This document shows positions 1-24,324 of a stretch of 24,324 nucleotides of DNA, piece by piece. The translations under genes and the position numbers were made by a program. The notes under the pieces were generated by a model. That model ran no database searches. It was not told where the DNA came from and worked only from the letters and a program-made list of their open reading frames with translations. Source of the DNA: a virus; the UHGV virus genome UHGV-0175638; one strand, 5' to 3'. Positions within the stretch are counted from its first letter, which is position 1. Each line of letters opens with the position of its first letter.

Positions 1-66
1 CTATCGCGCGAGGAGATTTTGAGGATGGTTGAGAGGGTTGCAGGGTAGTAGATAAGTTTTAGATAA

Positions 67-92
67 CAAAAAACCCATTTATGTAAACGGGT
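67..92 (-). terminator. Putative rho-independent terminator downstream of the 110-aa gene
   Basis: Imperfect hairpin ACCCATTTA/TAAACGGGT at 73-92; on the minus strand it is followed by a T-run (plus-strand A-run 67-72). Confidence 0.3.
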
Positions 93-227
93 TAATGAAA
101 ACAATAAGTTAGAGTAAAAACAATAAGTTGGGTTGGTGGTCAGTGGTGGTTATTACGGGGTAATGCCAACCGCTGCCGCCACTTTGTCGCCATTTGGAAG
201 AACCCGGTTGTGCTGCCAATTTGCATG

Positions 228-560
228 CTAACGGATAGAACCATCAGGATATAAGTACACGCCACCCTCTAGATACATTGGCTCACCATCTTCAACTGCA
301 ATATCTTGATAAAGTTCAGCCAGTTCATTAGATTCATTTTTTACAAGATTATATGTATCAACATCATACCCAAGGATTTTTAACTCATCATCTGAGGTTG
401 CTCCTTGTTTTTGCTTAAGCGCAACAATATCAAAAATCCACTTTTTGCCATCTTTAACGTAGTACGCCCCAGAATCATAACCACGATCGTCAAGTACTTT
501 TTCAAATCCCATCGATAATGCTTTTTTGACAGTATGTTTTTTTACGGTAATGATAGCCAT
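228..560 (-). CDS. Hypothetical protein, 110 aa, AT-rich, beyond the integrase end
   Basis: Intact ORF with ATG at 560-558; AT-rich relative to the phage core; no motif I recognise. Confidence 0.5.
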   Translation of the reverse strand: MAIITVKKHTVKKALSMGFEKVLDDRGYDSGAYYVKDGKKWIFDIVALKQKQGATSDDELKILGYDVDTYNLVKNESNELAELYQDIAVEDGEPMYLEGGVYLYPDGSIR

Positions 561-668
561 GTAATCTCTTAATATATTGAATAAAAGTGAACTTATATAC
601 TGATAAAAGTTTACTCTGACGCAATTAACTCAGCTAGTGGGGGATGATGTTATTTTTGCACCAGTAGA

Positions 669-1520
669 TCACACTTCTAGCGTTGCGAGGGGGTTGAATC
701 TCAGAGCCGTCTCAAGATGATCGGGTGCTAAATGGGCATAGCGCATAGTCATTTTTATATCGTGATGTCCGAGGATTTTTTGCAAAGCAAGGATATTTCC
801 ACCCGACATCATGAAGTGCGCCGCAAACGTATGGCGCAGAACGTGTGTCAGTTGACCGCGAGGGAGCACGATAGACGTTTTTTCCATCACGGATAAAAAT
901 TGAAAATAGCAGTCTGTAAAGAAATTGAACCCATCAAGCGCCATGATCTCTTCGTAAAGCTCTTTACTGATAGGGATGCTTCTGTTTTTCTTCCCCTTCG
1001 TTCTTACAAAGGTAATTCGGTATTTGGTCACTTGCGAGCGGGTAAGATTTATTGCTTCTCGCCAGCGTGCGCCTGTGCTTAGGCATATCTTGACTACCAG
1101 TGCCAGAATTGGGTCCTGACGTTTGCAATCAGCCAGCAGTTCAACAATCTGCTCATGGGTAAGCCATGCCATCTCTTTTTCTGCGATGGTGAATTTTCGC
1201 ATGTTCTCCAGTGGGTTCGGATACGACCATTCGCCCAGGCGGGATAGTTCGCTAAAAACACTACTTAGATAGCTTTGCTCCAGGTTAATGGTGACCGGGC
1301 TTGCTCCTTTCTTCCATTTCTCGCTGAAGTAGATCTCACCTGTCAGGCGTTTATCTCGATAGTGGGCAAACATTTTAGAGGTTAGATCAGTTGCAAGGGG
1401 ATTGCCCAGAGCGTCAACCATCAACAGCAGTTTGTCATAGACATGCTGCCCAGCTGTCAGAGATTTACCATGTAGTTTGAACCATAGCTCAATCACGTCT
1501 TTCAATGTCCGACGATCCAC
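669..1520 (-). CDS. int: Tyrosine integrase, catalytic C-terminal part (P2/186 Int family); N-terminus lies in another frame
   Basis: Tyrosine-recombinase signature: ...LSTGARWREA... (catalytic Arg region), HVLRHTFAAHFMMSGG (H-x-x-R box), LQKILGHHDIKMTMRYAHL (catalytic Tyr); strong resemblance to 186/P2 integrase as I remember it. ORF begins with GTG at 1520. Confidence 0.85.
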   Translation of the reverse strand: MDRRTLKDVIELWFKLHGKSLTAGQHVYDKLLLMVDALGNPLATDLTSKMFAHYRDKRLTGEIYFSEKWKKGASPVTINLEQSYLSSVFSELSRLGEWSYPNPLENMRKFTIAEKEMAWLTHEQIVELLADCKRQDPILALVVKICLSTGARWREAINLTRSQVTKYRITFVRTKGKKNRSIPISKELYEEIMALDGFNFFTDCYFQFLSVMEKTSIVLPRGQLTHVLRHTFAAHFMMSGGNILALQKILGHHDIKMTMRYAHLAPDHLETALRFNPLATLEV

Positions 1521-1684
1521 TGATTCGCCCAGCCAGGCTTTGCTTCGGTTTCTTCCATCGTGTGACGCTCAAAAGCCAGAGCTTCGCCTTTGGTGGCGAA
1601 TTGTTTACGCACACGACGTCCACTACGTCCGGCGGGGTAACATTCGCAAAGCCATTTTCCTGTGGTGAGTTTTCGTACTGCCAT
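1502..1684 (-). pseudogene. int: Integrase N-terminal (arm-binding) segment in a different reading frame from the catalytic part; apparent frameshift near 1505-1525
   Basis: ATG at 1684-1682 preceded by GGAGGG; translation MAVRKLTTGKW...KGEALAFERHTMEETEAKPGWANQWIVGH matches the 186/P2 Int N-terminus from memory, then stops at 1502; the catalytic ORF continues in another frame. Confidence 0.6.
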
Positions 1685-1870
1685 AAAAAATGCCCTCCAG
1701 TAGAGAGCATTTTTACTGTATGTATAACCAGTGTCAATGTATGAAATCCTGCGACCATACATCTCACTGAAGCCATAATGAAGTTAGCTATTTTTTGCTA
1801 TGTGAGTATGTGACTTTTGCGGTTAGCCTGCGGCTCATTGTTATATTAGGCGCAGATATAAAAGCAAAAT

Positions 1871-2062
1871 TTATCGCGAGTTTTTAGTACAGATTTTTTT
1901 TGATTTACTAATAGTTCCATCATTGCAAACGAACTTTCCATCGGAGGTACAGTGAGAGACACCTCCCTTTTTCCCAGAACAAGGATAATTTTTAGCATAG
2001 GTAGTTAGTGGATTTAATAACAAAGAGCATGATAAAACCACAAAAAATACCTTACCAAGCAT
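1871..2062 (-). CDS. Small secreted Cys-rich, Lys-rich peptide (63 aa), immediately downstream of cI
   Basis: ATG at 2062 preceded by GGAGGA, 15 nt after the cI stop; hydrophobic N-terminus [23 protein letters not shown] (signal peptide, possible lipobox VLSC); mature part has 4 Cys; AT-rich. Confidence 0.55.
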
Positions 2063-2077
2063 AGTTTCCTCCCGGTA

Positions 2078-2647
2078 TTACCTAACGTACTTAATTGTTA
2101 AACTTATAATTTTCCCAATTATTTCAACATCTTCTATCTTGCACTCGAAGGCTCTGTTTCCACCCTCGACGAAGATTCTTCCACCGGGTAAACGAGTAAT
2201 GTCACGGATCGTTATTTCGCCATCAATACTTATTACCCATTTACCATCACGTATATCATCAAATTCCTTATCACAAATAAATTCAGAATTATTATCTGTG
2301 ATTACAAAAAGATTCTTGAATGCCGACGGTAGAAATTCTCTATCGAAAATATAAAAACCGTCTTCACACAAGGCCCCATCAGATAATACATATTTAGCAA
2401 CTTCCATAGTATTTGTATTACCTGAAGTTTGCTTTGAACCATGCCCGGTTGTGAGCCAATTAAGTGAGGTGCCTGTTTCAAGGGCGCACTGGATTACCCA
2501 TTCTGCTGGGAATGAGTCACGCATGTAGCGTGTGGCGAGTGTACTTTTAGAGATTCCTAAATGATCGCACAACGCCTGTCGAGTCTTGAATCCATAAGCT
2601 TCTACCATGCGCTCTATAGCGCCTCGTCCGCCTTTCTCCAAATTCAT
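2078..2647 (-). CDS. cI: CI-type immunity repressor (phage 186 CI-like, HTH N-terminal domain)
   Basis: About 190 aa; N-terminal region ...IERMVEAYGFKTRQALCDHLGISKSTLATRYMR...CALETGTSLNWLTTGHG resembles 186 CI from memory; ATG at 2647 preceded by GGAG (track ORF starts at GTG 2653); divergent from apl. Confidence 0.8.
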   Translation of the reverse strand: MNLEKGGRGAIERMVEAYGFKTRQALCDHLGISKSTLATRYMRDSFPAEWVIQCALETGTSLNWLTTGHGSKQTSGNTNTMEVAKYVLSDGALCEDGFYIFDREFLPSAFKNLFVITDNNSEFICDKEFDDIRDGKWVISIDGEITIRDITRLPGGRIFVEGGNRAFECKIEDVEIIGKIISLTIKYVR

Positions 2648-2671
2648 GGTCACTCCAAGTGAACTTTTATC

Positions 2672-2700
2672 TTGACGATTTCACTGTGCGATCGTATGTT
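2672..2700 (+). promoter_or_regulatory. Candidate lytic promoter pR (-35 TTGACG, 17-nt spacer, -10 TATGTT) in the cI/apl switch region
   Basis: TTGACG at 2672-2677 and TATGTT at 2695-2700 with 17-nt spacing, about 70 nt upstream of the apl ATG. Confidence 0.5.
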
Positions 2701-2772
2701 TATGGTGTTCACAAAATACAAACGATCCGTATTCGTCCTGATTAATCATCATTAAACGAGGAATGTTGCATC

Positions 2773-2994
2773 ATGAGACCTAACATTTCAATCACTCTTA
2801 CCACGCCTCATGTGACTATTGAACGCTATAGCGAGCTGACAGGGCTATCCATCGATACCATCAATGACATGTTGGCTGATGGACGCCTTATCCGTCACCG
2901 TCTGCGCAAAGATAAAAAACGCGAAAAAGTGATGATCAACATAGCAGCAATGACCGTTGATGCGCTTTCAGAATGCAATCTAAACCTTAATTAG
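2773..2994 (+). CDS. apl: Apl/Cox-like excisionase and switch repressor (73 aa)
   Basis: First gene of the rightward early operon, divergent from cI; small basic protein with a likely HTH ([21 protein letters not shown]); position identical to 186 apl. Confidence 0.7.
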
Positions 2995-3026
2995 TTCGAT
3001 TCTGAAATACATCAGAGGCATTGACC

Positions 3027-3536
3027 ATGTTTGATTACCAAGTTTCCAAACATCCACATTTTGATGAAGCCTGTCGTGCATTCGCATTGCGCCACAACCT
3101 GGTGCAACTGGCAGAACGTGCTGGCATGAATGTGCAGATTCTGCGGAACAAGTTGAACCCAGCTCAACCTCATTTATTAACCGCACCAGAAATCTGGCTG
3201 CTTACCGATCTGACTGAAGATTCAACGCTGGTAGATGGTTTTCTGGCTCAGATTCACTGCCTGCCATGCGTACCGATTAATGAGGTGGCAAAAGAGAAAC
3301 TGCCACATTACGTCATGAGTGCAACCGCAGAGATCGGGCGTGTTGCTGCAGGTGCGGTATCTGGCGATGTAAAAACCAGTGCAGGTCGTCGTGATGCTAT
3401 CAGCAGCATTAACTCTGTAACACGACTGATGGCGTTGGCTGCTGTTTCATTGCAGGCCCGTTTACAGGCTAACCCTGCGATGGCGAGTGCAGTTGATACC
3501 GTGACTGGCCTCGGTGCTTCATTCGGTTTGCTGTGA
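3027..3536 (+). CDS. cII: CII-like transcriptional activator (186 CII family)
   Basis: About 169 aa; ATG at 3027 preceded by GAGG (track ORF starts at TTG 3021); position and size match 186 cII, and the sequence resembles it from memory. Confidence 0.7.
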
Positions 3537-3543
3537 GGTGCTT

Positions 3544-3744
3544 ATGCTGACGAAAGAACCATCATTTGCATCGCTGCTGGTAAAGCAAAGCCCGGCAATG
3601 CACTACGGTCACGGCTGGATCATGGGTGAGGATGGAAAACGCTGGCATCCGTGCCGTTCACAAGATGAATTGCTGGCAGAACTATCTACGAAAAAACGGG
3701 GGAACAAATGGCTATTGAAGGCGCTGCGGCGACTGTTCCATTAA
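3544..3744 (+). CDS. Hypothetical small early protein (66 aa)
   Basis: ATG at 3544 preceded by GAGGTG; in-frame with track ORF 3514-3744. Confidence 0.45.
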   Translation: MLTKEPSFASLLVKQSPAMHYGHGWIMGEDGKRWHPCRSQDELLAELSTKKRGNKWLLKALRRLFH

Positions 3745-4049
3745 GACCCGGTGAACGCCTGAATGGACTTAATCATATTGCGGAGTTAAGGGCGAAAGTT
3801 TTTGGTTTGAATATTGAGTCAGAGCTTGAGCGGTTTATTAAAGATATGCGTGATCCACGGGATATCAATAATGAACAAAATAAACGGGCACTGGCTGCCA
3901 TATTCTTTATGGCAAAAATTCCAGCTGAACGTCATAGCATCAGCATTAATGAGCTGACCACTGACGAAAAGCGGGAGTTGATTAAAGCAATGAATCATTT
4001 TCGTGCAGTGGTGAGCTTATTTCCCAGACGGCTAACCATGCCGAATTAA
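3708..4049 (+). CDS. Hypothetical early protein (113 aa)
   Basis: ATG at 3708 preceded by GGGGGAA; overlaps the 3' end of the preceding ORF in another frame. Confidence 0.5.
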   Translation: MAIEGAAATVPLRPGERLNGLNHIAELRAKVFGLNIESELERFIKDMRDPRDINNEQNKRALAAIFFMAKIPAERHSISINELTTDEKRELIKAMNHFRAVVSLFPRRLTMPN

Positions 4050-4116
4050 CCAACTAATGAAATTAATGGCGTAAACCCGCCGGGCATCCCTTTATCTAAA
4101 TTCAGGAGAATTGCTT

Positions 4117-4350
4117 ATGCGTAATATTGAAACCCTCACGACCAAAACCGGACCGGATGATGCAGGTCTTAATCTTTTACTGACAGAGGCTCGTCTGGAA
4201 GAACGCCGGGCAAGGGCTGAAGCAATGGCTGCTCGCCTCGATAGCCTGGCGTGTCATATCACCTCCCGCCAGCTAAACCACGTCGAAGCGGCAGAACTGC
4301 TGCGTGTGACTGCTGAAGCAATCCAGAACGAAGCGCAGGAGATCCACTGA
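4117..4350 (+). CDS. Hypothetical early protein (about 77 aa)
   Basis: ATG at 4117 preceded by CAGGAG (track ORF starts at TTG 4111); stop overlaps the start of the next gene. Confidence 0.5.
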   Translation: MRNIETLTTKTGPDDAGLNLLLTEARLEERRARAEAMAARLDSLACHITSRQLNHVEAAELLRVTAEAIQNEAQEIH

Positions 4351-4577
4351 TGGCTGATGCAATGGATCTCGTACAGCAGCGCGTTGAAGAAGAACGCCAA
4401 CGCCATATCCGTGCTGCCCGTGCCAAAACGCCGGGCGTGTCCCGCGTGCTTTGCGTTGAGTGTGAAGCGCCAATTCCGCCAGCACGCCGCCGTGCCATTC
4501 CTGGAGTGCAGCTTTGCATTACCTGCCAGGAAATCGCAGAGCTGAAAGGCAAACATTACAACGGAGGTGCTGTATGA
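4350..4577 (+). CDS. TraR/DksA-family C4 zinc-finger protein (75 aa)
   Basis: CVECEAPIP...(17 aa)...CITCQ four-cysteine finger near the C-terminus, typical of phage/plasmid TraR-DksA proteins. Confidence 0.7.
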   Translation: MADAMDLVQQRVEEERQRHIRAARAKTPGVSRVLCVECEAPIPPARRRAIPGVQLCITCQEIAELKGKHYNGGAV

Positions 4578-5431
4578 GCACCATCCTGAAATGGGCGGGT
4601 AATAAAACCGCCATTATGTCCGAACTGAAAAAATACCTTCCTGCTGGCCCGCGACTGGTTGAACCTTTCGCGGGTTCTTGTGCTGTGATGATGGCGACGG
4701 ATTACCCCAGCTATCTGGTTGCGGATATTAATCCTGATTTAATCAACCTCTATAAAAAGATTGCCGCTGATTGCGAAGCGTTTATATCTCGTGCCAAAGT
4801 TTTATTTGAGGAAGTAAACAGTGAGCTGGCTTATTACAACATAAGACAGGAGTTTAATTACTCAACTGAAATTACTGATTTCATGAAGGCGATATATTTC
4901 CTGTATCTCAATCGTCACGGTTACCGTGGTTTATGTCGCTATAACAAGAGCGGGTATTTCAACATTCCCTACGGTAATTATAAAAATCCGTATTTCCCTG
5001 AAAAAGAAATTCGCGCATTTGCAGAGAAAGCCCAGCGGGCAACGTTTATCTGCGCGAGCTTTGATGAAACGCTGGCGATGCTGCAGGTGGGGGATGTGGT
5101 GTATTGCGATCCGCCGTATGACGGTACGTTTTCCGGCTATCACACTGATGGTTTCACTGAAGATGACCAGTATCACCTGGCATCCATTCTTGAACATCGG
5201 TCATCAGAAGGACATCCGGTCATTGTTTCTAACAATGACACATCCCTGATTCGTTCGCTGTATCGCAATTTTACTCACCACTATATCAAGGCAAAACGCA
5301 GCATCGGCGTGTCAGCTGGCGAGGGTAAATCTGCAACAGAAATCATTGCTGTTTCCGGGCCGAGCTGCTGGTTGGGATTTGATCCTTCGCGTGGCGTGGA
5401 TAGTTCTGCCGTGTACGGAGTGTGTGTATGA
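4574..5431 (+). CDS. dam: DNA N6-adenine methyltransferase (Dam-like, orphan)
   Basis: ATG at 4574 preceded by GGAGG; N-terminal LKWAGNK...EPFAGS (AdoMet binding) and the DPPY catalytic motif (VYCDPPYDG); no adjacent restriction endonuclease. Confidence 0.85.
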
Positions 5432-7842
5432 GTCATGACGATATGAACAATTGCAGCGGCTTTAACGAGGCCGCCGCAGCATTTTCATGGAACGGCTCGA
5501 AAAAGGCCATTAACCCTTATCTGGACCCGGCGGAAGTTGCGCCGGAGTCTGCACTTTCAAACCTGATCACTCTGTACGCTGCCGATAACGAGCAGGAGCA
5601 ACTGCGCCGCGAGGCACTGAGTGAGCAGGTCTGGGAGCGTTATTTCTTTAATGAATCCCGTGATCCTGTCCAGCGCGAAATGGAGCAGGATAAGCTCATT
5701 AGCCGGGCAAAGCTGGCGCATGAGCAGCAGCGTTTTAATCCGGACATGGTCATTCTGGCGGACGTAAACGCCCAGCCTTCCCATATCAGCAAGCCGCTGA
5801 TGCAACGTATTGAATACTTCAGCAGCCTGGGCAGGCCAAAGGCTTATTCCCGCTATTTGCGTGAGACGATTAAGCCATGTCTGGAGCGACTGGATTGTGT
5901 ACGTGACAGTCAGCTATCTGTTTCTTTCCGTTTTATGGCAAGCCATCAAGGGCTGGAGGGGCTGCTGATCCTGCCTGAAATGAGCCAGGATCAGGTGAAA
6001 CGCCTGTCCACCCTGGTAGCAGCGCATATGAGCATGTGTCTTGAGGACGCTTGTGGTGATTTGTATGCCACCGATGACGTTAAGCCAGAAGAAATCCGCA
6101 AGACATGGGAAAAGGTGGCAGCGGAAACCCTGCGTCTGGATGTTATCCCGCCTGCGTTTGAGAAACTTCGTCGGAAAAGAAACCGCCGCAAACCAGTGCC
6201 CTATGAACTCATCCCGGGTTCGCTGGCGCGTATGTTGTGTGCCGACTGGTGGTATCGGAAATTATGGAAGATGCGTTGCGAATGGCGGGAAGAGCAGTTG
6301 CGTGCTGTCTGCCTGGTCAGCAAAAAAGCATCCCCCTATGTCAGCTATGAAGCCGTGATGCATAAACGTGAGCAGCGCCGTAAGTCGCTGGAGTTTTTTC
6401 GTTCTCATGAACTGGTGAACGAAGACGGCGACACGCTGGATATGGAAGATGTGGTAAACGCCAGCAGCAGCAACCCGGCGCATCGCCGCAATGAGATGAT
6501 GGCCTGTGTTAAAGGTCTGGAGCTTATCGCGGAAATGCGCAGTGACTGTGCCGTTTTCTACACTATCACCTGTCCGTCGCGTTTCCATTCCACGCTCAAT
6601 AACGGCAGACCAAACCCGACCTGGACAAACGCGACGGTAAGACAAAGTAGCGATTATCTGGTCGGCATGTTTGCTGCATTTCGTAAGGCTATGCATAAAG
6701 CCGAGTTGCGCTGGTATGGCGTGCGGGTAGCTGAGCCGCATCATGACGGTACTGTGCACTGGCATCTCATGTGTTTCATGCGTAAAAAAGACCGCCGCGC
6801 CATCACTGCATTACTGCGTAAGTTTGCCATCCGTGAAGACCGCGAGGAGCTGGGCAATAACACGGGACCACGCTTTAAGTCTGAGCTGATAAACCCGCGC
6901 AAAGGTACGCCAACAAGCTACATCGCGAAATACATCAGTAAGAACATTGACGGGCGTGGTCTGGCTGGGGAGATCAGCAAGGAAACGGGTAAATCCCTGC
7001 GTGATAACGCTGAATACGTTAATGCCTGGGCGTCTCTGCATCGTGTTCAGCAATTCCGCTTCTTTGGCATTCCGGGGCGTCAGGCTTACCGTGAACTGCG
7101 ATTGCTGGCTGGTCAGGCGGCAAGGCAACAGGGTGACAAAAAAGCAGGTGCGCCGGTACTGGATAACCCGCGCCTTGATGCCATTCTGGCTGCTGCTGAT
7201 GCTGGTTGTTTTGCCACCTATATCATGAAGCAGGGCGGCGTACTGGTTCCCCGTAAATATCACCTCATCAGAACCGCTTATGAAATCAACGAAGAGCCAA
7301 CCGCCTATGGCGATCACGGTATTCGTATTTATGGCATCTGGTCACCCATTGCAGAGGGCAAGATCTGCACTCATGCGGTGAAGTGGAAAATGGTTCGTAA
7401 GGCCGTTGACGTTCAGGAGGCGGCAGCCGACCAGGGCGCTTGCGCCCCTTGGACTCGTGGCAATAACTGTCCCCTTGCTGAAAATTTGTACCAACAAGGG
7501 AAAGACAAATCAGCTGATGGGGATACCAGAACGGATATCACCCGTATGGATGACAAGGAGTTGCACGATTACCTGCACAGTATGAACAAAAAAGAGCGCC
7601 GGGAACTGGCTGTAAGGTTACGCCTGGTGAAACCGAAACGGCGTAGAGACTACAAACAGCGAATTACAGACCATCAACGACAGCAGCTCGTCTATGAACT
7701 GAAGTCCAGAGGATTTGATGGCAGCGAGAAAGAGGTCGATTTACTCCTTCGCGGCGGCAGCATTCCGTCAGGAGCAGGCCTGCGTATCTTCTATCGGAAC
7801 CAGCGTTTGCAGGAAGATGATAAGTGGCGGAACCTGTATTAA
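5428..7842 (+). CDS. A: Rolling-circle replication initiation protein (P2 gpA / 186 A family)
   Basis: About 804 aa; HUH-type motif [10 protein letters not shown]; start ATG 5428 overlaps the dam stop (ATGA), implying translational coupling; size and position match gene A. Confidence 0.85.
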
Positions 7843-7911
7843 TTACGCGGGTTAACAATTCGTGCTCTTAATAATACCAGGCATATCAGGCTGATGAACG
7901 TAAAAAAACGT

Positions 7912-7954
7912 TTTACATCAGTAAGATTATTATATACTGTAAATATAAACAGTG
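7912..7954 (+). promoter_or_regulatory. SOS-regulated promoter: -35 TTTACA, -10 TATACT, overlapping LexA box TACTGTAAATATAAACAGTG (7935-7954)
   Basis: Perfect CTGT-N8-ACAG with an AT-rich spacer, overlapping the -10, about 45 nt upstream of the ATG at 7996. Confidence 0.7.
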
Positions 7955-7995
7955 GTTATGCATACAGTATTGCTTGTGGTGTCATAGGAGGAAAG

Positions 7996-8184
7996 ATGCA
8001 GGACTATTTTTTGGAGTCTTTGAAGCTCCAGCGCATTGATTTTTTTCTTAAGCTTGTAGCGGCTAGTGAGTGTAGTGATGAAGAGAAGGGGCTGGCTCTG
8101 CAGTGGGTTTCTGAACTAACAGATGAACTCATGGCAAAAATCAGAACCCACGAATACAACCGCTCAATGGATGTCATCAGCTGA
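7996..8184 (+). CDS. Small SOS-controlled protein (62 aa), first gene of the tum-like module
   Basis: ATG at 7996 preceded by AGGAGG; the longer track ORF (7894-8184) would read through the LexA box and promoter, so the shorter start is preferred. Confidence 0.55.
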   Translation: MQDYFLESLKLQRIDFFLKLVAASECSDEEKGLALQWVSELTDELMAKIRTHEYNRSMDVIS

Positions 8185-8194
8185 GGTGACTTTT

Positions 8195-8428
8195 ATGCGC
8201 ATTGAAATAATGATCGATAAAGAGCAGAAGATTAGCCAGTCTACACTGGACGCCCTTGAATCCGAGCTTTACCGCAATCTGCGCCCCCTGTATCCCAAAA
8301 CGGTAATTCGTATCCGCAAAGGTAGCTCTAACGGTGTGGAACTGACCGGACTGCAACTGGACGAAGAAAGAAAACAAGTGATGAAAATTATGCAGAAGGT
8401 GTGGGAAGACGACAGCTGGCTGCATTAA
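8195..8428 (+). CDS. DinI-like protein (77 aa), likely Tum-type antirepressor component
   Basis: MRIEIMIDKEQKIS...ALESELYRNL...VWEDDSWLH parallels E. coli DinI from memory; ATG at 8195 preceded by GAGGTG; downstream of the LexA box. Confidence 0.65.
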   Translation: MRIEIMIDKEQKISQSTLDALESELYRNLRPLYPKTVIRIRKGSSNGVELTGLQLDEERKQVMKIMQKVWEDDSWLH

Positions 8429-8563
8429 GAAACGTTGCTGGCGTCTGAACTTGTTTCTGGCGTCAGCAAGGTTGAACAACGAGCCCTTGCGAGGCGTTAG
8501 CTCTGTAGTGCATGTCTATGCCGCATGAGATCGCATGATCGTTTGAGGATCGTTTTTGCTAAG

Positions 8564-8588
8564 GCCCGCCAGAACTGGCGGGCTTTTG
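8564..8588 (+). terminator. Rho-independent terminator ending the SOS/early operon
   Basis: GCCCGCCAG-AA-CTGGCGGGC hairpin followed by TTTTG. Confidence 0.7.
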
Positions 8589-8632
8589 CGTAGATCATGC
8601 AGGTGCATGAAAACCACTACATAAAGCGGGCA

Positions 8633-8651
8633 GGCGTGGCGGGGATACGAG
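8633..8651. other. Candidate cos site (cohesive-end sequence) of the P2/186 family
   Basis: GGCGTGGCGGGGATACGAG; the first 13 nt match the 186 cohesive end as I remember it (GGCGTGGCGGGGAAAGCAT). Relies on memory. Confidence 0.4.
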
Positions 8652-8769
8652 CGCGCGCCATAACCGTTAGAGATGCTGGGTACTAAAGCTATATACAGAA
8701 AAGAAGAATACAATTAAACTAGTAGAATATGAGAAAAATCAATAGTATGGTTAGCTAATTAGGGAAGTA

Positions 8770-9939
8770 GTGATGATAAGTTTAGAAAAATTTCAAATTT
8801 CCAATTTTTGGGGTTCGAAAAATATTACTTTAGATTTTCATAGTAAGTTTGTGATCCTAACAGGACACAATGGCTCAGGTAAATCTACCATCTTGGAGAT
8901 TCTACATGATTCATTTAGTCTTATGCATGACGGGGAAGTTCAAACTATTCATGAGTCTTGGGCTAGTGAGCTAAATTTTAGCGATGAAAGTTTAGCTAGG
9001 AGCTATTTTTTAGGTGACGATATTGAATTGCAGGATGCTTTAAAAAGAAGAATAGAAAACAGTGCAAAAAAAACTATTAAACTTGATATTTTTAACTCAT
9101 TTGATTTCATAAATAAAACAATAAATAATTACACAAAGAAAAAAAATAAAGATTTTTTAGTTAAGAAAGATTTCTCCTCATCATTAAAGAAAAAATCTTT
9201 TATGACTATGCAGTATCATCCAACAAAAGATGATATGAAATTTCCTAAAACTATTTTCTTTAAAGATAGCCGAGTCCTCTATAACACGGTTAGCGATGAA
9301 GTTAAAGAAGTTAACGACTTAGATATATTCAACGAAGCAGACAGCATTAACAAGACACTTTACTTACTAATGAGTTCTTTCATTATTGAGGAGTCTAAGA
9401 ATAAAAAGCTGAAGTTCAAAGATAAAAATGAATTAAAAAAGATGTTTATAAATGAATTAAAATCAGAACAAGCTTTTATGGGGGAGCTAAAAACGTCTGA
9501 TGAACAGTTAATGTCAAAGCTTGAAAGTTTGGTTGATAGAGTGTTTTTAAAAGAAATAAAAAATAATTCGTGGGGTGGGGGGCTTTTTTCAGCAATAAAT
9601 GAATTCCTAAAGAAAACAAAAAGAAGTGTGACTAGAGATGAAAAAGGTTTCATTGCTTTTAAACTTAACAATGGAAGTATTATAAAGTGGTATAATTTTT
9701 CAAGAGGTGAGAAAACTCTTCTTGTTCTTTTGTTAAGTGTTTTTTTGAATAAAGATAAAGATGTTATTTTTATTTTGGATGAACCAGATTTATCATTACA
9801 CATTGAGTGGCAGGAATTATTATTACCTAATTTGTCGCGTTTAGCTCCGGAGAGACAGTTTATATTATCTACACATTCCCCTGCTCTTGTAGGTAATATC
9901 GAAGAGCAATACTTAAATATTGCTGCTATTACGGAGTGA
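8770..9939 (+). CDS. ABC/SMC-like P-loop ATPase (389 aa), first gene of the AT-rich cargo cassette; candidate defence ATPase (AriA/OLD-ATPase-like)
   Basis: Walker A GHNGSGKST; signature-like FSRGEKTLL; Walker B VIFILDEPDLSLH; H-loop LSTHSP; long Lys/Asn-rich insert between Walker A and B; strongly AT-rich; ATG at 8773 preceded by AGGGAAG. Confidence 0.75.
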   Translation: MMISLEKFQISNFWGSKNITLDFHSKFVILTGHNGSGKSTILEILHDSFSLMHDGEVQTIHESWASELNFSDESLARSYFLGDDIELQDALKRRIENSAKKTIKLDIFNSFDFINKTINNYTKKKNKDFLVKKDFSSSLKKKSFMTMQYHPTKDDMKFPKTIFFKDSRVLYNTVSDEVKEVNDLDIFNEADSINKTLYLLMSSFIIEESKNKKLKFKDKNELKKMFINELKSEQAFMGELKTSDEQLMSKLESLVDRVFLKEIKNNSWGGGLFSAINEFLKKTKRSVTRDEKGFIAFKLNNGSIIKWYNFSRGEKTLLVLLLSVFLNKDKDVIFILDEPDLSLHIEWQELLLPNLSRLAPERQFILSTHSPALVGNIEEQYLNIAAITE

Positions 9940-9945
9940 GTTATT

Positions 9946-10983
9946 ATGGATGTTAATTCTCTCGGGTTCAAATCTCAGTCATCTTATTACAAAAAGTCAT
10001 CTATTTTTTTGGGTGAGAATCAACCAAGATGGGTTGCTGTCTGGGTCGAATCAGATGATGATAAAAAACTATGGTTTCCAGTGTTGAAGCATTCATATAA
10101 AAAAATAAACTTTAAATTTCATATTGCCTCCCTGCATAAGTTTAAAGATGGAAAGATATCTGATGGATGTTCAAGAATTTTTGCAAAAATTAAGAGCGGT
10201 GAAATTGAACTAGGAAGTTCCACAATTGCTTGCTTAGATAGCGATTACAGCTATATATCAGGTAACTATGCTTGCAAGCAAAAGGAATTATTGGAATCAC
10301 CTCATGTTTTTCAAACATATGTCCATTCTAAGGAGAATATATATGTTCACCCGATTGGAATTATTCAACTTTTTGAGCGTGCTTTAGGTGAAGACTTGGA
10401 GCAGTTAGGTATAAATGTAGAATGTTTTACTGAAAAATTATCCATCTCAATATATGAATATCTTGTAAAGTTGATATCGCTCTATCGCCTAAATGATCTA
10501 AAAGCATTCGATCTATATCATAAACAGTTCATGGATAATTTCAAAACAATTATGAATGAGATGAAATTACCAGAGGATCTCTCGTCTGATTATGAAAGCC
10601 TTTTGAAGGCGAAGCTTACTGATTTTGATACGGAACTTACACAGCATATAAAAAGCACTCATGGAATAAGTGTGATTGATGATACAAATCAAAGATTTAG
10701 AGAGATTGAAGTTAATCCGTCTGATTCATTGAACTTTATACGTGGCCATGATTTGTATCCTGTAATGATGAAAATATATAAGAGTATAGATCAGTATGTT
10801 TTCAAAGTTAAACGTGATCAATATAATCAAGAACACATATCTGATGAGATAAGGCAAAAGAAACAGAGGGAGATGGGTAATAAACGTGTGGATATTGAAG
10901 ACTTAATATGTACCCGGGGTGATGTTAAGGATAATCAATATTTCTCACGCACCATTAAGAAGCTTAATACATTGTTTGCATAG
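9946..10983 (+). CDS. Partner protein (345 aa) with Toprim-like acidic motifs (DUF4435/OLD-nuclease-like); candidate effector
   Basis: Starts 6 nt after the ATPase stop with GGAG upstream (operon); N-terminal VAVWVESDDDKK (Toprim-like E...D) and ACLDSDYSY (DxD-like); AT-rich. Fold assignment is inference from motifs only. Confidence 0.6.
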   Translation: MDVNSLGFKSQSSYYKKSSIFLGENQPRWVAVWVESDDDKKLWFPVLKHSYKKINFKFHIASLHKFKDGKISDGCSRIFAKIKSGEIELGSSTIACLDSDYSYISGNYACKQKELLESPHVFQTYVHSKENIYVHPIGIIQLFERALGEDLEQLGINVECFTEKLSISIYEYLVKLISLYRLNDLKAFDLYHKQFMDNFKTIMNEMKLPEDLSSDYESLLKAKLTDFDTELTQHIKSTHGISVIDDTNQRFREIEVNPSDSLNFIRGHDLYPVMMKIYKSIDQYVFKVKRDQYNQEHISDEIRQKKQREMGNKRVDIEDLICTRGDVKDNQYFSRTIKKLNTLFA

Positions 10984-10987
10984 GTTA

Positions 10988-11022
10988 AATGCATTGCCTG
11001 AAAATAGGCAGTGCATTTAATT
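10988..11022. terminator. Hairpin between the convergent cassette and portal gene (possible bidirectional terminator)
   Basis: AATGCATTGCCT-GAAAAT-AGGCAGTGCATT (11 of 12 bp paired) followed by TTAATT. Confidence 0.4.
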
Positions 11023-11067
11023 GGTATTGTGAATATTAACTGCACTCGTTGAATTTAATATTTATTG

Positions 11068-12096
11068 CTAGAGGTTGTATACATCAAATTTTATGATTTC
11101 TTCTCCATGCCAGTCATTTAACTCCATCATTCTTTTTTGTAGAGGAATAAGTTCATTTCTTACAAATACTTTACTAGCCTTCTCCACATCCCCAAAACCA
11201 CCAACATTACTTGGCATGATCCCCATCATCTGCGGCGGAACGCGGTGCGCTGCCATCATGTCATCCCGGCTCACGTTCTTGATGTTCAGAAACTCATCTT
11301 TTGCTGCGACTTCTGACAACGGGATGATTTGGATGCCGTCCTTCTTTCCGTTGGGGGAGTACATAAACAGGTTACGGAAGTTACCAGGACCTTTGGCGCT
11401 TTTCATCGCATTGCGGAGGTTGTTCACATCCTCCTGGTTCTGCGCTGCATCGGTCATGTACATGATGAAGCCTGCATGACTGCCGTTAATGTAATACTTG
11501 CGGCGGAACAGCGTGGCGGACTCGTTGAGCAGAGCTGACGGAATAGCAGAAAGATAACCGGGCAGGCCGTAGATCTCCTGGTTGATGTCCGGTTCCATCA
11601 GATGAAAAATGTTGCCTTTCGTGAACTGATACGGCTGCGTAGTCATGCCGTATTGCACAAACCAGTAGGTATCAAGGTCTAACCCGCGTCGGGTGTATTT
11701 TGCCAGTGCAGGCTCAAGGGCGATAACTTCACCGAAGCGGTTCGTGCGTTTCTCCAGGTAGGCGTTACCAAAAACCAGATAGTCCTGTACAAAACGCGAA
11801 AAAGCCTGCTGGCTGAGCAGCGGGTGAGGGATGTAGGTGCTGGTCAGAATGTTGCACTTCACTGCAATCGGTGAGCTGTGATGCACGGCGGCGCGGAAGG
11901 TTCGCGCCAGTCCGTCGAAACTCACAGGCGGCTCGTACCAACGATCCATCTGTACGCATTCCACATAGTCCAGCAGTTCGCGGCGGTCCAGAACAGGAAC
12001 GGGATCACCGAAGCTGAATGCTTCGGCTGAAGTCTGGCTTTTATGCTGGATCTGTTTTGTCGACGCAGCGCGGTTCTTCTTACTCTTTCCCATCAA
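11068..12096 (-). CDS. Q: Portal protein (P2 gpQ family)
   Basis: 342 aa; first late gene on the minus strand; start overlaps the terminase stop; size, position and sequence resemble P2 Q from memory. Confidence 0.85.
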   Translation of the reverse strand: MMGKSKKNRAASTKQIQHKSQTSAEAFSFGDPVPVLDRRELLDYVECVQMDRWYEPPVSFDGLARTFRAAVHHSSPIAVKCNILTSTYIPHPLLSQQAFSRFVQDYLVFGNAYLEKRTNRFGEVIALEPALAKYTRRGLDLDTYWFVQYGMTTQPYQFTKGNIFHLMEPDINQEIYGLPGYLSAIPSALLNESATLFRRKYYINGSHAGFIMYMTDAAQNQEDVNNLRNAMKSAKGPGNFRNLFMYSPNGKKDGIQIIPLSEVAAKDEFLNIKNVSRDDMMAAHRVPPQMMGIMPSNVGGFGDVEKASKVFVRNELIPLQKRMMELNDWHGEEIIKFDVYNL

Positions 12097-13859
12097 AAAA
12101 TCTCCACAATATTGCTGGTATTGGCGGACTCGCCCTGCAGCGGTTCGTTAAACAGTGCGTGCATTGTTGCCCAAGCCAGATCGGCATGGCTGGCTTCTTC
12201 GCTGCGGCTGGCTTCATAGGTCGGGCGGTTGCCACTGGCAGTGGTAGCGCGACGGATTGCCATAAATGACTGCGCAATGTCGGTGTGCCCGGCGTCAAAC
12301 TCCAGACGGCGGTAGCTGATAATGTCGTAGGCCTTGAGTACCAGGGCGTTTTTAACGTTGGGGTTATAGACAAACTCCCTGACGGCAGGAAAAAACGCTT
12401 TCACGTTCTCGTAAACCCCGTGACCGACGCCGGTCGAGTCGATACCGATATAGGTCACGTTATACTGTTCGGTCAGTTTTTTGATGGCGTCAGCCTGGGC
12501 GCGGAAGTCCATCCCGCGCCACTGGTGACGCTCAAGAATGCGGAACTTACCACCCGGCACGGCTGGCGGAGCCACCACCACGCATCCGGCACTGTCGCCG
12601 TTCTGCGTACCTTTTGCCGGGTCATAACCGATCCACACTTCGCGCCAGCCAAACGGGCGCAGGGCCAGTGCATGAAAGTCGGTCCAGACTTCCCAGCTGT
12701 CCACCATGCACGCCTGCAGTTCGCTGAGCGGGAACACGGACGCGAGATCGTCCACGAACTCGCACATCAGCAGGTTCTGGTATTCGTCCGGGCTGTACTC
12801 CATGCGCAGCTGGTCGAGGTCGAACAGGTTACAGCCGCCGCGCACCGCATCTTCCACGGTGACTATCTGGCGGTATTGCCCGTCTGCGCACAGCAGGCCG
12901 GGGGCCAGATTGCTGTGGGACAGGTCGATGTCCACCTTGTCAGCTTTGTTGCGTCCACGGTTGAACAGCGCACCGGACCAGAACGGATAAGCACTGTGGG
13001 TCAGGCTGGATGGCGTGGAAAAATAGGTCTGTCGCCATTTCTTGTGAATAGCCATACCGGAAGCCACTTTGCGCAACTCCTGGAATTTCGGTATCCAGAA
13101 ATATTCATCCAGATACAGGTTGCCGTGGTAACTCTGCGCCGTGCGGGCATTGGTGCCGAGGAAGTAAAGCGTGGCCCCGTTAGGAAGCACCATCGGATCG
13201 CCTTTCAGCTCCACCTCGACTTCTTTGGCGAAGTCGATGATGTACTGCTTAAAGACGTGAGCCTGTGCCTTACTGGCAGAAAGGAAAATCTGGTTACGTC
13301 CGGTAAGCAGGGCGTCAATCAGGGCTTCACGGGAAAAGTAAAAGGTCGCGCCGATCTGGCGTGACTTCAGCAGGTTGCGGATGCGGTTGGTTTTTCCGGC
13401 TTCCCACCAGTGGCGCTGGTAGTTGAACATGGAGGAATGGAAGATTTCTTCCAGTTTCTCTATCTGTTCATCGGTGAAAACATTCTTTTCCGGCTGACGG
13501 CGCGGGCCTTTGTTGCGGTTGGCGACGTTAGGGTTTAAGTCGGCTTCGTTGCCGCCATTGTTAAACTTGCCGATCCGCGCGTGGCGCTCAGACTGGCGCG
13601 CCAGCAGGTCAATCTCTTTGAAATCTTTCCCTTCTTTGTGCTCCTTCATGATGAGCTGGCAGTAGCGTGCGGCGGTGGTGAGCTGCATCTGATCCAGCGG
13701 CCCATAGTCACCCCACTTGTCGCGTTTTTTCCAGCTGTGAACGGTTGCAACTTTCTCGCCCAGCATTTCAGCAATGCGGGCTACGCGGTATCCCTGAAAG
13801 TACAGCAGCATGGCCTGCCGACGGGGATCGAGATCTGCGGGTGTCAGTGTGGTGTTCAT
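12093..13859 (-). CDS. P: Terminase large (ATPase) subunit (P2 gpP family)
   Basis: 588 aa; divergent from the capsid operon; size, position and sequence resemble P2 P from memory. Confidence 0.85.
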   Translation of the reverse strand: MNTTLTPADLDPRRQAMLLYFQGYRVARIAEMLGEKVATVHSWKKRDKWGDYGPLDQMQLTTAARYCQLIMKEHKEGKDFKEIDLLARQSERHARIGKFNNGGNEADLNPNVANRNKGPRRQPEKNVFTDEQIEKLEEIFHSSMFNYQRHWWEAGKTNRIRNLLKSRQIGATFYFSREALIDALLTGRNQIFLSASKAQAHVFKQYIIDFAKEVEVELKGDPMVLPNGATLYFLGTNARTAQSYHGNLYLDEYFWIPKFQELRKVASGMAIHKKWRQTYFSTPSSLTHSAYPFWSGALFNRGRNKADKVDIDLSHSNLAPGLLCADGQYRQIVTVEDAVRGGCNLFDLDQLRMEYSPDEYQNLLMCEFVDDLASVFPLSELQACMVDSWEVWTDFHALALRPFGWREVWIGYDPAKGTQNGDSAGCVVVAPPAVPGGKFRILERHQWRGMDFRAQADAIKKLTEQYNVTYIGIDSTGVGHGVYENVKAFFPAVREFVYNPNVKNALVLKAYDIISYRRLEFDAGHTDIAQSFMAIRRATTASGNRPTYEASRSEEASHADLAWATMHALFNEPLQGESANTSNIVEIF

Positions 13860-13905
13860 GGCACAAACCTACAGCCTTGAATGAAGGCTTTCCCCGCCTG
13901 CGGTT

Positions 13906-13923
13906 TGTGTGGTTGTCGGTACA
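13906..13923 (+). promoter_or_regulatory. Late-promoter activator site (TGT-N12-ACA dyad, Ogr/B-type) in the P/O divergent region
   Basis: TGTGTGGTTGTCGGTACA, centred about 87 nt upstream of the O ATG; a near-identical 18-mer occurs upstream of V. Confidence 0.55.
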
Positions 13924-14001
13924 AATACCGCGCATTGTTTCACTGCCCCCATCACCGCAACCATAAGGCTCCAGTAAGTTTTTTCTAACGGAGCACGGCT
14001 C

Positions 14002-14835
14002 ATGACAGTGAAAGCAAAGCGTTTTCGCATCGGGGTGGAAGGTGCCACTACCGACGGACGTGAAATCCAGCGTGAATGGCTGGAACAGATGGCAGCCAGC
14101 TACAACCCGGCGGTGTATACCGCGCTGATTAACCTTGAGCACATCAAGTCTTATCTGCCGGACAGCACCTTTAACCGCTACGGCAAGGTGACGGCGCTGT
14201 TTGCTGAAGAAATCACGGAAGGTCCGCTGGCAGGCAAGATGGCGCTGTATGCCGACGTTGAGCCAACGGAGTCCCTGGTGGAACTGGTGAAAAAAGGCCA
14301 GAAATTATTCACCTCTATGGAAGTCAGCCCGAAGTTCGCTGATACGGGCAAAGCCTACCTGGTCGGCCTGGCTGCCACTGATGACCCTGCCAGTCTGGGT
14401 ACGGAAATGCTGACATTCAGCGCCAGTGCAGCCCATAACCCGCTGGCAAACCGCAAGCAGAATCCCGCCAATCTTTTTACCGCTGCAGAGGAAACGGTGA
14501 TCGAACTGGAAGAAATCCAGGAGGACAAGCCGTCCCTGTTTGCCCGTGTCACGGCGCTGTTTACCAAAAAAGAGCAGTCCGATGACGCCCGGTTCTCTGA
14601 TGTGCATAAGGCCGTGGAGCTGGTCGCCACTGAGCAGCAGAACCTGAGCGCACGCACCGAAAAATCCCTGTCTGAGCAGGAAGAACGCCTGTCTGAGCTG
14701 GAGACTGCTCTGCAGGAGCAGCAAACCGCCTTTAACGAACTGGTGAATAAGCTGAGTCATGAAGACAGCCGCCAGGACTACCGCCAGCGTGCAACAGGCG
14801 GTAACGCCCCCGCTGACACTCTGACCAATTGCTGA
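14002..14835 (+). CDS. O: Capsid scaffolding protein (P2 gpO family)
   Basis: 277 aa; ATG at 14002 preceded by GGAG; acidic, coiled-coil-rich C-terminal half; first gene of the rightward capsid operon. Confidence 0.8.
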   Translation: MTVKAKRFRIGVEGATTDGREIQREWLEQMAASYNPAVYTALINLEHIKSYLPDSTFNRYGKVTALFAEEITEGPLAGKMALYADVEPTESLVELVKKGQKLFTSMEVSPKFADTGKAYLVGLAATDDPASLGTEMLTFSASAAHNPLANRKQNPANLFTAAEETVIELEEIQEDKPSLFARVTALFTKKEQSDDARFSDVHKAVELVATEQQNLSARTEKSLSEQEERLSELETALQEQQTAFNELVNKLSHEDSRQDYRQRATGGNAPADTLTNC

Positions 14836-14851
14836 TGGAGCACAAAACCTG

Positions 14852-15910
14852 ATGAAGAAGAATACCCGCTTTGCTTTTAACGCTTACCTGCAGCAACTGG
14901 CACGTCTGAACGGTGTGGCAGTTGAAGAACTGTCCAGCAAATTCACCGTAGAGCCGTCTGTACAGCAGACTCTGGAAGACCAGATCCAGCAGTCCGCCGC
15001 TTTCCTGACGCTGATTAACGTCACGCCAGTGACTGAGCAATCCGGTCAACTGCTGGGGTTGGGTGTTGGCAGCACCATTGCCGGAACCACTGATACCACC
15101 GCGAAAGAGCGTGAGCCTGTCGATCCGACGCTGATGGTCGATGTGGAATATAAATGCGAGCAGACCAACTTTGACACGGTGCTGACCTACGCGAAGCTGG
15201 ACCTGTGGGCGAAGTTTCAGGATTTCCAGGTGCGTATCCGTGACGCCATCGTGAAACGTCAGGCACTGGACCGCATCATGATCGGCTTTAACGGCGTGAA
15301 GCGTGCGAAAACCTCCAACCGTAGCGAAAACCCGCTGCTGCAGGATGTGAATAAAGGCTGGCTGCAGAAAATCCGTGAGGATGCACCGGATCACGTCATG
15401 GGCAGCACCACCACGGGCGGTGAAACCACACCGGGCGCGGTGAAAGTCGGGAAAGGGGGCGAATATGCCAACCTGGACGCCGTGGTGATGGATGCCGTTA
15501 ACGAGCTTATCGATGTGGTCTACCAGGACGATGACGATCTGGTGGTGATTTGCGGTCGTGAACTGCTGTCTGACAAGTATTTCCCGCTGGTCAACAAAGA
15601 GCAGGAAAACAGTGAAAAACTGGCTGCCGATATGATCATCAGCCAGAAACGCATGGGTGGCCTGCAGGCCGTGCGTGCGCCGTTCTTCCCGCCGAATGCG
15701 CTGCTGATCACCCGTCTGGATAACCTGTCCATCTACTGGCAGGAAGACACCCGCCGCCGTTCAGTTATCGACAACCCGAAACGTGACCGGATTGAAAACT
15801 TTGAATCCGTTAACGAAGCCTATGTGGTTGAGGACTACCGCTGCGCCGCACTGGTGGAAAACATCCAGATTGGCGATTTCAGCGCCGCTGCAGCAGAAGC
15901 CGGAGCGTAA
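14852..15910 (+). CDS. N: Major capsid protein (P2 gpN family)
   Basis: 352 aa, directly after the scaffold gene; resembles P2 N from memory. Confidence 0.85.
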   Translation: MKKNTRFAFNAYLQQLARLNGVAVEELSSKFTVEPSVQQTLEDQIQQSAAFLTLINVTPVTEQSGQLLGLGVGSTIAGTTDTTAKEREPVDPTLMVDVEYKCEQTNFDTVLTYAKLDLWAKFQDFQVRIRDAIVKRQALDRIMIGFNGVKRAKTSNRSENPLLQDVNKGWLQKIREDAPDHVMGSTTTGGETTPGAVKVGKGGEYANLDAVVMDAVNELIDVVYQDDDDLVVICGRELLSDKYFPLVNKEQENSEKLAADMIISQKRMGGLQAVRAPFFPPNALLITRLDNLSIYWQEDTRRRSVIDNPKRDRIENFESVNEAYVVEDYRCAALVENIQIGDFSAAAAEAGA

Positions 15911-15913
15911 CCC

Positions 15914-16564
15914 ATGAGCCTGAGTCCCGCACGGCAGCATCGCCTGCGCGTTCAGGCTGAACAGGCCGCCCGCGAGGGCGGCAGCGTTCGCCACGCGTCG
16001 GGCTATGACCTGATGCTGCTGCAACTGGCGGAAGACCGCCGCCGTCTCAAGGGCGTTCAGTCCACGGTGAAAAAAGCGGAAATCAAGGTGGAGCTGCTGC
16101 CGAAATATGCCGCCTGGGCGGAGGGCGTCCTGGCTGCCGGAGGCGCTCAACAGGATGACGTGCTGATGTACGTGATGCTGTGGCGCATTGATGCCGGAGA
16201 TTATGCCGGGGCGCTGGAGATCGGGCGTCATGCCCTGCGTCATGGCTGGGTGATGCCGCTGGGTAACCGCAACGTGCAGACCGTGCTGGCAGAGGAAATG
16301 GCAGATGCAGCGCAGAGCGCAATGCTTGCCGCCACCGGCTTTGATGCCGATCTGTTGCTGCAGACGCTGGAGCTGACAGACGGTCTGGATATGCCGGACC
16401 AGTCACGGGCGCGTCTGCATAAAGCGATTGGCGCTGTCCTGAGTGAAAGCAATCCGGCTTCCGCCCTTAATCATCTCAACCATGCGTTACAGCTCGATCC
16501 CCGCTGTGGCGTGAAAAAAGACAAACAGCAGCTGGAGCGCAGACTGCGCAATGACAGCCGCTGA
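15914..16564 (+). CDS. M: Terminase small/endonuclease subunit (P2 gpM family)
   Basis: 216 aa; position after N; resembles P2 M from memory. Confidence 0.8.
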   Translation: MSLSPARQHRLRVQAEQAAREGGSVRHASGYDLMLLQLAEDRRRLKGVQSTVKKAEIKVELLPKYAAWAEGVLAAGGAQQDDVLMYVMLWRIDAGDYAGALEIGRHALRHGWVMPLGNRNVQTVLAEEMADAAQSAMLAATGFDADLLLQTLELTDGLDMPDQSRARLHKAIGAVLSESNPASALNHLNHALQLDPRCGVKKDKQQLERRLRNDSR

Positions 16565-16659
16565 CAGAACGTGCCCCCGCGCACGGGCGGCACGAGGTGG
16601 CGAAAGGCACTGCCACATCAAAACCCCGTCCACCGCCCTTTATTTCAGGAGAAAGCAGC

Positions 16660-17124
16660 ATGAAGTTTGTTGCGCCAGAACAGGCACCGGAACAGGCGGA
16701 AATCATCAGAAATACGCCGTTCTGGCCTGATGTGGACCTGTCGGAGTTTCGCAGTGTCATGCGCACTGACGGCACGGTGACGCAGCCGCGTTTAAAGCAG
16801 GTTGCGCTGTCGGCAATTTCGGAGGTCAACGCAGAGCTGTATGAGTTTCGCAGACGCCAGCAGATGCTGGGGTATGCCTCGCTGGCAGAAGTCCCGGCGG
16901 AACAACTGGACGGCAAAAGCGAGCGCATTCAGCACTATTTCAACGCGGTTTACTGCTGGGCACGCGCCATGCTCAACGAACGTTACCAGGACTATGACGC
17001 CACGGCATCCGGTGCGAAGCGAGGCGAGGAACTGGCGGAAGCAAGCGGTAATTTATGGCGTGACGCCCGCTGGGCCATCAGCCGGGTGCAGGATGCGCCG
17101 CACTGCACAGTGGAGCTTATCTGA
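16660..17124 (+). CDS. L: Head completion/stabilisation protein (P2 gpL family)
   Basis: ATG at 16660 preceded by CAGGAG (track ORF starts earlier at 16597 without an RBS); position after M. Confidence 0.75.
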   Translation: MKFVAPEQAPEQAEIIRNTPFWPDVDLSEFRSVMRTDGTVTQPRLKQVALSAISEVNAELYEFRRRQQMLGYASLAEVPAEQLDGKSERIQHYFNAVYCWARAMLNERYQDYDATASGAKRGEELAEASGNLWRDARWAISRVQDAPHCTVELI

Positions 17125-17327
17125 TGAAAGTGCGTGCGCATCAGTATGACACGGTGGACGCACTTTGCTGGCGTCATTACGGGCGCACGCAGGGTGTCAC
17201 GGAGCAGGTACTGAAGGCAAATCCGGGGCTTGCCGAATACGGCCCCTTTTTACCTCACGGGCTGCAGGTGGAGCTGCCGGACATTCCGACAACCACCACC
17301 GTGCAGACCGTCCAGCTATGGGACTGA
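17124..17327 (+). CDS. X: Tail protein X (P2 gpX family)
   Basis: 67 aa; ATG overlaps the L stop; conserved position before the lysis cassette. Confidence 0.75.
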   Translation: MKVRAHQYDTVDALCWRHYGRTQGVTEQVLKANPGLAEYGPFLPHGLQVELPDIPTTTTVQTVQLWD

Positions 17328-17330
17328 ATT

Positions 17331-17546
17331 ATGACGCTTGAGCGAATCAGCGCCTTTATCACGTATTGCATCGCCGTCGTGCTGGCCTGGCTGGGCGATT
17401 TGTCCATCAAGGATGCCTCAACGCTGGGCGGCCTGATGATTGGTGTACTGATGCTGGCTATCAACTGGTACTACAAACACAAAGCCTACCAGCTTCTGCG
17501 CGACGGGCAGATCTCGCGGGAGGATTATGAATCCATCAATCGTTAA
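17331..17546 (+). CDS. Holin, two transmembrane segments (pinholin-like)
   Basis: 71 aa with two hydrophobic helices (ISAFITYCIAVVLAWL, LGGLMIGVLMLAINWYY) and a charged C-terminus; overlaps the endolysin start. Confidence 0.7.
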   Translation: MTLERISAFITYCIAVVLAWLGDLSIKDASTLGGLMIGVLMLAINWYYKHKAYQLLRDGQISREDYESINR

Positions 17547-18039
17547 ACGCTGCCTTGTCGGGGCCGTGCTGGCTATTGCTGCCACGCTGCCGGGTTTTCA
17601 GCAGCTTCACACCTCCGTGGAGGGACTGAAACTGATTGCCGATTACGAAGGCTGTCGTCTGCAGCCGTATCAGTGCAGCGCGGGTGTATGGACTGACGGC
17701 ATTGGTAATACGTCGGGCGTCATTCCCGGCAAAACCATTACGGAACGACAGGCAGCAGAAGGGCTTATCTCCAACGTGCTGCGTGTGGAGCGGTCACTGG
17801 AAAGGTGTGTGAAGCAACAGCCACCGCAGAAAGTGTATGACGCGGTGGTGTCATTTGCCTTCAACGTGGGGACAGGCAATGCCTGCAGCTCCACGCTGGT
17901 GAAATTGCTCAATCAGCGGCGCTGGGCGGATGCGTGCCGACAGTTGCCGCGCTGGGTGTATGTGAAAGGTGTGTTTAATCAGGGGCTGGATAACCGCCGT
18001 GCGCGGGAGATGGCCTGGTGCTTACAGGGAGCAAACTGA
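17527..18039 (+). CDS. Endolysin, T4-lysozyme fold with N-terminal SAR (signal-anchor-release) segment
   Basis: Hydrophobic Gly/Ala-rich N-terminus (CLVGAVLAIAATLPG), then an E-x8-D-x5-T triad (EGCRLQPYQCSAGVWTDGIGNT); the C-terminal region resembles phage 21 SAR endolysin from memory. Confidence 0.8.
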   Translation: MNPSIVKRCLVGAVLAIAATLPGFQQLHTSVEGLKLIADYEGCRLQPYQCSAGVWTDGIGNTSGVIPGKTITERQAAEGLISNVLRVERSLERCVKQQPPQKVYDAVVSFAFNVGTGNACSSTLVKLLNQRRWADACRQLPRWVYVKGVFNQGLDNRRAREMAWCLQGAN

Positions 18040-18040
18040 A

Positions 18041-18418
18041 ATGAAAAAGAAATTAATCAGCGGACTGTTTCTGATGTTATGGATGGCGCTGTTAATCGCA
18101 GCAATGGTGTATCCGCAGGGGATTTTTCCGGTACTGGCAGCGTCCGGCGTTTGGGTAGCCTGTTTACTGACATGGGCGGCAATTCCGGTAGCACTGGCTG
18201 CGTTAATTAAGAATGGCTCGCTCTGGCAGGAGTTGAGGGTATCTTTGCTGAAGACCATTACCCGAAAAGAAAACGTATTTATCAGCTGGGTGATGCGATT
18301 GCTGATTGTCGTAAGTCTCGTCTGGACGGGGTGGGCTATTACCCTGGTCTTTTATCTACTGACCGTTATTGCCTTCTGGATCACCCGTAATCAGATGGCG
18401 CAACAGGTAGCAGCATGA
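18041..18418 (+). CDS. lysA: LysA-like membrane protein (lysis timing)
   Basis: 125 aa, four predicted TM helices; ATG at 18041 preceded by AGGGAG, directly after the endolysin stop. Confidence 0.7.
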   Translation: MKKKLISGLFLMLWMALLIAAMVYPQGIFPVLAASGVWVACLLTWAAIPVALAALIKNGSLWQELRVSLLKTITRKENVFISWVMRLLIVVSLVWTGWAITLVFYLLTVIAFWITRNQMAQQVAA

Positions 18419-18843
18419 ACCGGTTGCTGCTGGTTATGCTGGCGTTATTACTGGCGGCGCTGGGCTGGCAGACGTGGCGGCTGGCTGATGCCAGCCGGAC
18501 CATCAGCACGCAGGCGGACGAGCTGCAGAGCAAAAGCCAGGCACTGGCAAAGAGCAACAGCCAGCTTATCAGCCTGTCCATTCTGACTGAAACCAATAAC
18601 CGGGAGCAGGCGCGGCTCTATGCCGACGCAGAACAGACCAGCGCGCTGCTGAGACAACGACAACGCCGGATTGAGGAACTGAAACGTGAGAACGAGGATT
18701 TACGCCGCTGGGCTGATACTCCTTTGCCTGCTGACATTATCCGGCTGCGGGAACGTCCGGCACTCACCGGAGGTGCAGCTTACCGTCAGTGGTTGTCCGC
18801 GAGTGACGCCGTGTCGGCTGGATCAGACAGCGCCGCGCACTAA
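18415..18843 (+). CDS. lysB: LysB (Rz-like inner-membrane spanin)
   Basis: 142 aa; N-terminal TM (LLLVMLALLLAALGW) then coiled-coil periplasmic domain; start overlaps the lysA stop (ATGA). Confidence 0.75.
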   Translation: MNRLLLVMLALLLAALGWQTWRLADASRTISTQADELQSKSQALAKSNSQLISLSILTETNNREQARLYADAEQTSALLRQRQRRIEELKRENEDLRRWADTPLPADIIRLRERPALTGGAAYRQWLSASDAVSAGSDSAAH

Positions 18844-18973
18844 CGGTGAGCTGAACGCGTTGCTGGATGAAACGGAGGCCGCCTGGGCGGTCTGTGCAGA
18901 CAAAGTGGACATGATTATTGCGTGTCAGGAGCGAAACAGTGAACAAACCACAATCCCTGCGCCACGCCCTTAA
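18686..18973 (+). CDS. lysC: LysC (Rz1-like outer-membrane lipoprotein spanin), embedded in the +1 frame of lysB
   Basis: 95 aa; lipobox LTLSGC after a signal peptide; Pro-rich; begins inside lysB and extends past it, as in P2. Confidence 0.65.
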   Translation: MRTRIYAAGLILLCLLTLSGCGNVRHSPEVQLTVSGCPRVTPCRLDQTAPRTNGELNALLDETEAAWAVCADKVDMIIACQERNSEQTTIPAPRP

Positions 18974-19370
18974 TAAAGCAGTGCCTTATGTCCGCAATAA
19001 CCCGGACAAACTGCATCTGTTTGTGGATAACGGTTCGCTGGTTGCCACGGGGACCAGCTCCATGTCGTGGGAGTACCGTTACACCCTGAACGCAGTGATT
19101 GAGGATTTCAGCGGCGACCAGAATCTGCTGATGGCCCCGGTTTTGCTGTGGCTGCGGGATAACCAGCCCGATGCCATCAATAACCCGGCGTTACGGGAAA
19201 AACTATTCACCTTTGAGGTGGATATTCTGCGCAACGATGTCTGTGATATCAGCCTGAACCTGCAACTGACGGAGCGTGTGCTGGTCAGTACTGACGGCAG
19301 TGTGTCGAGCGTTGAAGCTATAGCGGAACCTGATGAACCTGAAGAAATGTGGACGGTGAAACGTGGCTGA
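18939..19370 (+). CDS. R: Tail completion protein R (P2 gpR family)
   Basis: Likely GTG start at 18939 preceded by AGGAG (track ORF starts at TTG 18918); resembles P2 R from memory. Confidence 0.75.
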   Translation: MNKPQSLRHALNKAVPYVRNNPDKLHLFVDNGSLVATGTSSMSWEYRYTLNAVIEDFSGDQNLLMAPVLLWLRDNQPDAINNPALREKLFTFEVDILRNDVCDISLNLQLTERVLVSTDGSVSSVEAIAEPDEPEEMWTVKRG

Positions 19371-19809
19371 ATTGCAGAAGGTGGACGACTGGCTGAGTGC
19401 CTTGCTGGCGAATCTGGAGCCAGCCGCAAGAAGCCGCATGATGCGCCAGCTGGCGCAGGAACTGCGCCGGACACAGCAGCAGAACATCAGGATGCAGCGC
19501 AATCCAGATGGCAGCAGTTATGAGCCGCGACGGGTAACAGCACGCAGCAAAAAGGGGCGCATCAAACGTCAGATGTTTACAAAGCTGCGCACCACAAAAT
19601 ACCTGAAAACTGCCGCCAGCGCCGATTCTGCCAGCGTGCAGTTTGAAGGTAAGGTGCAGCGCATTGCCCGCGTTCATCACTACGGCCTGCGTGATCGCAT
19701 CAGTCGAAGAGGACCGGAGGTCCGTTACGCAGAGCGTCGTCTCCTAGGCGTAAATGATGATGTGGAAACTGTCATTCAGGATGCTTTGCTAAATTGGTTA
19801 CAGAGATAA
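19363..19809 (+). CDS. S: Tail completion protein S (P2 gpS family)
   Basis: 148 aa; start overlaps the R stop; conserved order. Confidence 0.75.
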   Translation: MAELQKVDDWLSALLANLEPAARSRMMRQLAQELRRTQQQNIRMQRNPDGSSYEPRRVTARSKKGRIKRQMFTKLRTTKYLKTAASADSASVQFEGKVQRIARVHHYGLRDRISRRGPEVRYAERRLLGVNDDVETVIQDALLNWLQR

Positions 19810-19835
19810 ATAAAACCACATTTATAAAATTTAGT

Positions 19836-20750
19836 TTACTTTTTACTGATAAATGGATTCCTATCAATCCATGAGTCCCAGTTTATATAATTGTCATCAA
19901 ATCCTATGAATTTCATTAGTACAAGTGGCACCAGTAAATTCAAATTTGATGAGTAATCTTGAATTTCAATTTTGCCATCTGAGTTTTTTTCATCAAGATA
20001 GGCAATGTATTTACCATTGTGGAACAGCGAGTGACGGAGTTTGCAGTAATGCATAATGTTTCTTTGAGCTAATGTATGTCCTGTTTTTTCGACATTAAAA
20101 CCATATTCTTTTAAAACCTGAGTGATTATTTGTGGTGTTTTGGCAGGGGAGTAGTCATTTTTAATAAATCTGCAAAGTGCTTCTAGTGCCGAGAATAATA
20201 AATAATATCTGACGTCGATATAATTTATTGAGTCGCGGAAAGCTAGCATTGATTTAAAAAATGATGTTCTAAAGGCATCTTGTTTTAGCATGGCTTTACT
20301 ATTTAGTTTTTCCATGGCTAAGCAAATAAATTTTTCTCGGCTGTTTGGTGCAAAATAATCTTCCATGATGATAATGCCCGCACCCTTATCTCTTTTTTTG
20401 TCAAGCTTTTTGGGTAGAGATGGTTTGAAATTGAAAGGGGTTTCATCATTTTCAAGTTCTCCTGAAATGATTACATTTTTTTGTTCAATAAAACTAAGAA
20501 CTGCTTGTAAATCAAAAATAAGCTGCTGTTGAGTGGCGTAGTTATTCGAGTTTGGTTTGAAAAAACCAGTGAGGATGTACCTATCATTAGCCCAGCCATT
20601 TTTTTTTAACTCACTCCATGAACTGAAAATAGGAGTTAACTCACCACCGTCAAATGTGATTTTTTTAGTGAAATTAAATCCATAAATTGCGATTTGTGTC
20701 ATCTTAAATACCTTAGAAATTGTTTCTCTTTTGTGTGGTTCTCCATACAT
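19836..20750 (-). CDS. AT-rich hypothetical protein (288-304 aa) on the opposite strand inside the late region; candidate accessory/defence gene
   Basis: Long intact antisense ORF between S and V (position of P2 orf30); markedly AT-rich; alternative start ATG at 20702; C-terminal R-x4-H motif (LRHSLFH). Confidence 0.65.
   Translation of the reverse strand: MYGEPHKRETISKVFKMTQIAIYGFNFTKKITFDGGELTPIFSSWSELKKNGWANDRYILTGFFKPNSNNYATQQQLIFDLQAVLSFIEQKNVIISGELENDETPFNFKPSLPKKLDKKRDKGAGIIIMEDYFAPNSREKFICLAMEKLNSKAMLKQDAFRTSFFKSMLAFRDSINYIDVRYYLLFSALEALCRFIKNDYSPAKTPQIITQVLKEYGFNVEKTGHTLAQRNIMHYCKLRHSLFHNGKYIAYLDEKNSDGKIEIQDYSSNLNLLVPLVLMKFIGFDDNYINWDSWIDRNPFISKK
20732..20749 (+). promoter_or_regulatory. 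Late-promoter activator site (TGT-N12-ACA dyad) upstream of V
   Basis: TGTGTGGTTCTCCATACA, 14 of 18 identical to the dyad at 13906-13923; about 57 nt upstream of the V ATG; overlaps the 5' extension of the antisense ORF. Confidence 0.5.
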
Positions 20751-20797
20751 ACGCTCTGTATTACATCACTCTACCCGGTTGTGCAAGGATCGCTCTC

Positions 20798-21376
20798 ATG
20801 AATGCACAACTGACTGAAATCATGCGCCTTATCACCAACCTGATCCGCACTGGTGTAGTCACCGAGGTGGACCGGGAGAACTGGCTTTGCCGGGTGAAAA
20901 CGGGCGACCTTGAAACCAACTGGATTAACTGGCTGACACTGCGCGCGGGCAAATCGCGCACCTGGTGGAAACCGTCTGTGGGCGAGCAGGTTGTGCTGTT
21001 CAGCCTGGGTGGCAATCTGGAAACCGCCTTTGCGTTGCCCGCCATCTATTCGAATCAGTTCGCACCGCCGTCAACGTCGGCGGAAGCCTGCGTGACAGAA
21101 CATCCTGATGGTGGCTGGTTTGAATACGAACCAGCCACCGGGCGCTGGTATGTCAGGGGCATCAAATCCATGGTCATTGAGGCTGCCGACAACATCACCC
21201 TGAAAACCAGTGAGTTTGTGCTGGAGGCTGACCGCACGCGTATTAACAGTGAAGTGGTGATCAATGGTGGCGTTACCCAGGGCGGCGGTGCAATGAGTTC
21301 TAACGGGATCGTGGTTGATGCGCATCAGCATACTGGCGTCCTGAAAGGCGGCGACACAACCGGAGGCCCGGTATGA
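20798..21376 (+). CDS. V: Baseplate spike/assembly protein V (P2 gpV family)
   Basis: ATG at 20798 preceded by AAGGA (track ORF starts at 20720); N-terminus resembles P2 V from memory. Confidence 0.8.
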   Translation: MNAQLTEIMRLITNLIRTGVVTEVDRENWLCRVKTGDLETNWINWLTLRAGKSRTWWKPSVGEQVVLFSLGGNLETAFALPAIYSNQFAPPSTSAEACVTEHPDGGWFEYEPATGRWYVRGIKSMVIEAADNITLKTSEFVLEADRTRINSEVVINGGVTQGGGAMSSNGIVVDAHQHTGVLKGGDTTGGPV

Positions 21377-21732
21377 CGCTTTATATCGGGATGAACAATA
21401 CCAGCGGTAAAGCTATTACTGATATTGACCATCTGCGCCAGTCGGTGCGGGACATTCTGCTGACACCGCAGGGTAGCCGCATTGCCCGCCGGGAATATGG
21501 TTCCCTGCTGTCGGCTTTAATAGATCAGCCACAAAATCCGGCGTTACGCCTGCAGGTCATGTCGGCTGTGTATGTGGCACTGAGTCGCTGGGAGCCACGG
21601 CTGACGCTGGATTCCATCACCATCAACAGCAATTTTGACGGTTCAATGGTGGTGGAGCTGACCGGGCGGCGGAATAACGGTGTGCCTGTGTCCCTTTCCG
21701 TATCAACAGGAGCAGAGAATGGCAGTGATTGA
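21373..21732 (+). CDS. W: Baseplate protein W (gp25/GPW lysozyme-like family)
   Basis: 119 aa; start overlaps the V stop (ATGA); conserved order. Confidence 0.8.
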   Translation: MTLYIGMNNTSGKAITDIDHLRQSVRDILLTPQGSRIARREYGSLLSALIDQPQNPALRLQVMSAVYVALSRWEPRLTLDSITINSNFDGSMVVELTGRRNNGVPVSLSVSTGAENGSD

Positions 21733-22627
21733 CCTTTCGCAGTTGCCTGCGCCGCAGATTGTGGATGTGCCGAACTTTGAGACGCTGCTTGCCGAACGCA
21801 AGGCAGAATTTGTGGCGCTTCATCCGAAAGATGAGCAGGAGGCTGTGATCCGCACGCTGGAACTGGAATCTGAACCCGTCACCAAATTGCTGCAGGAGAA
21901 CGCTTACCGTGAGTTGCTTCTGCGCCAGCGCATTAACGAAGCCGCGCAGGCGGTGATGGTGGCTTACGCGATGGGCGGCGATCTGGACCAGCTCGCTGCC
22001 AACTACAACGTGAAACGCCTGACGGTGACGCCTGCTGATGATGACGCTGTGCCGCCCGTTGCAGCTGTGATGGAAAGCGATGAAGCGTTACGCCTGCGTG
22101 TGCCTGCAGCCTTTGAGGGGCTTTCAGTTGCGGGGCCAACTGCAGCTTATGAATTTCATGCCCGAAGCGCCGACGGTCGGGTGGCGGATGCCAGTGCAAC
22201 CAGCCCGGCACCTGCAGAGGTGGTGCTGACTGTCCTTAGCCGCGAAGGCGATGGAACAGCAGAAAAAGACCTGCTGGATGTGGTGGAGAAAGCCCTGAAC
22301 AGTGAGAACGTCCGCCCGGTGGCTGACCGTCTGACGGTTCGCAGTGCAGAAATCATCCCGTACCGCGTGGAAGCTACCATTTTTCTCTATCCGGGGCCGG
22401 AAGCAGAGCCGGTAATGGCAGCGGCAAAAGCCAGCCTGCAGAGGTACATTGCCAGTCAGACGCGGCTTGGTCGGGATATTCGCCGTAGCGCCATTTTTGC
22501 CGCGCTGCATGTTGAGGGTGTTCAGCGTGTGGAACTGGCTTCCCCGCTGGCGGATGTGGTCCTGAACAAAACGCAGGCGGCATCATGTACGGAGTGGAGC
22601 GTGACCAACGGGGGAACGGATGAATAG
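21719..22627 (+). CDS. J: Baseplate protein J (P2 gpJ family)
   Basis: About 302 aa from ATG 21719 (track ORF starts at GTG 21680); conserved order. Confidence 0.8.
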   Translation: MAVIDLSQLPAPQIVDVPNFETLLAERKAEFVALHPKDEQEAVIRTLELESEPVTKLLQENAYRELLLRQRINEAAQAVMVAYAMGGDLDQLAANYNVKRLTVTPADDDAVPPVAAVMESDEALRLRVPAAFEGLSVAGPTAAYEFHARSADGRVADASATSPAPAEVVLTVLSREGDGTAEKDLLDVVEKALNSENVRPVADRLTVRSAEIIPYRVEATIFLYPGPEAEPVMAAAKASLQRYIASQTRLGRDIRRSAIFAALHVEGVQRVELASPLADVVLNKTQAASCTEWSVTNGGTDE

Positions 22628-23225
22628 TCTGCTGCCACCGGGTTCAACACCACTGGAGCGCCGACTGGCACAAACCTGCAGCGGGATTTCTGATTTGCAG
22701 GTGCCGCTGCGTGACCTGTGGGATCCGGCTACCTGTCCGGTCAGTTTCCTGCCTTATCTCGCCTGGGCGTTCTCTGTGGATCGATGGGACGAGGGCTGGA
22801 CGGAAAGCGTCAAACGCCAGGTGGTGAAGGATGCTTTTTATATACATCAGCATAAAGGAACCACCAGTGCCGTGCGGCGGGTGGTGGAGCCGTTCGGCTT
22901 CCTGATCCGCATTATTGAGTGGTGGCAGACCGGAGAAACACCCGGCACGTTTCGCCTGGATATTGGCGTGCAGGACCAGGGCATCACTGAAGATACCTAT
23001 CTGGAACTTGAGCGGCTGATAAGCGATGCCAAACCATGCAGCCGTCACATGACTGGCATGTCCATCAATCTGCAGACCAGCGGTCCGCATTGGGTAGGGG
23101 CTGCCAGCTATCTTGGCGAAGAAATCACGATCTATCCGTATATCAACGAAACGATTATTTCCGGCGGCACCGCGCATGAGGGCGGGGCAGTCCACGTTAT
23201 TGACACAGTGAGAGTGAATCCATGA
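22620..23225 (+). CDS. I: Baseplate/tail protein I (P2 gpI family)
   Basis: 201 aa; start overlaps the J stop; conserved order. Confidence 0.8.
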   Translation: MNSLLPPGSTPLERRLAQTCSGISDLQVPLRDLWDPATCPVSFLPYLAWAFSVDRWDEGWTESVKRQVVKDAFYIHQHKGTTSAVRRVVEPFGFLIRIIEWWQTGETPGTFRLDIGVQDQGITEDTYLELERLISDAKPCSRHMTGMSINLQTSGPHWVGAASYLGEEITIYPYINETIISGGTAHEGGAVHVIDTVRVNP

Positions 23226-24324
23226 GCACAAAATTTTATACCCTGCTGACGGAGATTGGTGCGGCGAAGCTTGCCAGCGCCACTGCACTTGGTGTGCCGC
23301 TTAAAATTACCCATATGGCGGTGGGGGATGGCGGCGGAGCATTGCCGACGCCGGACGCAAAGCAGACTGCACTGGTAAATGAGAAACGCCGGGCTGCGCT
23401 GAATATGCTCTATATCGACCCGCAGAACAGCAGCCAGATTATTGCTGAACAGGTGATCCCTGAAAACGAGGGCGGTTGGTGGATACGTGAAGTGGGCCTG
23501 TTTGATGAGTCAGGGGCATTGATTGCCGTGGGCAACTGCCCGGAAAGCTATAAGCCGCAACTGGCTGAAGGCAGCGGGCGCACCCAGACCGTGCGTATAG
23601 TGCTGATAACCAGCAGCACGGACAATATCACCCTGAAAATCGATCCTGCCGTCGTGCTGGCAACCCGCAAGTATGTGGATGACAAGGCACTGGAGCTGAA
23701 GGTGTATGTGGATGATCTGATGGCAAAACACCTTGCCGCACCAGATCCGCATTCACAGTACGCGCCAAAAGCCAGCCCTACATTTACCGGAACCCCCAAA
23801 GCGCCAACGCCAGCGGCAGGGAATAATACCACGCAGGTTGCGACCACCGCGTTTGTACAGGCGGCACTGACGGCTCTTATTAATGGTGCGCCAGCCACGC
23901 TGGACACACTGAAAGAAATAGCCGCAGCCATTAACAATGACCCGAAATTCAGCACCACCATTAACAATGCGCTGGCACTGAAAGCGCCGCTGTCGAGTCC
24001 GGCACTTACCGGAACGCCAACAGCACCTACTGCGGCACAGTCGGTCAACAATACACAGATTGCCACCACGGCTTTTGTGAAATCGGCGATTGCAGCAATG
24101 GTGGGTTCTGCACCTGCGGCACTGGATACACTGAACGAACTGGCGGCGGCGCTGGGGAATGACCCGAACTTTGCCACGACAATGCTTAATGCACTGGCAG
24201 GTAAACAACCGCTGGACAATACGCTGACTAATTTGAGTGGAAAGGATGTAGCTGGTCTTCTCACATACCTTGGTTTGGGAGAAGGTTCATTTGGGTTCAG
24301 AAATCTGGTTGCCTTCACAACGGC
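23222..24324 (+). CDS. H: Tail fibre protein H, 5' part (continues beyond the window)
   Basis: ATG at 23222 overlapping the I stop; ORF open to the window end; conserved P2-like N-terminal region then Ala/Thr/Pro-rich repeats. Confidence 0.8.
   Translation, partial: MSTKFYTLLTEIGAAKLASATALGVPLKITHMAVGDGGGALPTPDAKQTALVNEKRRAALNMLYIDPQNSSQIIAEQVIPENEGGWWIREVGLFDESGALIAVGNCPESYKPQLAEGSGRTQTVRIVLITSSTDNITLKIDPAVVLATRKYVDDKALELKVYVDDLMAKHLAAPDPHSQYAPKASPTFTGTPKAPTPAAGNNTTQVATTAFVQAALTALINGAPATLDTLKEIAAAINNDPKFSTTINNALALKAPLSSPALTGTPTAPTAAQSVNNTQIATTAFVKSAIAAMVGSAPAALDTLNELAAALGNDPNFATTMLNALAGKQPLDNTLTNLSGKDVAGLLTYLGLGEGSFGFRNLVAFTT
23786..24229 (+). repeat. Two tandem copies of a diverged ~222-nt (74-aa) unit within the tail-fibre gene
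   Basis: Unit 1 from 23786 and unit 2 from 24008 both begin ACCGGAAC and encode parallel peptides (TGTPKAPT...QVATTAFV...LDTLKEIAAAINNDPKF / TGTPTAPT...QIATTAFV...LDTLNELAAALGNDPNF). Confidence 0.6.

Follow-up and report, generated by a model that had tools for sequence, protein, structure and literature searches.

A missing base splits the integrase gene of a 186-type Escherichia coli prophage into two reading frames

[quoted passage not shown] The arm consensus is tgccGCCActt for the 186 type and tgTGGaCa for P2; the latter, as well as the P2 C/Cox switch, is unlike the element described here (PMC3448106). The phage 186 record annotates the arm repeat as YAYCGCCAYTY, and the 186 Int (NP_052278.1) is encoded by one continuous ORF, with no gene between cI and int. 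In the distantly related lambda Int, bridging of arm and core sites requires that the domains are covalently linked: the C65 fragment, which lacks the N-terminal domain, binds and cleaves core sites and does not carry out arm-dependent attP × attB or attL × attR recombination.

Here, we analyzed a stretch of 24,324 nucleotides (the window; UHGV virus genome UHGV-0175638), which contains a P2-like prophage of the 186 type with its E. coli integration site beside rcdA. The host/prophage junction is at about position 78, as genomes without the prophage match window positions 1–78 only. The features of the int region are the following.

72–93, minus strand: terminator-like hairpin at the host/prophage junction
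174–221, plus strand: three 186-type arm-site repeats (TGCCGCCACTT; TGTCGCCATTT; TGCTGCCAATT)
669–1520, minus strand: 3' fragment of int with the core-binding and catalytic domains
1502–1684, minus strand: 5' fragment of int with 50 native codons, 10 out-of-frame codons and TGA
1536–1537, minus strand: lesion site, CC instead of the CCC of intact alleles (minus-strand context GCAAAG-CC-TGG)
1693–1698, minus strand: Shine-Dalgarno-like GGAGGG, as read from the sequence, with an 8-nt spacer to ATG 1684
2078–2653, minus strand: gene for a CI repressor of the 186 type, first in the leftward operon to which int belongs
2773–2994, plus strand: intact Cox/Apl-like excisionase-repressor gene (phrog_575, E = 6.1e-31)

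The gene order is as in 186, with the CI, Cox/Apl-like and CII genes in a divergent arrangement beside int. Near-identical records name the product of the CI gene phage repressor protein CI, and according to RefSeq and the gene caller it starts with the ATG at 2647 (189 aa); an identical sibling contig has Pfam matches to Phage_CI_repr and Phage_CI_C, and to Phage_CP76 (CII). The ORF at 2773–2994 occupies the position of 186 apl, the partner needed for excision. The arm repeats are situated at 174–184, 185–195 and 211–221, approximately 100–140 nt inside the junction, and consist of one exact match and two matches with two mismatches within 48 nt. The window holds only the int-proximal arm, and across its whole length the enrichment of such matches is only mild (17 versus 8.5 expected). 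The repeats at 174–221 are presumed to be the DNA targets of the integrase N-terminal domain. The window has in common with 186 the three-part layout of Int, the arm-repeat consensus and the CI, Cox/Apl-like and CII context, but its int is split, and a YdcA-family ORF (1871–2062, minus strand) lies between cI and int. This ORF encodes 63 aa with a hydrophobic N-terminus and matches phrog_6000 (E = 4.6e-34) and, on the sibling contig, PF27300.

The first of the two int ORFs runs on the minus strand from ATG 1684–1682 to TGA 1504–1502 and encodes 60 aa, whereas the second frame runs on the same strand from GTG 1520 to the stop codon at 671–669 and encodes 283 aa. An alternative restart at TTG 1505–1503, which overlaps the upstream stop as TTGA and was chosen as the start in the gene calls for the sibling contigs, results in a product of 278 aa. 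A convincing Shine-Dalgarno sequence is absent at both TTG 1505 and GTG 1520. These bounds coincide with those in a preliminary description of the sequence, which had reported an integrase split across two frames and a good ribosome-binding site at ATG 1684, corresponding to the GGAGGG with its 8-nt spacer. The same description had placed the frameshift near 1505–1525, and in this respect it has to be corrected: this region is merely the zone where the ORFs overlap, and the lesion is 11–30 nt upstream of it, at 1536–1537.

The position of the lesion followed from an alignment with intact relatives. Window positions 600–1800 were 99.9% identical to the int region of the E. coli B prophage (REL606, BL21 and derivatives) and of other strains, and the matches in these strains were one base longer. 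In a global alignment of 1.2 kb, the sole difference to REL606 was GCAAAGCCCTGG in the reference versus GCAAAGCCTGG in the window, i.e., CCC was shortened to CC. This corresponds to a 1-nt deletion at codon 50/51 (Lys49 AAG is at 1540–1538 and codon 50 CCT at 1537–1535), and a −1 shift of reading is needed for repair of the frame. After its 50 native residues, the 60-aa product continues with the out-of-frame tail GWANQWIVGH. When one C was added in silico, we obtained a 338-aa protein identical to WP_000290930.1, and therefore the two ORFs are not a chance pair. Indeed, in RefSeq the int of REL606, of a record labelled strain C and of cM2a is a single CDS for the 338-aa WP_000290930.1 (1017 nt in REL606 and in the record labelled strain C). 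In other words, the integrase gene of E. coli B (REL606, BL21) and cM2a and its flanks are identical to the window but for one base; with one C fewer, the 338 aa are split into 60 + 283. The E. coli B/cM2a prophage is also found at the same rcdA-adjacent site and has the same order of CI, YdcA-family ORF, int and 110-aa ORF. The last of these (228–560, minus strand), between int and the attachment junction at the position of 186 Orf69, corresponds to the hypothetical protein WP_000974872.1 in REL606 and cM2a, and no family was found for it in Pfam-like, PHROG or PADLOC searches.

The window integrase shares 56% identity with 186 Int over the full length and 35% with P2 Int (NP_046786.1), in agreement with its earlier assignment to the P2/186 family. 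The alignment with both proteins is continuous from residue 1 across the junction, where a Trp is conserved in 186 and P2 Int, with D-R/K-R a few residues downstream. Since both proteins read straight across the junction, it is the upstream ORF that encodes the genuine N-terminal domain. The downstream ORF matched Pfam Int_N (PF24624, E = 1.5e-32, residues 2–110), the core-binding domain before the catalytic domain, and Phage_integrase (PF00589, E = 3.7e-22), and the catalytic domain of HP1 integrase (1aih) matched the 3' fragment with E = 9.6e-58. The motifs TGARW, THVLRHTFA, LGH and RYAH are shared with 186, and the catalytic-domain motifs are common to P2 Int as well, with one or two substitutions. 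The preliminary description had regarded the catalytic part as otherwise intact, and the downstream part does match the intact allele exactly.

Among the PHROGs, the 60-aa product matched N-termini of integrases (phrog_11531, E = 2.5e-21; phrog_22824, E = 4.5e-24), although a Pfam search with this fragment returned no family even at E = 10. The second of these groups contains proteins of ~57 aa with unknown function, which match residues 1–50 of the 60-aa product. A single-sequence AlphaFold (AF2) model of the product consists of three strands and a helix in residues 1–48 (pLDDT ~76–87), followed by disordered residues 49–60. No significant match was found in a fold search with this product; the top match, with TM 0.57 and E = 0.5, was to the GCC-box domain of AtERF1, and the N-domain of Tn916 Int appeared only at rank 44. 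The PDB integrase chain 5c6k (292 aa) aligns to residues 49–333, i.e., it starts where the window gene breaks; this entry and 5dor are titled only 'Integrase', and we take them to be P2 integrase. The end of the helix at residue 48 in the model and the start of 5c6k at residue 49 indicate that the frameshift cuts the linker after the N-terminal module. The role predicted for the 5' fragment, arm-type DNA binding, is the one assigned to the N-terminal domain of P2-like integrases (PMC3448106).

If integrases of this lineage normally started at the GTG, the upstream ORF would be an unrelated small gene and the window would have no lesion, as had been considered in the preliminary description. 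This is almost certainly wrong: 186 Int, P2 Int and hundreds of E. coli prophage integrases are continuous from the ATG through the junction, RefSeq has a single CDS of 338 aa, the 60-aa fragment matches integrase N-termini, and the comparisons with 186, P2 and RefSeq integrases gave no evidence for a start at the GTG. Integrases of the P2/186/HP1 group have the three domains in one polypeptide, and in the window this polypeptide is split at codon 50/51. As sequenced, the window int is a pseudogene of this group and not a working member. Provisionally, until the reads confirm the lesion, the two ORFs are best annotated together as a single int pseudogene with a frameshift.

Among 5,426 complete E. 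coli genomes, 733 had the CCC junction and none had the CC junction. The junction queries had 37 nt (CC) and 38 nt (CCC), and each 28-mer seed spanned the junction; a longer 80-nt query was unable to tell divergent CC from CCC alleles. Exact-pattern scans of JGI metagenome contigs and GTDB species representatives did not detect the CC junction, with CCC controls of only 9 and 0 matches, respectively, so that both collections tell little about its frequency. In a collection of ~15 billion proteins, the 60-aa product was present on 4–6 contigs, and 3 contigs had the downstream product of 278 aa, compared to at least 1000 contigs with the intact integrase.

Three contigs carry the CC allele in the haplotype of the window. 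The first one is the metagenome scaffold DHAK19-1_SAMN07449018_METAG-scaffold_109 (ERZ28589717; 24,324 bp), to which the window corresponds. At position 7581 in the replication gene A, the stored ENA scaffold has C, whereas the window, the 56-kb sibling and cM2a have A; there may be two nearly identical deposits. The second one is this 56-kb sibling, a k141 contig (ERZ27227211) with 100% identity to the window across 11.7 kb, and the third one is a Logan contig from SRR5899002 that differs from the window by a patch of 5 SNPs at 3585–3636. The identical CC allele thus came from three assemblers (scaffold_109, k141 and Logan), although the contigs may share one sample. They are not mutually identical, being a SNP or the 5-SNP patch apart.

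Two further contigs were retrieved by a query with the exact product, and we gave them little weight. One of them (L006; Logan SRR12247552, positions 1–2593) has the change from CCC to CC in a different integrase haplotype of a related 186-type prophage, in which GmrSD and HEPN genes are situated between cI and int. Compared to ten complete genomes in which this gene context is intact, e.g., CP025859, it has three further homopolymer deletions in its 2.6 kb (G6 to 5, T7 to 6 and A7 to 6), by which the GmrSD gene is fragmented, and the underlying reads were probably prone to indels. The other one (L007) has 3.9x coverage, an extra stop codon and substitutions that for the most part exchange complementary bases (A/T and C/G). 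The idea that these two contigs represent an old, spreading and decaying allele was rejected because of the other homopolymer deletions in the former and the low coverage and complement-type substitutions in the latter.

The preliminary description had left two explanations for the split, an inactivating mutation or a sequencing or assembly indel. Both remain, and the evidence favors the mutation without proving it. If the indel were an artefact, the strain would really have CCC, with one C lost through low coverage or a context-specific miscall. The window is indeed a metagenome assembly scaffold, and the distribution of the two junctions among finished genomes is in line with an error. Furthermore, the identical deletion recurs in another haplotype on the indel-prone SRR12247552 contig, and recurrence across backgrounds is typical of systematic error. 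Finally, there is a Dcm site (CCWGG) overlapping the intact CCCTGG, and on some platforms such sites give rise to systematic errors.

The quality of the window sequence argues against this explanation. Compared to REL606, the missing C was the only indel in 4.8 kb, and compared to cM2a, whose integrase is intact, window positions 1–16460 differed only by 2 SNPs and the missing C. The alignment with strain A16 (window positions 3708–24285; 20,578 nt) had 99.05% identity with 196 mismatches and 0 gaps, and all 28 of the 28 other prophage genes that were checked against A16 were of full length, with no internal stops. The window contains 141 homopolymer runs of at least 5 nt (52 of at least 6 nt), and none of them differs in length from those of the relatives; the lesion run is one of 880 three-base runs. 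With no other indels and with unchanged homopolymers, the data are not indel-prone. An indel-prone platform would have hit the long homopolymers first, and no other indel was present across ~24 kb. Besides, three assemblers agree on CC in contigs that are not identical, and a coincidental error is expected when billions of genes are queried with an exact product, as was done for the two further contigs. An error at the Dcm site may explain the SRR12247552 contig, but we rejected it as the cause in the window, where the errors in long homopolymers that would accompany it are lacking. Altogether, we consider an artefact rather unlikely. From the sequence comparisons, the deletion appears to lie in the DNA and not solely in the reads.

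The surroundings of the prophage bear on the timing of the deletion. In its chromosomal flank, the 56-kb contig is ~0.7% different from cM2a, while the prophages are nearly identical. Near-identical prophages in differing backgrounds imply a recent spread by a working integrase, and the deletion consequently postdates integration. The missing C is probably a genuine and very recent loss-of-function deletion in the sampled strain, which arose after integration.

We also considered whether the split gene could be functional, either by a −1 slip at A_AAG (codon 49) or by cooperation of the two fragments. A_AAG is a shifty tetramer in E. coli, and a −1 slip at codon 49 would give back a product of 338 aa, in which P50A is the sole change from the wild type; low-level full-length Int would then be made together with a 60-aa arm-binding peptide acting as a regulator, similar to OrfA and OrfAB of IS3. 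The TTGA overlap could allow a coupled restart, and the existence of a PHROG of ~57-aa proteins that match integrase N-termini may point in the same direction. However, the overlap contains no X_XXY_YYZ heptamer, and only the tetramer A_AAG is present, at codon 49. The minimum free energy of positions 1560–1460 (101 nt) was −20.5 kcal/mol, compared to a mean of −20.9 for shuffled sequences (z = 0.12). The two-frame layout is not conserved either, being present in 0 of the 5,426 genomes versus 733 with the gene in frame, and int of 186 and P2 is in frame as well. The nearest relative, cM2a, has no other indel in 16.5 kb. Cooperation of the fragments is difficult to reconcile with the covalent linkage needed for arm–core bridging, as is generally known from lambda Int. 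Programmed frameshifting was rejected, as neither conservation nor a stimulatory structure was found, and a functional split or recoded int is very unlikely on the whole. It is likewise most improbable that the cell tolerates or uses the split, with the peptide occupying arm sites in attL/attR and in incoming phages that share this arm specificity, and with slippage or restart giving traces of integrase. If it were used, the prophage would be stabilised or the integration of rivals blocked, and int would be an IS3-like two-product gene of a tyrosine integrase.

If the missing C is a genuine deletion, as we favor, translation from the normal ATG would yield the N-terminal domain with a 10-residue junk tail, and the body of the enzyme would be made only via a weak restart at TTG 1505 or GTG 1520. 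The resulting product of 278–283 aa, if made, would be expected to behave like lambda Int C65, although lambda Int is only distantly related and the window fragment results from a frameshift with weak start signals. As a heterobivalent enzyme, the integrase would have to hold arm and core sites in the attL/attR complex with Apl and IHF. Since one polypeptide must bridge these sites, excision should be abolished by the split or fall to a much lower level, and by analogy with lambda the prophage would have lost the ability to excise; low-level frame restoration or restart may leave some excision. A prophage locked in this way would keep its immunity, its PARIS genes and all other genes checked, with expression of the cargo continuing, and induction would be abortive for phage production.

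The PARIS defence system consists of AriA (8773–9939) and AriB (DUF4435; 9946–10983) on the plus strand, with PADLOC E-values of 8.9e-36 and 8.5e-19, respectively. It is situated between the DinI-like and portal genes, at the position of old/tin in the P2 record, and its proteins are identical to those of strain A16.

A near-identical prophage is that of cM2a (NZ_CM176588.1, 20001–37400), an isolate from a human in Malawi with an intact int. PARIS occupies the variable hotspot in window and cM2a alike. However, the cM2a prophage has an internal deletion in which lysis and most tail genes are gone, whereas the window keeps them; this deletion joins gpM to the C-terminal part of a tail gene next to ogr. 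So, of two near-identical prophages, each has been disabled by a lesion of its own. Truncated integrases also occur in Shigella boydii and S. dysenteriae, where a 207-aa form in the same 90%-identity cluster was found on 155 contigs. These proteins are integrases of P2-like prophages too, but they have other truncation points and are fixed in sequenced isolates. Their presence on 155 contigs indicates that integrase decay is commonplace in the WP_000290930.1 family. Truncated copies or free-standing N-terminal parts from this family are widespread among annotated proteins, phrog_22824 being another example.

Accordingly, the finding as such is ordinary: both the integrase and the type of prophage are known, the copy in the window is frameshifted, and since integrase pseudogenes are common in P2-like prophages, it is a useful example but no new principle. 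Provided that the deletion is real, the window shows prophage domestication at its first step, with an otherwise complete phage, 2 SNPs from a copy with a working int, immobilised by one base. The element should not be scored as excision-competent without a check of the reads.

Two further observations concern the same prophage. A promoter-like site (1709–1737, minus strand; TTGACA, 17 nt, AAAAAT) lies ~25 nt upstream of the int start, and from its sequence it may permit transcription of int apart from the cI operon; in a promoter scan, the window overall was not enriched over shuffles. A 288-aa ORF (19836–20702, minus strand) is situated between the tail-completion genes and the baseplate gene V, at the position of P2 orf30. 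It matches phrog_4373 (E = 4e-142), a family of unknown function, and is probably a further cargo gene.

Follow-up and report, generated by a model that had tools for sequence, protein, structure and literature searches.

The question raised by this locus is what a short reading frame lodged between the repressor gene and the integrase gene of a temperate phage encodes and what its product does in the lysogen. The window, that is, the whole stretch of viral DNA that was analyzed (24,324 nucleotides; UHGV virus genome UHGV-0175638), carries a 63-codon open reading frame (ORF) between cI and int. We conclude with considerable confidence that this ORF is a genuine accessory gene, or moron, of a 186/P2-type Escherichia coli prophage and that it encodes a Sec-exported periplasmic mini-protein of the YdcA family; our conclusions on the function of that protein are more tentative.

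The coordinates of the features are collected in Table 1. The ORF runs on the minus strand from an ATG at 2062-2060 to a TAA at 1873-1871; the cI stop codon (TAA, 2080-2078) lies exactly 15 nt upstream, and the Shine-Dalgarno sequence stands 5 nt before the ATG, as the first-pass annotation of this DNA had proposed when it described a 63-aa ORF with a strong ribosome binding site 15 nt past the end of cI. The RefSeq name for the product of the upstream gene is "phage repressor protein CI." The same annotation had described a Lys-rich mature part with four cysteines, and this description holds: the predicted mature part (residues 24 to 63) contains 4 Cys, 8 Lys, 1 Arg, and 2 Asp and has a pI of 9.6, and a fifth cysteine, C12, sits within the predicted signal peptide. 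The conserved YdcA/Dis2-type core, from P27 to C58, is encoded at 1889-1984. The remark that the ORF is AT-rich was only partly distinctive; its GC content is indeed 34.4%, compared to 49.6% over the window, yet the downstream spacer (37% GC) and the C-terminal half of cI (34.4% GC) belong to the same AT-rich tract. The coding sequence contains two homopolymers, A8 at 1894..1901 and T6 at 2042..2047. Five database proteins (P0002, P0004, P0037, P0053, and P0058) are hybrids of the ORF and an overlapping frame at 1846..1998, and such hybrids at homopolymer runs stem either from sequencing errors or from slippage. Scans of positions 1 to 3200 of the window for Rfam families and tRNAs gave no match.

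Table 1. Features of the cI-int region and of the type VI secretion loci with a YdcA-like gene; positions are those of the window unless a locus handle is given.
Feature	Position	Strand	Basis
YdcA-family precursor CDS, 63 aa	1871..2062, stop included	-	ORF listing, NF007463, phrog_6000, RefSeq identity
cI-ORF spacer, 15 nt, with Shine-Dalgarno sequence GGGAGG at 2073-2068	2063..2077	-	Read from sequence
186-type CI repressor gene, directly upstream, same orientation	2078..2653	-	PF07022 (2.8e-33), PF16452 (8.7e-27)
Predicted Sec signal peptide, residues 1-23, signal peptidase I cut after TYA	1994..2062	-	Heuristic and family conservation
Predicted mature 40-aa peptide, residues 24-63	1874..1993	-	Invariant columns, AlphaFold2, pI
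13-bp hairpin AAAAAUGCUCUCU-ACU-GGAGGGCAUUUUU then U, terminator- or attenuator-like	1686..1714	-	MFE and centroid fold
Sigma-70 promoter-like TTGACA-17-AAAAAT upstream of int	1709..1737	-	Promoter scan, 10/12 matches, consensus only
P2-type integrase gene, in two frames	669..1684	-	PF24624, PF00589; intact 343-aa Int of EC11 as reference
Segments of type VI secretion system (T6SS) loci that contain the long YdcA-like form	L173 7003..8804 (E. coli APEC20/16); L105, L122, L128, L136, L152, L154, L155, L157, L165		

The identity of the product is clear from profile searches. It scored 116.1 bits against NF007463, the NCBIfam model of the YdcA family (PRK10040.1-2), for which the curated cutoff is 93, and it matched phrog_6000 with an E value of 4.6e-34; PF27300 is precomputed on P0001, a cluster representative that is 97% identical to the ORF product. 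The local Pfam-A release, which is older than PF27300, gave no real match, only PF22906 at an E value of 0.068. The protein is identical to WP_001321204.1, which is annotated in EC11 and REL606, is also encoded by BL21, and is already labeled by RefSeq as "hypothetical protein" or "YdcA family protein"; the first-pass annotation missed both the family name and this existing annotation. Judged by its sequence, the product is a paralogue of the chromosomal YdcA protein of E. coli. K-12 YdcA (b1419 in the MG1655 record; NF007462/PRK10040, PF27300) is 57% identical to it overall and nearly identical in the mature core, and both proteins combine a signal peptide with one domain of the form PCSGxKGG[VI]xHC...F[VI]CNDGxxSxSKKxC that contains four invariant cysteines. 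Unlike the ORF, which is prophage borne and lies within the lysogenic operon, ydcA is a chromosomal core gene (cybB-rydC-ydcA-hokB); moreover, the ORF product belongs to a sister equivalog, NF007463, and scored 68 bits against the YdcA model NF007462, where the cutoff is 118.

The family is large. When 1.84 billion cluster representatives were searched with a profile, 437 relatives at 50% identity clustering were returned, and among genomes sampled at one per species, a pattern search showed members in 158 species of Gamma-, Beta-, and Alphaproteobacteria. The YdcA core, PCSGxKGG[VI]xxC-x(3-5)-F[VI]CxDGxxSxSKxxC with its four invariant cysteines, is present in the ORF product, as are all 14 invariant columns of the family (P27, C28, S29, K32, G33, G34, C38, F44, C46, G49, S52, S54, K55, and C58). 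An AlphaFold2 model built from 38 sequences had pLDDT values of 85 to 92 over residues 31 to 60, with a short helix followed by a beta-hairpin. Across genera, pN for the domain was 0.11 to 0.16, compared to a pS of 0.85 to 1.1, which is saturated; these values point to strong purifying selection on the domain across classes of Proteobacteria. It could be argued that so short and AT-rich an ORF, with an A8 run of the kind that carries frameshifts in several database entries, is a frame open by chance or a gene in decay, with no protein product; however, a frame that exceeds a curated family cutoff, that appears to be under purifying selection across several classes, and that is intact with an invariant Shine-Dalgarno spacing in all of the 80 viral loci described below can hardly be either.

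Two labels attached to relatives of the protein deserve comment. Some UniRef entries carry the name "conjugal transfer protein," which we rejected as a guide to function: a homologue was found in only 58 of 72,556 plasmids, and conjugative plasmids showed no enrichment. The ydcA genes of the gonococcal genetic island and of F-like plasmids may share their name with this family by coincidence. The family may also resemble DUF3761.

The N termini of the family differ in sequence but agree in kind: they begin with positive charge, continue into a hydrophobic core, and close with a small-x-small site (SYA, SFA, TMA, ADA, AQA, and other variants) that stands two or three residues ahead of the invariant PCS. 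Of the 292 distinct N termini in the family, a hydrophobic core was seen in 282, and a small -3/-1 site no more than 7 residues from the domain was seen in 288; Ala at -1 is conserved in at least 90% of the family. The signal-peptide call is based on a home-made heuristic together with this conservation, and by that heuristic the ORF product has the signal peptide of its family, with TYA followed by Lys at the cleavage site. Such a conserved n-h-AxA layout in front of an invariant core argues for a Sec signal peptide that is cleaved by signal peptidase I. We predict with high confidence that the protein is exported by the Sec pathway, is cut by signal peptidase I after TYA23, yields a disulfide-bonded, basic periplasmic product, and is expressed together with CI. 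Cleavage would release a soluble, strongly basic mini-protein (about 4.3 kDa) that is predicted to be built around a pair of disulfides.

The first-pass annotation had likewise seen a hydrophobic, signal-like N terminus, and rightly so; its suggestion that this N terminus might contain a lipobox has fared less well. The cysteine concerned, residue 12 in the sequence VLSC, lies amid the hydrophobic core and is nearly absent from homologues, in which the A-x-A site is nearly universal. If signal peptidase II were to cleave before Cys12, a lipid-anchored protein of 52 aa would be left, and VLSC does formally fit a relaxed lipobox pattern, one that the E. coli prophage clade conserves; however, the signal peptide would then be just 11 residues long, with a hydrophobic core of 7 residues, and the "mature" N terminus would be the hydrophobic SLLLNPL. 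Outside the E. coli prophage clade, the lipobox pattern occurs in about a dozen scattered sequences, compared to the 288 of 292 that have A-x-A before the domain. The usual lipoprotein-profile rule expects the cysteine at positions 15 to 35, and the ORF product lacks a lipobox of the form [LVI][ASTVI][GAS]C that ends a full-length signal peptide and is conserved in homologues. A lipoprotein is, in our view, very improbable.

The position of the gene bears on when this protein would be made. In the window, cI and int are separated by 393 nt, which comprise the 15-nt gap, the ORF, and a spacer of 186 nt, and a terminator scan predicted no terminator between cI and the ORF. In the coliphage 186 record, cI overlaps int by one base, and the lysogenic operon is annotated as pL-cI-int-orf69 with a terminator at its end. 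In Haemophilus phage HP2, the homologous gene begins within the cI stop codon (TAATG), an arrangement that implies coupling with cI. Taken together, the terminator-free 15-nt gap, the operon annotation of 186, and the overlap in HP2 argue for cotranscription of the ORF with cI; this predicted cotranscription is well supported, and so is the original placement of the ORF on the lysogenic transcript. The ORF is situated as a lysogeny-module gene is, inside the lysogenic operon and in the repressor-integrase interval. It would be made with CI from the pL/pE transcript and hence would be present in every lysogen.

Downstream of the ORF, both the MFE fold and the centroid fold of the 197-nt segment at 1684-1880 on the minus strand (z-score of -3.56, beating all of 200 shuffles) contain the A-tract/U-tract hairpin listed in Table 1, which lies directly before the int ATG (1684), includes the int Shine-Dalgarno sequence GGAGGG at 1698-1693, and was not picked up by the simple terminator scan. 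Its left arm is also the -10 element of the promoter-like site. The hairpin may end or attenuate the pL transcript, and we infer an arrangement in which that transcript is terminated or silenced at the hairpin and int has its own start, whose promoter-derived transcripts would escape. In this window, int itself falls into two frames (1502..1684 and 669..1520) through the loss of 1 nt at about position 1536 (GGG to GG on the plus strand) relative to the Int gene of EC11; the frameshift is either a sequencing error or the mark of a prophage that is no longer able to excise.

The slot is conserved in related prophages, a point that the first-pass annotation had proposed to check. The cI-ORF segment was present at a coverage of at least 80% in approximately 594 of 5,426 complete E. 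coli genomes, including that of REL606, and among 80 IMG/VR loci the ORF was full length in every one, with cI 15 nt upstream (cI identity, 85 to 100%); int followed the ORF in 78 of these loci, that is, wherever the contig extended far enough. Prophages of Yersinia alsatica, Yersinia aldovae, and Yersinia nurmii (L090, L091, and L104) have the same order of cI, a YdcA-like gene, and int, with cI and Int products that are approximately 35% and 47% identical, respectively, to those of the window, and Haemophilus phages HP2 and S2 carry an unannotated 60-aa homologue straight after cI (L001 2920..3102; 2487..2669 in the HP2 record). In all of these phages, the homologue occupies the same slot, after a 186/HP1-type cI and before int; however, the signal peptides are unrelated in sequence to that of the ORF product, the cI products are only approximately 33 to 36% identical, and HP2, unlike the window, has a further exported ORF of 254 aa between the YdcA homologue and int. 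This HP2 gene, orf1(S), encodes a signal peptide together with an OB-fold domain of the tRNA_anti-like type (PF12869, 2.8e-13), and int is the next gene.

The gene is not universal among such phages. It is an accessory gene: a homologue is present in 3 of 140 phage records with a 186-type cI, and phage 186 itself lacks one. Similarity to Klebsiella phage 4LV2017 ends at position 1742, which suggests that the ORF travels with the immunity module and not with int. Phages of Moraxella, Acinetobacter, and Pseudomonas have family members in other slots. The recurrent cI-int placement across phages of Escherichia, Yersinia, and Haemophilus seems not to have been described before, and a literature search found no paper on the prophage ORF.

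What other phages carry in this interval is informative. In Escherichia phage vB_EcoM-813R9, it holds PD-Lambda-1 (PADLOC, 3e-120); in E. coli ZH48, it holds a KAP NTPase (PDC-S20, 1e-77) together with a second CI-like protein; in phage 4LV2017, it holds an uncharacterized protein of 349 aa; and Vibrio phage K139 has the order cI-orf2-glo-int, in which the annotation of Glo reads "periplasmic protein; involved in phage exclusion." The presence of PD-Lambda-1, a KAP NTPase, and Glo in this slot suggests that the cI-int junction acts as a slot for defence or exclusion cargo. The view that this position is typical of an exclusion or conversion factor, which had been put forward from the single sequence, thus draws more strength from the relatives than was foreseen; for the ORF, however, the hotspot location is an argument of guilt by association. 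A search of PADLOC-DB 2.0 with the ORF returned 0 families at an E value of 1e-3 or less, in the same run in which its slot-mates were matched. At the start of the ZH48 slot, the CI-like protein of 307 aa (L167 1568..2491) has two Phage_CI_repr HTH domains and a CI C-terminal domain and may be a second repressor or a decoy.

A parallel is Glo of the P2/HP1-like phage K139, which, like the ORF, is encoded in the cI-int interval of a PL lysogenic operon; the predicted compartment and the proposed role of the ORF product are likewise those of Glo. Glo is a protein of 137 aa and is not homologous to the ORF product; homology of the two was considered and rejected, with an hhalign probability of 2% and an alignment of the signal peptides alone. 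The proposed role would be analogous to that of periplasmic Glo. The genes for Ltp and Sie2009 are located between int and the repressor gene. Glo is a soluble periplasmic exclusion protein, and exclusion genes inside lysogeny modules, such as those for Ltp and Sie2009, are an established paradigm (PMC3952083). [quoted passage not shown]

The window has other cargo as well. A PARIS-type pair on the plus strand consists of an AriA-like ATPase gene at 8770..9939 (PADLOC, 8e-36; AAA_21/AAA_15) and a gene for an AriB-like DUF4435 protein at 9946..10983 (8.5e-19); it is placed between replication gene A (5422..7842) and the portal gene, the classical tin/old cargo site of P2-like phages. Between the rcdA-side end of the prophage and int lies an AT-rich ORF of 110 aa (228..560, minus strand; 36% GC) that had no match in Pfam, NCBIfam, PHROGs, or PADLOC. 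The DNA of EC11 differs at 228..560 and becomes similar again at 706, which points to a second variable cargo site.

Further evidence on function comes from the domain in other settings. Most relatives are stand-alone proteins of 55 to 100 aa; some have two or three tandem domains (P0079 to P0083), and many others have long tails rich in Lys, Ser, Thr, Pro, and Ala. In 7 of the 149 representatives listed (P0124, P0164, P0219, P0212, P0152, P0222, and P0225), and at one genome locus (L130 4878..5936), the domain is N terminal to a secreted nuclease, and the partners belong to three unrelated folds: SNase (PF00565), Endonuclease_NS (PF01223), and PLD (PF13091). The C terminus of P0213 was considered as a fourth nuclease fold and set aside; it is HNH-like by eye and has no Pfam match. 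Together, the nuclease fusions and the long tails suggest that the domain serves for binding or targeting outside the cytoplasm, with DNA or another polyanion as a possible ligand.

Among solved structures, the motif was matched only by Dis2 of Legionella pneumophila (Lpg0823; PDB 7MUC/7MUD, chain AN). The match had an E value of 5.8e-5 with the full-length profile and was weak with the domain-only profile (0.011); Foldseek gave an E value of 0.11, a probability of 0.96, and 39% identity. A homologue of Dis2 is assigned to PF27300 and shows two YdcA-type motifs (P0228 and P0229). A single-sequence search of the PDB with a tandem-domain relative, P0080, gave no match, and matches of the domain profile to LDL-receptor class A repeats and lysozyme (E values of 0.02 to 0.6) were rejected as reflecting cysteine pattern or composition. 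The ORF product is not itself a Dis2 protein. It is similar at the domain level only, with a single domain and with cI and int as neighbors, whereas Dis2 has two tandem YdcA-type lobes and is part of a type IVB secretion system. Dis2 has a structural role there, and no DNA binding by it is known. It has been described as a periplasmic, disulfide-pinned subunit of the Dot/Icm outer-membrane cap that adjoins the outer membrane (PMC8486379), with two similar lobes and five disulfides and with contacts to DotC, DotD, and DotK, which are lipoproteins under the outer membrane (PMC8486379, PMC12716638). According to the same papers, it lacks structural neighbors, and organisms with prototypical type IV secretion systems (T4SSs) have no obvious homologues of it (PMC8486379, PMC12716638). 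Both the nuclease fusions and the link to Dis2 seem to be new.

Outside phages, where most of the family resides, the members are chromosomal and their contexts are heterogeneous. A long enterobacterial form of approximately 130 aa is encoded right after tssJ-tssE of a T6SS and right before a PD-Lambda-1-like GIY-YIG/T5orf172 gene in nine species; beyond the GIY-YIG gene are a 3'-5' exonuclease gene, T6SS gene fragments, and a gene for an ATP-dependent nuclease. This set has the look of a defence island that entered the T6SS locus, and the nine PD-Lambda-1 neighbors are orthologous loci, not independent events. In two Brucella species (L110 and L112), the upstream neighbor of the YdcA-like gene encodes a defence helicase of the Hhe type, and one family representative is fused to a VasL domain.

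It can be envisioned from these contexts that the ORF product is an accessory of the Dis2 kind, which would dock on an outer-membrane machine of the host, such as a secretion system, a pilus, or a receptor complex, and change a surface property of the lysogen, or would help or anchor a periplasmic nuclease, and would have no part in exclusion. The contacts made by the two lobes of Dis2, the position of the long enterobacterial form after tssJ-tssE, and the VasL and nuclease fusions fit this proposal. However, the window has no T4SS or T6SS genes beside the ORF, the adjacency to T6SS genes may reflect island insertion and not a functional link, and Dis2 itself, for which no function is known, is dispensable (PMC12716638). 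We regard these docking and anchoring roles, taken jointly, as unlikely.

The chromosomal paralogue offers a different comparison. The gene ydcA is reported to be induced by acid under the control of YdcI, and its deletion in E. coli W reportedly resulted in sensitivity to 300 mM 3-hydroxypropionate (PMC7642389). These are the only phenotypes reported for the family; they suggest a role in envelope or stress physiology rather than in phage defence and, as such, count against exclusion. The prophage copy might do the periplasmic job of chromosomal YdcA as a lysogenic-conversion or host-fitness factor that has no effect on other phages, for example by protecting the envelope under acid or organic-acid stress. 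The ydcA phenotypes (PMC7642389), the level of identity to K-12 YdcA and the near identity of the mature core, and the largely chromosomal, heterogeneous distribution of the family are all consistent with such a role. On the other hand, the phenotypes come from a single indirect report that gives no mechanism, and a host-fitness function leaves unexplained both why several unrelated phage lineages have repeatedly acquired the gene and why it occupies a slot that is otherwise filled by defence genes. We consider this alternative rather improbable.

The explanation that we prefer, tentatively and with somewhat less than an even degree of belief, is that the ORF product is a periplasmic factor for superinfection exclusion or defence, a proposal that draws on analogy with its slot-mates, on the features of the domain, and on the PD-Lambda-1-like and Hhe genes beside chromosomal relatives. 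The YdcA/Dis2-type domain would serve as an extracytoplasmic binding module; in the periplasm of the lysogen, the product would bind either an outer-membrane-proximal component of the envelope or incoming polyanionic DNA, and this binding would block the entry of the genomes of other phages after adsorption. A broader version of the proposal, which is doubtful, is that the domain serves widely in the periplasm to bind DNA or outer-membrane machines and has been captured repeatedly by temperate phages of several families (P2/186/HP-like phages and those of Moraxella, Acinetobacter, and Pseudomonas) as a soluble exclusion factor of minimal, single-domain size that would stop genome entry in the periplasm.

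In conclusion, both the family and the protein encoded by the ORF are already in databases, and a moron in a lysogenic operon is a classical concept; the new leads are the cI-int junction as a slot for cargo and defence genes, the presence of the domain on secreted nucleases, and the match of the domain to the lobes of Dis2. Even if the ORF should prove to be ordinary, it is a clean example of a small gene that was overlooked in the annotations of reference phages (HP2 and S2). Approximately one-ninth of complete E. coli genomes, including that of the laboratory B strain REL606, carry it at a position from which every lysogen should make the product. Through the recurrence at the cI-int junction, the nuclease fusions, and the link to Dis2, the role of a K-12 y-gene family becomes open to direct testing, and since the mature peptide of 40 residues can be synthesized, binding and exclusion tests would be cheap. 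If the broader proposal is true, it would provide the first function for this E. coli K-12 y-gene family and for Legionella Dis2, and the cI-int junction of 186-type prophages would be a third defence hotspot of P2-like phages.

Follow-up and report, generated by a model that had tools for sequence, protein, structure and literature searches.

The window analysed here is the whole stretch of 24,324 nucleotides (24.3 kb), which comprises early and late regions of a P2/186-like prophage and adjoins rcdA. Over the left arm, identity to the P2-like prophage found in E. coli B strains is 99.7 %. The integrase gene, int, lies on the minus strand at 669-1685, as placed by mapping the E. coli B int annotation onto window coordinates. 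The gene for the 186-type immunity repressor, cI (2078-2653, minus strand, 191 aa), was recognised by its Pfam domains. After cI come, in gene order, a Cox/Apl-like gene, cII, fil, a DksA-like gene, a gene for a Dam-type DNA methyltransferase and the replicase gene gpA (5422-7842). Directly after gpA lies the module described here, which consists of the 153-bp gap following the gpA stop (7842) and the next two genes. The first gene, ORF1, is of the tumA type and occupies 7996-8184 on the plus strand behind the Shine-Dalgarno sequence AGGAGG (7986-7991); its 62-aa product is a predicted CI antirepressor. The second, ORF2, is a tumB or DinI-like gene of 77 aa at 8195-8428 on the plus strand, which begins 10 nt past the ORF1 stop and has the Shine-Dalgarno sequence GAGGTGA. 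A preliminary description of this DNA had reported a perfect LexA box overlapping a -10 element upstream of two small genes, the second of them DinI-like, and all of these features were recovered; the limits it had drawn (7912-8428) coincide exactly with the first base of the -35 hexamer and the last base of the ORF2 stop. Screening the whole window against Rfam at the gathering threshold revealed no RNA family.

The candidate LexA operator, TACTGTAAATATAAACAGTG, is located at 7935-7954, is assigned to neither strand and has its CTGT-N8-ACAG core at 7937-7952. An SOS box was defined as a 16-bp palindrome of the form CTGT-N8-ACAG with an A/T-rich spacer, lying within a sequence close to the 20-mer TACTGTATATATATACAGTA. 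The core, CTGTAAATATAAACAG, has this form with a spacer made up wholly of A and T, and it is the sole perfect CTGT-N8-ACAG in the 24.3-kb window, where 0.18 would be expected; at least one such palindrome was seen in 16 of 100 shuffles of the window. Of the 20 positions of the full 20-mer, 17 agree with the E. coli LexA consensus. No other site in the window comes within three mismatches of that consensus, and sites of this quality occurred in 0 of 100 shuffles. The comparison was extended to 12 distinct P2-like phages besides the window (Fels-2, SopEPhi, PSP3, 186, 500465-1, MLG42, ST13-OXA48phi12.1, ESSI2_ev040, ESSI-2, YenM_06.16-2, YenM_324 and ENT90). A LexA box was found at the orthologous position, 5' of a tumA-like gene, in all 12 of them, perfect in 11 and with one mismatch in the remaining phage, and the boxes of the window, Fels-2 and phage 500465-1 are identical. 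The box is preceded by TA in every one of the 12 phages, so that the hexamer TACTGT is formed, while the surrounding sequence diverges. Together, these results suggest that the site is likely to be bound by LexA. A second, tandem box was considered at the conserved ATACAGTAT (7963-7971) and rejected; its left half reads GTGG rather than CTGT, and it was therefore taken as a half-site only.

The operator overlaps a predicted SOS promoter on the plus strand. TTTACA at 7912-7917 is a -35-like hexamer analogous to the annotated -35 of the 186 promoter p95, and TACTGT at 7935-7940, the left arm of the LexA box, is a -10-like hexamer that follows it after a 17-bp spacer. The 186 record gives p95 a -35 of TTCACA, an 18-bp spacer and a -10 of TACTGT within the LexA site. 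The -35 is kept as TTTACA or TTCACA at an equal distance from the box in Fels-2, SopEPhi, MLG42, 186 and the ESSI2-type phages. The control regions of the window and Fels-2 are near-identical and share both the LexA box and the promoter hexamers. A scan of 7700-8800 with the sigma-70 consensus returned no promoter, because TACTGT matches TATAAT at only three of six positions. This null result was not accepted as proof that a promoter is missing, as the mapped p95 of 186 shares an equally weak -10. Since the -10 is weak by consensus, the promoter call draws on the analogy with 186 and on conservation, not on consensus strength. By that analogy, the promoter would be laid out like p95, with the LexA box lying across it.

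ORF2 is readily assigned to the DinI family. It matches Pfam DinI (PF06183) at 6.6e-23 and 81.3 bits, relative to a cut-off of 24.2, over profile positions 1-63 of 63. It also aligns with the E. coli DinI structure 1GHH (2.7e-6) over residues 1-75, including the WE(D/S)xDxW C-terminus, so that host DinI and ORF2 share a full-length fold family. With the NCBIfam DinI equivalog NF007893, ORF2 scored 42.7 bits, below the cut-off of 111, and we therefore regard it as a phage DinI-like paralogue of the TumB type rather than as an orthologue of chromosomal dinI. Among phage proteins, ORF2 is identical to the Fels-2 DinI-family protein (77/77, 100 %), 78 % identical to PSP3 TumB and 41 % identical to residues 71-145 of 186 Tum (E 3e-24). 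A DinI-like role on RecA filaments is predicted from this similarity.

ORF1 is 98.4 % identical to Fels-2 STM2728 (61/62 residues). No match to 186 Tum was obtained with BLASTP, and homology between the two thus had to be demonstrated with profiles. ORF1 matched phrog_698 (3.6e-38), phrog_8554 (2.4e-8) and phrog_1993 (2e-3); residues 1-70 of 186 Tum matched the same three profiles (5.9e-6, 3.4e-12 and 1.5e-23, respectively) at the same profile positions as ORF1. Comparing two small alignments, the ORF1 group and the Tum-N/TumA group, hhalign paired residues 1-42 with residues 1-42 at 96.4 % probability (E 1.3e-9). Sequences from ESSI-2, YenM_324, YenM_06.16-2 and ENT90 bridge the two groups. 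Profile searches thus found Tum or DinI similarity for both ORFs, and on these alignments ORF1 is remotely homologous to the N-terminal half of 186 Tum, as ORF2 corresponds to residues 71-145. Searches of ORF1 against Pfam, NCBIfam, PADLOC and PDB sequences identified no family. In a large protein search, the best 120 ORF1 matches listed were all close relatives with at least 81 % identity, and no fused Tum-like protein was among them. An AF2 model of ORF1 (mean pLDDT 90) is a helical hairpin with helices at residues 2-23 and 28-61.

The position of ORF1 is also that of a tum gene: the gpA stop (7842) is followed by the box at 7935-7954 and then by the ORF1 start at 7996, and the order of gene A followed by a LexA-controlled operon with a tumA-type gene first is common to 186, PSP3 and Fels-2. 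In five of the phages, a tumA-like gene follows a LexA box and no gene of the DinI type occurs within 700 bp, which suggests that the tumA-like gene is the constant component. A longer, 96-aa version of ORF1 starting from the ATG at 7894 was rejected: it would start ahead of the promoter, and the additional N-terminal stretch lacks conservation, with no upstream ATG in Fels-2 and a stop 17 codons upstream in SopEPhi. Two antisense ORFs, 8004-8177 and 8177-8479, were set aside as well; nothing independent supports them, and the strand facing them carries conserved coding genes.

RNA folding placed two structures downstream of ORF2 on the plus strand. A stem-loop without a U-run (8431-8473) stands right after the ORF2 stop, at a position matching that of the partial terminator t95a in 186. 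It is followed by an intrinsic terminator at 8561-8588, in which the GC-rich stem GGCCCGCCA/TGGCGGGC precedes UUUU. The fold of 8425-8600 has a z-score of -4.1, and the SOS operon probably ends at the terminator. The segment around it (8510-8658) is kept after the operon in Fels-2, 500465-1 and MLG42, as determined by blastn. The orf97-type gene of Fels-2 and 186 is absent here, and the blastn breakpoints place window positions 8427-8510 in its stead. Past ~8659, GC content falls to 26-37 % and the DNA encodes a PARIS-like pair as neighbouring cargo, outside the SOS module. By sequence, the pair consists of an adjacent putative AriA ABC-type ATPase (PADLOC 8.1e-36; Pfam AAA_21/AAA_15) and a putative AriB DUF4435/Toprim protein (PADLOC 8.5e-19; Pfam DUF4435). 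Elsewhere the matching site carries a retron (E. coli B), a TIR-domain gene (500465-1) or other genes (Fels-2).

The closest known relative of the module is in Fels-2 of Salmonella Typhimurium LT2, where the operon STM2728/STM2727/STM2726 stands in the same place after gene A; STM2727 appears as STM2726.1 in the Fels-2 phage record. Fels-2 differs from the window in having the third gene, STM2726 (orf97-type), between the DinI gene and the terminator, and in its cargo beyond the terminator. In a microarray study of Salmonella TA100 (Fels-2+), STM2726-STM2727-STM2728 is among the operons, and STM2727 is in the LexA-regulon table with inductions of 5.5-, 11.1- and 14.8-fold as the dose of the mutagen MX was raised (PMC2225428). 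The title of Bunny et al. 2002 (PMC151935), a paper cited by Lemire et al., attributes to Fels-2 the lethality of lexA null mutants in Salmonella. PSP3 likewise has a two-gene split after gene A, 3' of the LexA box CTGTATAAATATACAG. Its record describes tumA as 'similar to 5' end 186 tum; UV induction of prophage' and tumB as 'similar to dinI and 3' end of 186 tum'. Unlike the Fels-2 protein, PSP3 TumA is only ~22 % identical to ORF1 and sits in the 186-like sequence branch, so that its homology to ORF1 is visible by profiles only.

Phage 186 shares with the window a LexA-repressed promoter, p95, whose -10 lies inside the operator, and a CI target of the same family. It differs in that both parts are fused in one 146-aa frame followed by orf97, whereas the two genes here are separate and 10 nt apart. 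According to the 186 record, internal starts (GTG with its own Shine-Dalgarno sequence) yield a free 76-aa DinI-like product that is said to modulate induction; thus even the fused tum gene behaves partly as two. 186 Tum is known to bind CI, to block its binding to operators and to be needed for induction by UV or mitomycin (Shearwin 1998, cited in PMC3121763). The preliminary description had proposed that the function of Tum is split between the two ORFs. The gene is indeed split, as reported for Fels-2 and PSP3, in which tum is divided by a stop codon (Lemire et al. 2011, PMC3121763). The antirepressor function would not be, as the upstream PSP3 gene alone is reported, via a personal communication, to carry antirepressor activity (PMC3121763). 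The idea of a split Tum is therefore correct and already known, both from the literature and from the GenBank records of PSP3 and Fels-2. A looser parallel is offered by the dinI-gfoA/gftA operons of Gifsy-1/2/3, in which a LexA-controlled DinI homologue is combined with a small antirepressor acting against a non-cleavable repressor (PMC3121763). These operons differ from the window in having dinI first, in their antirepressor and repressor families and in their lambdoid background, and the likeness is treated as analogy rather than demonstrated homology.

The repressor of the window was examined as the potential target of ORF1. It matches Pfam Phage_CI_repr (2.8e-33) and Phage_CI_C (8.7e-27), and its score against Peptidase_S24 (16.7 bits) is under the cut-off of 23.3. 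It is 32 % identical to 186 CI and 41 % identical to Fels-2 CI. These matches suggest a 186-family repressor that would not undergo RecA-mediated self-cleavage, and the protein is the predicted target of ORF1. By analogy with Tum, ORF1 is expected to act as an antirepressor on it.

Collectively, these results make it very likely that the module serves a P2-like prophage of the 186/Fels-2 type as its SOS operon, in which LexA would repress the transcription of an antirepressor gene, ORF1, and of an SOS modulator gene, ORF2. In the undamaged cell, host LexA would sit on the operator at 7935-7954, and since the operator covers the -10 hexamer the promoter would be blocked. On DNA damage, RecA would become active, LexA would cleave itself and the promoter would fire, giving a transcript that carries ORF1 and ORF2 and stops at the terminator near 8588. 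ORF1 would then bind CI non-covalently and take it off its operators, and the early lytic promoter would be derepressed. As CI has no recognisable self-cleavage domain, it is the antirepressor that would couple induction to the SOS response. ORF2 would act on RecA filaments in the manner of host DinI and so modulate the SOS signal and prophage induction rather than cause them.

A different reading accepts the module as SOS-induced and denies ORF1 an antirepressor role; the operon would then be SOS-modulating cargo, with induction controlled elsewhere. The missing BLASTP similarity of ORF1 to Tum and its lack of a family in the four collections searched fit such a view. So does the range of repressors with which ORF1 is found: TumA proteins at least 98 % identical to it occur with CIs that are only 39-53 % identical to the window CI, which is unexpected for a specific protein-protein inhibitor. 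When seven such CIs were aligned, a small and phylogenetically non-independent sample of phages or prophages, identity averaged 73 % in the N-terminal domain (range 60-83) and 37 % in the C-terminal domain (range 23-58). The partners of ORF1 thus have conserved N-terminal domains, which could provide a common target for it. The N-terminal identity to the CIs paired with 186-type Tum is 40 % only. Further evidence against a cargo role comes from the profile homology between ORF1 and the Tum N-terminus, which is in register and bridged by the ESSI-2, YenM_324 and ENT90 sequences. In addition, the position and LexA control of ORF1 are constant in all sampled phages, and the tumA-like gene persists where DinI is lacking. 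We consider this reading improbable.

The same comparison bears on how an antirepressor could serve several repressors. The ~70 nt immediately upstream of cI, on its apl side, are not alignable across the phages sharing this TumA and apparently contain different repeats, which suggests that the phages have different immunities. One possibility, which we advance tentatively and would not favour at present, is that Fels-2-type TumA could have a broad spectrum as an antirepressor, docking on a surface that is conserved in the N-terminal domain of CI. The candidate docking surface is the CI segment RD-FPA(E/D)W(V/I)IQC, which is different in the 186 group.

The module might also be functional and yet decoupled from a defective prophage, so that its products act in trans on other P2-like prophages or on satellites in the same cell, which they would induce or disturb, or simply kill damaged cells. 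The window int has a 1-nt deletion (GG instead of GGG near 1535) that, compared with E. coli B and phage 4LV2017, splits its frame, and if this deletion is real, induction may give no excised phage. Despite heavy degradation, the related E. coli B prophage has retained both genes of the module intact, and crosstalk by antirepressors acting in trans is documented for the Gifsy and Fels-1 prophages (PMC3121763). However, the int difference amounts to one base within a homopolymer and may reflect a sequencing error; the remainder of the early region looks intact, as do the late genes, and no second prophage is visible in the window. This leaves decoupling very unlikely. Least likely of all, and already disfavoured to the point of being negligible, is that the palindrome is a chance match and the promoter lies outside SOS control: the perfect core recurred in some shuffles and the consensus scanner saw no promoter, but the 20-mer match recurred in none, the box lies in one specific 153-bp intergenic gap, it is kept across all the P2-like phages checked while its flanks diverge, and the near-identical Fels-2 operon is mutagen-induced (PMC2225428).

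The reading of the module as the LexA-controlled antirepressor operon of the prophage would apply well beyond the window. The 758-bp module is present in 1144 of 5426 complete E. coli genomes (~21 %), including the E. coli B laboratory lineage, and also in P2-like phages of Klebsiella, Salmonella and Yersinia. As the biology of 186 is textbook knowledge and the split form has been described in PSP3 and Fels-2, the finding resolves no open question. Its residual value lies in the annotation of the TumA family and in the hypothesis that the CI N-terminal domain is the target. In the top E. coli matches, the module is annotated as a 'hypothetical protein' and a 'DinI-like family protein'; in the records examined, the antirepressor gene is only a 'hypothetical protein', sometimes in the form of the over-long 96-aa ORF. 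Carrying this label and having no Pfam or NCBIfam model, the gene is missed by predictions of prophage inducibility. The occurrence of one TumA with CIs that have conserved N-terminal domains, diverged C-terminal domains and diverged switch regions is mildly new, and the association of a single TumA allele with numerous CI alleles yields a testable hypothesis on the antirepressor binding site. The module would link prophages of a class that is very common in enterobacteria to the DNA-damage response of the host and, if the broad-spectrum hypothesis is true, one such prophage, once SOS-induced, could also trigger P2-like prophages that are heteroimmune to it.

The product of the window cI gene (2078-2653), a 186-type immunity repressor, was compared with those of loci L014-L025, taking in seven phages whose TumA proteins, the predicted antirepressors of prophage CI, are at least 98 % identical. 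Among these seven phages, the N-terminal domains of CI shared a mean identity of 73 %, and the identity of the C-terminal domains was just 37 %. The sequences just upstream of cI could not be aligned across the same seven phages. The segment RD-FPA(E/D)W(V/I)IQC of CI was specific to the shared-TumA group, whereas phages of the 186 group carry R(G/D)xxSYDFxxxC instead.

TumA is encoded by ORF1. A 96-aa version of its product, starting from ATG 7894 (7894-8184), is frequent among annotations; phage 500465-1 and several database clusters, among others, carry it. This version was rejected: the promoter and operator both lie downstream of its start codon, and the extension lacks conservation. The credible form is the one of 62 aa. 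No Pfam or NCBIfam model was found for the ORF1 family, and the name it bears among the top RefSeq matches is 'hypothetical protein'. The half-site ATACAGTAT, located at 7963-7971, follows the LexA box at a distance of 9-10 bp and is retained throughout the Fels-2 group, namely in the window, Fels-2, SopEPhi, MLG42 and ST13-OXA48phi12.1. A standard second LexA box at this position was ruled out because the matching left half is GTGG rather than CTGT. At the junction with ORF2, the stop codon of ORF1 and the Shine-Dalgarno sequence of ORF2 both fall within a 6-bp hairpin (GTCATC-AGCTGA-GGTGAC, 8173-8190), after which comes TTTTAT. The two hairpin arms are identical in Fels-2 but are not conserved in SopEPhi. 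This hairpin could couple the translation of ORF2 to that of ORF1, or could attenuate read-through.

To the other side of cI, the minus strand carries a 63-aa ORF (1871-2062) between cI and int, which is a member of phrog_6000 (4.6e-34). Its product has a signal-peptide-like N-terminus and several cysteines, and the ORF is possibly a moron expressed in lysogeny. Directly upstream of int, which starts at ATG 1684 on the minus strand, there is a candidate promoter (1709-1737, minus strand) consisting of a perfect -35 element, TTGACA, a 16-bp spacer and an A-rich -10 element. The spacer is itself a LexA-like box, CTGGTTATACATACAG (plus-strand coordinates 1716-1731), with one mismatch to CTGT-N8-ACAG and a match to the consensus 20-mer at 16 of 20 positions. 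Elveevirus phages of Klebsiella share the promoter-like segment with 97 % conservation. This arrangement might place int under SOS control, although one-mismatch boxes are common by chance (13 seen versus 8.2 expected). The int (integrase) reading frame is split at ~1531-1540 into two minus-strand ORFs (1489-1776 and 669-1520) by the loss of 1 nt from a run of G, which reads CCAGGCTTTGC in the window versus CCAGGGCTTTGC in E. coli BLR(DE3). The int gene of Klebsiella phage 4LV2017 is likewise one continuous ORF, as in BLR(DE3). The deletion may be genuine, in which case the frameshift inactivates int; otherwise, it is a sequencing error in the homopolymer.

In 186 and Fels-2, an orf97-type gene is co-transcribed with tum, and the 186 record states that plasmid-expressed orf97 blocks infection by 186. 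This gene is absent from the window prophage (8427-8510, compared with 3432-4274 of the Fels-2 locus L003 and 5524-6384 of the 186 locus L002), which is of the E. coli B type. A 32-bp remnant at 8470-8501 showed a 94 % match to the sequence just after orf97 of 186. Located 3' of the SOS operon terminator is a PARIS-like defence pair (8770-10983, plus strand), comprising AriA (389 aa; PADLOC match 8.1e-36; Pfam AAA_21/AAA_15) and AriB (345 aa; PADLOC match 8.5e-19; Pfam DUF4435). A low-GC island extends over ~8659-11060, with 26-37 % GC compared to ~50 % in the flanking sequence. Where the window has this pair, E. coli B/BLR(DE3) has a retron, phage 500465-1 a TIR-domain gene, and Fels-2 the orf97-type gene together with others. 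Since these contents differ, the slot 3' of the SOS operon terminator is a variable cargo hotspot.

Follow-up and report, generated by a model that had tools for sequence, protein, structure and literature searches.

We propose that the two AT-rich genes beside the cos site of this P2/186-like prophage very probably constitute a PARIS (phage anti-restriction induced system) abortive-infection module, carried by the prophage as a moron. The window, that is, the whole 24,324-nucleotide stretch of DNA that was analysed, holds an intact ariA-ariB operon in which all ATPase and Toprim catalytic residues are present, the two products have AriA-like and AriB-like folds, and the position of the gene pair is conserved among relatives (features are listed in Table 1). 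PARIS and the hotspot in which it resides have both been described already, and no new kind of system is revealed; the finding is real but ordinary, a divergent, putative copy of the known PARIS system in a known location.

Table 1. Features of the cos-to-portal region (nucleotide positions in the window, except for the AriA motifs, which are given as residues)
Feature	Position	Strand	Description
Intrinsic-terminator-like hairpin and U-tract	8558..8593	+	End of upstream early operon
cos cohesive-end equivalent, GGCGTGGCGGGGATACGAG	8633..8651	.	From alignment to the P2 right end (cosR); 14 of 19 bases as in the P2 cohesive end
AT-rich cargo segment	8659..11067	+	Insert separating cos from the stop codon of portal gene Q; 31.2% GC
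Weak candidate promoter	8668..8696	+	TTAGAG, 17 nt, TATATA; read by eye from spacer sequence and alignment
Shine-Dalgarno-like AGGGAAG for ariA	8761..8767	+	5 nt ahead of the ATG at 8773
ariA-like gene	8773..9939	+	388-aa ABC ATPase; predicted sensor and scaffold
AriA motifs	Walker A 32-40; signature 311-315; Walker B/D-loop 332-340; H-loop 367-371	+	From family alignment
GGAG ribosome-binding site for ariB	9933..9936	+	Inside the 3' end of ariA; 9 nt ahead of the ATG at 9946
ariB-like gene	9946..10983	+	345-aa DUF4435/Toprim nuclease; predicted effector
18-bp near-perfect palindromic hairpin	10983..11022	.	Separates the stop codons of ariB and Q
Portal gene Q	11068..12096	-	ORF; RefSeq 'phage portal protein'; right-hand hotspot flank

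The assignment to PARIS is based on agreement between domain models, defence-system models and protein folds. In the published MacSyFinder rule, PARIS is an ATPase scoring at least 32 bits against AAA_15 or at least 27 bits against AAA_21, with an adjacent, co-oriented protein scoring at least 27 bits against DUF4435 (Rousset et al. 2022; PMC9122126). Here the first product scores 77.9 bits against AAA_21 (1.8e-21) and 74.6 bits against AAA_15 (1.5e-20), the second scores 52 bits against DUF4435 (1.1e-13), and the genes lie on one strand with 6 nt between them (9940-9945). In PADLOC, the AriA model PDLC04164 is the first of 95 matches to the first product (121.9 bits, 8.1e-36), followed at a distance by PtuA (77.6 bits) and AbiLi (50.1 bits), and the second product is recognized by AriB models only, namely PDLC04165 (8.5e-19) and PDLC02983 (3.2e-16). 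The initial annotation, made from the sequence alone, had been undecided between PARIS and AbiL and had named profile-HMM and PADLOC searches and structure prediction as checks. The AAA_21, AAA_15, DUF4435, AriA and AriB models are all matched, and the best PDB folds for the two monomers are AriA and AriB; the choice falls on PARIS, and the AbiL half of the suggestion is set aside. It had called the pair a split version of OLD, which fits the published classification, where PARIS forms class 4 among OLD-like systems (PMC11464382). It had also left open whether the pair is a new variant; a new family it is not, because the existing PADLOC AriB models already recognize the clade: PDLC04165 matches 134 of 140 members, and essentially nothing else does.

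Examination of the ATPase supports this assignment. The first gene had been read as an ABC/SMC-like ATPase with Walker A, signature, Walker B and H-loop motifs, and every one of these motifs proves invariant in the family. With residues numbered on the 389-aa translation from the GTG at 8770, the key positions are Walker A G32-T40 (with K38), the signature S311-x-G313-E314-K315, D337-E338-P-D340 and H369; K38, E338, S311, G313, E314, K315, D340 and H369 do not vary among 37 AriA homologues. Alignment to AriA of Escherichia coli B185 identifies K38 and E338 as the counterparts of its Walker A K39 and Walker B E393, which are required for defence. A sequence search of the PDB finds AriA (8ux9_B, 3.8e-17). 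When the AlphaFold (AF2) model (pLDDT 82) is compared with the PDB by Foldseek, the best 12 matches are all AriA chains (E = 1e-14 to 7e-13, TM 0.44-0.54), with PtuA structures close behind in the ranking; the TM-scores of both products to solved AriA and AriB are modest, at about 0.44-0.54. PHROGs returned only families of unknown function. These PtuA structures, together with PtuA models as strong secondary matches, would suit a Septu or retron-type module in which a PtuA-like ATPase has a non-canonical partner. We give this reading an exceedingly small probability, as the partner is a DUF4435/Toprim protein rather than the HNH protein PtuB, no reverse transcriptase is present in the cargo, and all NCBIfam matches to the ATPase lie far under their cut-offs, PtuA itself scoring 63 bits against a cut-off of 500. 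Gabija (a GajA that fuses ATPase and Toprim, with a UvrD-like GajB), Septu and retron PtuAB were likewise rejected as candidates, there being no helicase, HNH or reverse-transcriptase gene in the cargo.

The PARIS assignment of the second product depends on more distant similarity. Its acidic motifs had been noted as arranged in the manner of a Toprim/OLD-type nuclease, and this arrangement is borne out: E35-x3-D39, D98-x-D100 and E130 are present (codons at 10048-10062, 10237-10245 and 10333-10335, respectively), and the five residues are invariant or nearly so in alignments of 35 and of 140 homologues. In an alignment of the family profile to 8ux9_A, residues E35, D39, D98, D100 and E130 correspond to E26, D30, D88, E90 and E122 of B185 AriB. 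A further motif, F264-x-R-G-H268, is also conserved. For the AlphaFold (AF2) model (pLDDT 89.7), the sole Foldseek match in the PDB at E <= 0.001 is the AriB chain 8ux9_A (1.3e-4, probability 1.00), and the next is a second AriB chain, 8v46_D (1.4e-3; TM 0.45/0.49). The family profile also has 8ux9_A as its top PDB match (E = 0.0027). A phmmer search of the PDB with the single sequence retrieved no AriB, only noise (LptE, E about 0.3), and with the broader 140-sequence clade profile the match to AriB was lost, none being found at E up to 0.01. Across validated and catalogued AriB proteins, hhalign probabilities are 0.6-4.9%, and the two comparisons with AriB of E. coli O42 (PARIS-1) give 0.6% and 4.5%, with the catalytic motifs correctly aligned. 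Because such direct sequence matches are not significant, the link to B185 AriB is drawn from family HMMs, from the way in which the catalytic motifs align and from the fold.

The weak similarity of the second protein to validated AriB proteins would also be expected if the pair were instead AbiL-type, MADS3/4-type or another OLD-like combination of an ATPase with a Toprim protein, possibly with an effector that degrades DNA. Consistent with this, the ATPase also matches AbiLi (4.8e-14), mad3 (5.1e-20) and many PtuA models, and these ABC ATPases form one superfamily. We nonetheless regard this alternative as improbable. The AriA model scores 44-72 bits above the AbiLi, mad3 and PtuA models on the same protein, the best structural matches of both products are AriA and AriB, and nearly the whole clade of the second product falls to AriB models. 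Furthermore, among the Pfam and PADLOC models, no AbiLii, mad4, RloB or OLD-Toprim model matches the second protein at E up to 1, and NCBIfam lacks a model for it. On these grounds AbiL and MADS3-4 were rejected as specific candidates, and so was a class 1 OLD nuclease of the P2 Old kind, given that there are two separate genes and that neither protein matches DUF2813 or OLD-Toprim in Pfam.

The surroundings of the PARIS-like pair identify its site. The hotspot as published in P2-like prophages borders cos and carries variable cargo in the interval from replication gene A to portal gene Q, and PARIS has already been catalogued in it (Rousset et al. 2022, Table S5B). The order in the window is the same: gpA (5422-7842), cos, cargo and Q. 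The cos-like site that had been noted beside the cassette is real, as judged by alignment to the P2 right end, which extends over 8598-8651 and in which GGCGTGGCGGGGATACGAG corresponds to the 19-nt cohesive end of P2. A pattern search of the window for the P2 19-mer with at most 3 mismatches found no match, the aligned site differing at 5 positions. The cos flank is conserved from about 8598 to 8658, and the region through GCGCGC at 8652-8658 is invariant in four related prophages. The initial annotation had located the cassette where P2 carries old and tin, and this is correct as to the hotspot but not as to the spot within it, because P2 has these two genes across cos from here, in the interval from gpA to cosR; it has only the terminator tQ between cosL and Q.

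Similarity to other P2/186-like prophages ends at 8658-8668 and returns at about 11068-11094, which delimits the cargo. The left arm of the window matches strain cM2a and has no DUF4041 gene. The contrast in base composition is marked, as the initial annotation had stated: ariA has 29.8% GC, ariB 33.0% and the whole cargo (8660-11067) 31.2%, while outside the cargo the window has 51.6%, and the genes gpA, Q and P have 50-57%. The corresponding GC3 values are 27-30% against 57-61%. The two plus-strand ORFs run from 8770 (GTG) or 8773 (ATG) to 9939 and from 9946 to 10983. In stop-codon-rich DNA of 31% GC, open frames of 388 and 345 codons are far longer than chance would be expected to give, and both have conserved homologues. 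The reading of the pair as tightly coupled genes, the second with its own ribosome-binding site, also stands.

Signals around the operon were predicted from the nucleotide sequence. The upstream early operon comprises gpA, a 62-aa ORF and a DinI-like gene, and it ends in a hairpin that, when 8555-8600 is folded as RNA, forms an 11-bp GC-rich stem (-23.4 kcal/mol, z = -4.2) followed by UUUU; this predicted terminator would insulate the cassette from upstream read-through. A consensus scan found no promoter upstream of ariA, and alignment of the spacer across relatives gave only the weak candidate in Table 1, whose location is shared in part by the relatives in E. coli and Hafnia (TTGATG/TATGTA). 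The ATG at 8773, rather than the GTG at 8770, is likely the start of ariA, because RefSeq uses the ATG and the homologues are 388 aa long. Beyond ariB, the palindromic hairpin folds on both strands (-22.7 kcal/mol, z = -6.2 on the plus strand; -16.7 kcal/mol, z = -6.3 on the minus strand) and is kept as a palindrome in L002 and L004. The P2 terminator tQ is annotated at the equivalent place, and the hairpin is probably a bidirectional terminator and a positional analogue of tQ.

The AT-rich cargo is patchily distributed, with 2 occurrences in 5,426 complete E. coli genomes. The earlier reading, an anti-phage cassette of two genes gained by horizontal transfer, is supported. In E. coli, Hafnia and Klebsiella, relatives with as little as 37% identity are found at the equivalent site of 186-like prophages, from cos to the portal gene, and the gene pair is kept with a spacing of 1-6 nt in E. 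coli, Hafnia, Klebsiella, Pseudomonas and Vibrio. These data bear on whether the genes could, instead of serving phage defence, be a selfish, toxin-antitoxin-like addiction module or a decayed and silent remnant. Pfam labels AAA_21 as 'putative AbiEii toxin, type IV TA', AriB is a potential toxin restrained by AriA, and the promoter scan was negative; AT-rich cargo of this kind is often silenced by H-NS. Still, we think such a reading very unlikely. Both reading frames are unbroken and retain all their catalytic residues, identical proteins occur on about 180-240 public contigs, and the retention of partner and position down to 37% identity indicates purifying selection on function. Moreover, PARIS is itself a trigger-dependent, toxin/antitoxin-like abortive-infection system, so that the addiction reading overlaps with the one we favor.

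A mechanism for this PARIS can be proposed by analogy with the B185 system. In B185, AriA is a homohexamer, a trimer of dimers assembled through the aromatic helix of insertion sequence 2, and holds up to three AriB through an electrostatic interface between AriA D401/E404 and AriB R28/R31; the triggers Ocr, Ptr1 and Ptr2 cause release of AriB, growth arrest and abortive infection, and the released AriB cleaves specific tRNAs, a reaction in which K60 and K64, the lysines that clamp the anticodon loop, are essential (PMC11464382; PMC12409363). The B185 targets are tRNA Lys, Thr or Asn, cut at positions 40/41. By analogy, head-to-tail ABC dimers of AriA would build a larger scaffold that keeps AriB inactive. 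The residues matching D401/E404 (E346 and E349) are present in AriA, as is the basic residue of AriB that matches R31, and an acidic patch after Walker B (E346, E349) may touch the basic start (K40, K41) of the AriB helix that follows E35. These four residues are found in the enterobacterial clade, but D37 takes the place of B185 R28. One Pseudomonas pair combines AriA K346/K349 with AriB H37/S40, a weak hint of co-variation. [quoted passage not shown] Translation would halt and the infection would be aborted, which would shield the population of lysogens, and the prophage that they carry, from rival phages. ARAGORN finds no tRNA genes in the window, so the prophage has no tRNA there that could serve as a decoy.

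Several features of the present lineage suggest that parts of this scheme may have diverged, and in particular its trigger and RNA target may differ from those of B185. The lysine-rich loop, at about residues 120-145, is disordered and hypervariable, with a net charge of +7 here and of +7 to -2 among close relatives, and it is at most suggestive of a trigger-sensing site; a further, acidic loop lies at about 172-192. Alignment of the 388-aa AriA to the 464-aa B185 protein is confined to the N- and C-terminal halves of the ATPase, so the hexamer-forming insertion may differ in a protein 76 residues shorter. In AriB, a weak profile alignment places B185 K64 on a G-K motif of the clade that is G74-C75 here, and thus the lysine essential in B185 AriB appears to be a cysteine. 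Position 75 is C in 47 and K in 86 of the 140 clade sequences, and K70 and R77 are conserved nearby. It is conceivable, though on balance doubtful, that the clade is a functionally distinct PARIS variant. Its lysine-rich loop would then respond to phage proteins unlike Ocr, Ptr1 and Ptr2, and its AriB, with cysteine for the clamp lysine, would cut other tRNAs than B185 AriB does or an RNA of another kind. The assembly might also depart from the 6:3 propeller of B185, because the insertion regions of AriA are shortened.

The immediate consequence is an upgraded annotation for proteins on roughly 200 E. coli contigs that are now labelled 'AAA family ATPase' and 'DUF4435 domain-containing protein'. 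The locus also gives PARIS a clearly bounded example within its native flanks, in which the carrier is a helper-type P2/186-like phage and the genes lie on the portal side of cos. Being very far in sequence from the two studied PARIS systems and yet keeping all catalytic residues, it is a convenient natural variant for two questions posed in the PARIS literature, namely whether the set of tRNA targets is conserved across PARIS systems and how the variable loops of AriA relate to trigger specificity.

Comparison with known systems places the cassette nearest to PARIS. AbiL (AbiLi/AbiLii) and MADS3-4 share with it a related AAA_15/21 ATPase and a Toprim-like partner, and are set apart by AbiLi and mad3 models that score far below AriA and by the failure of AbiLii and mad4 to match the second protein. 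P2 Old, a class 1 OLD nuclease that occurs with Tin, shares the prophage family, the cos-proximal hotspot, the chemistry of an ABC ATPase joined to a Toprim domain, and phage exclusion. However, P2 Old is a single polypeptide, in which an N-terminal ATPase (DUF2813/AAA_15) is fused to a C-terminal OLD-type Toprim domain, and its gene lies on the gpA side of cos and is transcribed leftward, whereas the cassette specifies two proteins on the Q side. Closer is PARIS 'system 149' of the P2 gpA-to-gpQ hotspot (WP_001297422 and WP_001297419; Rousset et al. 2022), which lies at the same hotspot in P2-like prophages, has the same Pfam architecture (AAA_21/AAA_15/SMC_N with DUF4435) and is annotated as PARIS. 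It nevertheless belongs to a different lineage: its AriA is only about 30% identical, in a similarity limited to the ABC motifs, and BLAST between the two AriB proteins found no similarity (hhalign probability 4.9%).

The closest known systems are PARIS of E. coli B185 (PARIS-2; PDB 8UX9, 8V45-8V49) and of O42 (PARIS-1), both of which are carried on P4-like satellites, whereas the carrier here is a helper-type P2/186-like phage. The differences from B185 are considerable: the structural alignment gives AriB about 13% identity, a likeness to which phmmer is blind, the pore and insertion regions of the shorter AriA are not alignable, and D37 and C75 stand in place of R28 and of the conserved lysine matching K64. 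Even so, the present cassette shares with B185 and O42 the operon of an ABC ATPase and a DUF4435/Toprim protein, all the ATPase motifs, the five Toprim acidic residues and an AT-rich composition on a mobile element, and these systems provide the best PDB matches in both sequence and fold. As in the B185 clone, the cargo starts directly after cos-GCGCG.

Several lines of evidence indicate that the AT-rich pair of genes between cos and portal gene Q of this P2/186-like prophage is very probably a PARIS system, as judged from its sequence and from modelled folds. First, profile searches, which the initial annotation had proposed as a check, assign AAA_21 (1.8e-21, 77.9 bits), AAA_15 (1.5e-20, 74.6 bits) and SMC_N to ORF1 (ariA-like), and DUF4435 (1.1e-13, 52 bits), with no other notable Pfam match, to ORF2 (ariB-like). 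The operational rule for PARIS is AAA_15 at 32 bits or more or AAA_21 at 27 bits or more, with an adjoining DUF4435 at 27 bits or more (Rousset et al. 2022; PMC9122126), and the cassette exceeds each of these values. Among PADLOC models, AriA is the best of 95 matches to ORF1 (8.1e-36, 121.9 bits), followed at lesser scores by PtuA (77.6 bits), mad3 (70.3) and AbiLi (50.1), and ORF2 matches only two AriB models (8.5e-19 and 3.2e-16). Second, the best PDB sequence match of ORF1 is AriA of the PARIS complex from E. coli B185 (8ux9_B, 3.8e-17), in which only the ATPase halves align (N-terminal 4–46 and C-terminal 271–385). Single-sequence phmmer of ORF2 against the PDB found no AriB; a 35-sequence AriB family profile has AriB 8ux9_A as its top match (E = 0.0027).

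The residues needed for catalysis are intact, as the motifs of an ATPase and a Toprim-like protein noted at the outset had suggested. Numbering AriA from GTG 8770, the family is invariant at Walker A K38, signature S311-x-G313-E314-K315, Walker B D337-E338, D340 and H369. Likewise invariant are E35, D39, D98, D100 and E130 of AriB, which the family profile aligns to E26, D30, D88, E90 and E122 of 8ux9_A, the Toprim metal-binding residues of B185 AriB (PMC11464382). The predicted folds agree. The AlphaFold2 monomer models are confident (AriB, pLDDT 89.7 and pTM 0.85; AriA, pLDDT 82.2 and pTM 0.78), and in Foldseek searches of the PDB the sole match of the AriB model at E ≤ 0.001 is AriB 8ux9_A (E = 1.3e-4, probability 1.00, TM 0.45–0.49, 13% identity), with a second AriB chain next (8v46_D, 1.4e-3). 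For the AriA model, AriA chains fill the first 12 places (E = 1e-14 to 7e-13, TM 0.44–0.54), after which come retron and Septu PtuA. Thus, the proposed anti-phage pair of an ATPase and a DUF4435-type protein is supported, and its family, previously undecided, can now be given as PARIS from Pfam, PADLOC, PDB and Foldseek.

In B185, AriA forms ABC dimers that build a hexameric scaffold sequestering AriB; one of the acidic proteins Ocr, Ptr1 or Ptr2 of an infecting phage binds in an ATP-dependent manner and releases AriB, whose dimer then cuts one strand of tRNA Lys, Thr and Asn at 40/41, arresting translation (PMC11464382, PMC12409363). By homology, a PARIS-type mechanism is most likely here: AriA dimers would form a larger scaffold holding AriB, an acidic phage protein binding AriA with ATP would release it, and the freed AriB dimer would cut tRNA and arrest translation. 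The evidence from the cassette itself consists of complete catalytic sites, folds like those of AriA and AriB, and a gene pairing that is conserved. Residue comparisons lend partial support to a sequestration interface: AriA E346 and E349 correspond to B185 AriA D401 and E404, and AriB K40 and K41 to B185 AriB R31. D37 stands at the position of B185 R28, so that contact is not conserved, and in one pair from Pseudomonas the AriA positions are lysines and AriB has H37 and S40.

Three differences from B185 could matter, namely a short AriA, a variable loop and G74-C75 of AriB. AriA has 388 aa here compared with 464 aa in B185, and its middle does not align. Its model contains two low-confidence loops (128–140 and 175–189), taking in a lysine-rich stretch (120–145) that has a net charge of +7, ranging from +7 to -2 among close relatives; this variation fits the poorly conserved PARIS pore loops, which may set trigger specificity (PMC11464382). 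B185 K64, essential for defence (PMC12409363), aligns weakly to a conserved G-K motif represented here by G74-C75; of 140 clade members, 47 have C and 86 have K at the C75 position.

The organization of the locus is summarized in the table. As first described, the two genes are tightly coupled, with a 6-nt spacing, and are far more AT-rich than the backbone. GGAG stands 9 nt before the ORF2 ATG; 8660–11067 has 31.2% GC and the remaining window 51.6%, and GC3 is 27–30% in the cassette versus 57–61% in gpA and Q. ORF1 likely starts at ATG 8773 rather than GTG 8770, since AGGGAAG precedes it, RefSeq uses the ATG, and both the homologues and the public-record protein have 388 aa. No convincing promoter for the cassette was found in a scan upstream of ariA or by comparing the spacer across relatives.

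Features of the prophage around the ariA-like and ariB-like genes
Feature	Position	Strand	Remarks
Integrase, CI, CII, Fil, Dam-like methylase	left part of window
gpA	5422-7842
Conserved 62-aa ORF	7996-8184		between gpA and cos
DinI-like gene	8195-8428		between gpA and cos; PF06183, 6.6e-23
Strong terminator hairpin	8558-8589		-23.4 kcal/mol; closes upstream operon
ORF1 (ariA-like)	8770/8773-9939	+	between DinI-like gene and Q
ORF2 (ariB-like)	9946-10983	+	between DinI-like gene and Q
18-bp palindrome	10983-11022		-22.7 kcal/mol; between ariB and Q, at place of P2 tQ
Portal gene Q	11068-12096	opposite to gpA and cassette
Terminase gene P, then capsid, lysis, tail genes	beyond Q	same as Q (terminase gene P)
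Tail gene S	19363-19809
Baseplate gene V	20720-21376

The cos-like site upstream proves to be a real cos: the P2 right end aligns with 8598–8651, within which GGCGTGGCGGGGATACGAG (8633–8651) is the counterpart of the 19-nt cohesive end. The core is invariant through GCGCGC (to 8658) in four related prophages and similarity ends there; therefore, the cargo starts 7–8 nt past the cohesive end. P2 carries old and tin between gpA and cosR, with only terminator tQ between cosL and Q, and the cassette, initially placed where old and tin lie, is instead on the other side of cos within the same gpA-to-gpQ hotspot. The same junction of cos, TGCGCG and AT-rich cargo occurs in the B185 PARIS clone, which derives from a P4-like satellite, so that a cohesive end followed by GCGCG and AT-rich DNA (8652–8659 here) is common to both elements. 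One might speculate that the shared cos core is a common recombination boundary for cargo exchange between helper phages and satellites.

The 62-aa ORF and the DinI-like gene are backbone rather than cargo because more than 1,200 E. coli prophages, as well as Klebsiella phages, conserve them. Extra cargo lies on the gpA side of cos in an E. coli relative (L002, 5508–6565; two genes without a Pfam match, 71 and 280 aa) and a Hafnia relative (L004, 878–1618; a reverse-strand DUF4145 gene). Both also carry a PARIS pair on the Q side, and therefore both sides of cos are insertion sites in this lineage. Elsewhere, a second AT-rich moron (19836–20750, minus strand, 34–45% GC locally) lies between S and V, where P2 presumably has orf30. 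Its 288–304-aa product matches solely phrog_4373 (function not known; 4.9e-142), with no match in Pfam or PADLOC; the locus may provide a further accessory or defence function. The window is mosaic relative to both complete genomes with a 100% identical cassette (1–2700 and 16400–24324 compared with L001 and L013). The arm with the integrase and CI matches E. coli cM2a, whose prophage is truncated after gpM, itself fused to a VgrG-like remnant, and the tail arm matches E. coli A16, in which the integrase differs and a DUF4041 gene is present.

The close AriB subfamily is small: a search of 5.8 billion proteins gave 34 relatives at E <1e-14, distributed over E. coli, Hafnia, Serratia, Klebsiella, Leclercia, Enterobacter, Pseudomonas and Vibrio. 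The pair occupies the same site in the same orientation, flanked by cos and the portal gene, in 186-like prophages of E. coli (73% identity), Hafnia (72%) and Klebsiella (37%), where the two genes are 1–3 nt apart; in Pseudomonas and Vibrio the genes stay together but lie in other islands. All these pairs have 30–39% GC irrespective of host. An exhaustive HMM search gave a wider clade of 254 representatives at E ≤ 1e-30 and 1,056 at E ≤ 1e-3, counted as cluster representatives at 50% identity. PADLOC AriB model PDLC04165 matches 134 of 140 sampled members (best E 2.9e-82), and thus existing PARIS models already cover the clade. Of 5,426 complete E. coli genomes, 2 contain the exact cassette, and blastn at distant sensitivity added none; it was not found in the phage collection searched. 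Its exact proteins occur on about 180–240 public contigs, where their names are no more specific than 'AAA family ATPase' and 'DUF4435 domain-containing protein'. In many public E. coli assemblies ariA is represented only by fragments (69–141 aa), on contigs with longest recorded lengths of about 39.2–39.5 kb. We suspect that contigs of draft genomes end within ariA, a gene of 30% GC, and that the cassette is under-counted in such genomes.

AbiL, OLD class 1, Gabija, Septu/retron and MADS3-4 were each considered and rejected, since their partner-gene or HMM criteria fail. Both PARIS and the cos-proximal hotspot of P2-like phages are already known, and the cassette will not surprise a specialist: a PARIS pair, system 149, is listed there with 13 occurrences (Table S5B; PMC9122126). 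AriA of the cassette is about 30% identical to that of system 149, over the ABC motifs only, and BLAST of the two AriB proteins gave no similarity; by these comparisons the cassette is of a different lineage. It is likewise distant from both tested systems, PARIS-1 and PARIS-2, and as a divergent natural variant it would serve studies of trigger and tRNA specificity.

Follow-up and report, generated by a model that had tools for sequence, protein, structure and literature searches.

A candidate solo HEPN ribonuclease gene carried as exchangeable cargo between genes S and V of a P2-like prophage

What is a long, AT-rich gene doing between the tail-completion gene S and the baseplate gene V of a P2-like phage, antisense to the late genes that flank it? 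The question is raised by UHGV virus genome UHGV-0175638, of which a stretch of 24,324 nucleotides was analysed (hereafter, the window). The sequence is that of a P2-like prophage of the Peduoviridae, and in E. coli A16 a stretch 99.9% identical to it is annotated with the complete P2 gene order (int, CI, A, Q, P, O, N, M, L, X, holin, lysozyme, LysB/C, R, S, a hypothetical gene, V, W, J, I, H, G etc.). We propose that the hypothetical gene encodes a self-contained, single-protein HEPN RNase, which is carried as dispensable prophage cargo and most likely serves in the abortive-infection defence of the lysogen, a reading to which we would assign a probability of about 0.6.

The antisense open reading frame (ORF) of the original prediction (positions 19836-20750) is present as described, and its AT-richness relative to the neighbouring genes is also evident from the GC content of 0.332, versus 0.555 for S and 0.568 for V (flanks approximately 0.56), as well as from the GC content at third codon positions (0.31, versus 0.65 for V). 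The coordinates likewise agree with the proposed convergence on S, since the stop codons of the cargo gene (19836-19838) and of S (19807-19809) are separated by 26 bp (19810..19835). At the composition of this gene, stops account for about 7.5% of random codons, and a frame of around 300 codons would remain open by chance with a probability of approximately 1e-10. The reading frame is conserved in 78 homologue clusters retrieved by a word-indexed search and in 194 retrieved by a profile search.

The length assigned to the gene product, 304 aa, is correct for the ORF counted from its first ATG (19836..20750, minus strand) but is probably not the length of the gene. The true start is probably Met17 of the long form (ATG at 20702), which gives a coding sequence of 288 codons plus stop (19836..20702, minus strand). 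The match to PHROG 4373 begins at residue 17 of the long form (residues 17-301), the RefSeq annotation is the 288-aa form (WP_001579974.1), homologues start at the Met17 position in the alignment, and a Shine-Dalgarno sequence, AAGG, is located at 20710-20713, 8 nt upstream of the ATG at 20702. Moreover, the upstream ATG (20748-20750) falls within a TGT-N12-ACA dyad (20732-20749), and the Met17 start is preferred because the first 16 codons overlap this Ogr activator site of the V promoter. The 16 additional codons (20703..20750, minus strand) are probably untranslated and would form a 5' leader that contains the Shine-Dalgarno sequence. The residue numbers given below refer to the 288-aa form.

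The location of the gene with respect to the late operons was examined using the P2 reference record. Gene S (virion morphogenesis/tail completion; 19363..19809, plus strand) stands at the end of the O late operon, and V (baseplate assembly; 20798..21376, plus strand) heads the V late operon. The order in the P2 record is the O-operon terminator after S, Orf30, the activator binding site and the V transcription start, which coincides with the V ATG. Because in P2 the O operon ends after S and V has its own Ogr-dependent promoter, the cargo gene lies between two operons and not within one. It thus occupies the P2 orf30 slot, as had been predicted, but the accompanying claim that it interrupts a co-directional late operon has to be withdrawn. 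The dyad TGTGTGGTTCTCCATACA (20732..20749, plus strand), the Ogr/late-activator site of the V operon promoter, is centred approximately 57 nt upstream of the V ATG and shares 14 of 18 positions with its counterpart ahead of gene O (13906-13923); it is retained in empty junctions, in junctions with other cargo, in the Klebsiella phage ST437-OXA245phi4.1 and in RE-2010. A search for a terminator-like hairpin in the 26 bp that separate S from the cargo gene was negative, and O-operon transcription may therefore run antisense through the cargo gene during the prophage's own lytic cycle.

P2 Orf30 is a nonessential antisense gene product of 261 aa, which resembles the cargo protein in its slot, orientation, dispensability and foreign composition. 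Homology between the two proteins was considered and rejected (NP_046770; BLASTP E=33, hhalign probability 0.2%). P2 Orf30 has no match in Pfam or PADLOC.

Comparison of the S-V junction across related prophages revealed that it is a presence/absence cargo site. The flanks of the junction were matched in 1056 of 5426 complete E. coli genomes (about a fifth), and the cargo gene was found in only 23. In a census of 60 evenly spaced samples of these E. coli flank matches, 31 junctions were empty, 2 contained this gene, 19 carried other cargo and 8 were partial matches; in one empty junction (L010) S and V are separated by 68 bp. The gene is dispensable and horizontally acquired, in agreement with the original prediction of a foreign gene at the orf30 site: about half of the sampled E. 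coli relatives have an empty junction, and others hold unrelated genes at this position. The variable module, measured from the S stop to the V start (19810..20797, GC 0.335), consists of the cargo gene and the late-promoter region of V. When the window was compared with eight E. coli prophages whose junctions were empty or held other cargo, homology always resumed at the V ATG (20796-20798), while it ended at scattered points between 19700 and 19800, i.e. within the last 10-110 nt of S. These breakpoints indicate that the cargo gene is exchanged together with the 3' end of S and the promoter region of V. Within the promoter region of the module, only the Ogr dyad and the -10 region of P_V are conserved.

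The alternative cargoes are nearly all single genes, inserted in either orientation. They encode a TIR-domain protein (co-directional; PADLOC PDC-S66/SpbK-like), an FRG-domain protein (antisense; PADLOC PDC-S15, 8.5e-32), a DUF2971 protein (antisense; PADLOC PDC-S31, 3e-24), a DUF6216 protein (antisense; found as well in laboratory strains derived from E. coli B), a Sll1717-type P-loop ATPase (co-directional) and a 384-aa hypothetical protein; one cargo is composed of two genes, a small hypothetical gene and a PcfJ gene. A 301-aa allele, which aligns with the studied gene across the whole region, was also identified. Three of the alternative cargoes (TIR, FRG and DUF2971) match PADLOC candidate single-gene defence families, and those encoding DUF6216, PcfJ, the Sll1717-type ATPase, the hypothetical proteins and P2 Orf30 carry no defence annotation. 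It should be noted that guilt by location at the S-V junction is weak evidence for a defence role.

The family to which the cargo protein belongs is known only as a set of hypothetical proteins. The protein matches PHROG 4373 with an E value of 4.9e-142 over the whole profile (positions 1-283 of 283), and this PHROG has no annotated function. All of the 78 homologue clusters of the word-indexed search are labelled "hypothetical"; the hosts include Salmonella, E. coli, Klebsiella, Pantoea, Enterobacter, Vibrio, Shewanella, Halomonas and Acinetobacter. When 1.84 billion representative sequences were searched exhaustively with a profile (E <= 1e-3), only 194 homologues were recovered, and nearly all of the full-length ones are approximately 265-320 aa long and match from end to end. 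The family is thus small and has one fixed two-domain architecture. The near-identical (99%) cluster has 306 members, which occur on no fewer than 1000 contigs, among them contigs of Salmonella and E. coli. A literature search for the family accessions or the PHROG number found nothing.

Alleles with 57% and 35% identity fill the same antisense slot in the Klebsiella phage ST437-OXA245phi4.1 (Gegevirus) and the Salmonella phage RE-2010 (Felsduovirus), respectively. Outside P2 phages, distant homologues are solitary genes, which adjoin integrases in Halomonas and Vibrio and a resolvase in Klebsiella; in Acinetobacter a solitary homologue is flanked by the housekeeping genes LysE and HemN. A subfamily of approximately 315 aa, found in pig-gut metagenomes, lies in a defence island together with a type I restriction-modification HsdR, RelB/YafQ, AAA_14-DUF4143, a Schlafen/AlbA_2 (Schlafen-like) ATPase, DUF1016 and an MmeI-type restriction-modification gene. 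No neighbouring gene recurs across the contexts of the homologues, which indicates that the cargo gene is a stand-alone unit.

The predicted structure and the conservation pattern of the protein point to a HEPN fold with an RNase-type active site, an assignment that we regard as highly probable. HEPN domains are four-helix bundles built of two alpha-hairpins, often with inserts (PMC3710099). Their active site is described as Rx4-6H, with a polar residue (N, D or H) directly after the arginine and an upstream acidic residue usually placed in an Ex3[KR] motif, and it has been argued that the domains which retain these motifs are metal-independent RNases (PMC3710099). In the AlphaFold2 model of the cargo protein, generated with the family alignment (pLDDT 89.8, pTM 0.90), the core (residues 162-265; 19908..20219, minus strand) is predicted to be an up-down bundle of four helices (H1 162-181, H2 186-199, H3 216-229 and H4 251-265). 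The codons, read directly, place an Rx4H catalytic-type motif, R223-H-S-L-F-H228, on helix H3 (20019..20036, minus strand), a polar residue immediately after the arginine, and an Ex3[KR] motif, E174-A-L-C-R178, upstream on helix H1 (20169..20183, minus strand).

The first of these motifs, as part of LRHSLFH (residues 222-228; 20019-20039, minus strand), had been pointed out as weak evidence for a HEPN/Abi-type RNase. The motif proved to be shared when 55 divergent members, 18-58% identical to the query and with a mean column identity of 24%, were aligned: E174, R223 and H228 are the best-conserved polar positions, each being present in 54 of the 55 proteins. At position 178, 48 members have R and 5 have K (R or K in 53 of 55); at position 224, 49 members have N, 3 have H (as does the protein of the window) and 2 have D. 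When 33 C-terminal domains were aligned (alignment A4), E, R and H were the only invariant columns.

A predicted beta-hairpin is inserted between H3 and H4 (residues 233-246), two linker helices (residues 121-156; 20235..20342, minus strand) pack on the HEPN core in the AlphaFold model, and a conserved C-terminal tail (residues 266-288; 19839..19907, minus strand), which is specific to this family, has the family consensus GFDDxxINWxxWxDRxPF. The family-specific N-terminal alpha/beta domain (residues 1-105; 20388..20702, minus strand), with the conserved residues Y7, G8, P24, F71 and V77, belongs to no recognisable family and shows no conserved polar residues of catalytic type. Because its conserved residues are structural, the domain is taken as non-catalytic, and it might serve as a sensor or oligomerisation domain.

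Profile searches connected the family with no annotated one. The original prediction had recognised no family, and this was borne out by scans of the window protein against Pfam, NCBIfam and PADLOC, which were empty up to an E value of 10. Neither Pfam Abi_2 nor any other named Abi or defence family was matched in these scans. Among the 55 divergent members, the only models matched by more than one protein were HEPN_Apea (Pfam) and Cas13-ApeA (PADLOC), with 3 of 55 members and a best E value of approximately 0.005, which is below Pfam significance; nine divergent members were also scanned individually for HEPN_Apea, and none of them is among the three matching proteins. A CARF HMM gave a weak match in 1 of the 55. 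Foldseek returned nothing significant from the PDB (best E 3.3) or BFVD, and when the full-length and C-terminal alignments were run as profiles against PDB sequences, only chance-level matches appeared (2p1a with E 0.036, TPR and VPS4 MIT). A C-terminal profile search of 5.8 billion proteins, with E values up to 1, recovered only members of the family itself, none of which is annotated in Pfam.

Comparison with characterised systems suggests that the protein is best classed with the prophage-borne solo HEPN abortive-infection defences, within which it would represent a HEPN family that lacks annotation and is marked by a new N-terminal domain. ApeA, a tRNA anticodon nuclease that acts by abortive infection, is activated via a ligand pocket located away from the active site, and its cryo-EM analysis (a preprint) places the HEPN catalytic residues on H3 and identifies an H3-H4 insertion in HEPN domains of the ApeA type (bioRxiv 10.64898/2026.01.26.701840). 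The cargo protein shares with ApeA the single-gene organisation, a C-terminal HEPN domain, catalytic-type residues on H3 and, in the model, the H3-H4 insert, and ApeA is the sole named family touched by any members at the sequence level (the three weak matches mentioned above). However, ApeA has approximately 580 aa, is composed of three mostly helical domains (N-terminal, Mid and a split HEPN, the last at about 335-583) and assembles into decamers or dodecamers, whereas the cargo protein has 288 aa and two domains, with an unrelated alpha/beta N-terminal domain, and matches neither HEPN_Apea (PF18739) nor the PADLOC ApeA model.

HepS, encoded by the Salmonella prophage Gifsy-1, has no partner, is inactive at rest and, when activated by a phage tail-tip protein, cleaves tRNA anticodon loops (PMC13043305). 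It probably represents a different family, a single-domain tetrameric HEPN protein (motif R100-H105) of a lambdoid prophage, while the cargo family possesses the additional N-terminal domain and the conserved W-rich C-terminal tail; the profile searches found no sequence match between the cargo family and any PDB chain. Tha of Staphylococcus aureus prophages is described as a HEPN defence activated by tail proteins (PMC11087260); going by this description, it resembles the cargo protein as a prophage-borne HEPN defence that must spare its own prophage, but its host and family are different. Compared with the HepT toxins (5yep, 7ae2 and 8xdj) and the minimal HEPN proteins (1wwp, 1jog and 1ylm), the cargo protein has in addition an N-terminal domain and a hairpin insert. 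The motif of HepT from HEPN/MNT pairs is Rx4HxY, whereas the cargo protein continues as H228-N-G and lacks the tyrosine; no gene for an MNT nucleotidyltransferase antitoxin is found nearby in approximately 10 contexts. In contrast to Csm6/Csx1, which combine an N-terminal, Rossmann-like CARF sensor with a HEPN RNase and belong to type III CRISPR settings, the whole protein has no significant CARF match (Foldseek E 3.3 or worse), and no CRISPR or cyclic-oligonucleotide genes were found near the cargo gene or its homologues in the contexts examined.

How such a protein might act can be outlined by analogy with these systems; the chain from expression in the lysogen, through dimerisation, RNase activity, trigger and RNA target, to an anti-phage phenotype is one that we infer. 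The lysogen would produce the protein in a resting form that is inactive, without any partner gene or antitoxin. Its HEPN domains would pair, so that two R223-x4-H228 motifs together with E174 might create a composite, metal-independent RNase site. The N-terminal alpha/beta domain, the C-terminal tail or both may sense an infection cue, possibly a protein of the phage or a small molecule. This would free the RNase activity to act on host or phage RNA (by analogy, on tRNA anticodon loops or mRNA), whereupon translation would halt and the infection would be aborted.

The strongest competing explanation retains an active HEPN RNase and gives it a role outside defence, for example as a self-limiting toxin or addiction module that stabilises the prophage or an island, as a modulator of host RNA in stress, growth arrest or persistence, or as an RNase of the lytic cycle. 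We consider it rather unlikely. An addiction module is disfavoured by the lack of an antitoxin-like or MNT neighbour in any context, and a lytic-cycle function by the absence of the gene from most related prophages, in which it is evidently not needed for lytic growth. Furthermore, both the junction and the neighbourhood of the distant subfamily are rich in defence-type genes, and the characterised prophage-borne solo HEPN proteins are defences.

It is less probable still, and on balance improbable, that the protein has the HEPN fold without being a nuclease and acts as a nucleotide- or ligand-binding regulator, an adaptor or an anti-defence factor. Some HEPN families are indeed non-catalytic substrate-binding domains (PMC3710099), the fold scores obtained here are modest, and the motif is missing in two members (P0194 and P0196). 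Non-catalytic HEPN domains, however, have typically lost Rx4-6H (PMC3710099), whereas in this family no positions are more strongly conserved than E, R and H, a pattern expected for catalysis and not for scaffolding.

A further explanation is that the gene is a decaying or unexpressed passenger with no current function. In its favour, the gene has no recognisable promoter: consensus scans of the window and of two other alleles disclosed no convincing leftward sigma-70-like promoter, and in a three-allele alignment of the 95-bp region shared with P_V all of the conserved elements were those of P_V and none represented a promoter of the cargo gene. A weak extended -10-like sequence, TGATGTAAT, noticed by eye on the minus strand at approximately 20760-20768, is not conserved in the other alleles and was set aside. 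As regards the integrity of individual copies, the gene contains five slippage-prone A7-A9 homopolymer runs, and two of the 23 copies, those of E. coli strains 61 and 64, are disrupted by an IS1 inserted after nt 720 with an 8-bp target duplication. The copy of E. coli SCU-485 contains indels only in A/T homopolymer runs; its interpretation as a pseudogene was rejected, since such a distribution is expected of long-read assembly error. Against the passenger explanation, full-length copies of approximately 280 aa with a conserved motif extend from Enterobacteria to Vibrio, Shewanella, Halomonas, Acinetobacter and gut metagenomes, the 99%-identical cluster is widely distributed, and the SCU-485 frameshifts all lie in homopolymers, so that we find this explanation very hard to credit.

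The last alternative, an accessory protein of tail or baseplate morphogenesis, has only the position between S and V in its favour and is effectively refuted, because the gene is dispensable cargo that also occurs outside phages; in addition, it runs against the direction of the late genes, its composition is foreign, about half of the close prophages lack it and yet have intact S and V, unrelated genes replace it, and the protein shows no homology to structural proteins, in line with the non-structural character originally predicted.

If the preferred reading, an abortive-infection HEPN RNase, is true, the gene would define a new, compact (288-aa) single-gene HEPN defence family with an undescribed putative sensor domain. 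The family is missing from Pfam, NCBIfam and PADLOC in spite of the wide distribution of its near-identical cluster, and the S-V (orf30) junction of P2-like phages could be regarded as a source of single-gene defence candidates. The protein would not be a conceptual surprise; being small, solitary and confidently predicted, it is an easy candidate for experiments.

A more far-reaching interpretation joins the junction, the transcription of the late genes and the N-terminal domain. According to it, the S-V junction would be a fourth cargo/defence hotspot of P2-like phages, at which a single cargo gene is swapped as a module together with the V late promoter and the 3' end of S; late antisense read-through from the prophage itself would silence the HEPN gene, and the N-terminal domain would sense a component of a foreign phage. 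Such silencing, at the time when the prophage turns lytic, could constitute a built-in avoidance of autoimmunity. Taken as a whole this interpretation is speculative and unlikely to hold in all its parts, and antisense self-silencing cannot be a general property of the site because the TIR and ATPase cargoes are co-directional. The papers on P2 hotspots consulted here concentrate on the A-Q (old/tin), Z/fun and int-side loci and do not name the S-V junction, a cargo site that has so far drawn little notice. They also mention, without specifying it further, a hotspot "within the tail genes" that lies downstream of GpL.

Recombination breakpoints at the S-V junction were located by comparing the prophage with eight others in which this site, between late genes S and V, is empty or holds other cargo. 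The left breakpoints were scattered in the 3' end of S (window 19700-19800), and the right one was constant and coincided with the start codon of V (20796-20798). The late promoter of V and the C-terminus of S are therefore swapped along with the cargo. This promoter contains a dyad of the type bound by the late activator Ogr (TGT-N12-ACA) at window 20732-20749, whose centre precedes the V ATG (20798) by only about 57 nt. Such spacing is consistent with the reference annotation of P2, in which transcription of V starts at its start codon, giving a leaderless mRNA. A near-identical dyad is present upstream of gene O (13906-13923). In the P2-like prophage of widely used laboratory derivatives of E. 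coli B (locus L015 and genome matches H78-H80, including NEBExpress), the junction is occupied by an antisense DUF6216 gene, for which PADLOC returned no match.

In the window prophage, a PARIS system, whose genes have a GC content of approximately 0.28-0.33, occupies the canonical A-Q (old/tin) hotspot. It comprises AriA (8770-9939, + strand; PADLOC 8.1e-36) and AriB, a DUF4435 protein (9946-10983, + strand; 8.5e-19). A single prophage thus holds a known defence system together with the HEPN RNase candidate encoded at the S-V junction. Further low-GC stretches (0.36-0.41) were found on the integrase/CI side (window 1-600 and 1500-2400), which is possibly another cargo locus. PADLOC gave no match for the two ORFs of this region (228-560 and 669-1520, both on the - strand); in E. 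coli A16, a DUF4041 protein is encoded on the same side.

The antisense S-V cargo gene contains several homopolymers, namely one A9 run (window ~20599-20607, gene nt 96-104) and four A7 runs, which could act as natural slippage sites. Every apparent frameshift of this gene in the SCU-485 assembly falls within such runs. A disrupted copy was observed in E. coli strain 61 (NZ_CP048326.1; locus L014, 1192-1959), where an IS1 element, flanked by an 8-bp target duplication, interrupts the gene in its 3' part, after nt 720, and so deprives the protein of its final HEPN helix and conserved tail. The IS1-disrupted gene of strain 64 has the same structure.

A distant subfamily of the cargo protein, of about 315 aa, is encoded (6001-6948) in a dense defence island of pig-gut metagenome contigs (L021-L024). 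This island also includes a type I R-M system, RelB/YafQ, two AAA_14-DUF4143 ATPases, a Schlafen/AlbA_2-HATPase protein, DUF1016 and an MmeI-type enzyme. Catalytic residues were lost in two of the 55 divergent family members: in P0194, H228 is replaced by L, and in P0196, both E174 and R223 are gone, with the histidine apparently retained. The two proteins may represent inactivated or repurposed copies.

Follow-up and report, generated by a model that had tools for sequence, protein, structure and literature searches.

The dyad at positions 20732-20749 is, with a probability that we put at about 0.9, the activator-binding site of PV, the late promoter of the V-W-J-I-H-G operon in a P2-like (Peduoviridae) prophage, a reading drawn from its sequence and from analogy with phage P2. 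As such it is an element already known from P2, encountered here in a new sequence context. How would it work? A phage-encoded zinc-finger activator of the Ogr/B/Delta type would bind a TGT-N12-ACA site centred at about -56 and would recruit sigma-70 RNA polymerase to PV, a promoter that lacks a -35 element and whose extended -10 (TGcAAGGAT) is weak, and transcription would then begin at the ATG of V or 1 nt before it, yielding a leaderless V mRNA; we infer both the binding of an activator and the leaderless mRNA from the P2 annotation and the established biology of P2. The gene lying antisense between S and V, called the cargo gene here, would be a separate, horizontally acquired gene in the variable S-V slot (the position of P2 orf30). 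Its start codon is at 20702, 30 nt left of the dyad, and the longer open reading frame (ORF) that reaches into the dyad is an artefact, an ATG being spelt on the opposite strand by the right arm. The analysis itself shows this start, the sequence and position of the dyad, and the conservation of the dyad.

The stretch of DNA analysed (the window, 24,324 nt of virus genome UHGV-0175638) spans the early-to-late part of this P2-like prophage, with the replication gene A at 5422-7842, the terminase gene P at 12093-13859 (minus strand), the scaffold gene O at 14002-14835 and, as the last gene of the O operon, the tail completion gene S at 19363-19809 (plus strand; Pfam Phage_tail_S). Gene V (20798-21376, plus strand) encodes a baseplate spike protein of 192 aa with matches to Pfam Phage_base_V and Apex; its homologues are annotated from the same ATG, and W, J and I come after it.

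The dyad upstream of gene V

The dyad, TGTGTGGTTCTCCATACA, has the pattern TGT-N12-ACA on the plus strand; its arms (TGTGTGG and CCATACA) are complementary at six of seven positions, and its centre, at 20740.5, lies 57.5 nt 5' of the A of the V ATG (20798). The original prediction had placed a late-promoter dyad for V about 57 nt before the V start, within the longest antisense ORF and between the two candidate antisense start codons, and the DNA bears this out: the repeat lies between the ATGs at 20750-20748 and 20702, and its assignment to the late promoter of V is backed by the P2 annotation, by the match to the consensus and by constant spacing among relatives. The site stands directly upstream of V-W-J-I, which belongs to the V-G operon, the late operons being four in number (P-Q, O-S, V-G and F-D). 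On its own the window sequence proves nothing, since the bare TGT-N12-ACA pattern is not enriched in it (7 matches against 5.99 expected), and the case rests on comparison. A more elaborate pattern, TTGTGTG-N7-RTACA with one mismatch allowed, has just two matches in the window, the PV dyad and the site between P and O, a count that is descriptive only, the pattern having been built from the same two sites that it recovers. A search of 19700-20900 against Rfam found no family.

The P2 record gives the order S, terminator, Orf30 (9439-10224, minus strand, marked 'nonessential'), activator site and V. An 'activator binding site; activation of pV promoter' is annotated there at 10239-10266, with its centre 55.5 nt before V, and the 'transcription start site for V operon' at 10308, the very base at which the V coding sequence begins. 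Common to P2 and the window are S, an antisense ORF with its start codon a few tens of nt left of the activator site, the activator site itself some 55 nt before V, and a V gene that is apparently leaderless. The spacing differs slightly: the centre is at -57.5 in the window and at -55.5 in P2, so that the window dyad lies 2 nt farther from the ATG than the sites of P2 and of most relatives. A -10 stands at the same offset in both phages (TGcAATCTC in P2, TGcAAGGAT in the window), in each case an extended TGc followed by an AA-initial hexamer, and except for the arms and TTGTGCAA the promoter DNA of the window cannot be aligned with that of P2. It is on the P2 PV annotation at the same place, together with the conserved spacing, that the prediction of 20732-20749 as the PV activator-binding dyad is based. 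The -55 geometry is taken from the features in the P2 GenBank record and from a secondary citation in PMC3931495; that paper, citing Christie & Calendar 1985 and Julien & Calendar 1995, describes the four P2 late promoters as sharing TGT-N12-ACA and needing the zinc-finger activator Ogr.

The predicted extended -10 of PV, read from the sequence and from the alignment of the cargo family, occupies 20782-20790 on the plus strand, with TG at 20782-20783, then c, and the hexamer AAGGAT at 20785-20790. This is the sole -10-like element at the right distance, its hexamer is weak, a plus-strand scan with position weight matrices (PWMs) gave only weak scores, and no -35 element is recognisable. Its position would put the PV transcription start at 20797 or 20798.

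A sister site, near-identical to the PV dyad, lies in the P-O intergenic region (TTGTGTGGTTGTCGGTACA, 13905-13923). From the pattern match and the P2-like layout we take TGTGTGGTTGTCGGTACA (13906-13923, plus strand) as the shared PP/PO activator site; its centre, at 13914.5, lies at a distance of 55.5 nt from the start codon of P (ATG at 13859) and 87.5 nt from that of O (ATG at 14002). In P2 the transcription starts annotated for the single PP/PO site lie on either side of its centre, the left one at 56 nt and the right one at 55 nt, and the window site is related in the same way to P and O. The two window sites have nearly identical arms, and both are near-palindromic and located between divergent genes. 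Another TGT-N12-ACA match, TGTGGTGTTCATGGCACA (13848-13865), overlaps the P start codon and was considered as a separate PP site; its spacing is wrong for both PP and PO, and it is probably a chance match, 13906-13923 having P2-like spacing to both genes. We also note a -10-like hexamer, TAGGTT, at -12 to -7 of P, a position from which the P mRNA of this phage, too, may be leaderless, unlike that of P2, for which a 23-nt leader is annotated (start at 3016, coding sequence from 2993).

The 24-kb window stops among the tail genes and contains no ogr gene. In E. coli A16, a prophage whose cassette is 99.9% identical has a gene for an 'ogr/Delta-like zinc finger family protein' at its right end, following gene D, and the same prophage has, upstream of the tail sheath gene, at the PF position, the sequence TTGTGTGAATAACGGTACAA, which closely resembles the window dyad.

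V-upstream sequences of relatives and the S-V cassette

What is kept when the DNA in front of V changes? We read the 100 nt before V in 80 IMG/VR loci that encode a V protein of 94% identity or higher, and these fall into 25 distinct V-upstream sequences. A single TGT-N12-ACA centred at -54.5 to -57.5 from the V ATG is present in all 80 loci, and likewise in four loci with diverged cargo homologues, whereas the chance of finding the pattern in such a four-position window is about 0.0013 per sequence. When representatives of the 25 sequences, these four loci and P2 are combined into a set of 18 promoters, two of them share, at the median, 29% identity between -45 and -1 and are thus essentially unrelated, and it is because the site keeps its position in 16-18 such unrelated V-upstream sequences that we judge the dyad to be more than chance. 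The six arm bases and the distance to the V ATG thus survive a swap of the promoter around them, a natural mutagenesis that defines what the activator needs.

The same 18 promoters have A at -11 in 14 cases (counting the A of the ATG as +1; binomial P ~4e-5) and T at -7 in 11, and TGnAAnnAT is kept in the intergenic alignment of the cargo family. A -10-like signal phased on the V ATG supports a V mRNA that is leaderless, or has a 1-nt leader, as a trait of the family, and from this sequence pattern and the P2 analogy V is probably translated from leaderless or nearly leaderless mRNA throughout this phage group. The PV site of P2, TTGTCTGGTAGTTCTACAA (1740-1767 of locus L005, corresponding to P2 10239-10266), is itself TGT-N11-ACA, compared with N12 in all of the 17 other PV promoters, so the TGT-N12-ACA consensus is a loose one.

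The DNA between S and V forms a variable cassette (19765-20797) that takes in the final ~15 codons of S, the cargo gene and all of the PV promoter, as delimited by comparison with relatives, megablast pieces and composition. Its borders were set by ungapped comparison with a relative that has no cargo (L001) and one with another cargo (L002), and homology to these relatives is lost precisely at the ATG of V on the right and some 45 nt short of the stop codon of S on the left. The right-hand break means that the entire PV promoter is part of what is swapped. The left-hand border lies inside S (~19765-19809 against L001 and L002), the last ~15 S codons being exchanged together with the cargo, and more of them in phage Cartapus, so that near-identical phages have S proteins with different C-termini.

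In 76 relatives the upstream sequence was long enough for the slot to be read; 55 of them lack a cargo and have an S-V gap of 50-68 nt, and among the others there are 12 or more different inserts, most of them antisense and one (L037) clearly in the sense direction. The L037 insert is a 401-aa ORF at 217-1422 that ends just before the dyad; in two further loci (L030 and L061) the inserts are so long that S is not found within 1.5 kb of V. Earlier work has already described the orf30 position as variable (PMC6823313), and defence hotspots within the P2 tail genes have been mentioned (PMC13586616); in the literature searched we found no description of the PV promoter as part of the swapped cassette, or of this cargo family. 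That closely related P2-like phages exchange the entire PV promoter with the cargo, keeping TGT-N12-ACA and its distance to the V ATG, is a modest addition to this picture, and it is of use to anyone cloning cargo genes of the S-V slot with their 'native promoter'.

The dyad and the cargo gene

Does the dyad have a second role, towards the cargo gene (19836-20702, minus strand)? We consider it possible, if doubtful, that it acts as a switch, with the cargo promoter overlapping the dyad and PV, the activator or the PV polymerase shutting the cargo gene off in the late phase, and the cargo therefore being expressed in the lysogen only. The argument is one of space. With the right border of the cassette placed precisely at the V ATG, a cargo promoter carried on the cassette must lie within 20716-20797, and the dyad must then fall between about -33 and +30 of its start; an activator, or a polymerase bound at PV, would at such positions hinder rather than help the cargo promoter, and occlusion by either is possible. 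Moreover, seven unrelated antisense cargo genes and P2 orf30 all have start codons, supported by Shine-Dalgarno sequences, at 28.5-45.5 nt from the dyad centre, so that a tight overlap of start and dyad is a general feature of the S-V slot. Against this stands the weakness of any visible cargo promoter: the best minus-strand sigma-70 PWM score, 5.24, is not above chance (the median best score per 210-nt window segment is 5.44), a promoter tool scan reported none in the cargo-V intergenic region, and the alignment of the cargo family has no conserved minus-strand -10. A broader form of the idea, which we think rather unlikely, is that the slot swaps whole units of cargo plus PV and that the Ogr-family activator serves as a two-way toggle, turning the baseplate operon on and the cargo off in lytic development; antisense cargo genes that start within ~30-45 nt of the activator site must, on this reasoning, have their own promoters overlap it.

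The original prediction had proposed that activator binding at the near-palindromic dyad might also influence the cargo gene, or that transcription of V might interfere with it. One activator site switching on both V and the cargo has a precedent in P2, where a single site serves both of the divergent promoters PP and PO, its distance to their starts being 56 nt and 55 nt, and the window dyad is nearly palindromic. The geometry speaks against it. Both PP and PO starts lie ~55 nt from the centre, whereas at PV this holds for the rightward side only: a start 55-56 nt left of the centre would be at about 20685, a position within the cargo coding sequence, 17 nt past its first base, with no in-frame ATG nearby, and the other cargo classes show the same misfit. 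With cargo start codons just 28.5-45.5 nt from the dyad centre, activation in the manner of PP/PO is geometrically excluded, and bidirectional activation as a whole appears very improbable. Interference by collision fails as well, because V and the cargo gene are divergent and are transcribed in directions that never meet.

Antisense transcription arriving from the other side could also interfere with the cargo gene. The stop codons of S and the cargo gene are convergent and 26 nt apart (19810-19835), a promoter and terminator scan found no terminator between the two genes, and the fold of 19780-19870 is no better than that of shuffled sequences; P2, by contrast, has a terminator annotated between S and Orf30. 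Since none is seen here, the O operon may read through, antisense across the cargo gene, into V.

The longest antisense ORF (19836-20750, 304 aa) opens at 20750-20748, with an ATG that shares bases with the dyad's right arm, and the homologue cluster P0002 has been called with a similar 16-aa extension, which could suggest that the longer ORF is the real cargo gene and the dyad mere coding sequence. We regard this as extremely unlikely. Residue 17 of the long ORF is the Met encoded at 20702, and 16 of 17 aligned homologues have their N-terminus at the equivalent Met and lack the extension; the extension also lies outside the PHROG profile (residues 1-285 of the shorter protein align to positions 1-283 of the 283 in phrog_4373), and the RefSeq product uses the short start and is 288 aa long. 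A Shine-Dalgarno sequence, TAAGG (20711-20715, minus strand), stands 8 nt before the ATG at 20702, homologous loci carry equivalent ones, and there is none before the ATG at 20750. Even the residues that the extension shares with P0002 (MYG.PH, in P0002 MYGLPH) are the dyad arm read as protein. The shorter start, which the original prediction had favoured, is thus the one to annotate, and the ATG at 20748-20750 (minus strand), made of the right arm of the dyad plus the next T, is spurious. The least probable account of all, that the dyad is a chance palindrome or the site of a host factor such as CRP (consensus TGTGA-N6-TCACA, equivalent to TGT-N10-ACA), draws on the chance-level count of the pattern in the window and on the resemblance of the half-site TGTG to that of CRP, and it is contradicted by the N12 spacing, 2 bp longer than that of CRP, by the strictly kept position across unrelated promoters and by the matches to the PP/PO and PF sites of the same phage.

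Antisense cargo ORFs in the S-V slot are often over-extended into the dyad by gene callers or by the longest-ORF rule, because the right arm ACA plus a following T (ACAT on the plus strand) reads ATGT on the other strand. Examples are L007 (the P0002 protein, called at 305 aa), L068, L091 and Cartapus (L002), whose cargo comes out at 189 aa against 176 aa as annotated. For annotation the value lies in a cargo start fixed at 20702 and in an explanation of why ORFs in this slot are over-extended.

The cargo protein and other accessory genes

The cargo gene encodes a 288-aa protein of the uncharacterised family phrog_4373, a small family of ~287-aa hypothetical proteins in 39 clusters. Its GC content is ~0.34, compared with ~0.56-0.58 in the flanks. 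Enterobacterial members always occupy the S-V slot of P2-like prophages in antisense orientation, and the two divergent start codons are then 93-96 nt apart; distant members (P0029 and P0035, at loci L011 and L012), with 36-44% identity, occur on Shewanella and Acinetobacter chromosomes in non-phage contexts. The window protein is unrelated to P2 Orf30, and homology to the cargo of phage Cartapus was likewise considered, the comparison showing none in either case.

What might this protein do? Scans with Pfam and PADLOC gave no match, and a sequence-profile search of the PDB and Foldseek against the PDB returned nothing significant. Four residues (R223, L226, F227 and H228) are invariant in 30 sequences and fall in a predicted helix at 216-229, and the invariant R223-x4-H228 conforms to the R-x4-6-H motif of HEPN domains, to which the family also shows weak fold similarity. 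We tentatively suggest, on these modelled features, that the C-terminal domain is HEPN-like. The closest known systems would then include HEPN-domain toxins and abortive-infection proteins (HEPN/MNT toxins, AbiV and the HEPN domain of Csm6), and a HEPN-like cargo could possibly be toxic or defensive.

P2-like phages have several hotspots for accessory genes (old/tin near cos, Z/fun and the orf30 slot between S and V), in which low-GC cargo is swapped between otherwise near-identical phages, as it is here. The A-Q (old/tin) hotspot of the window is occupied too, by a two-gene PARIS-like defence system (8770-10983, plus strand) that consists of an AriA-like ABC ATPase at 8770-9939 (PADLOC AriA, E=8e-36) and an AriB-like DUF4435 protein at 9946-10983 (PADLOC AriB, E=8.5e-19), both on the plus strand.
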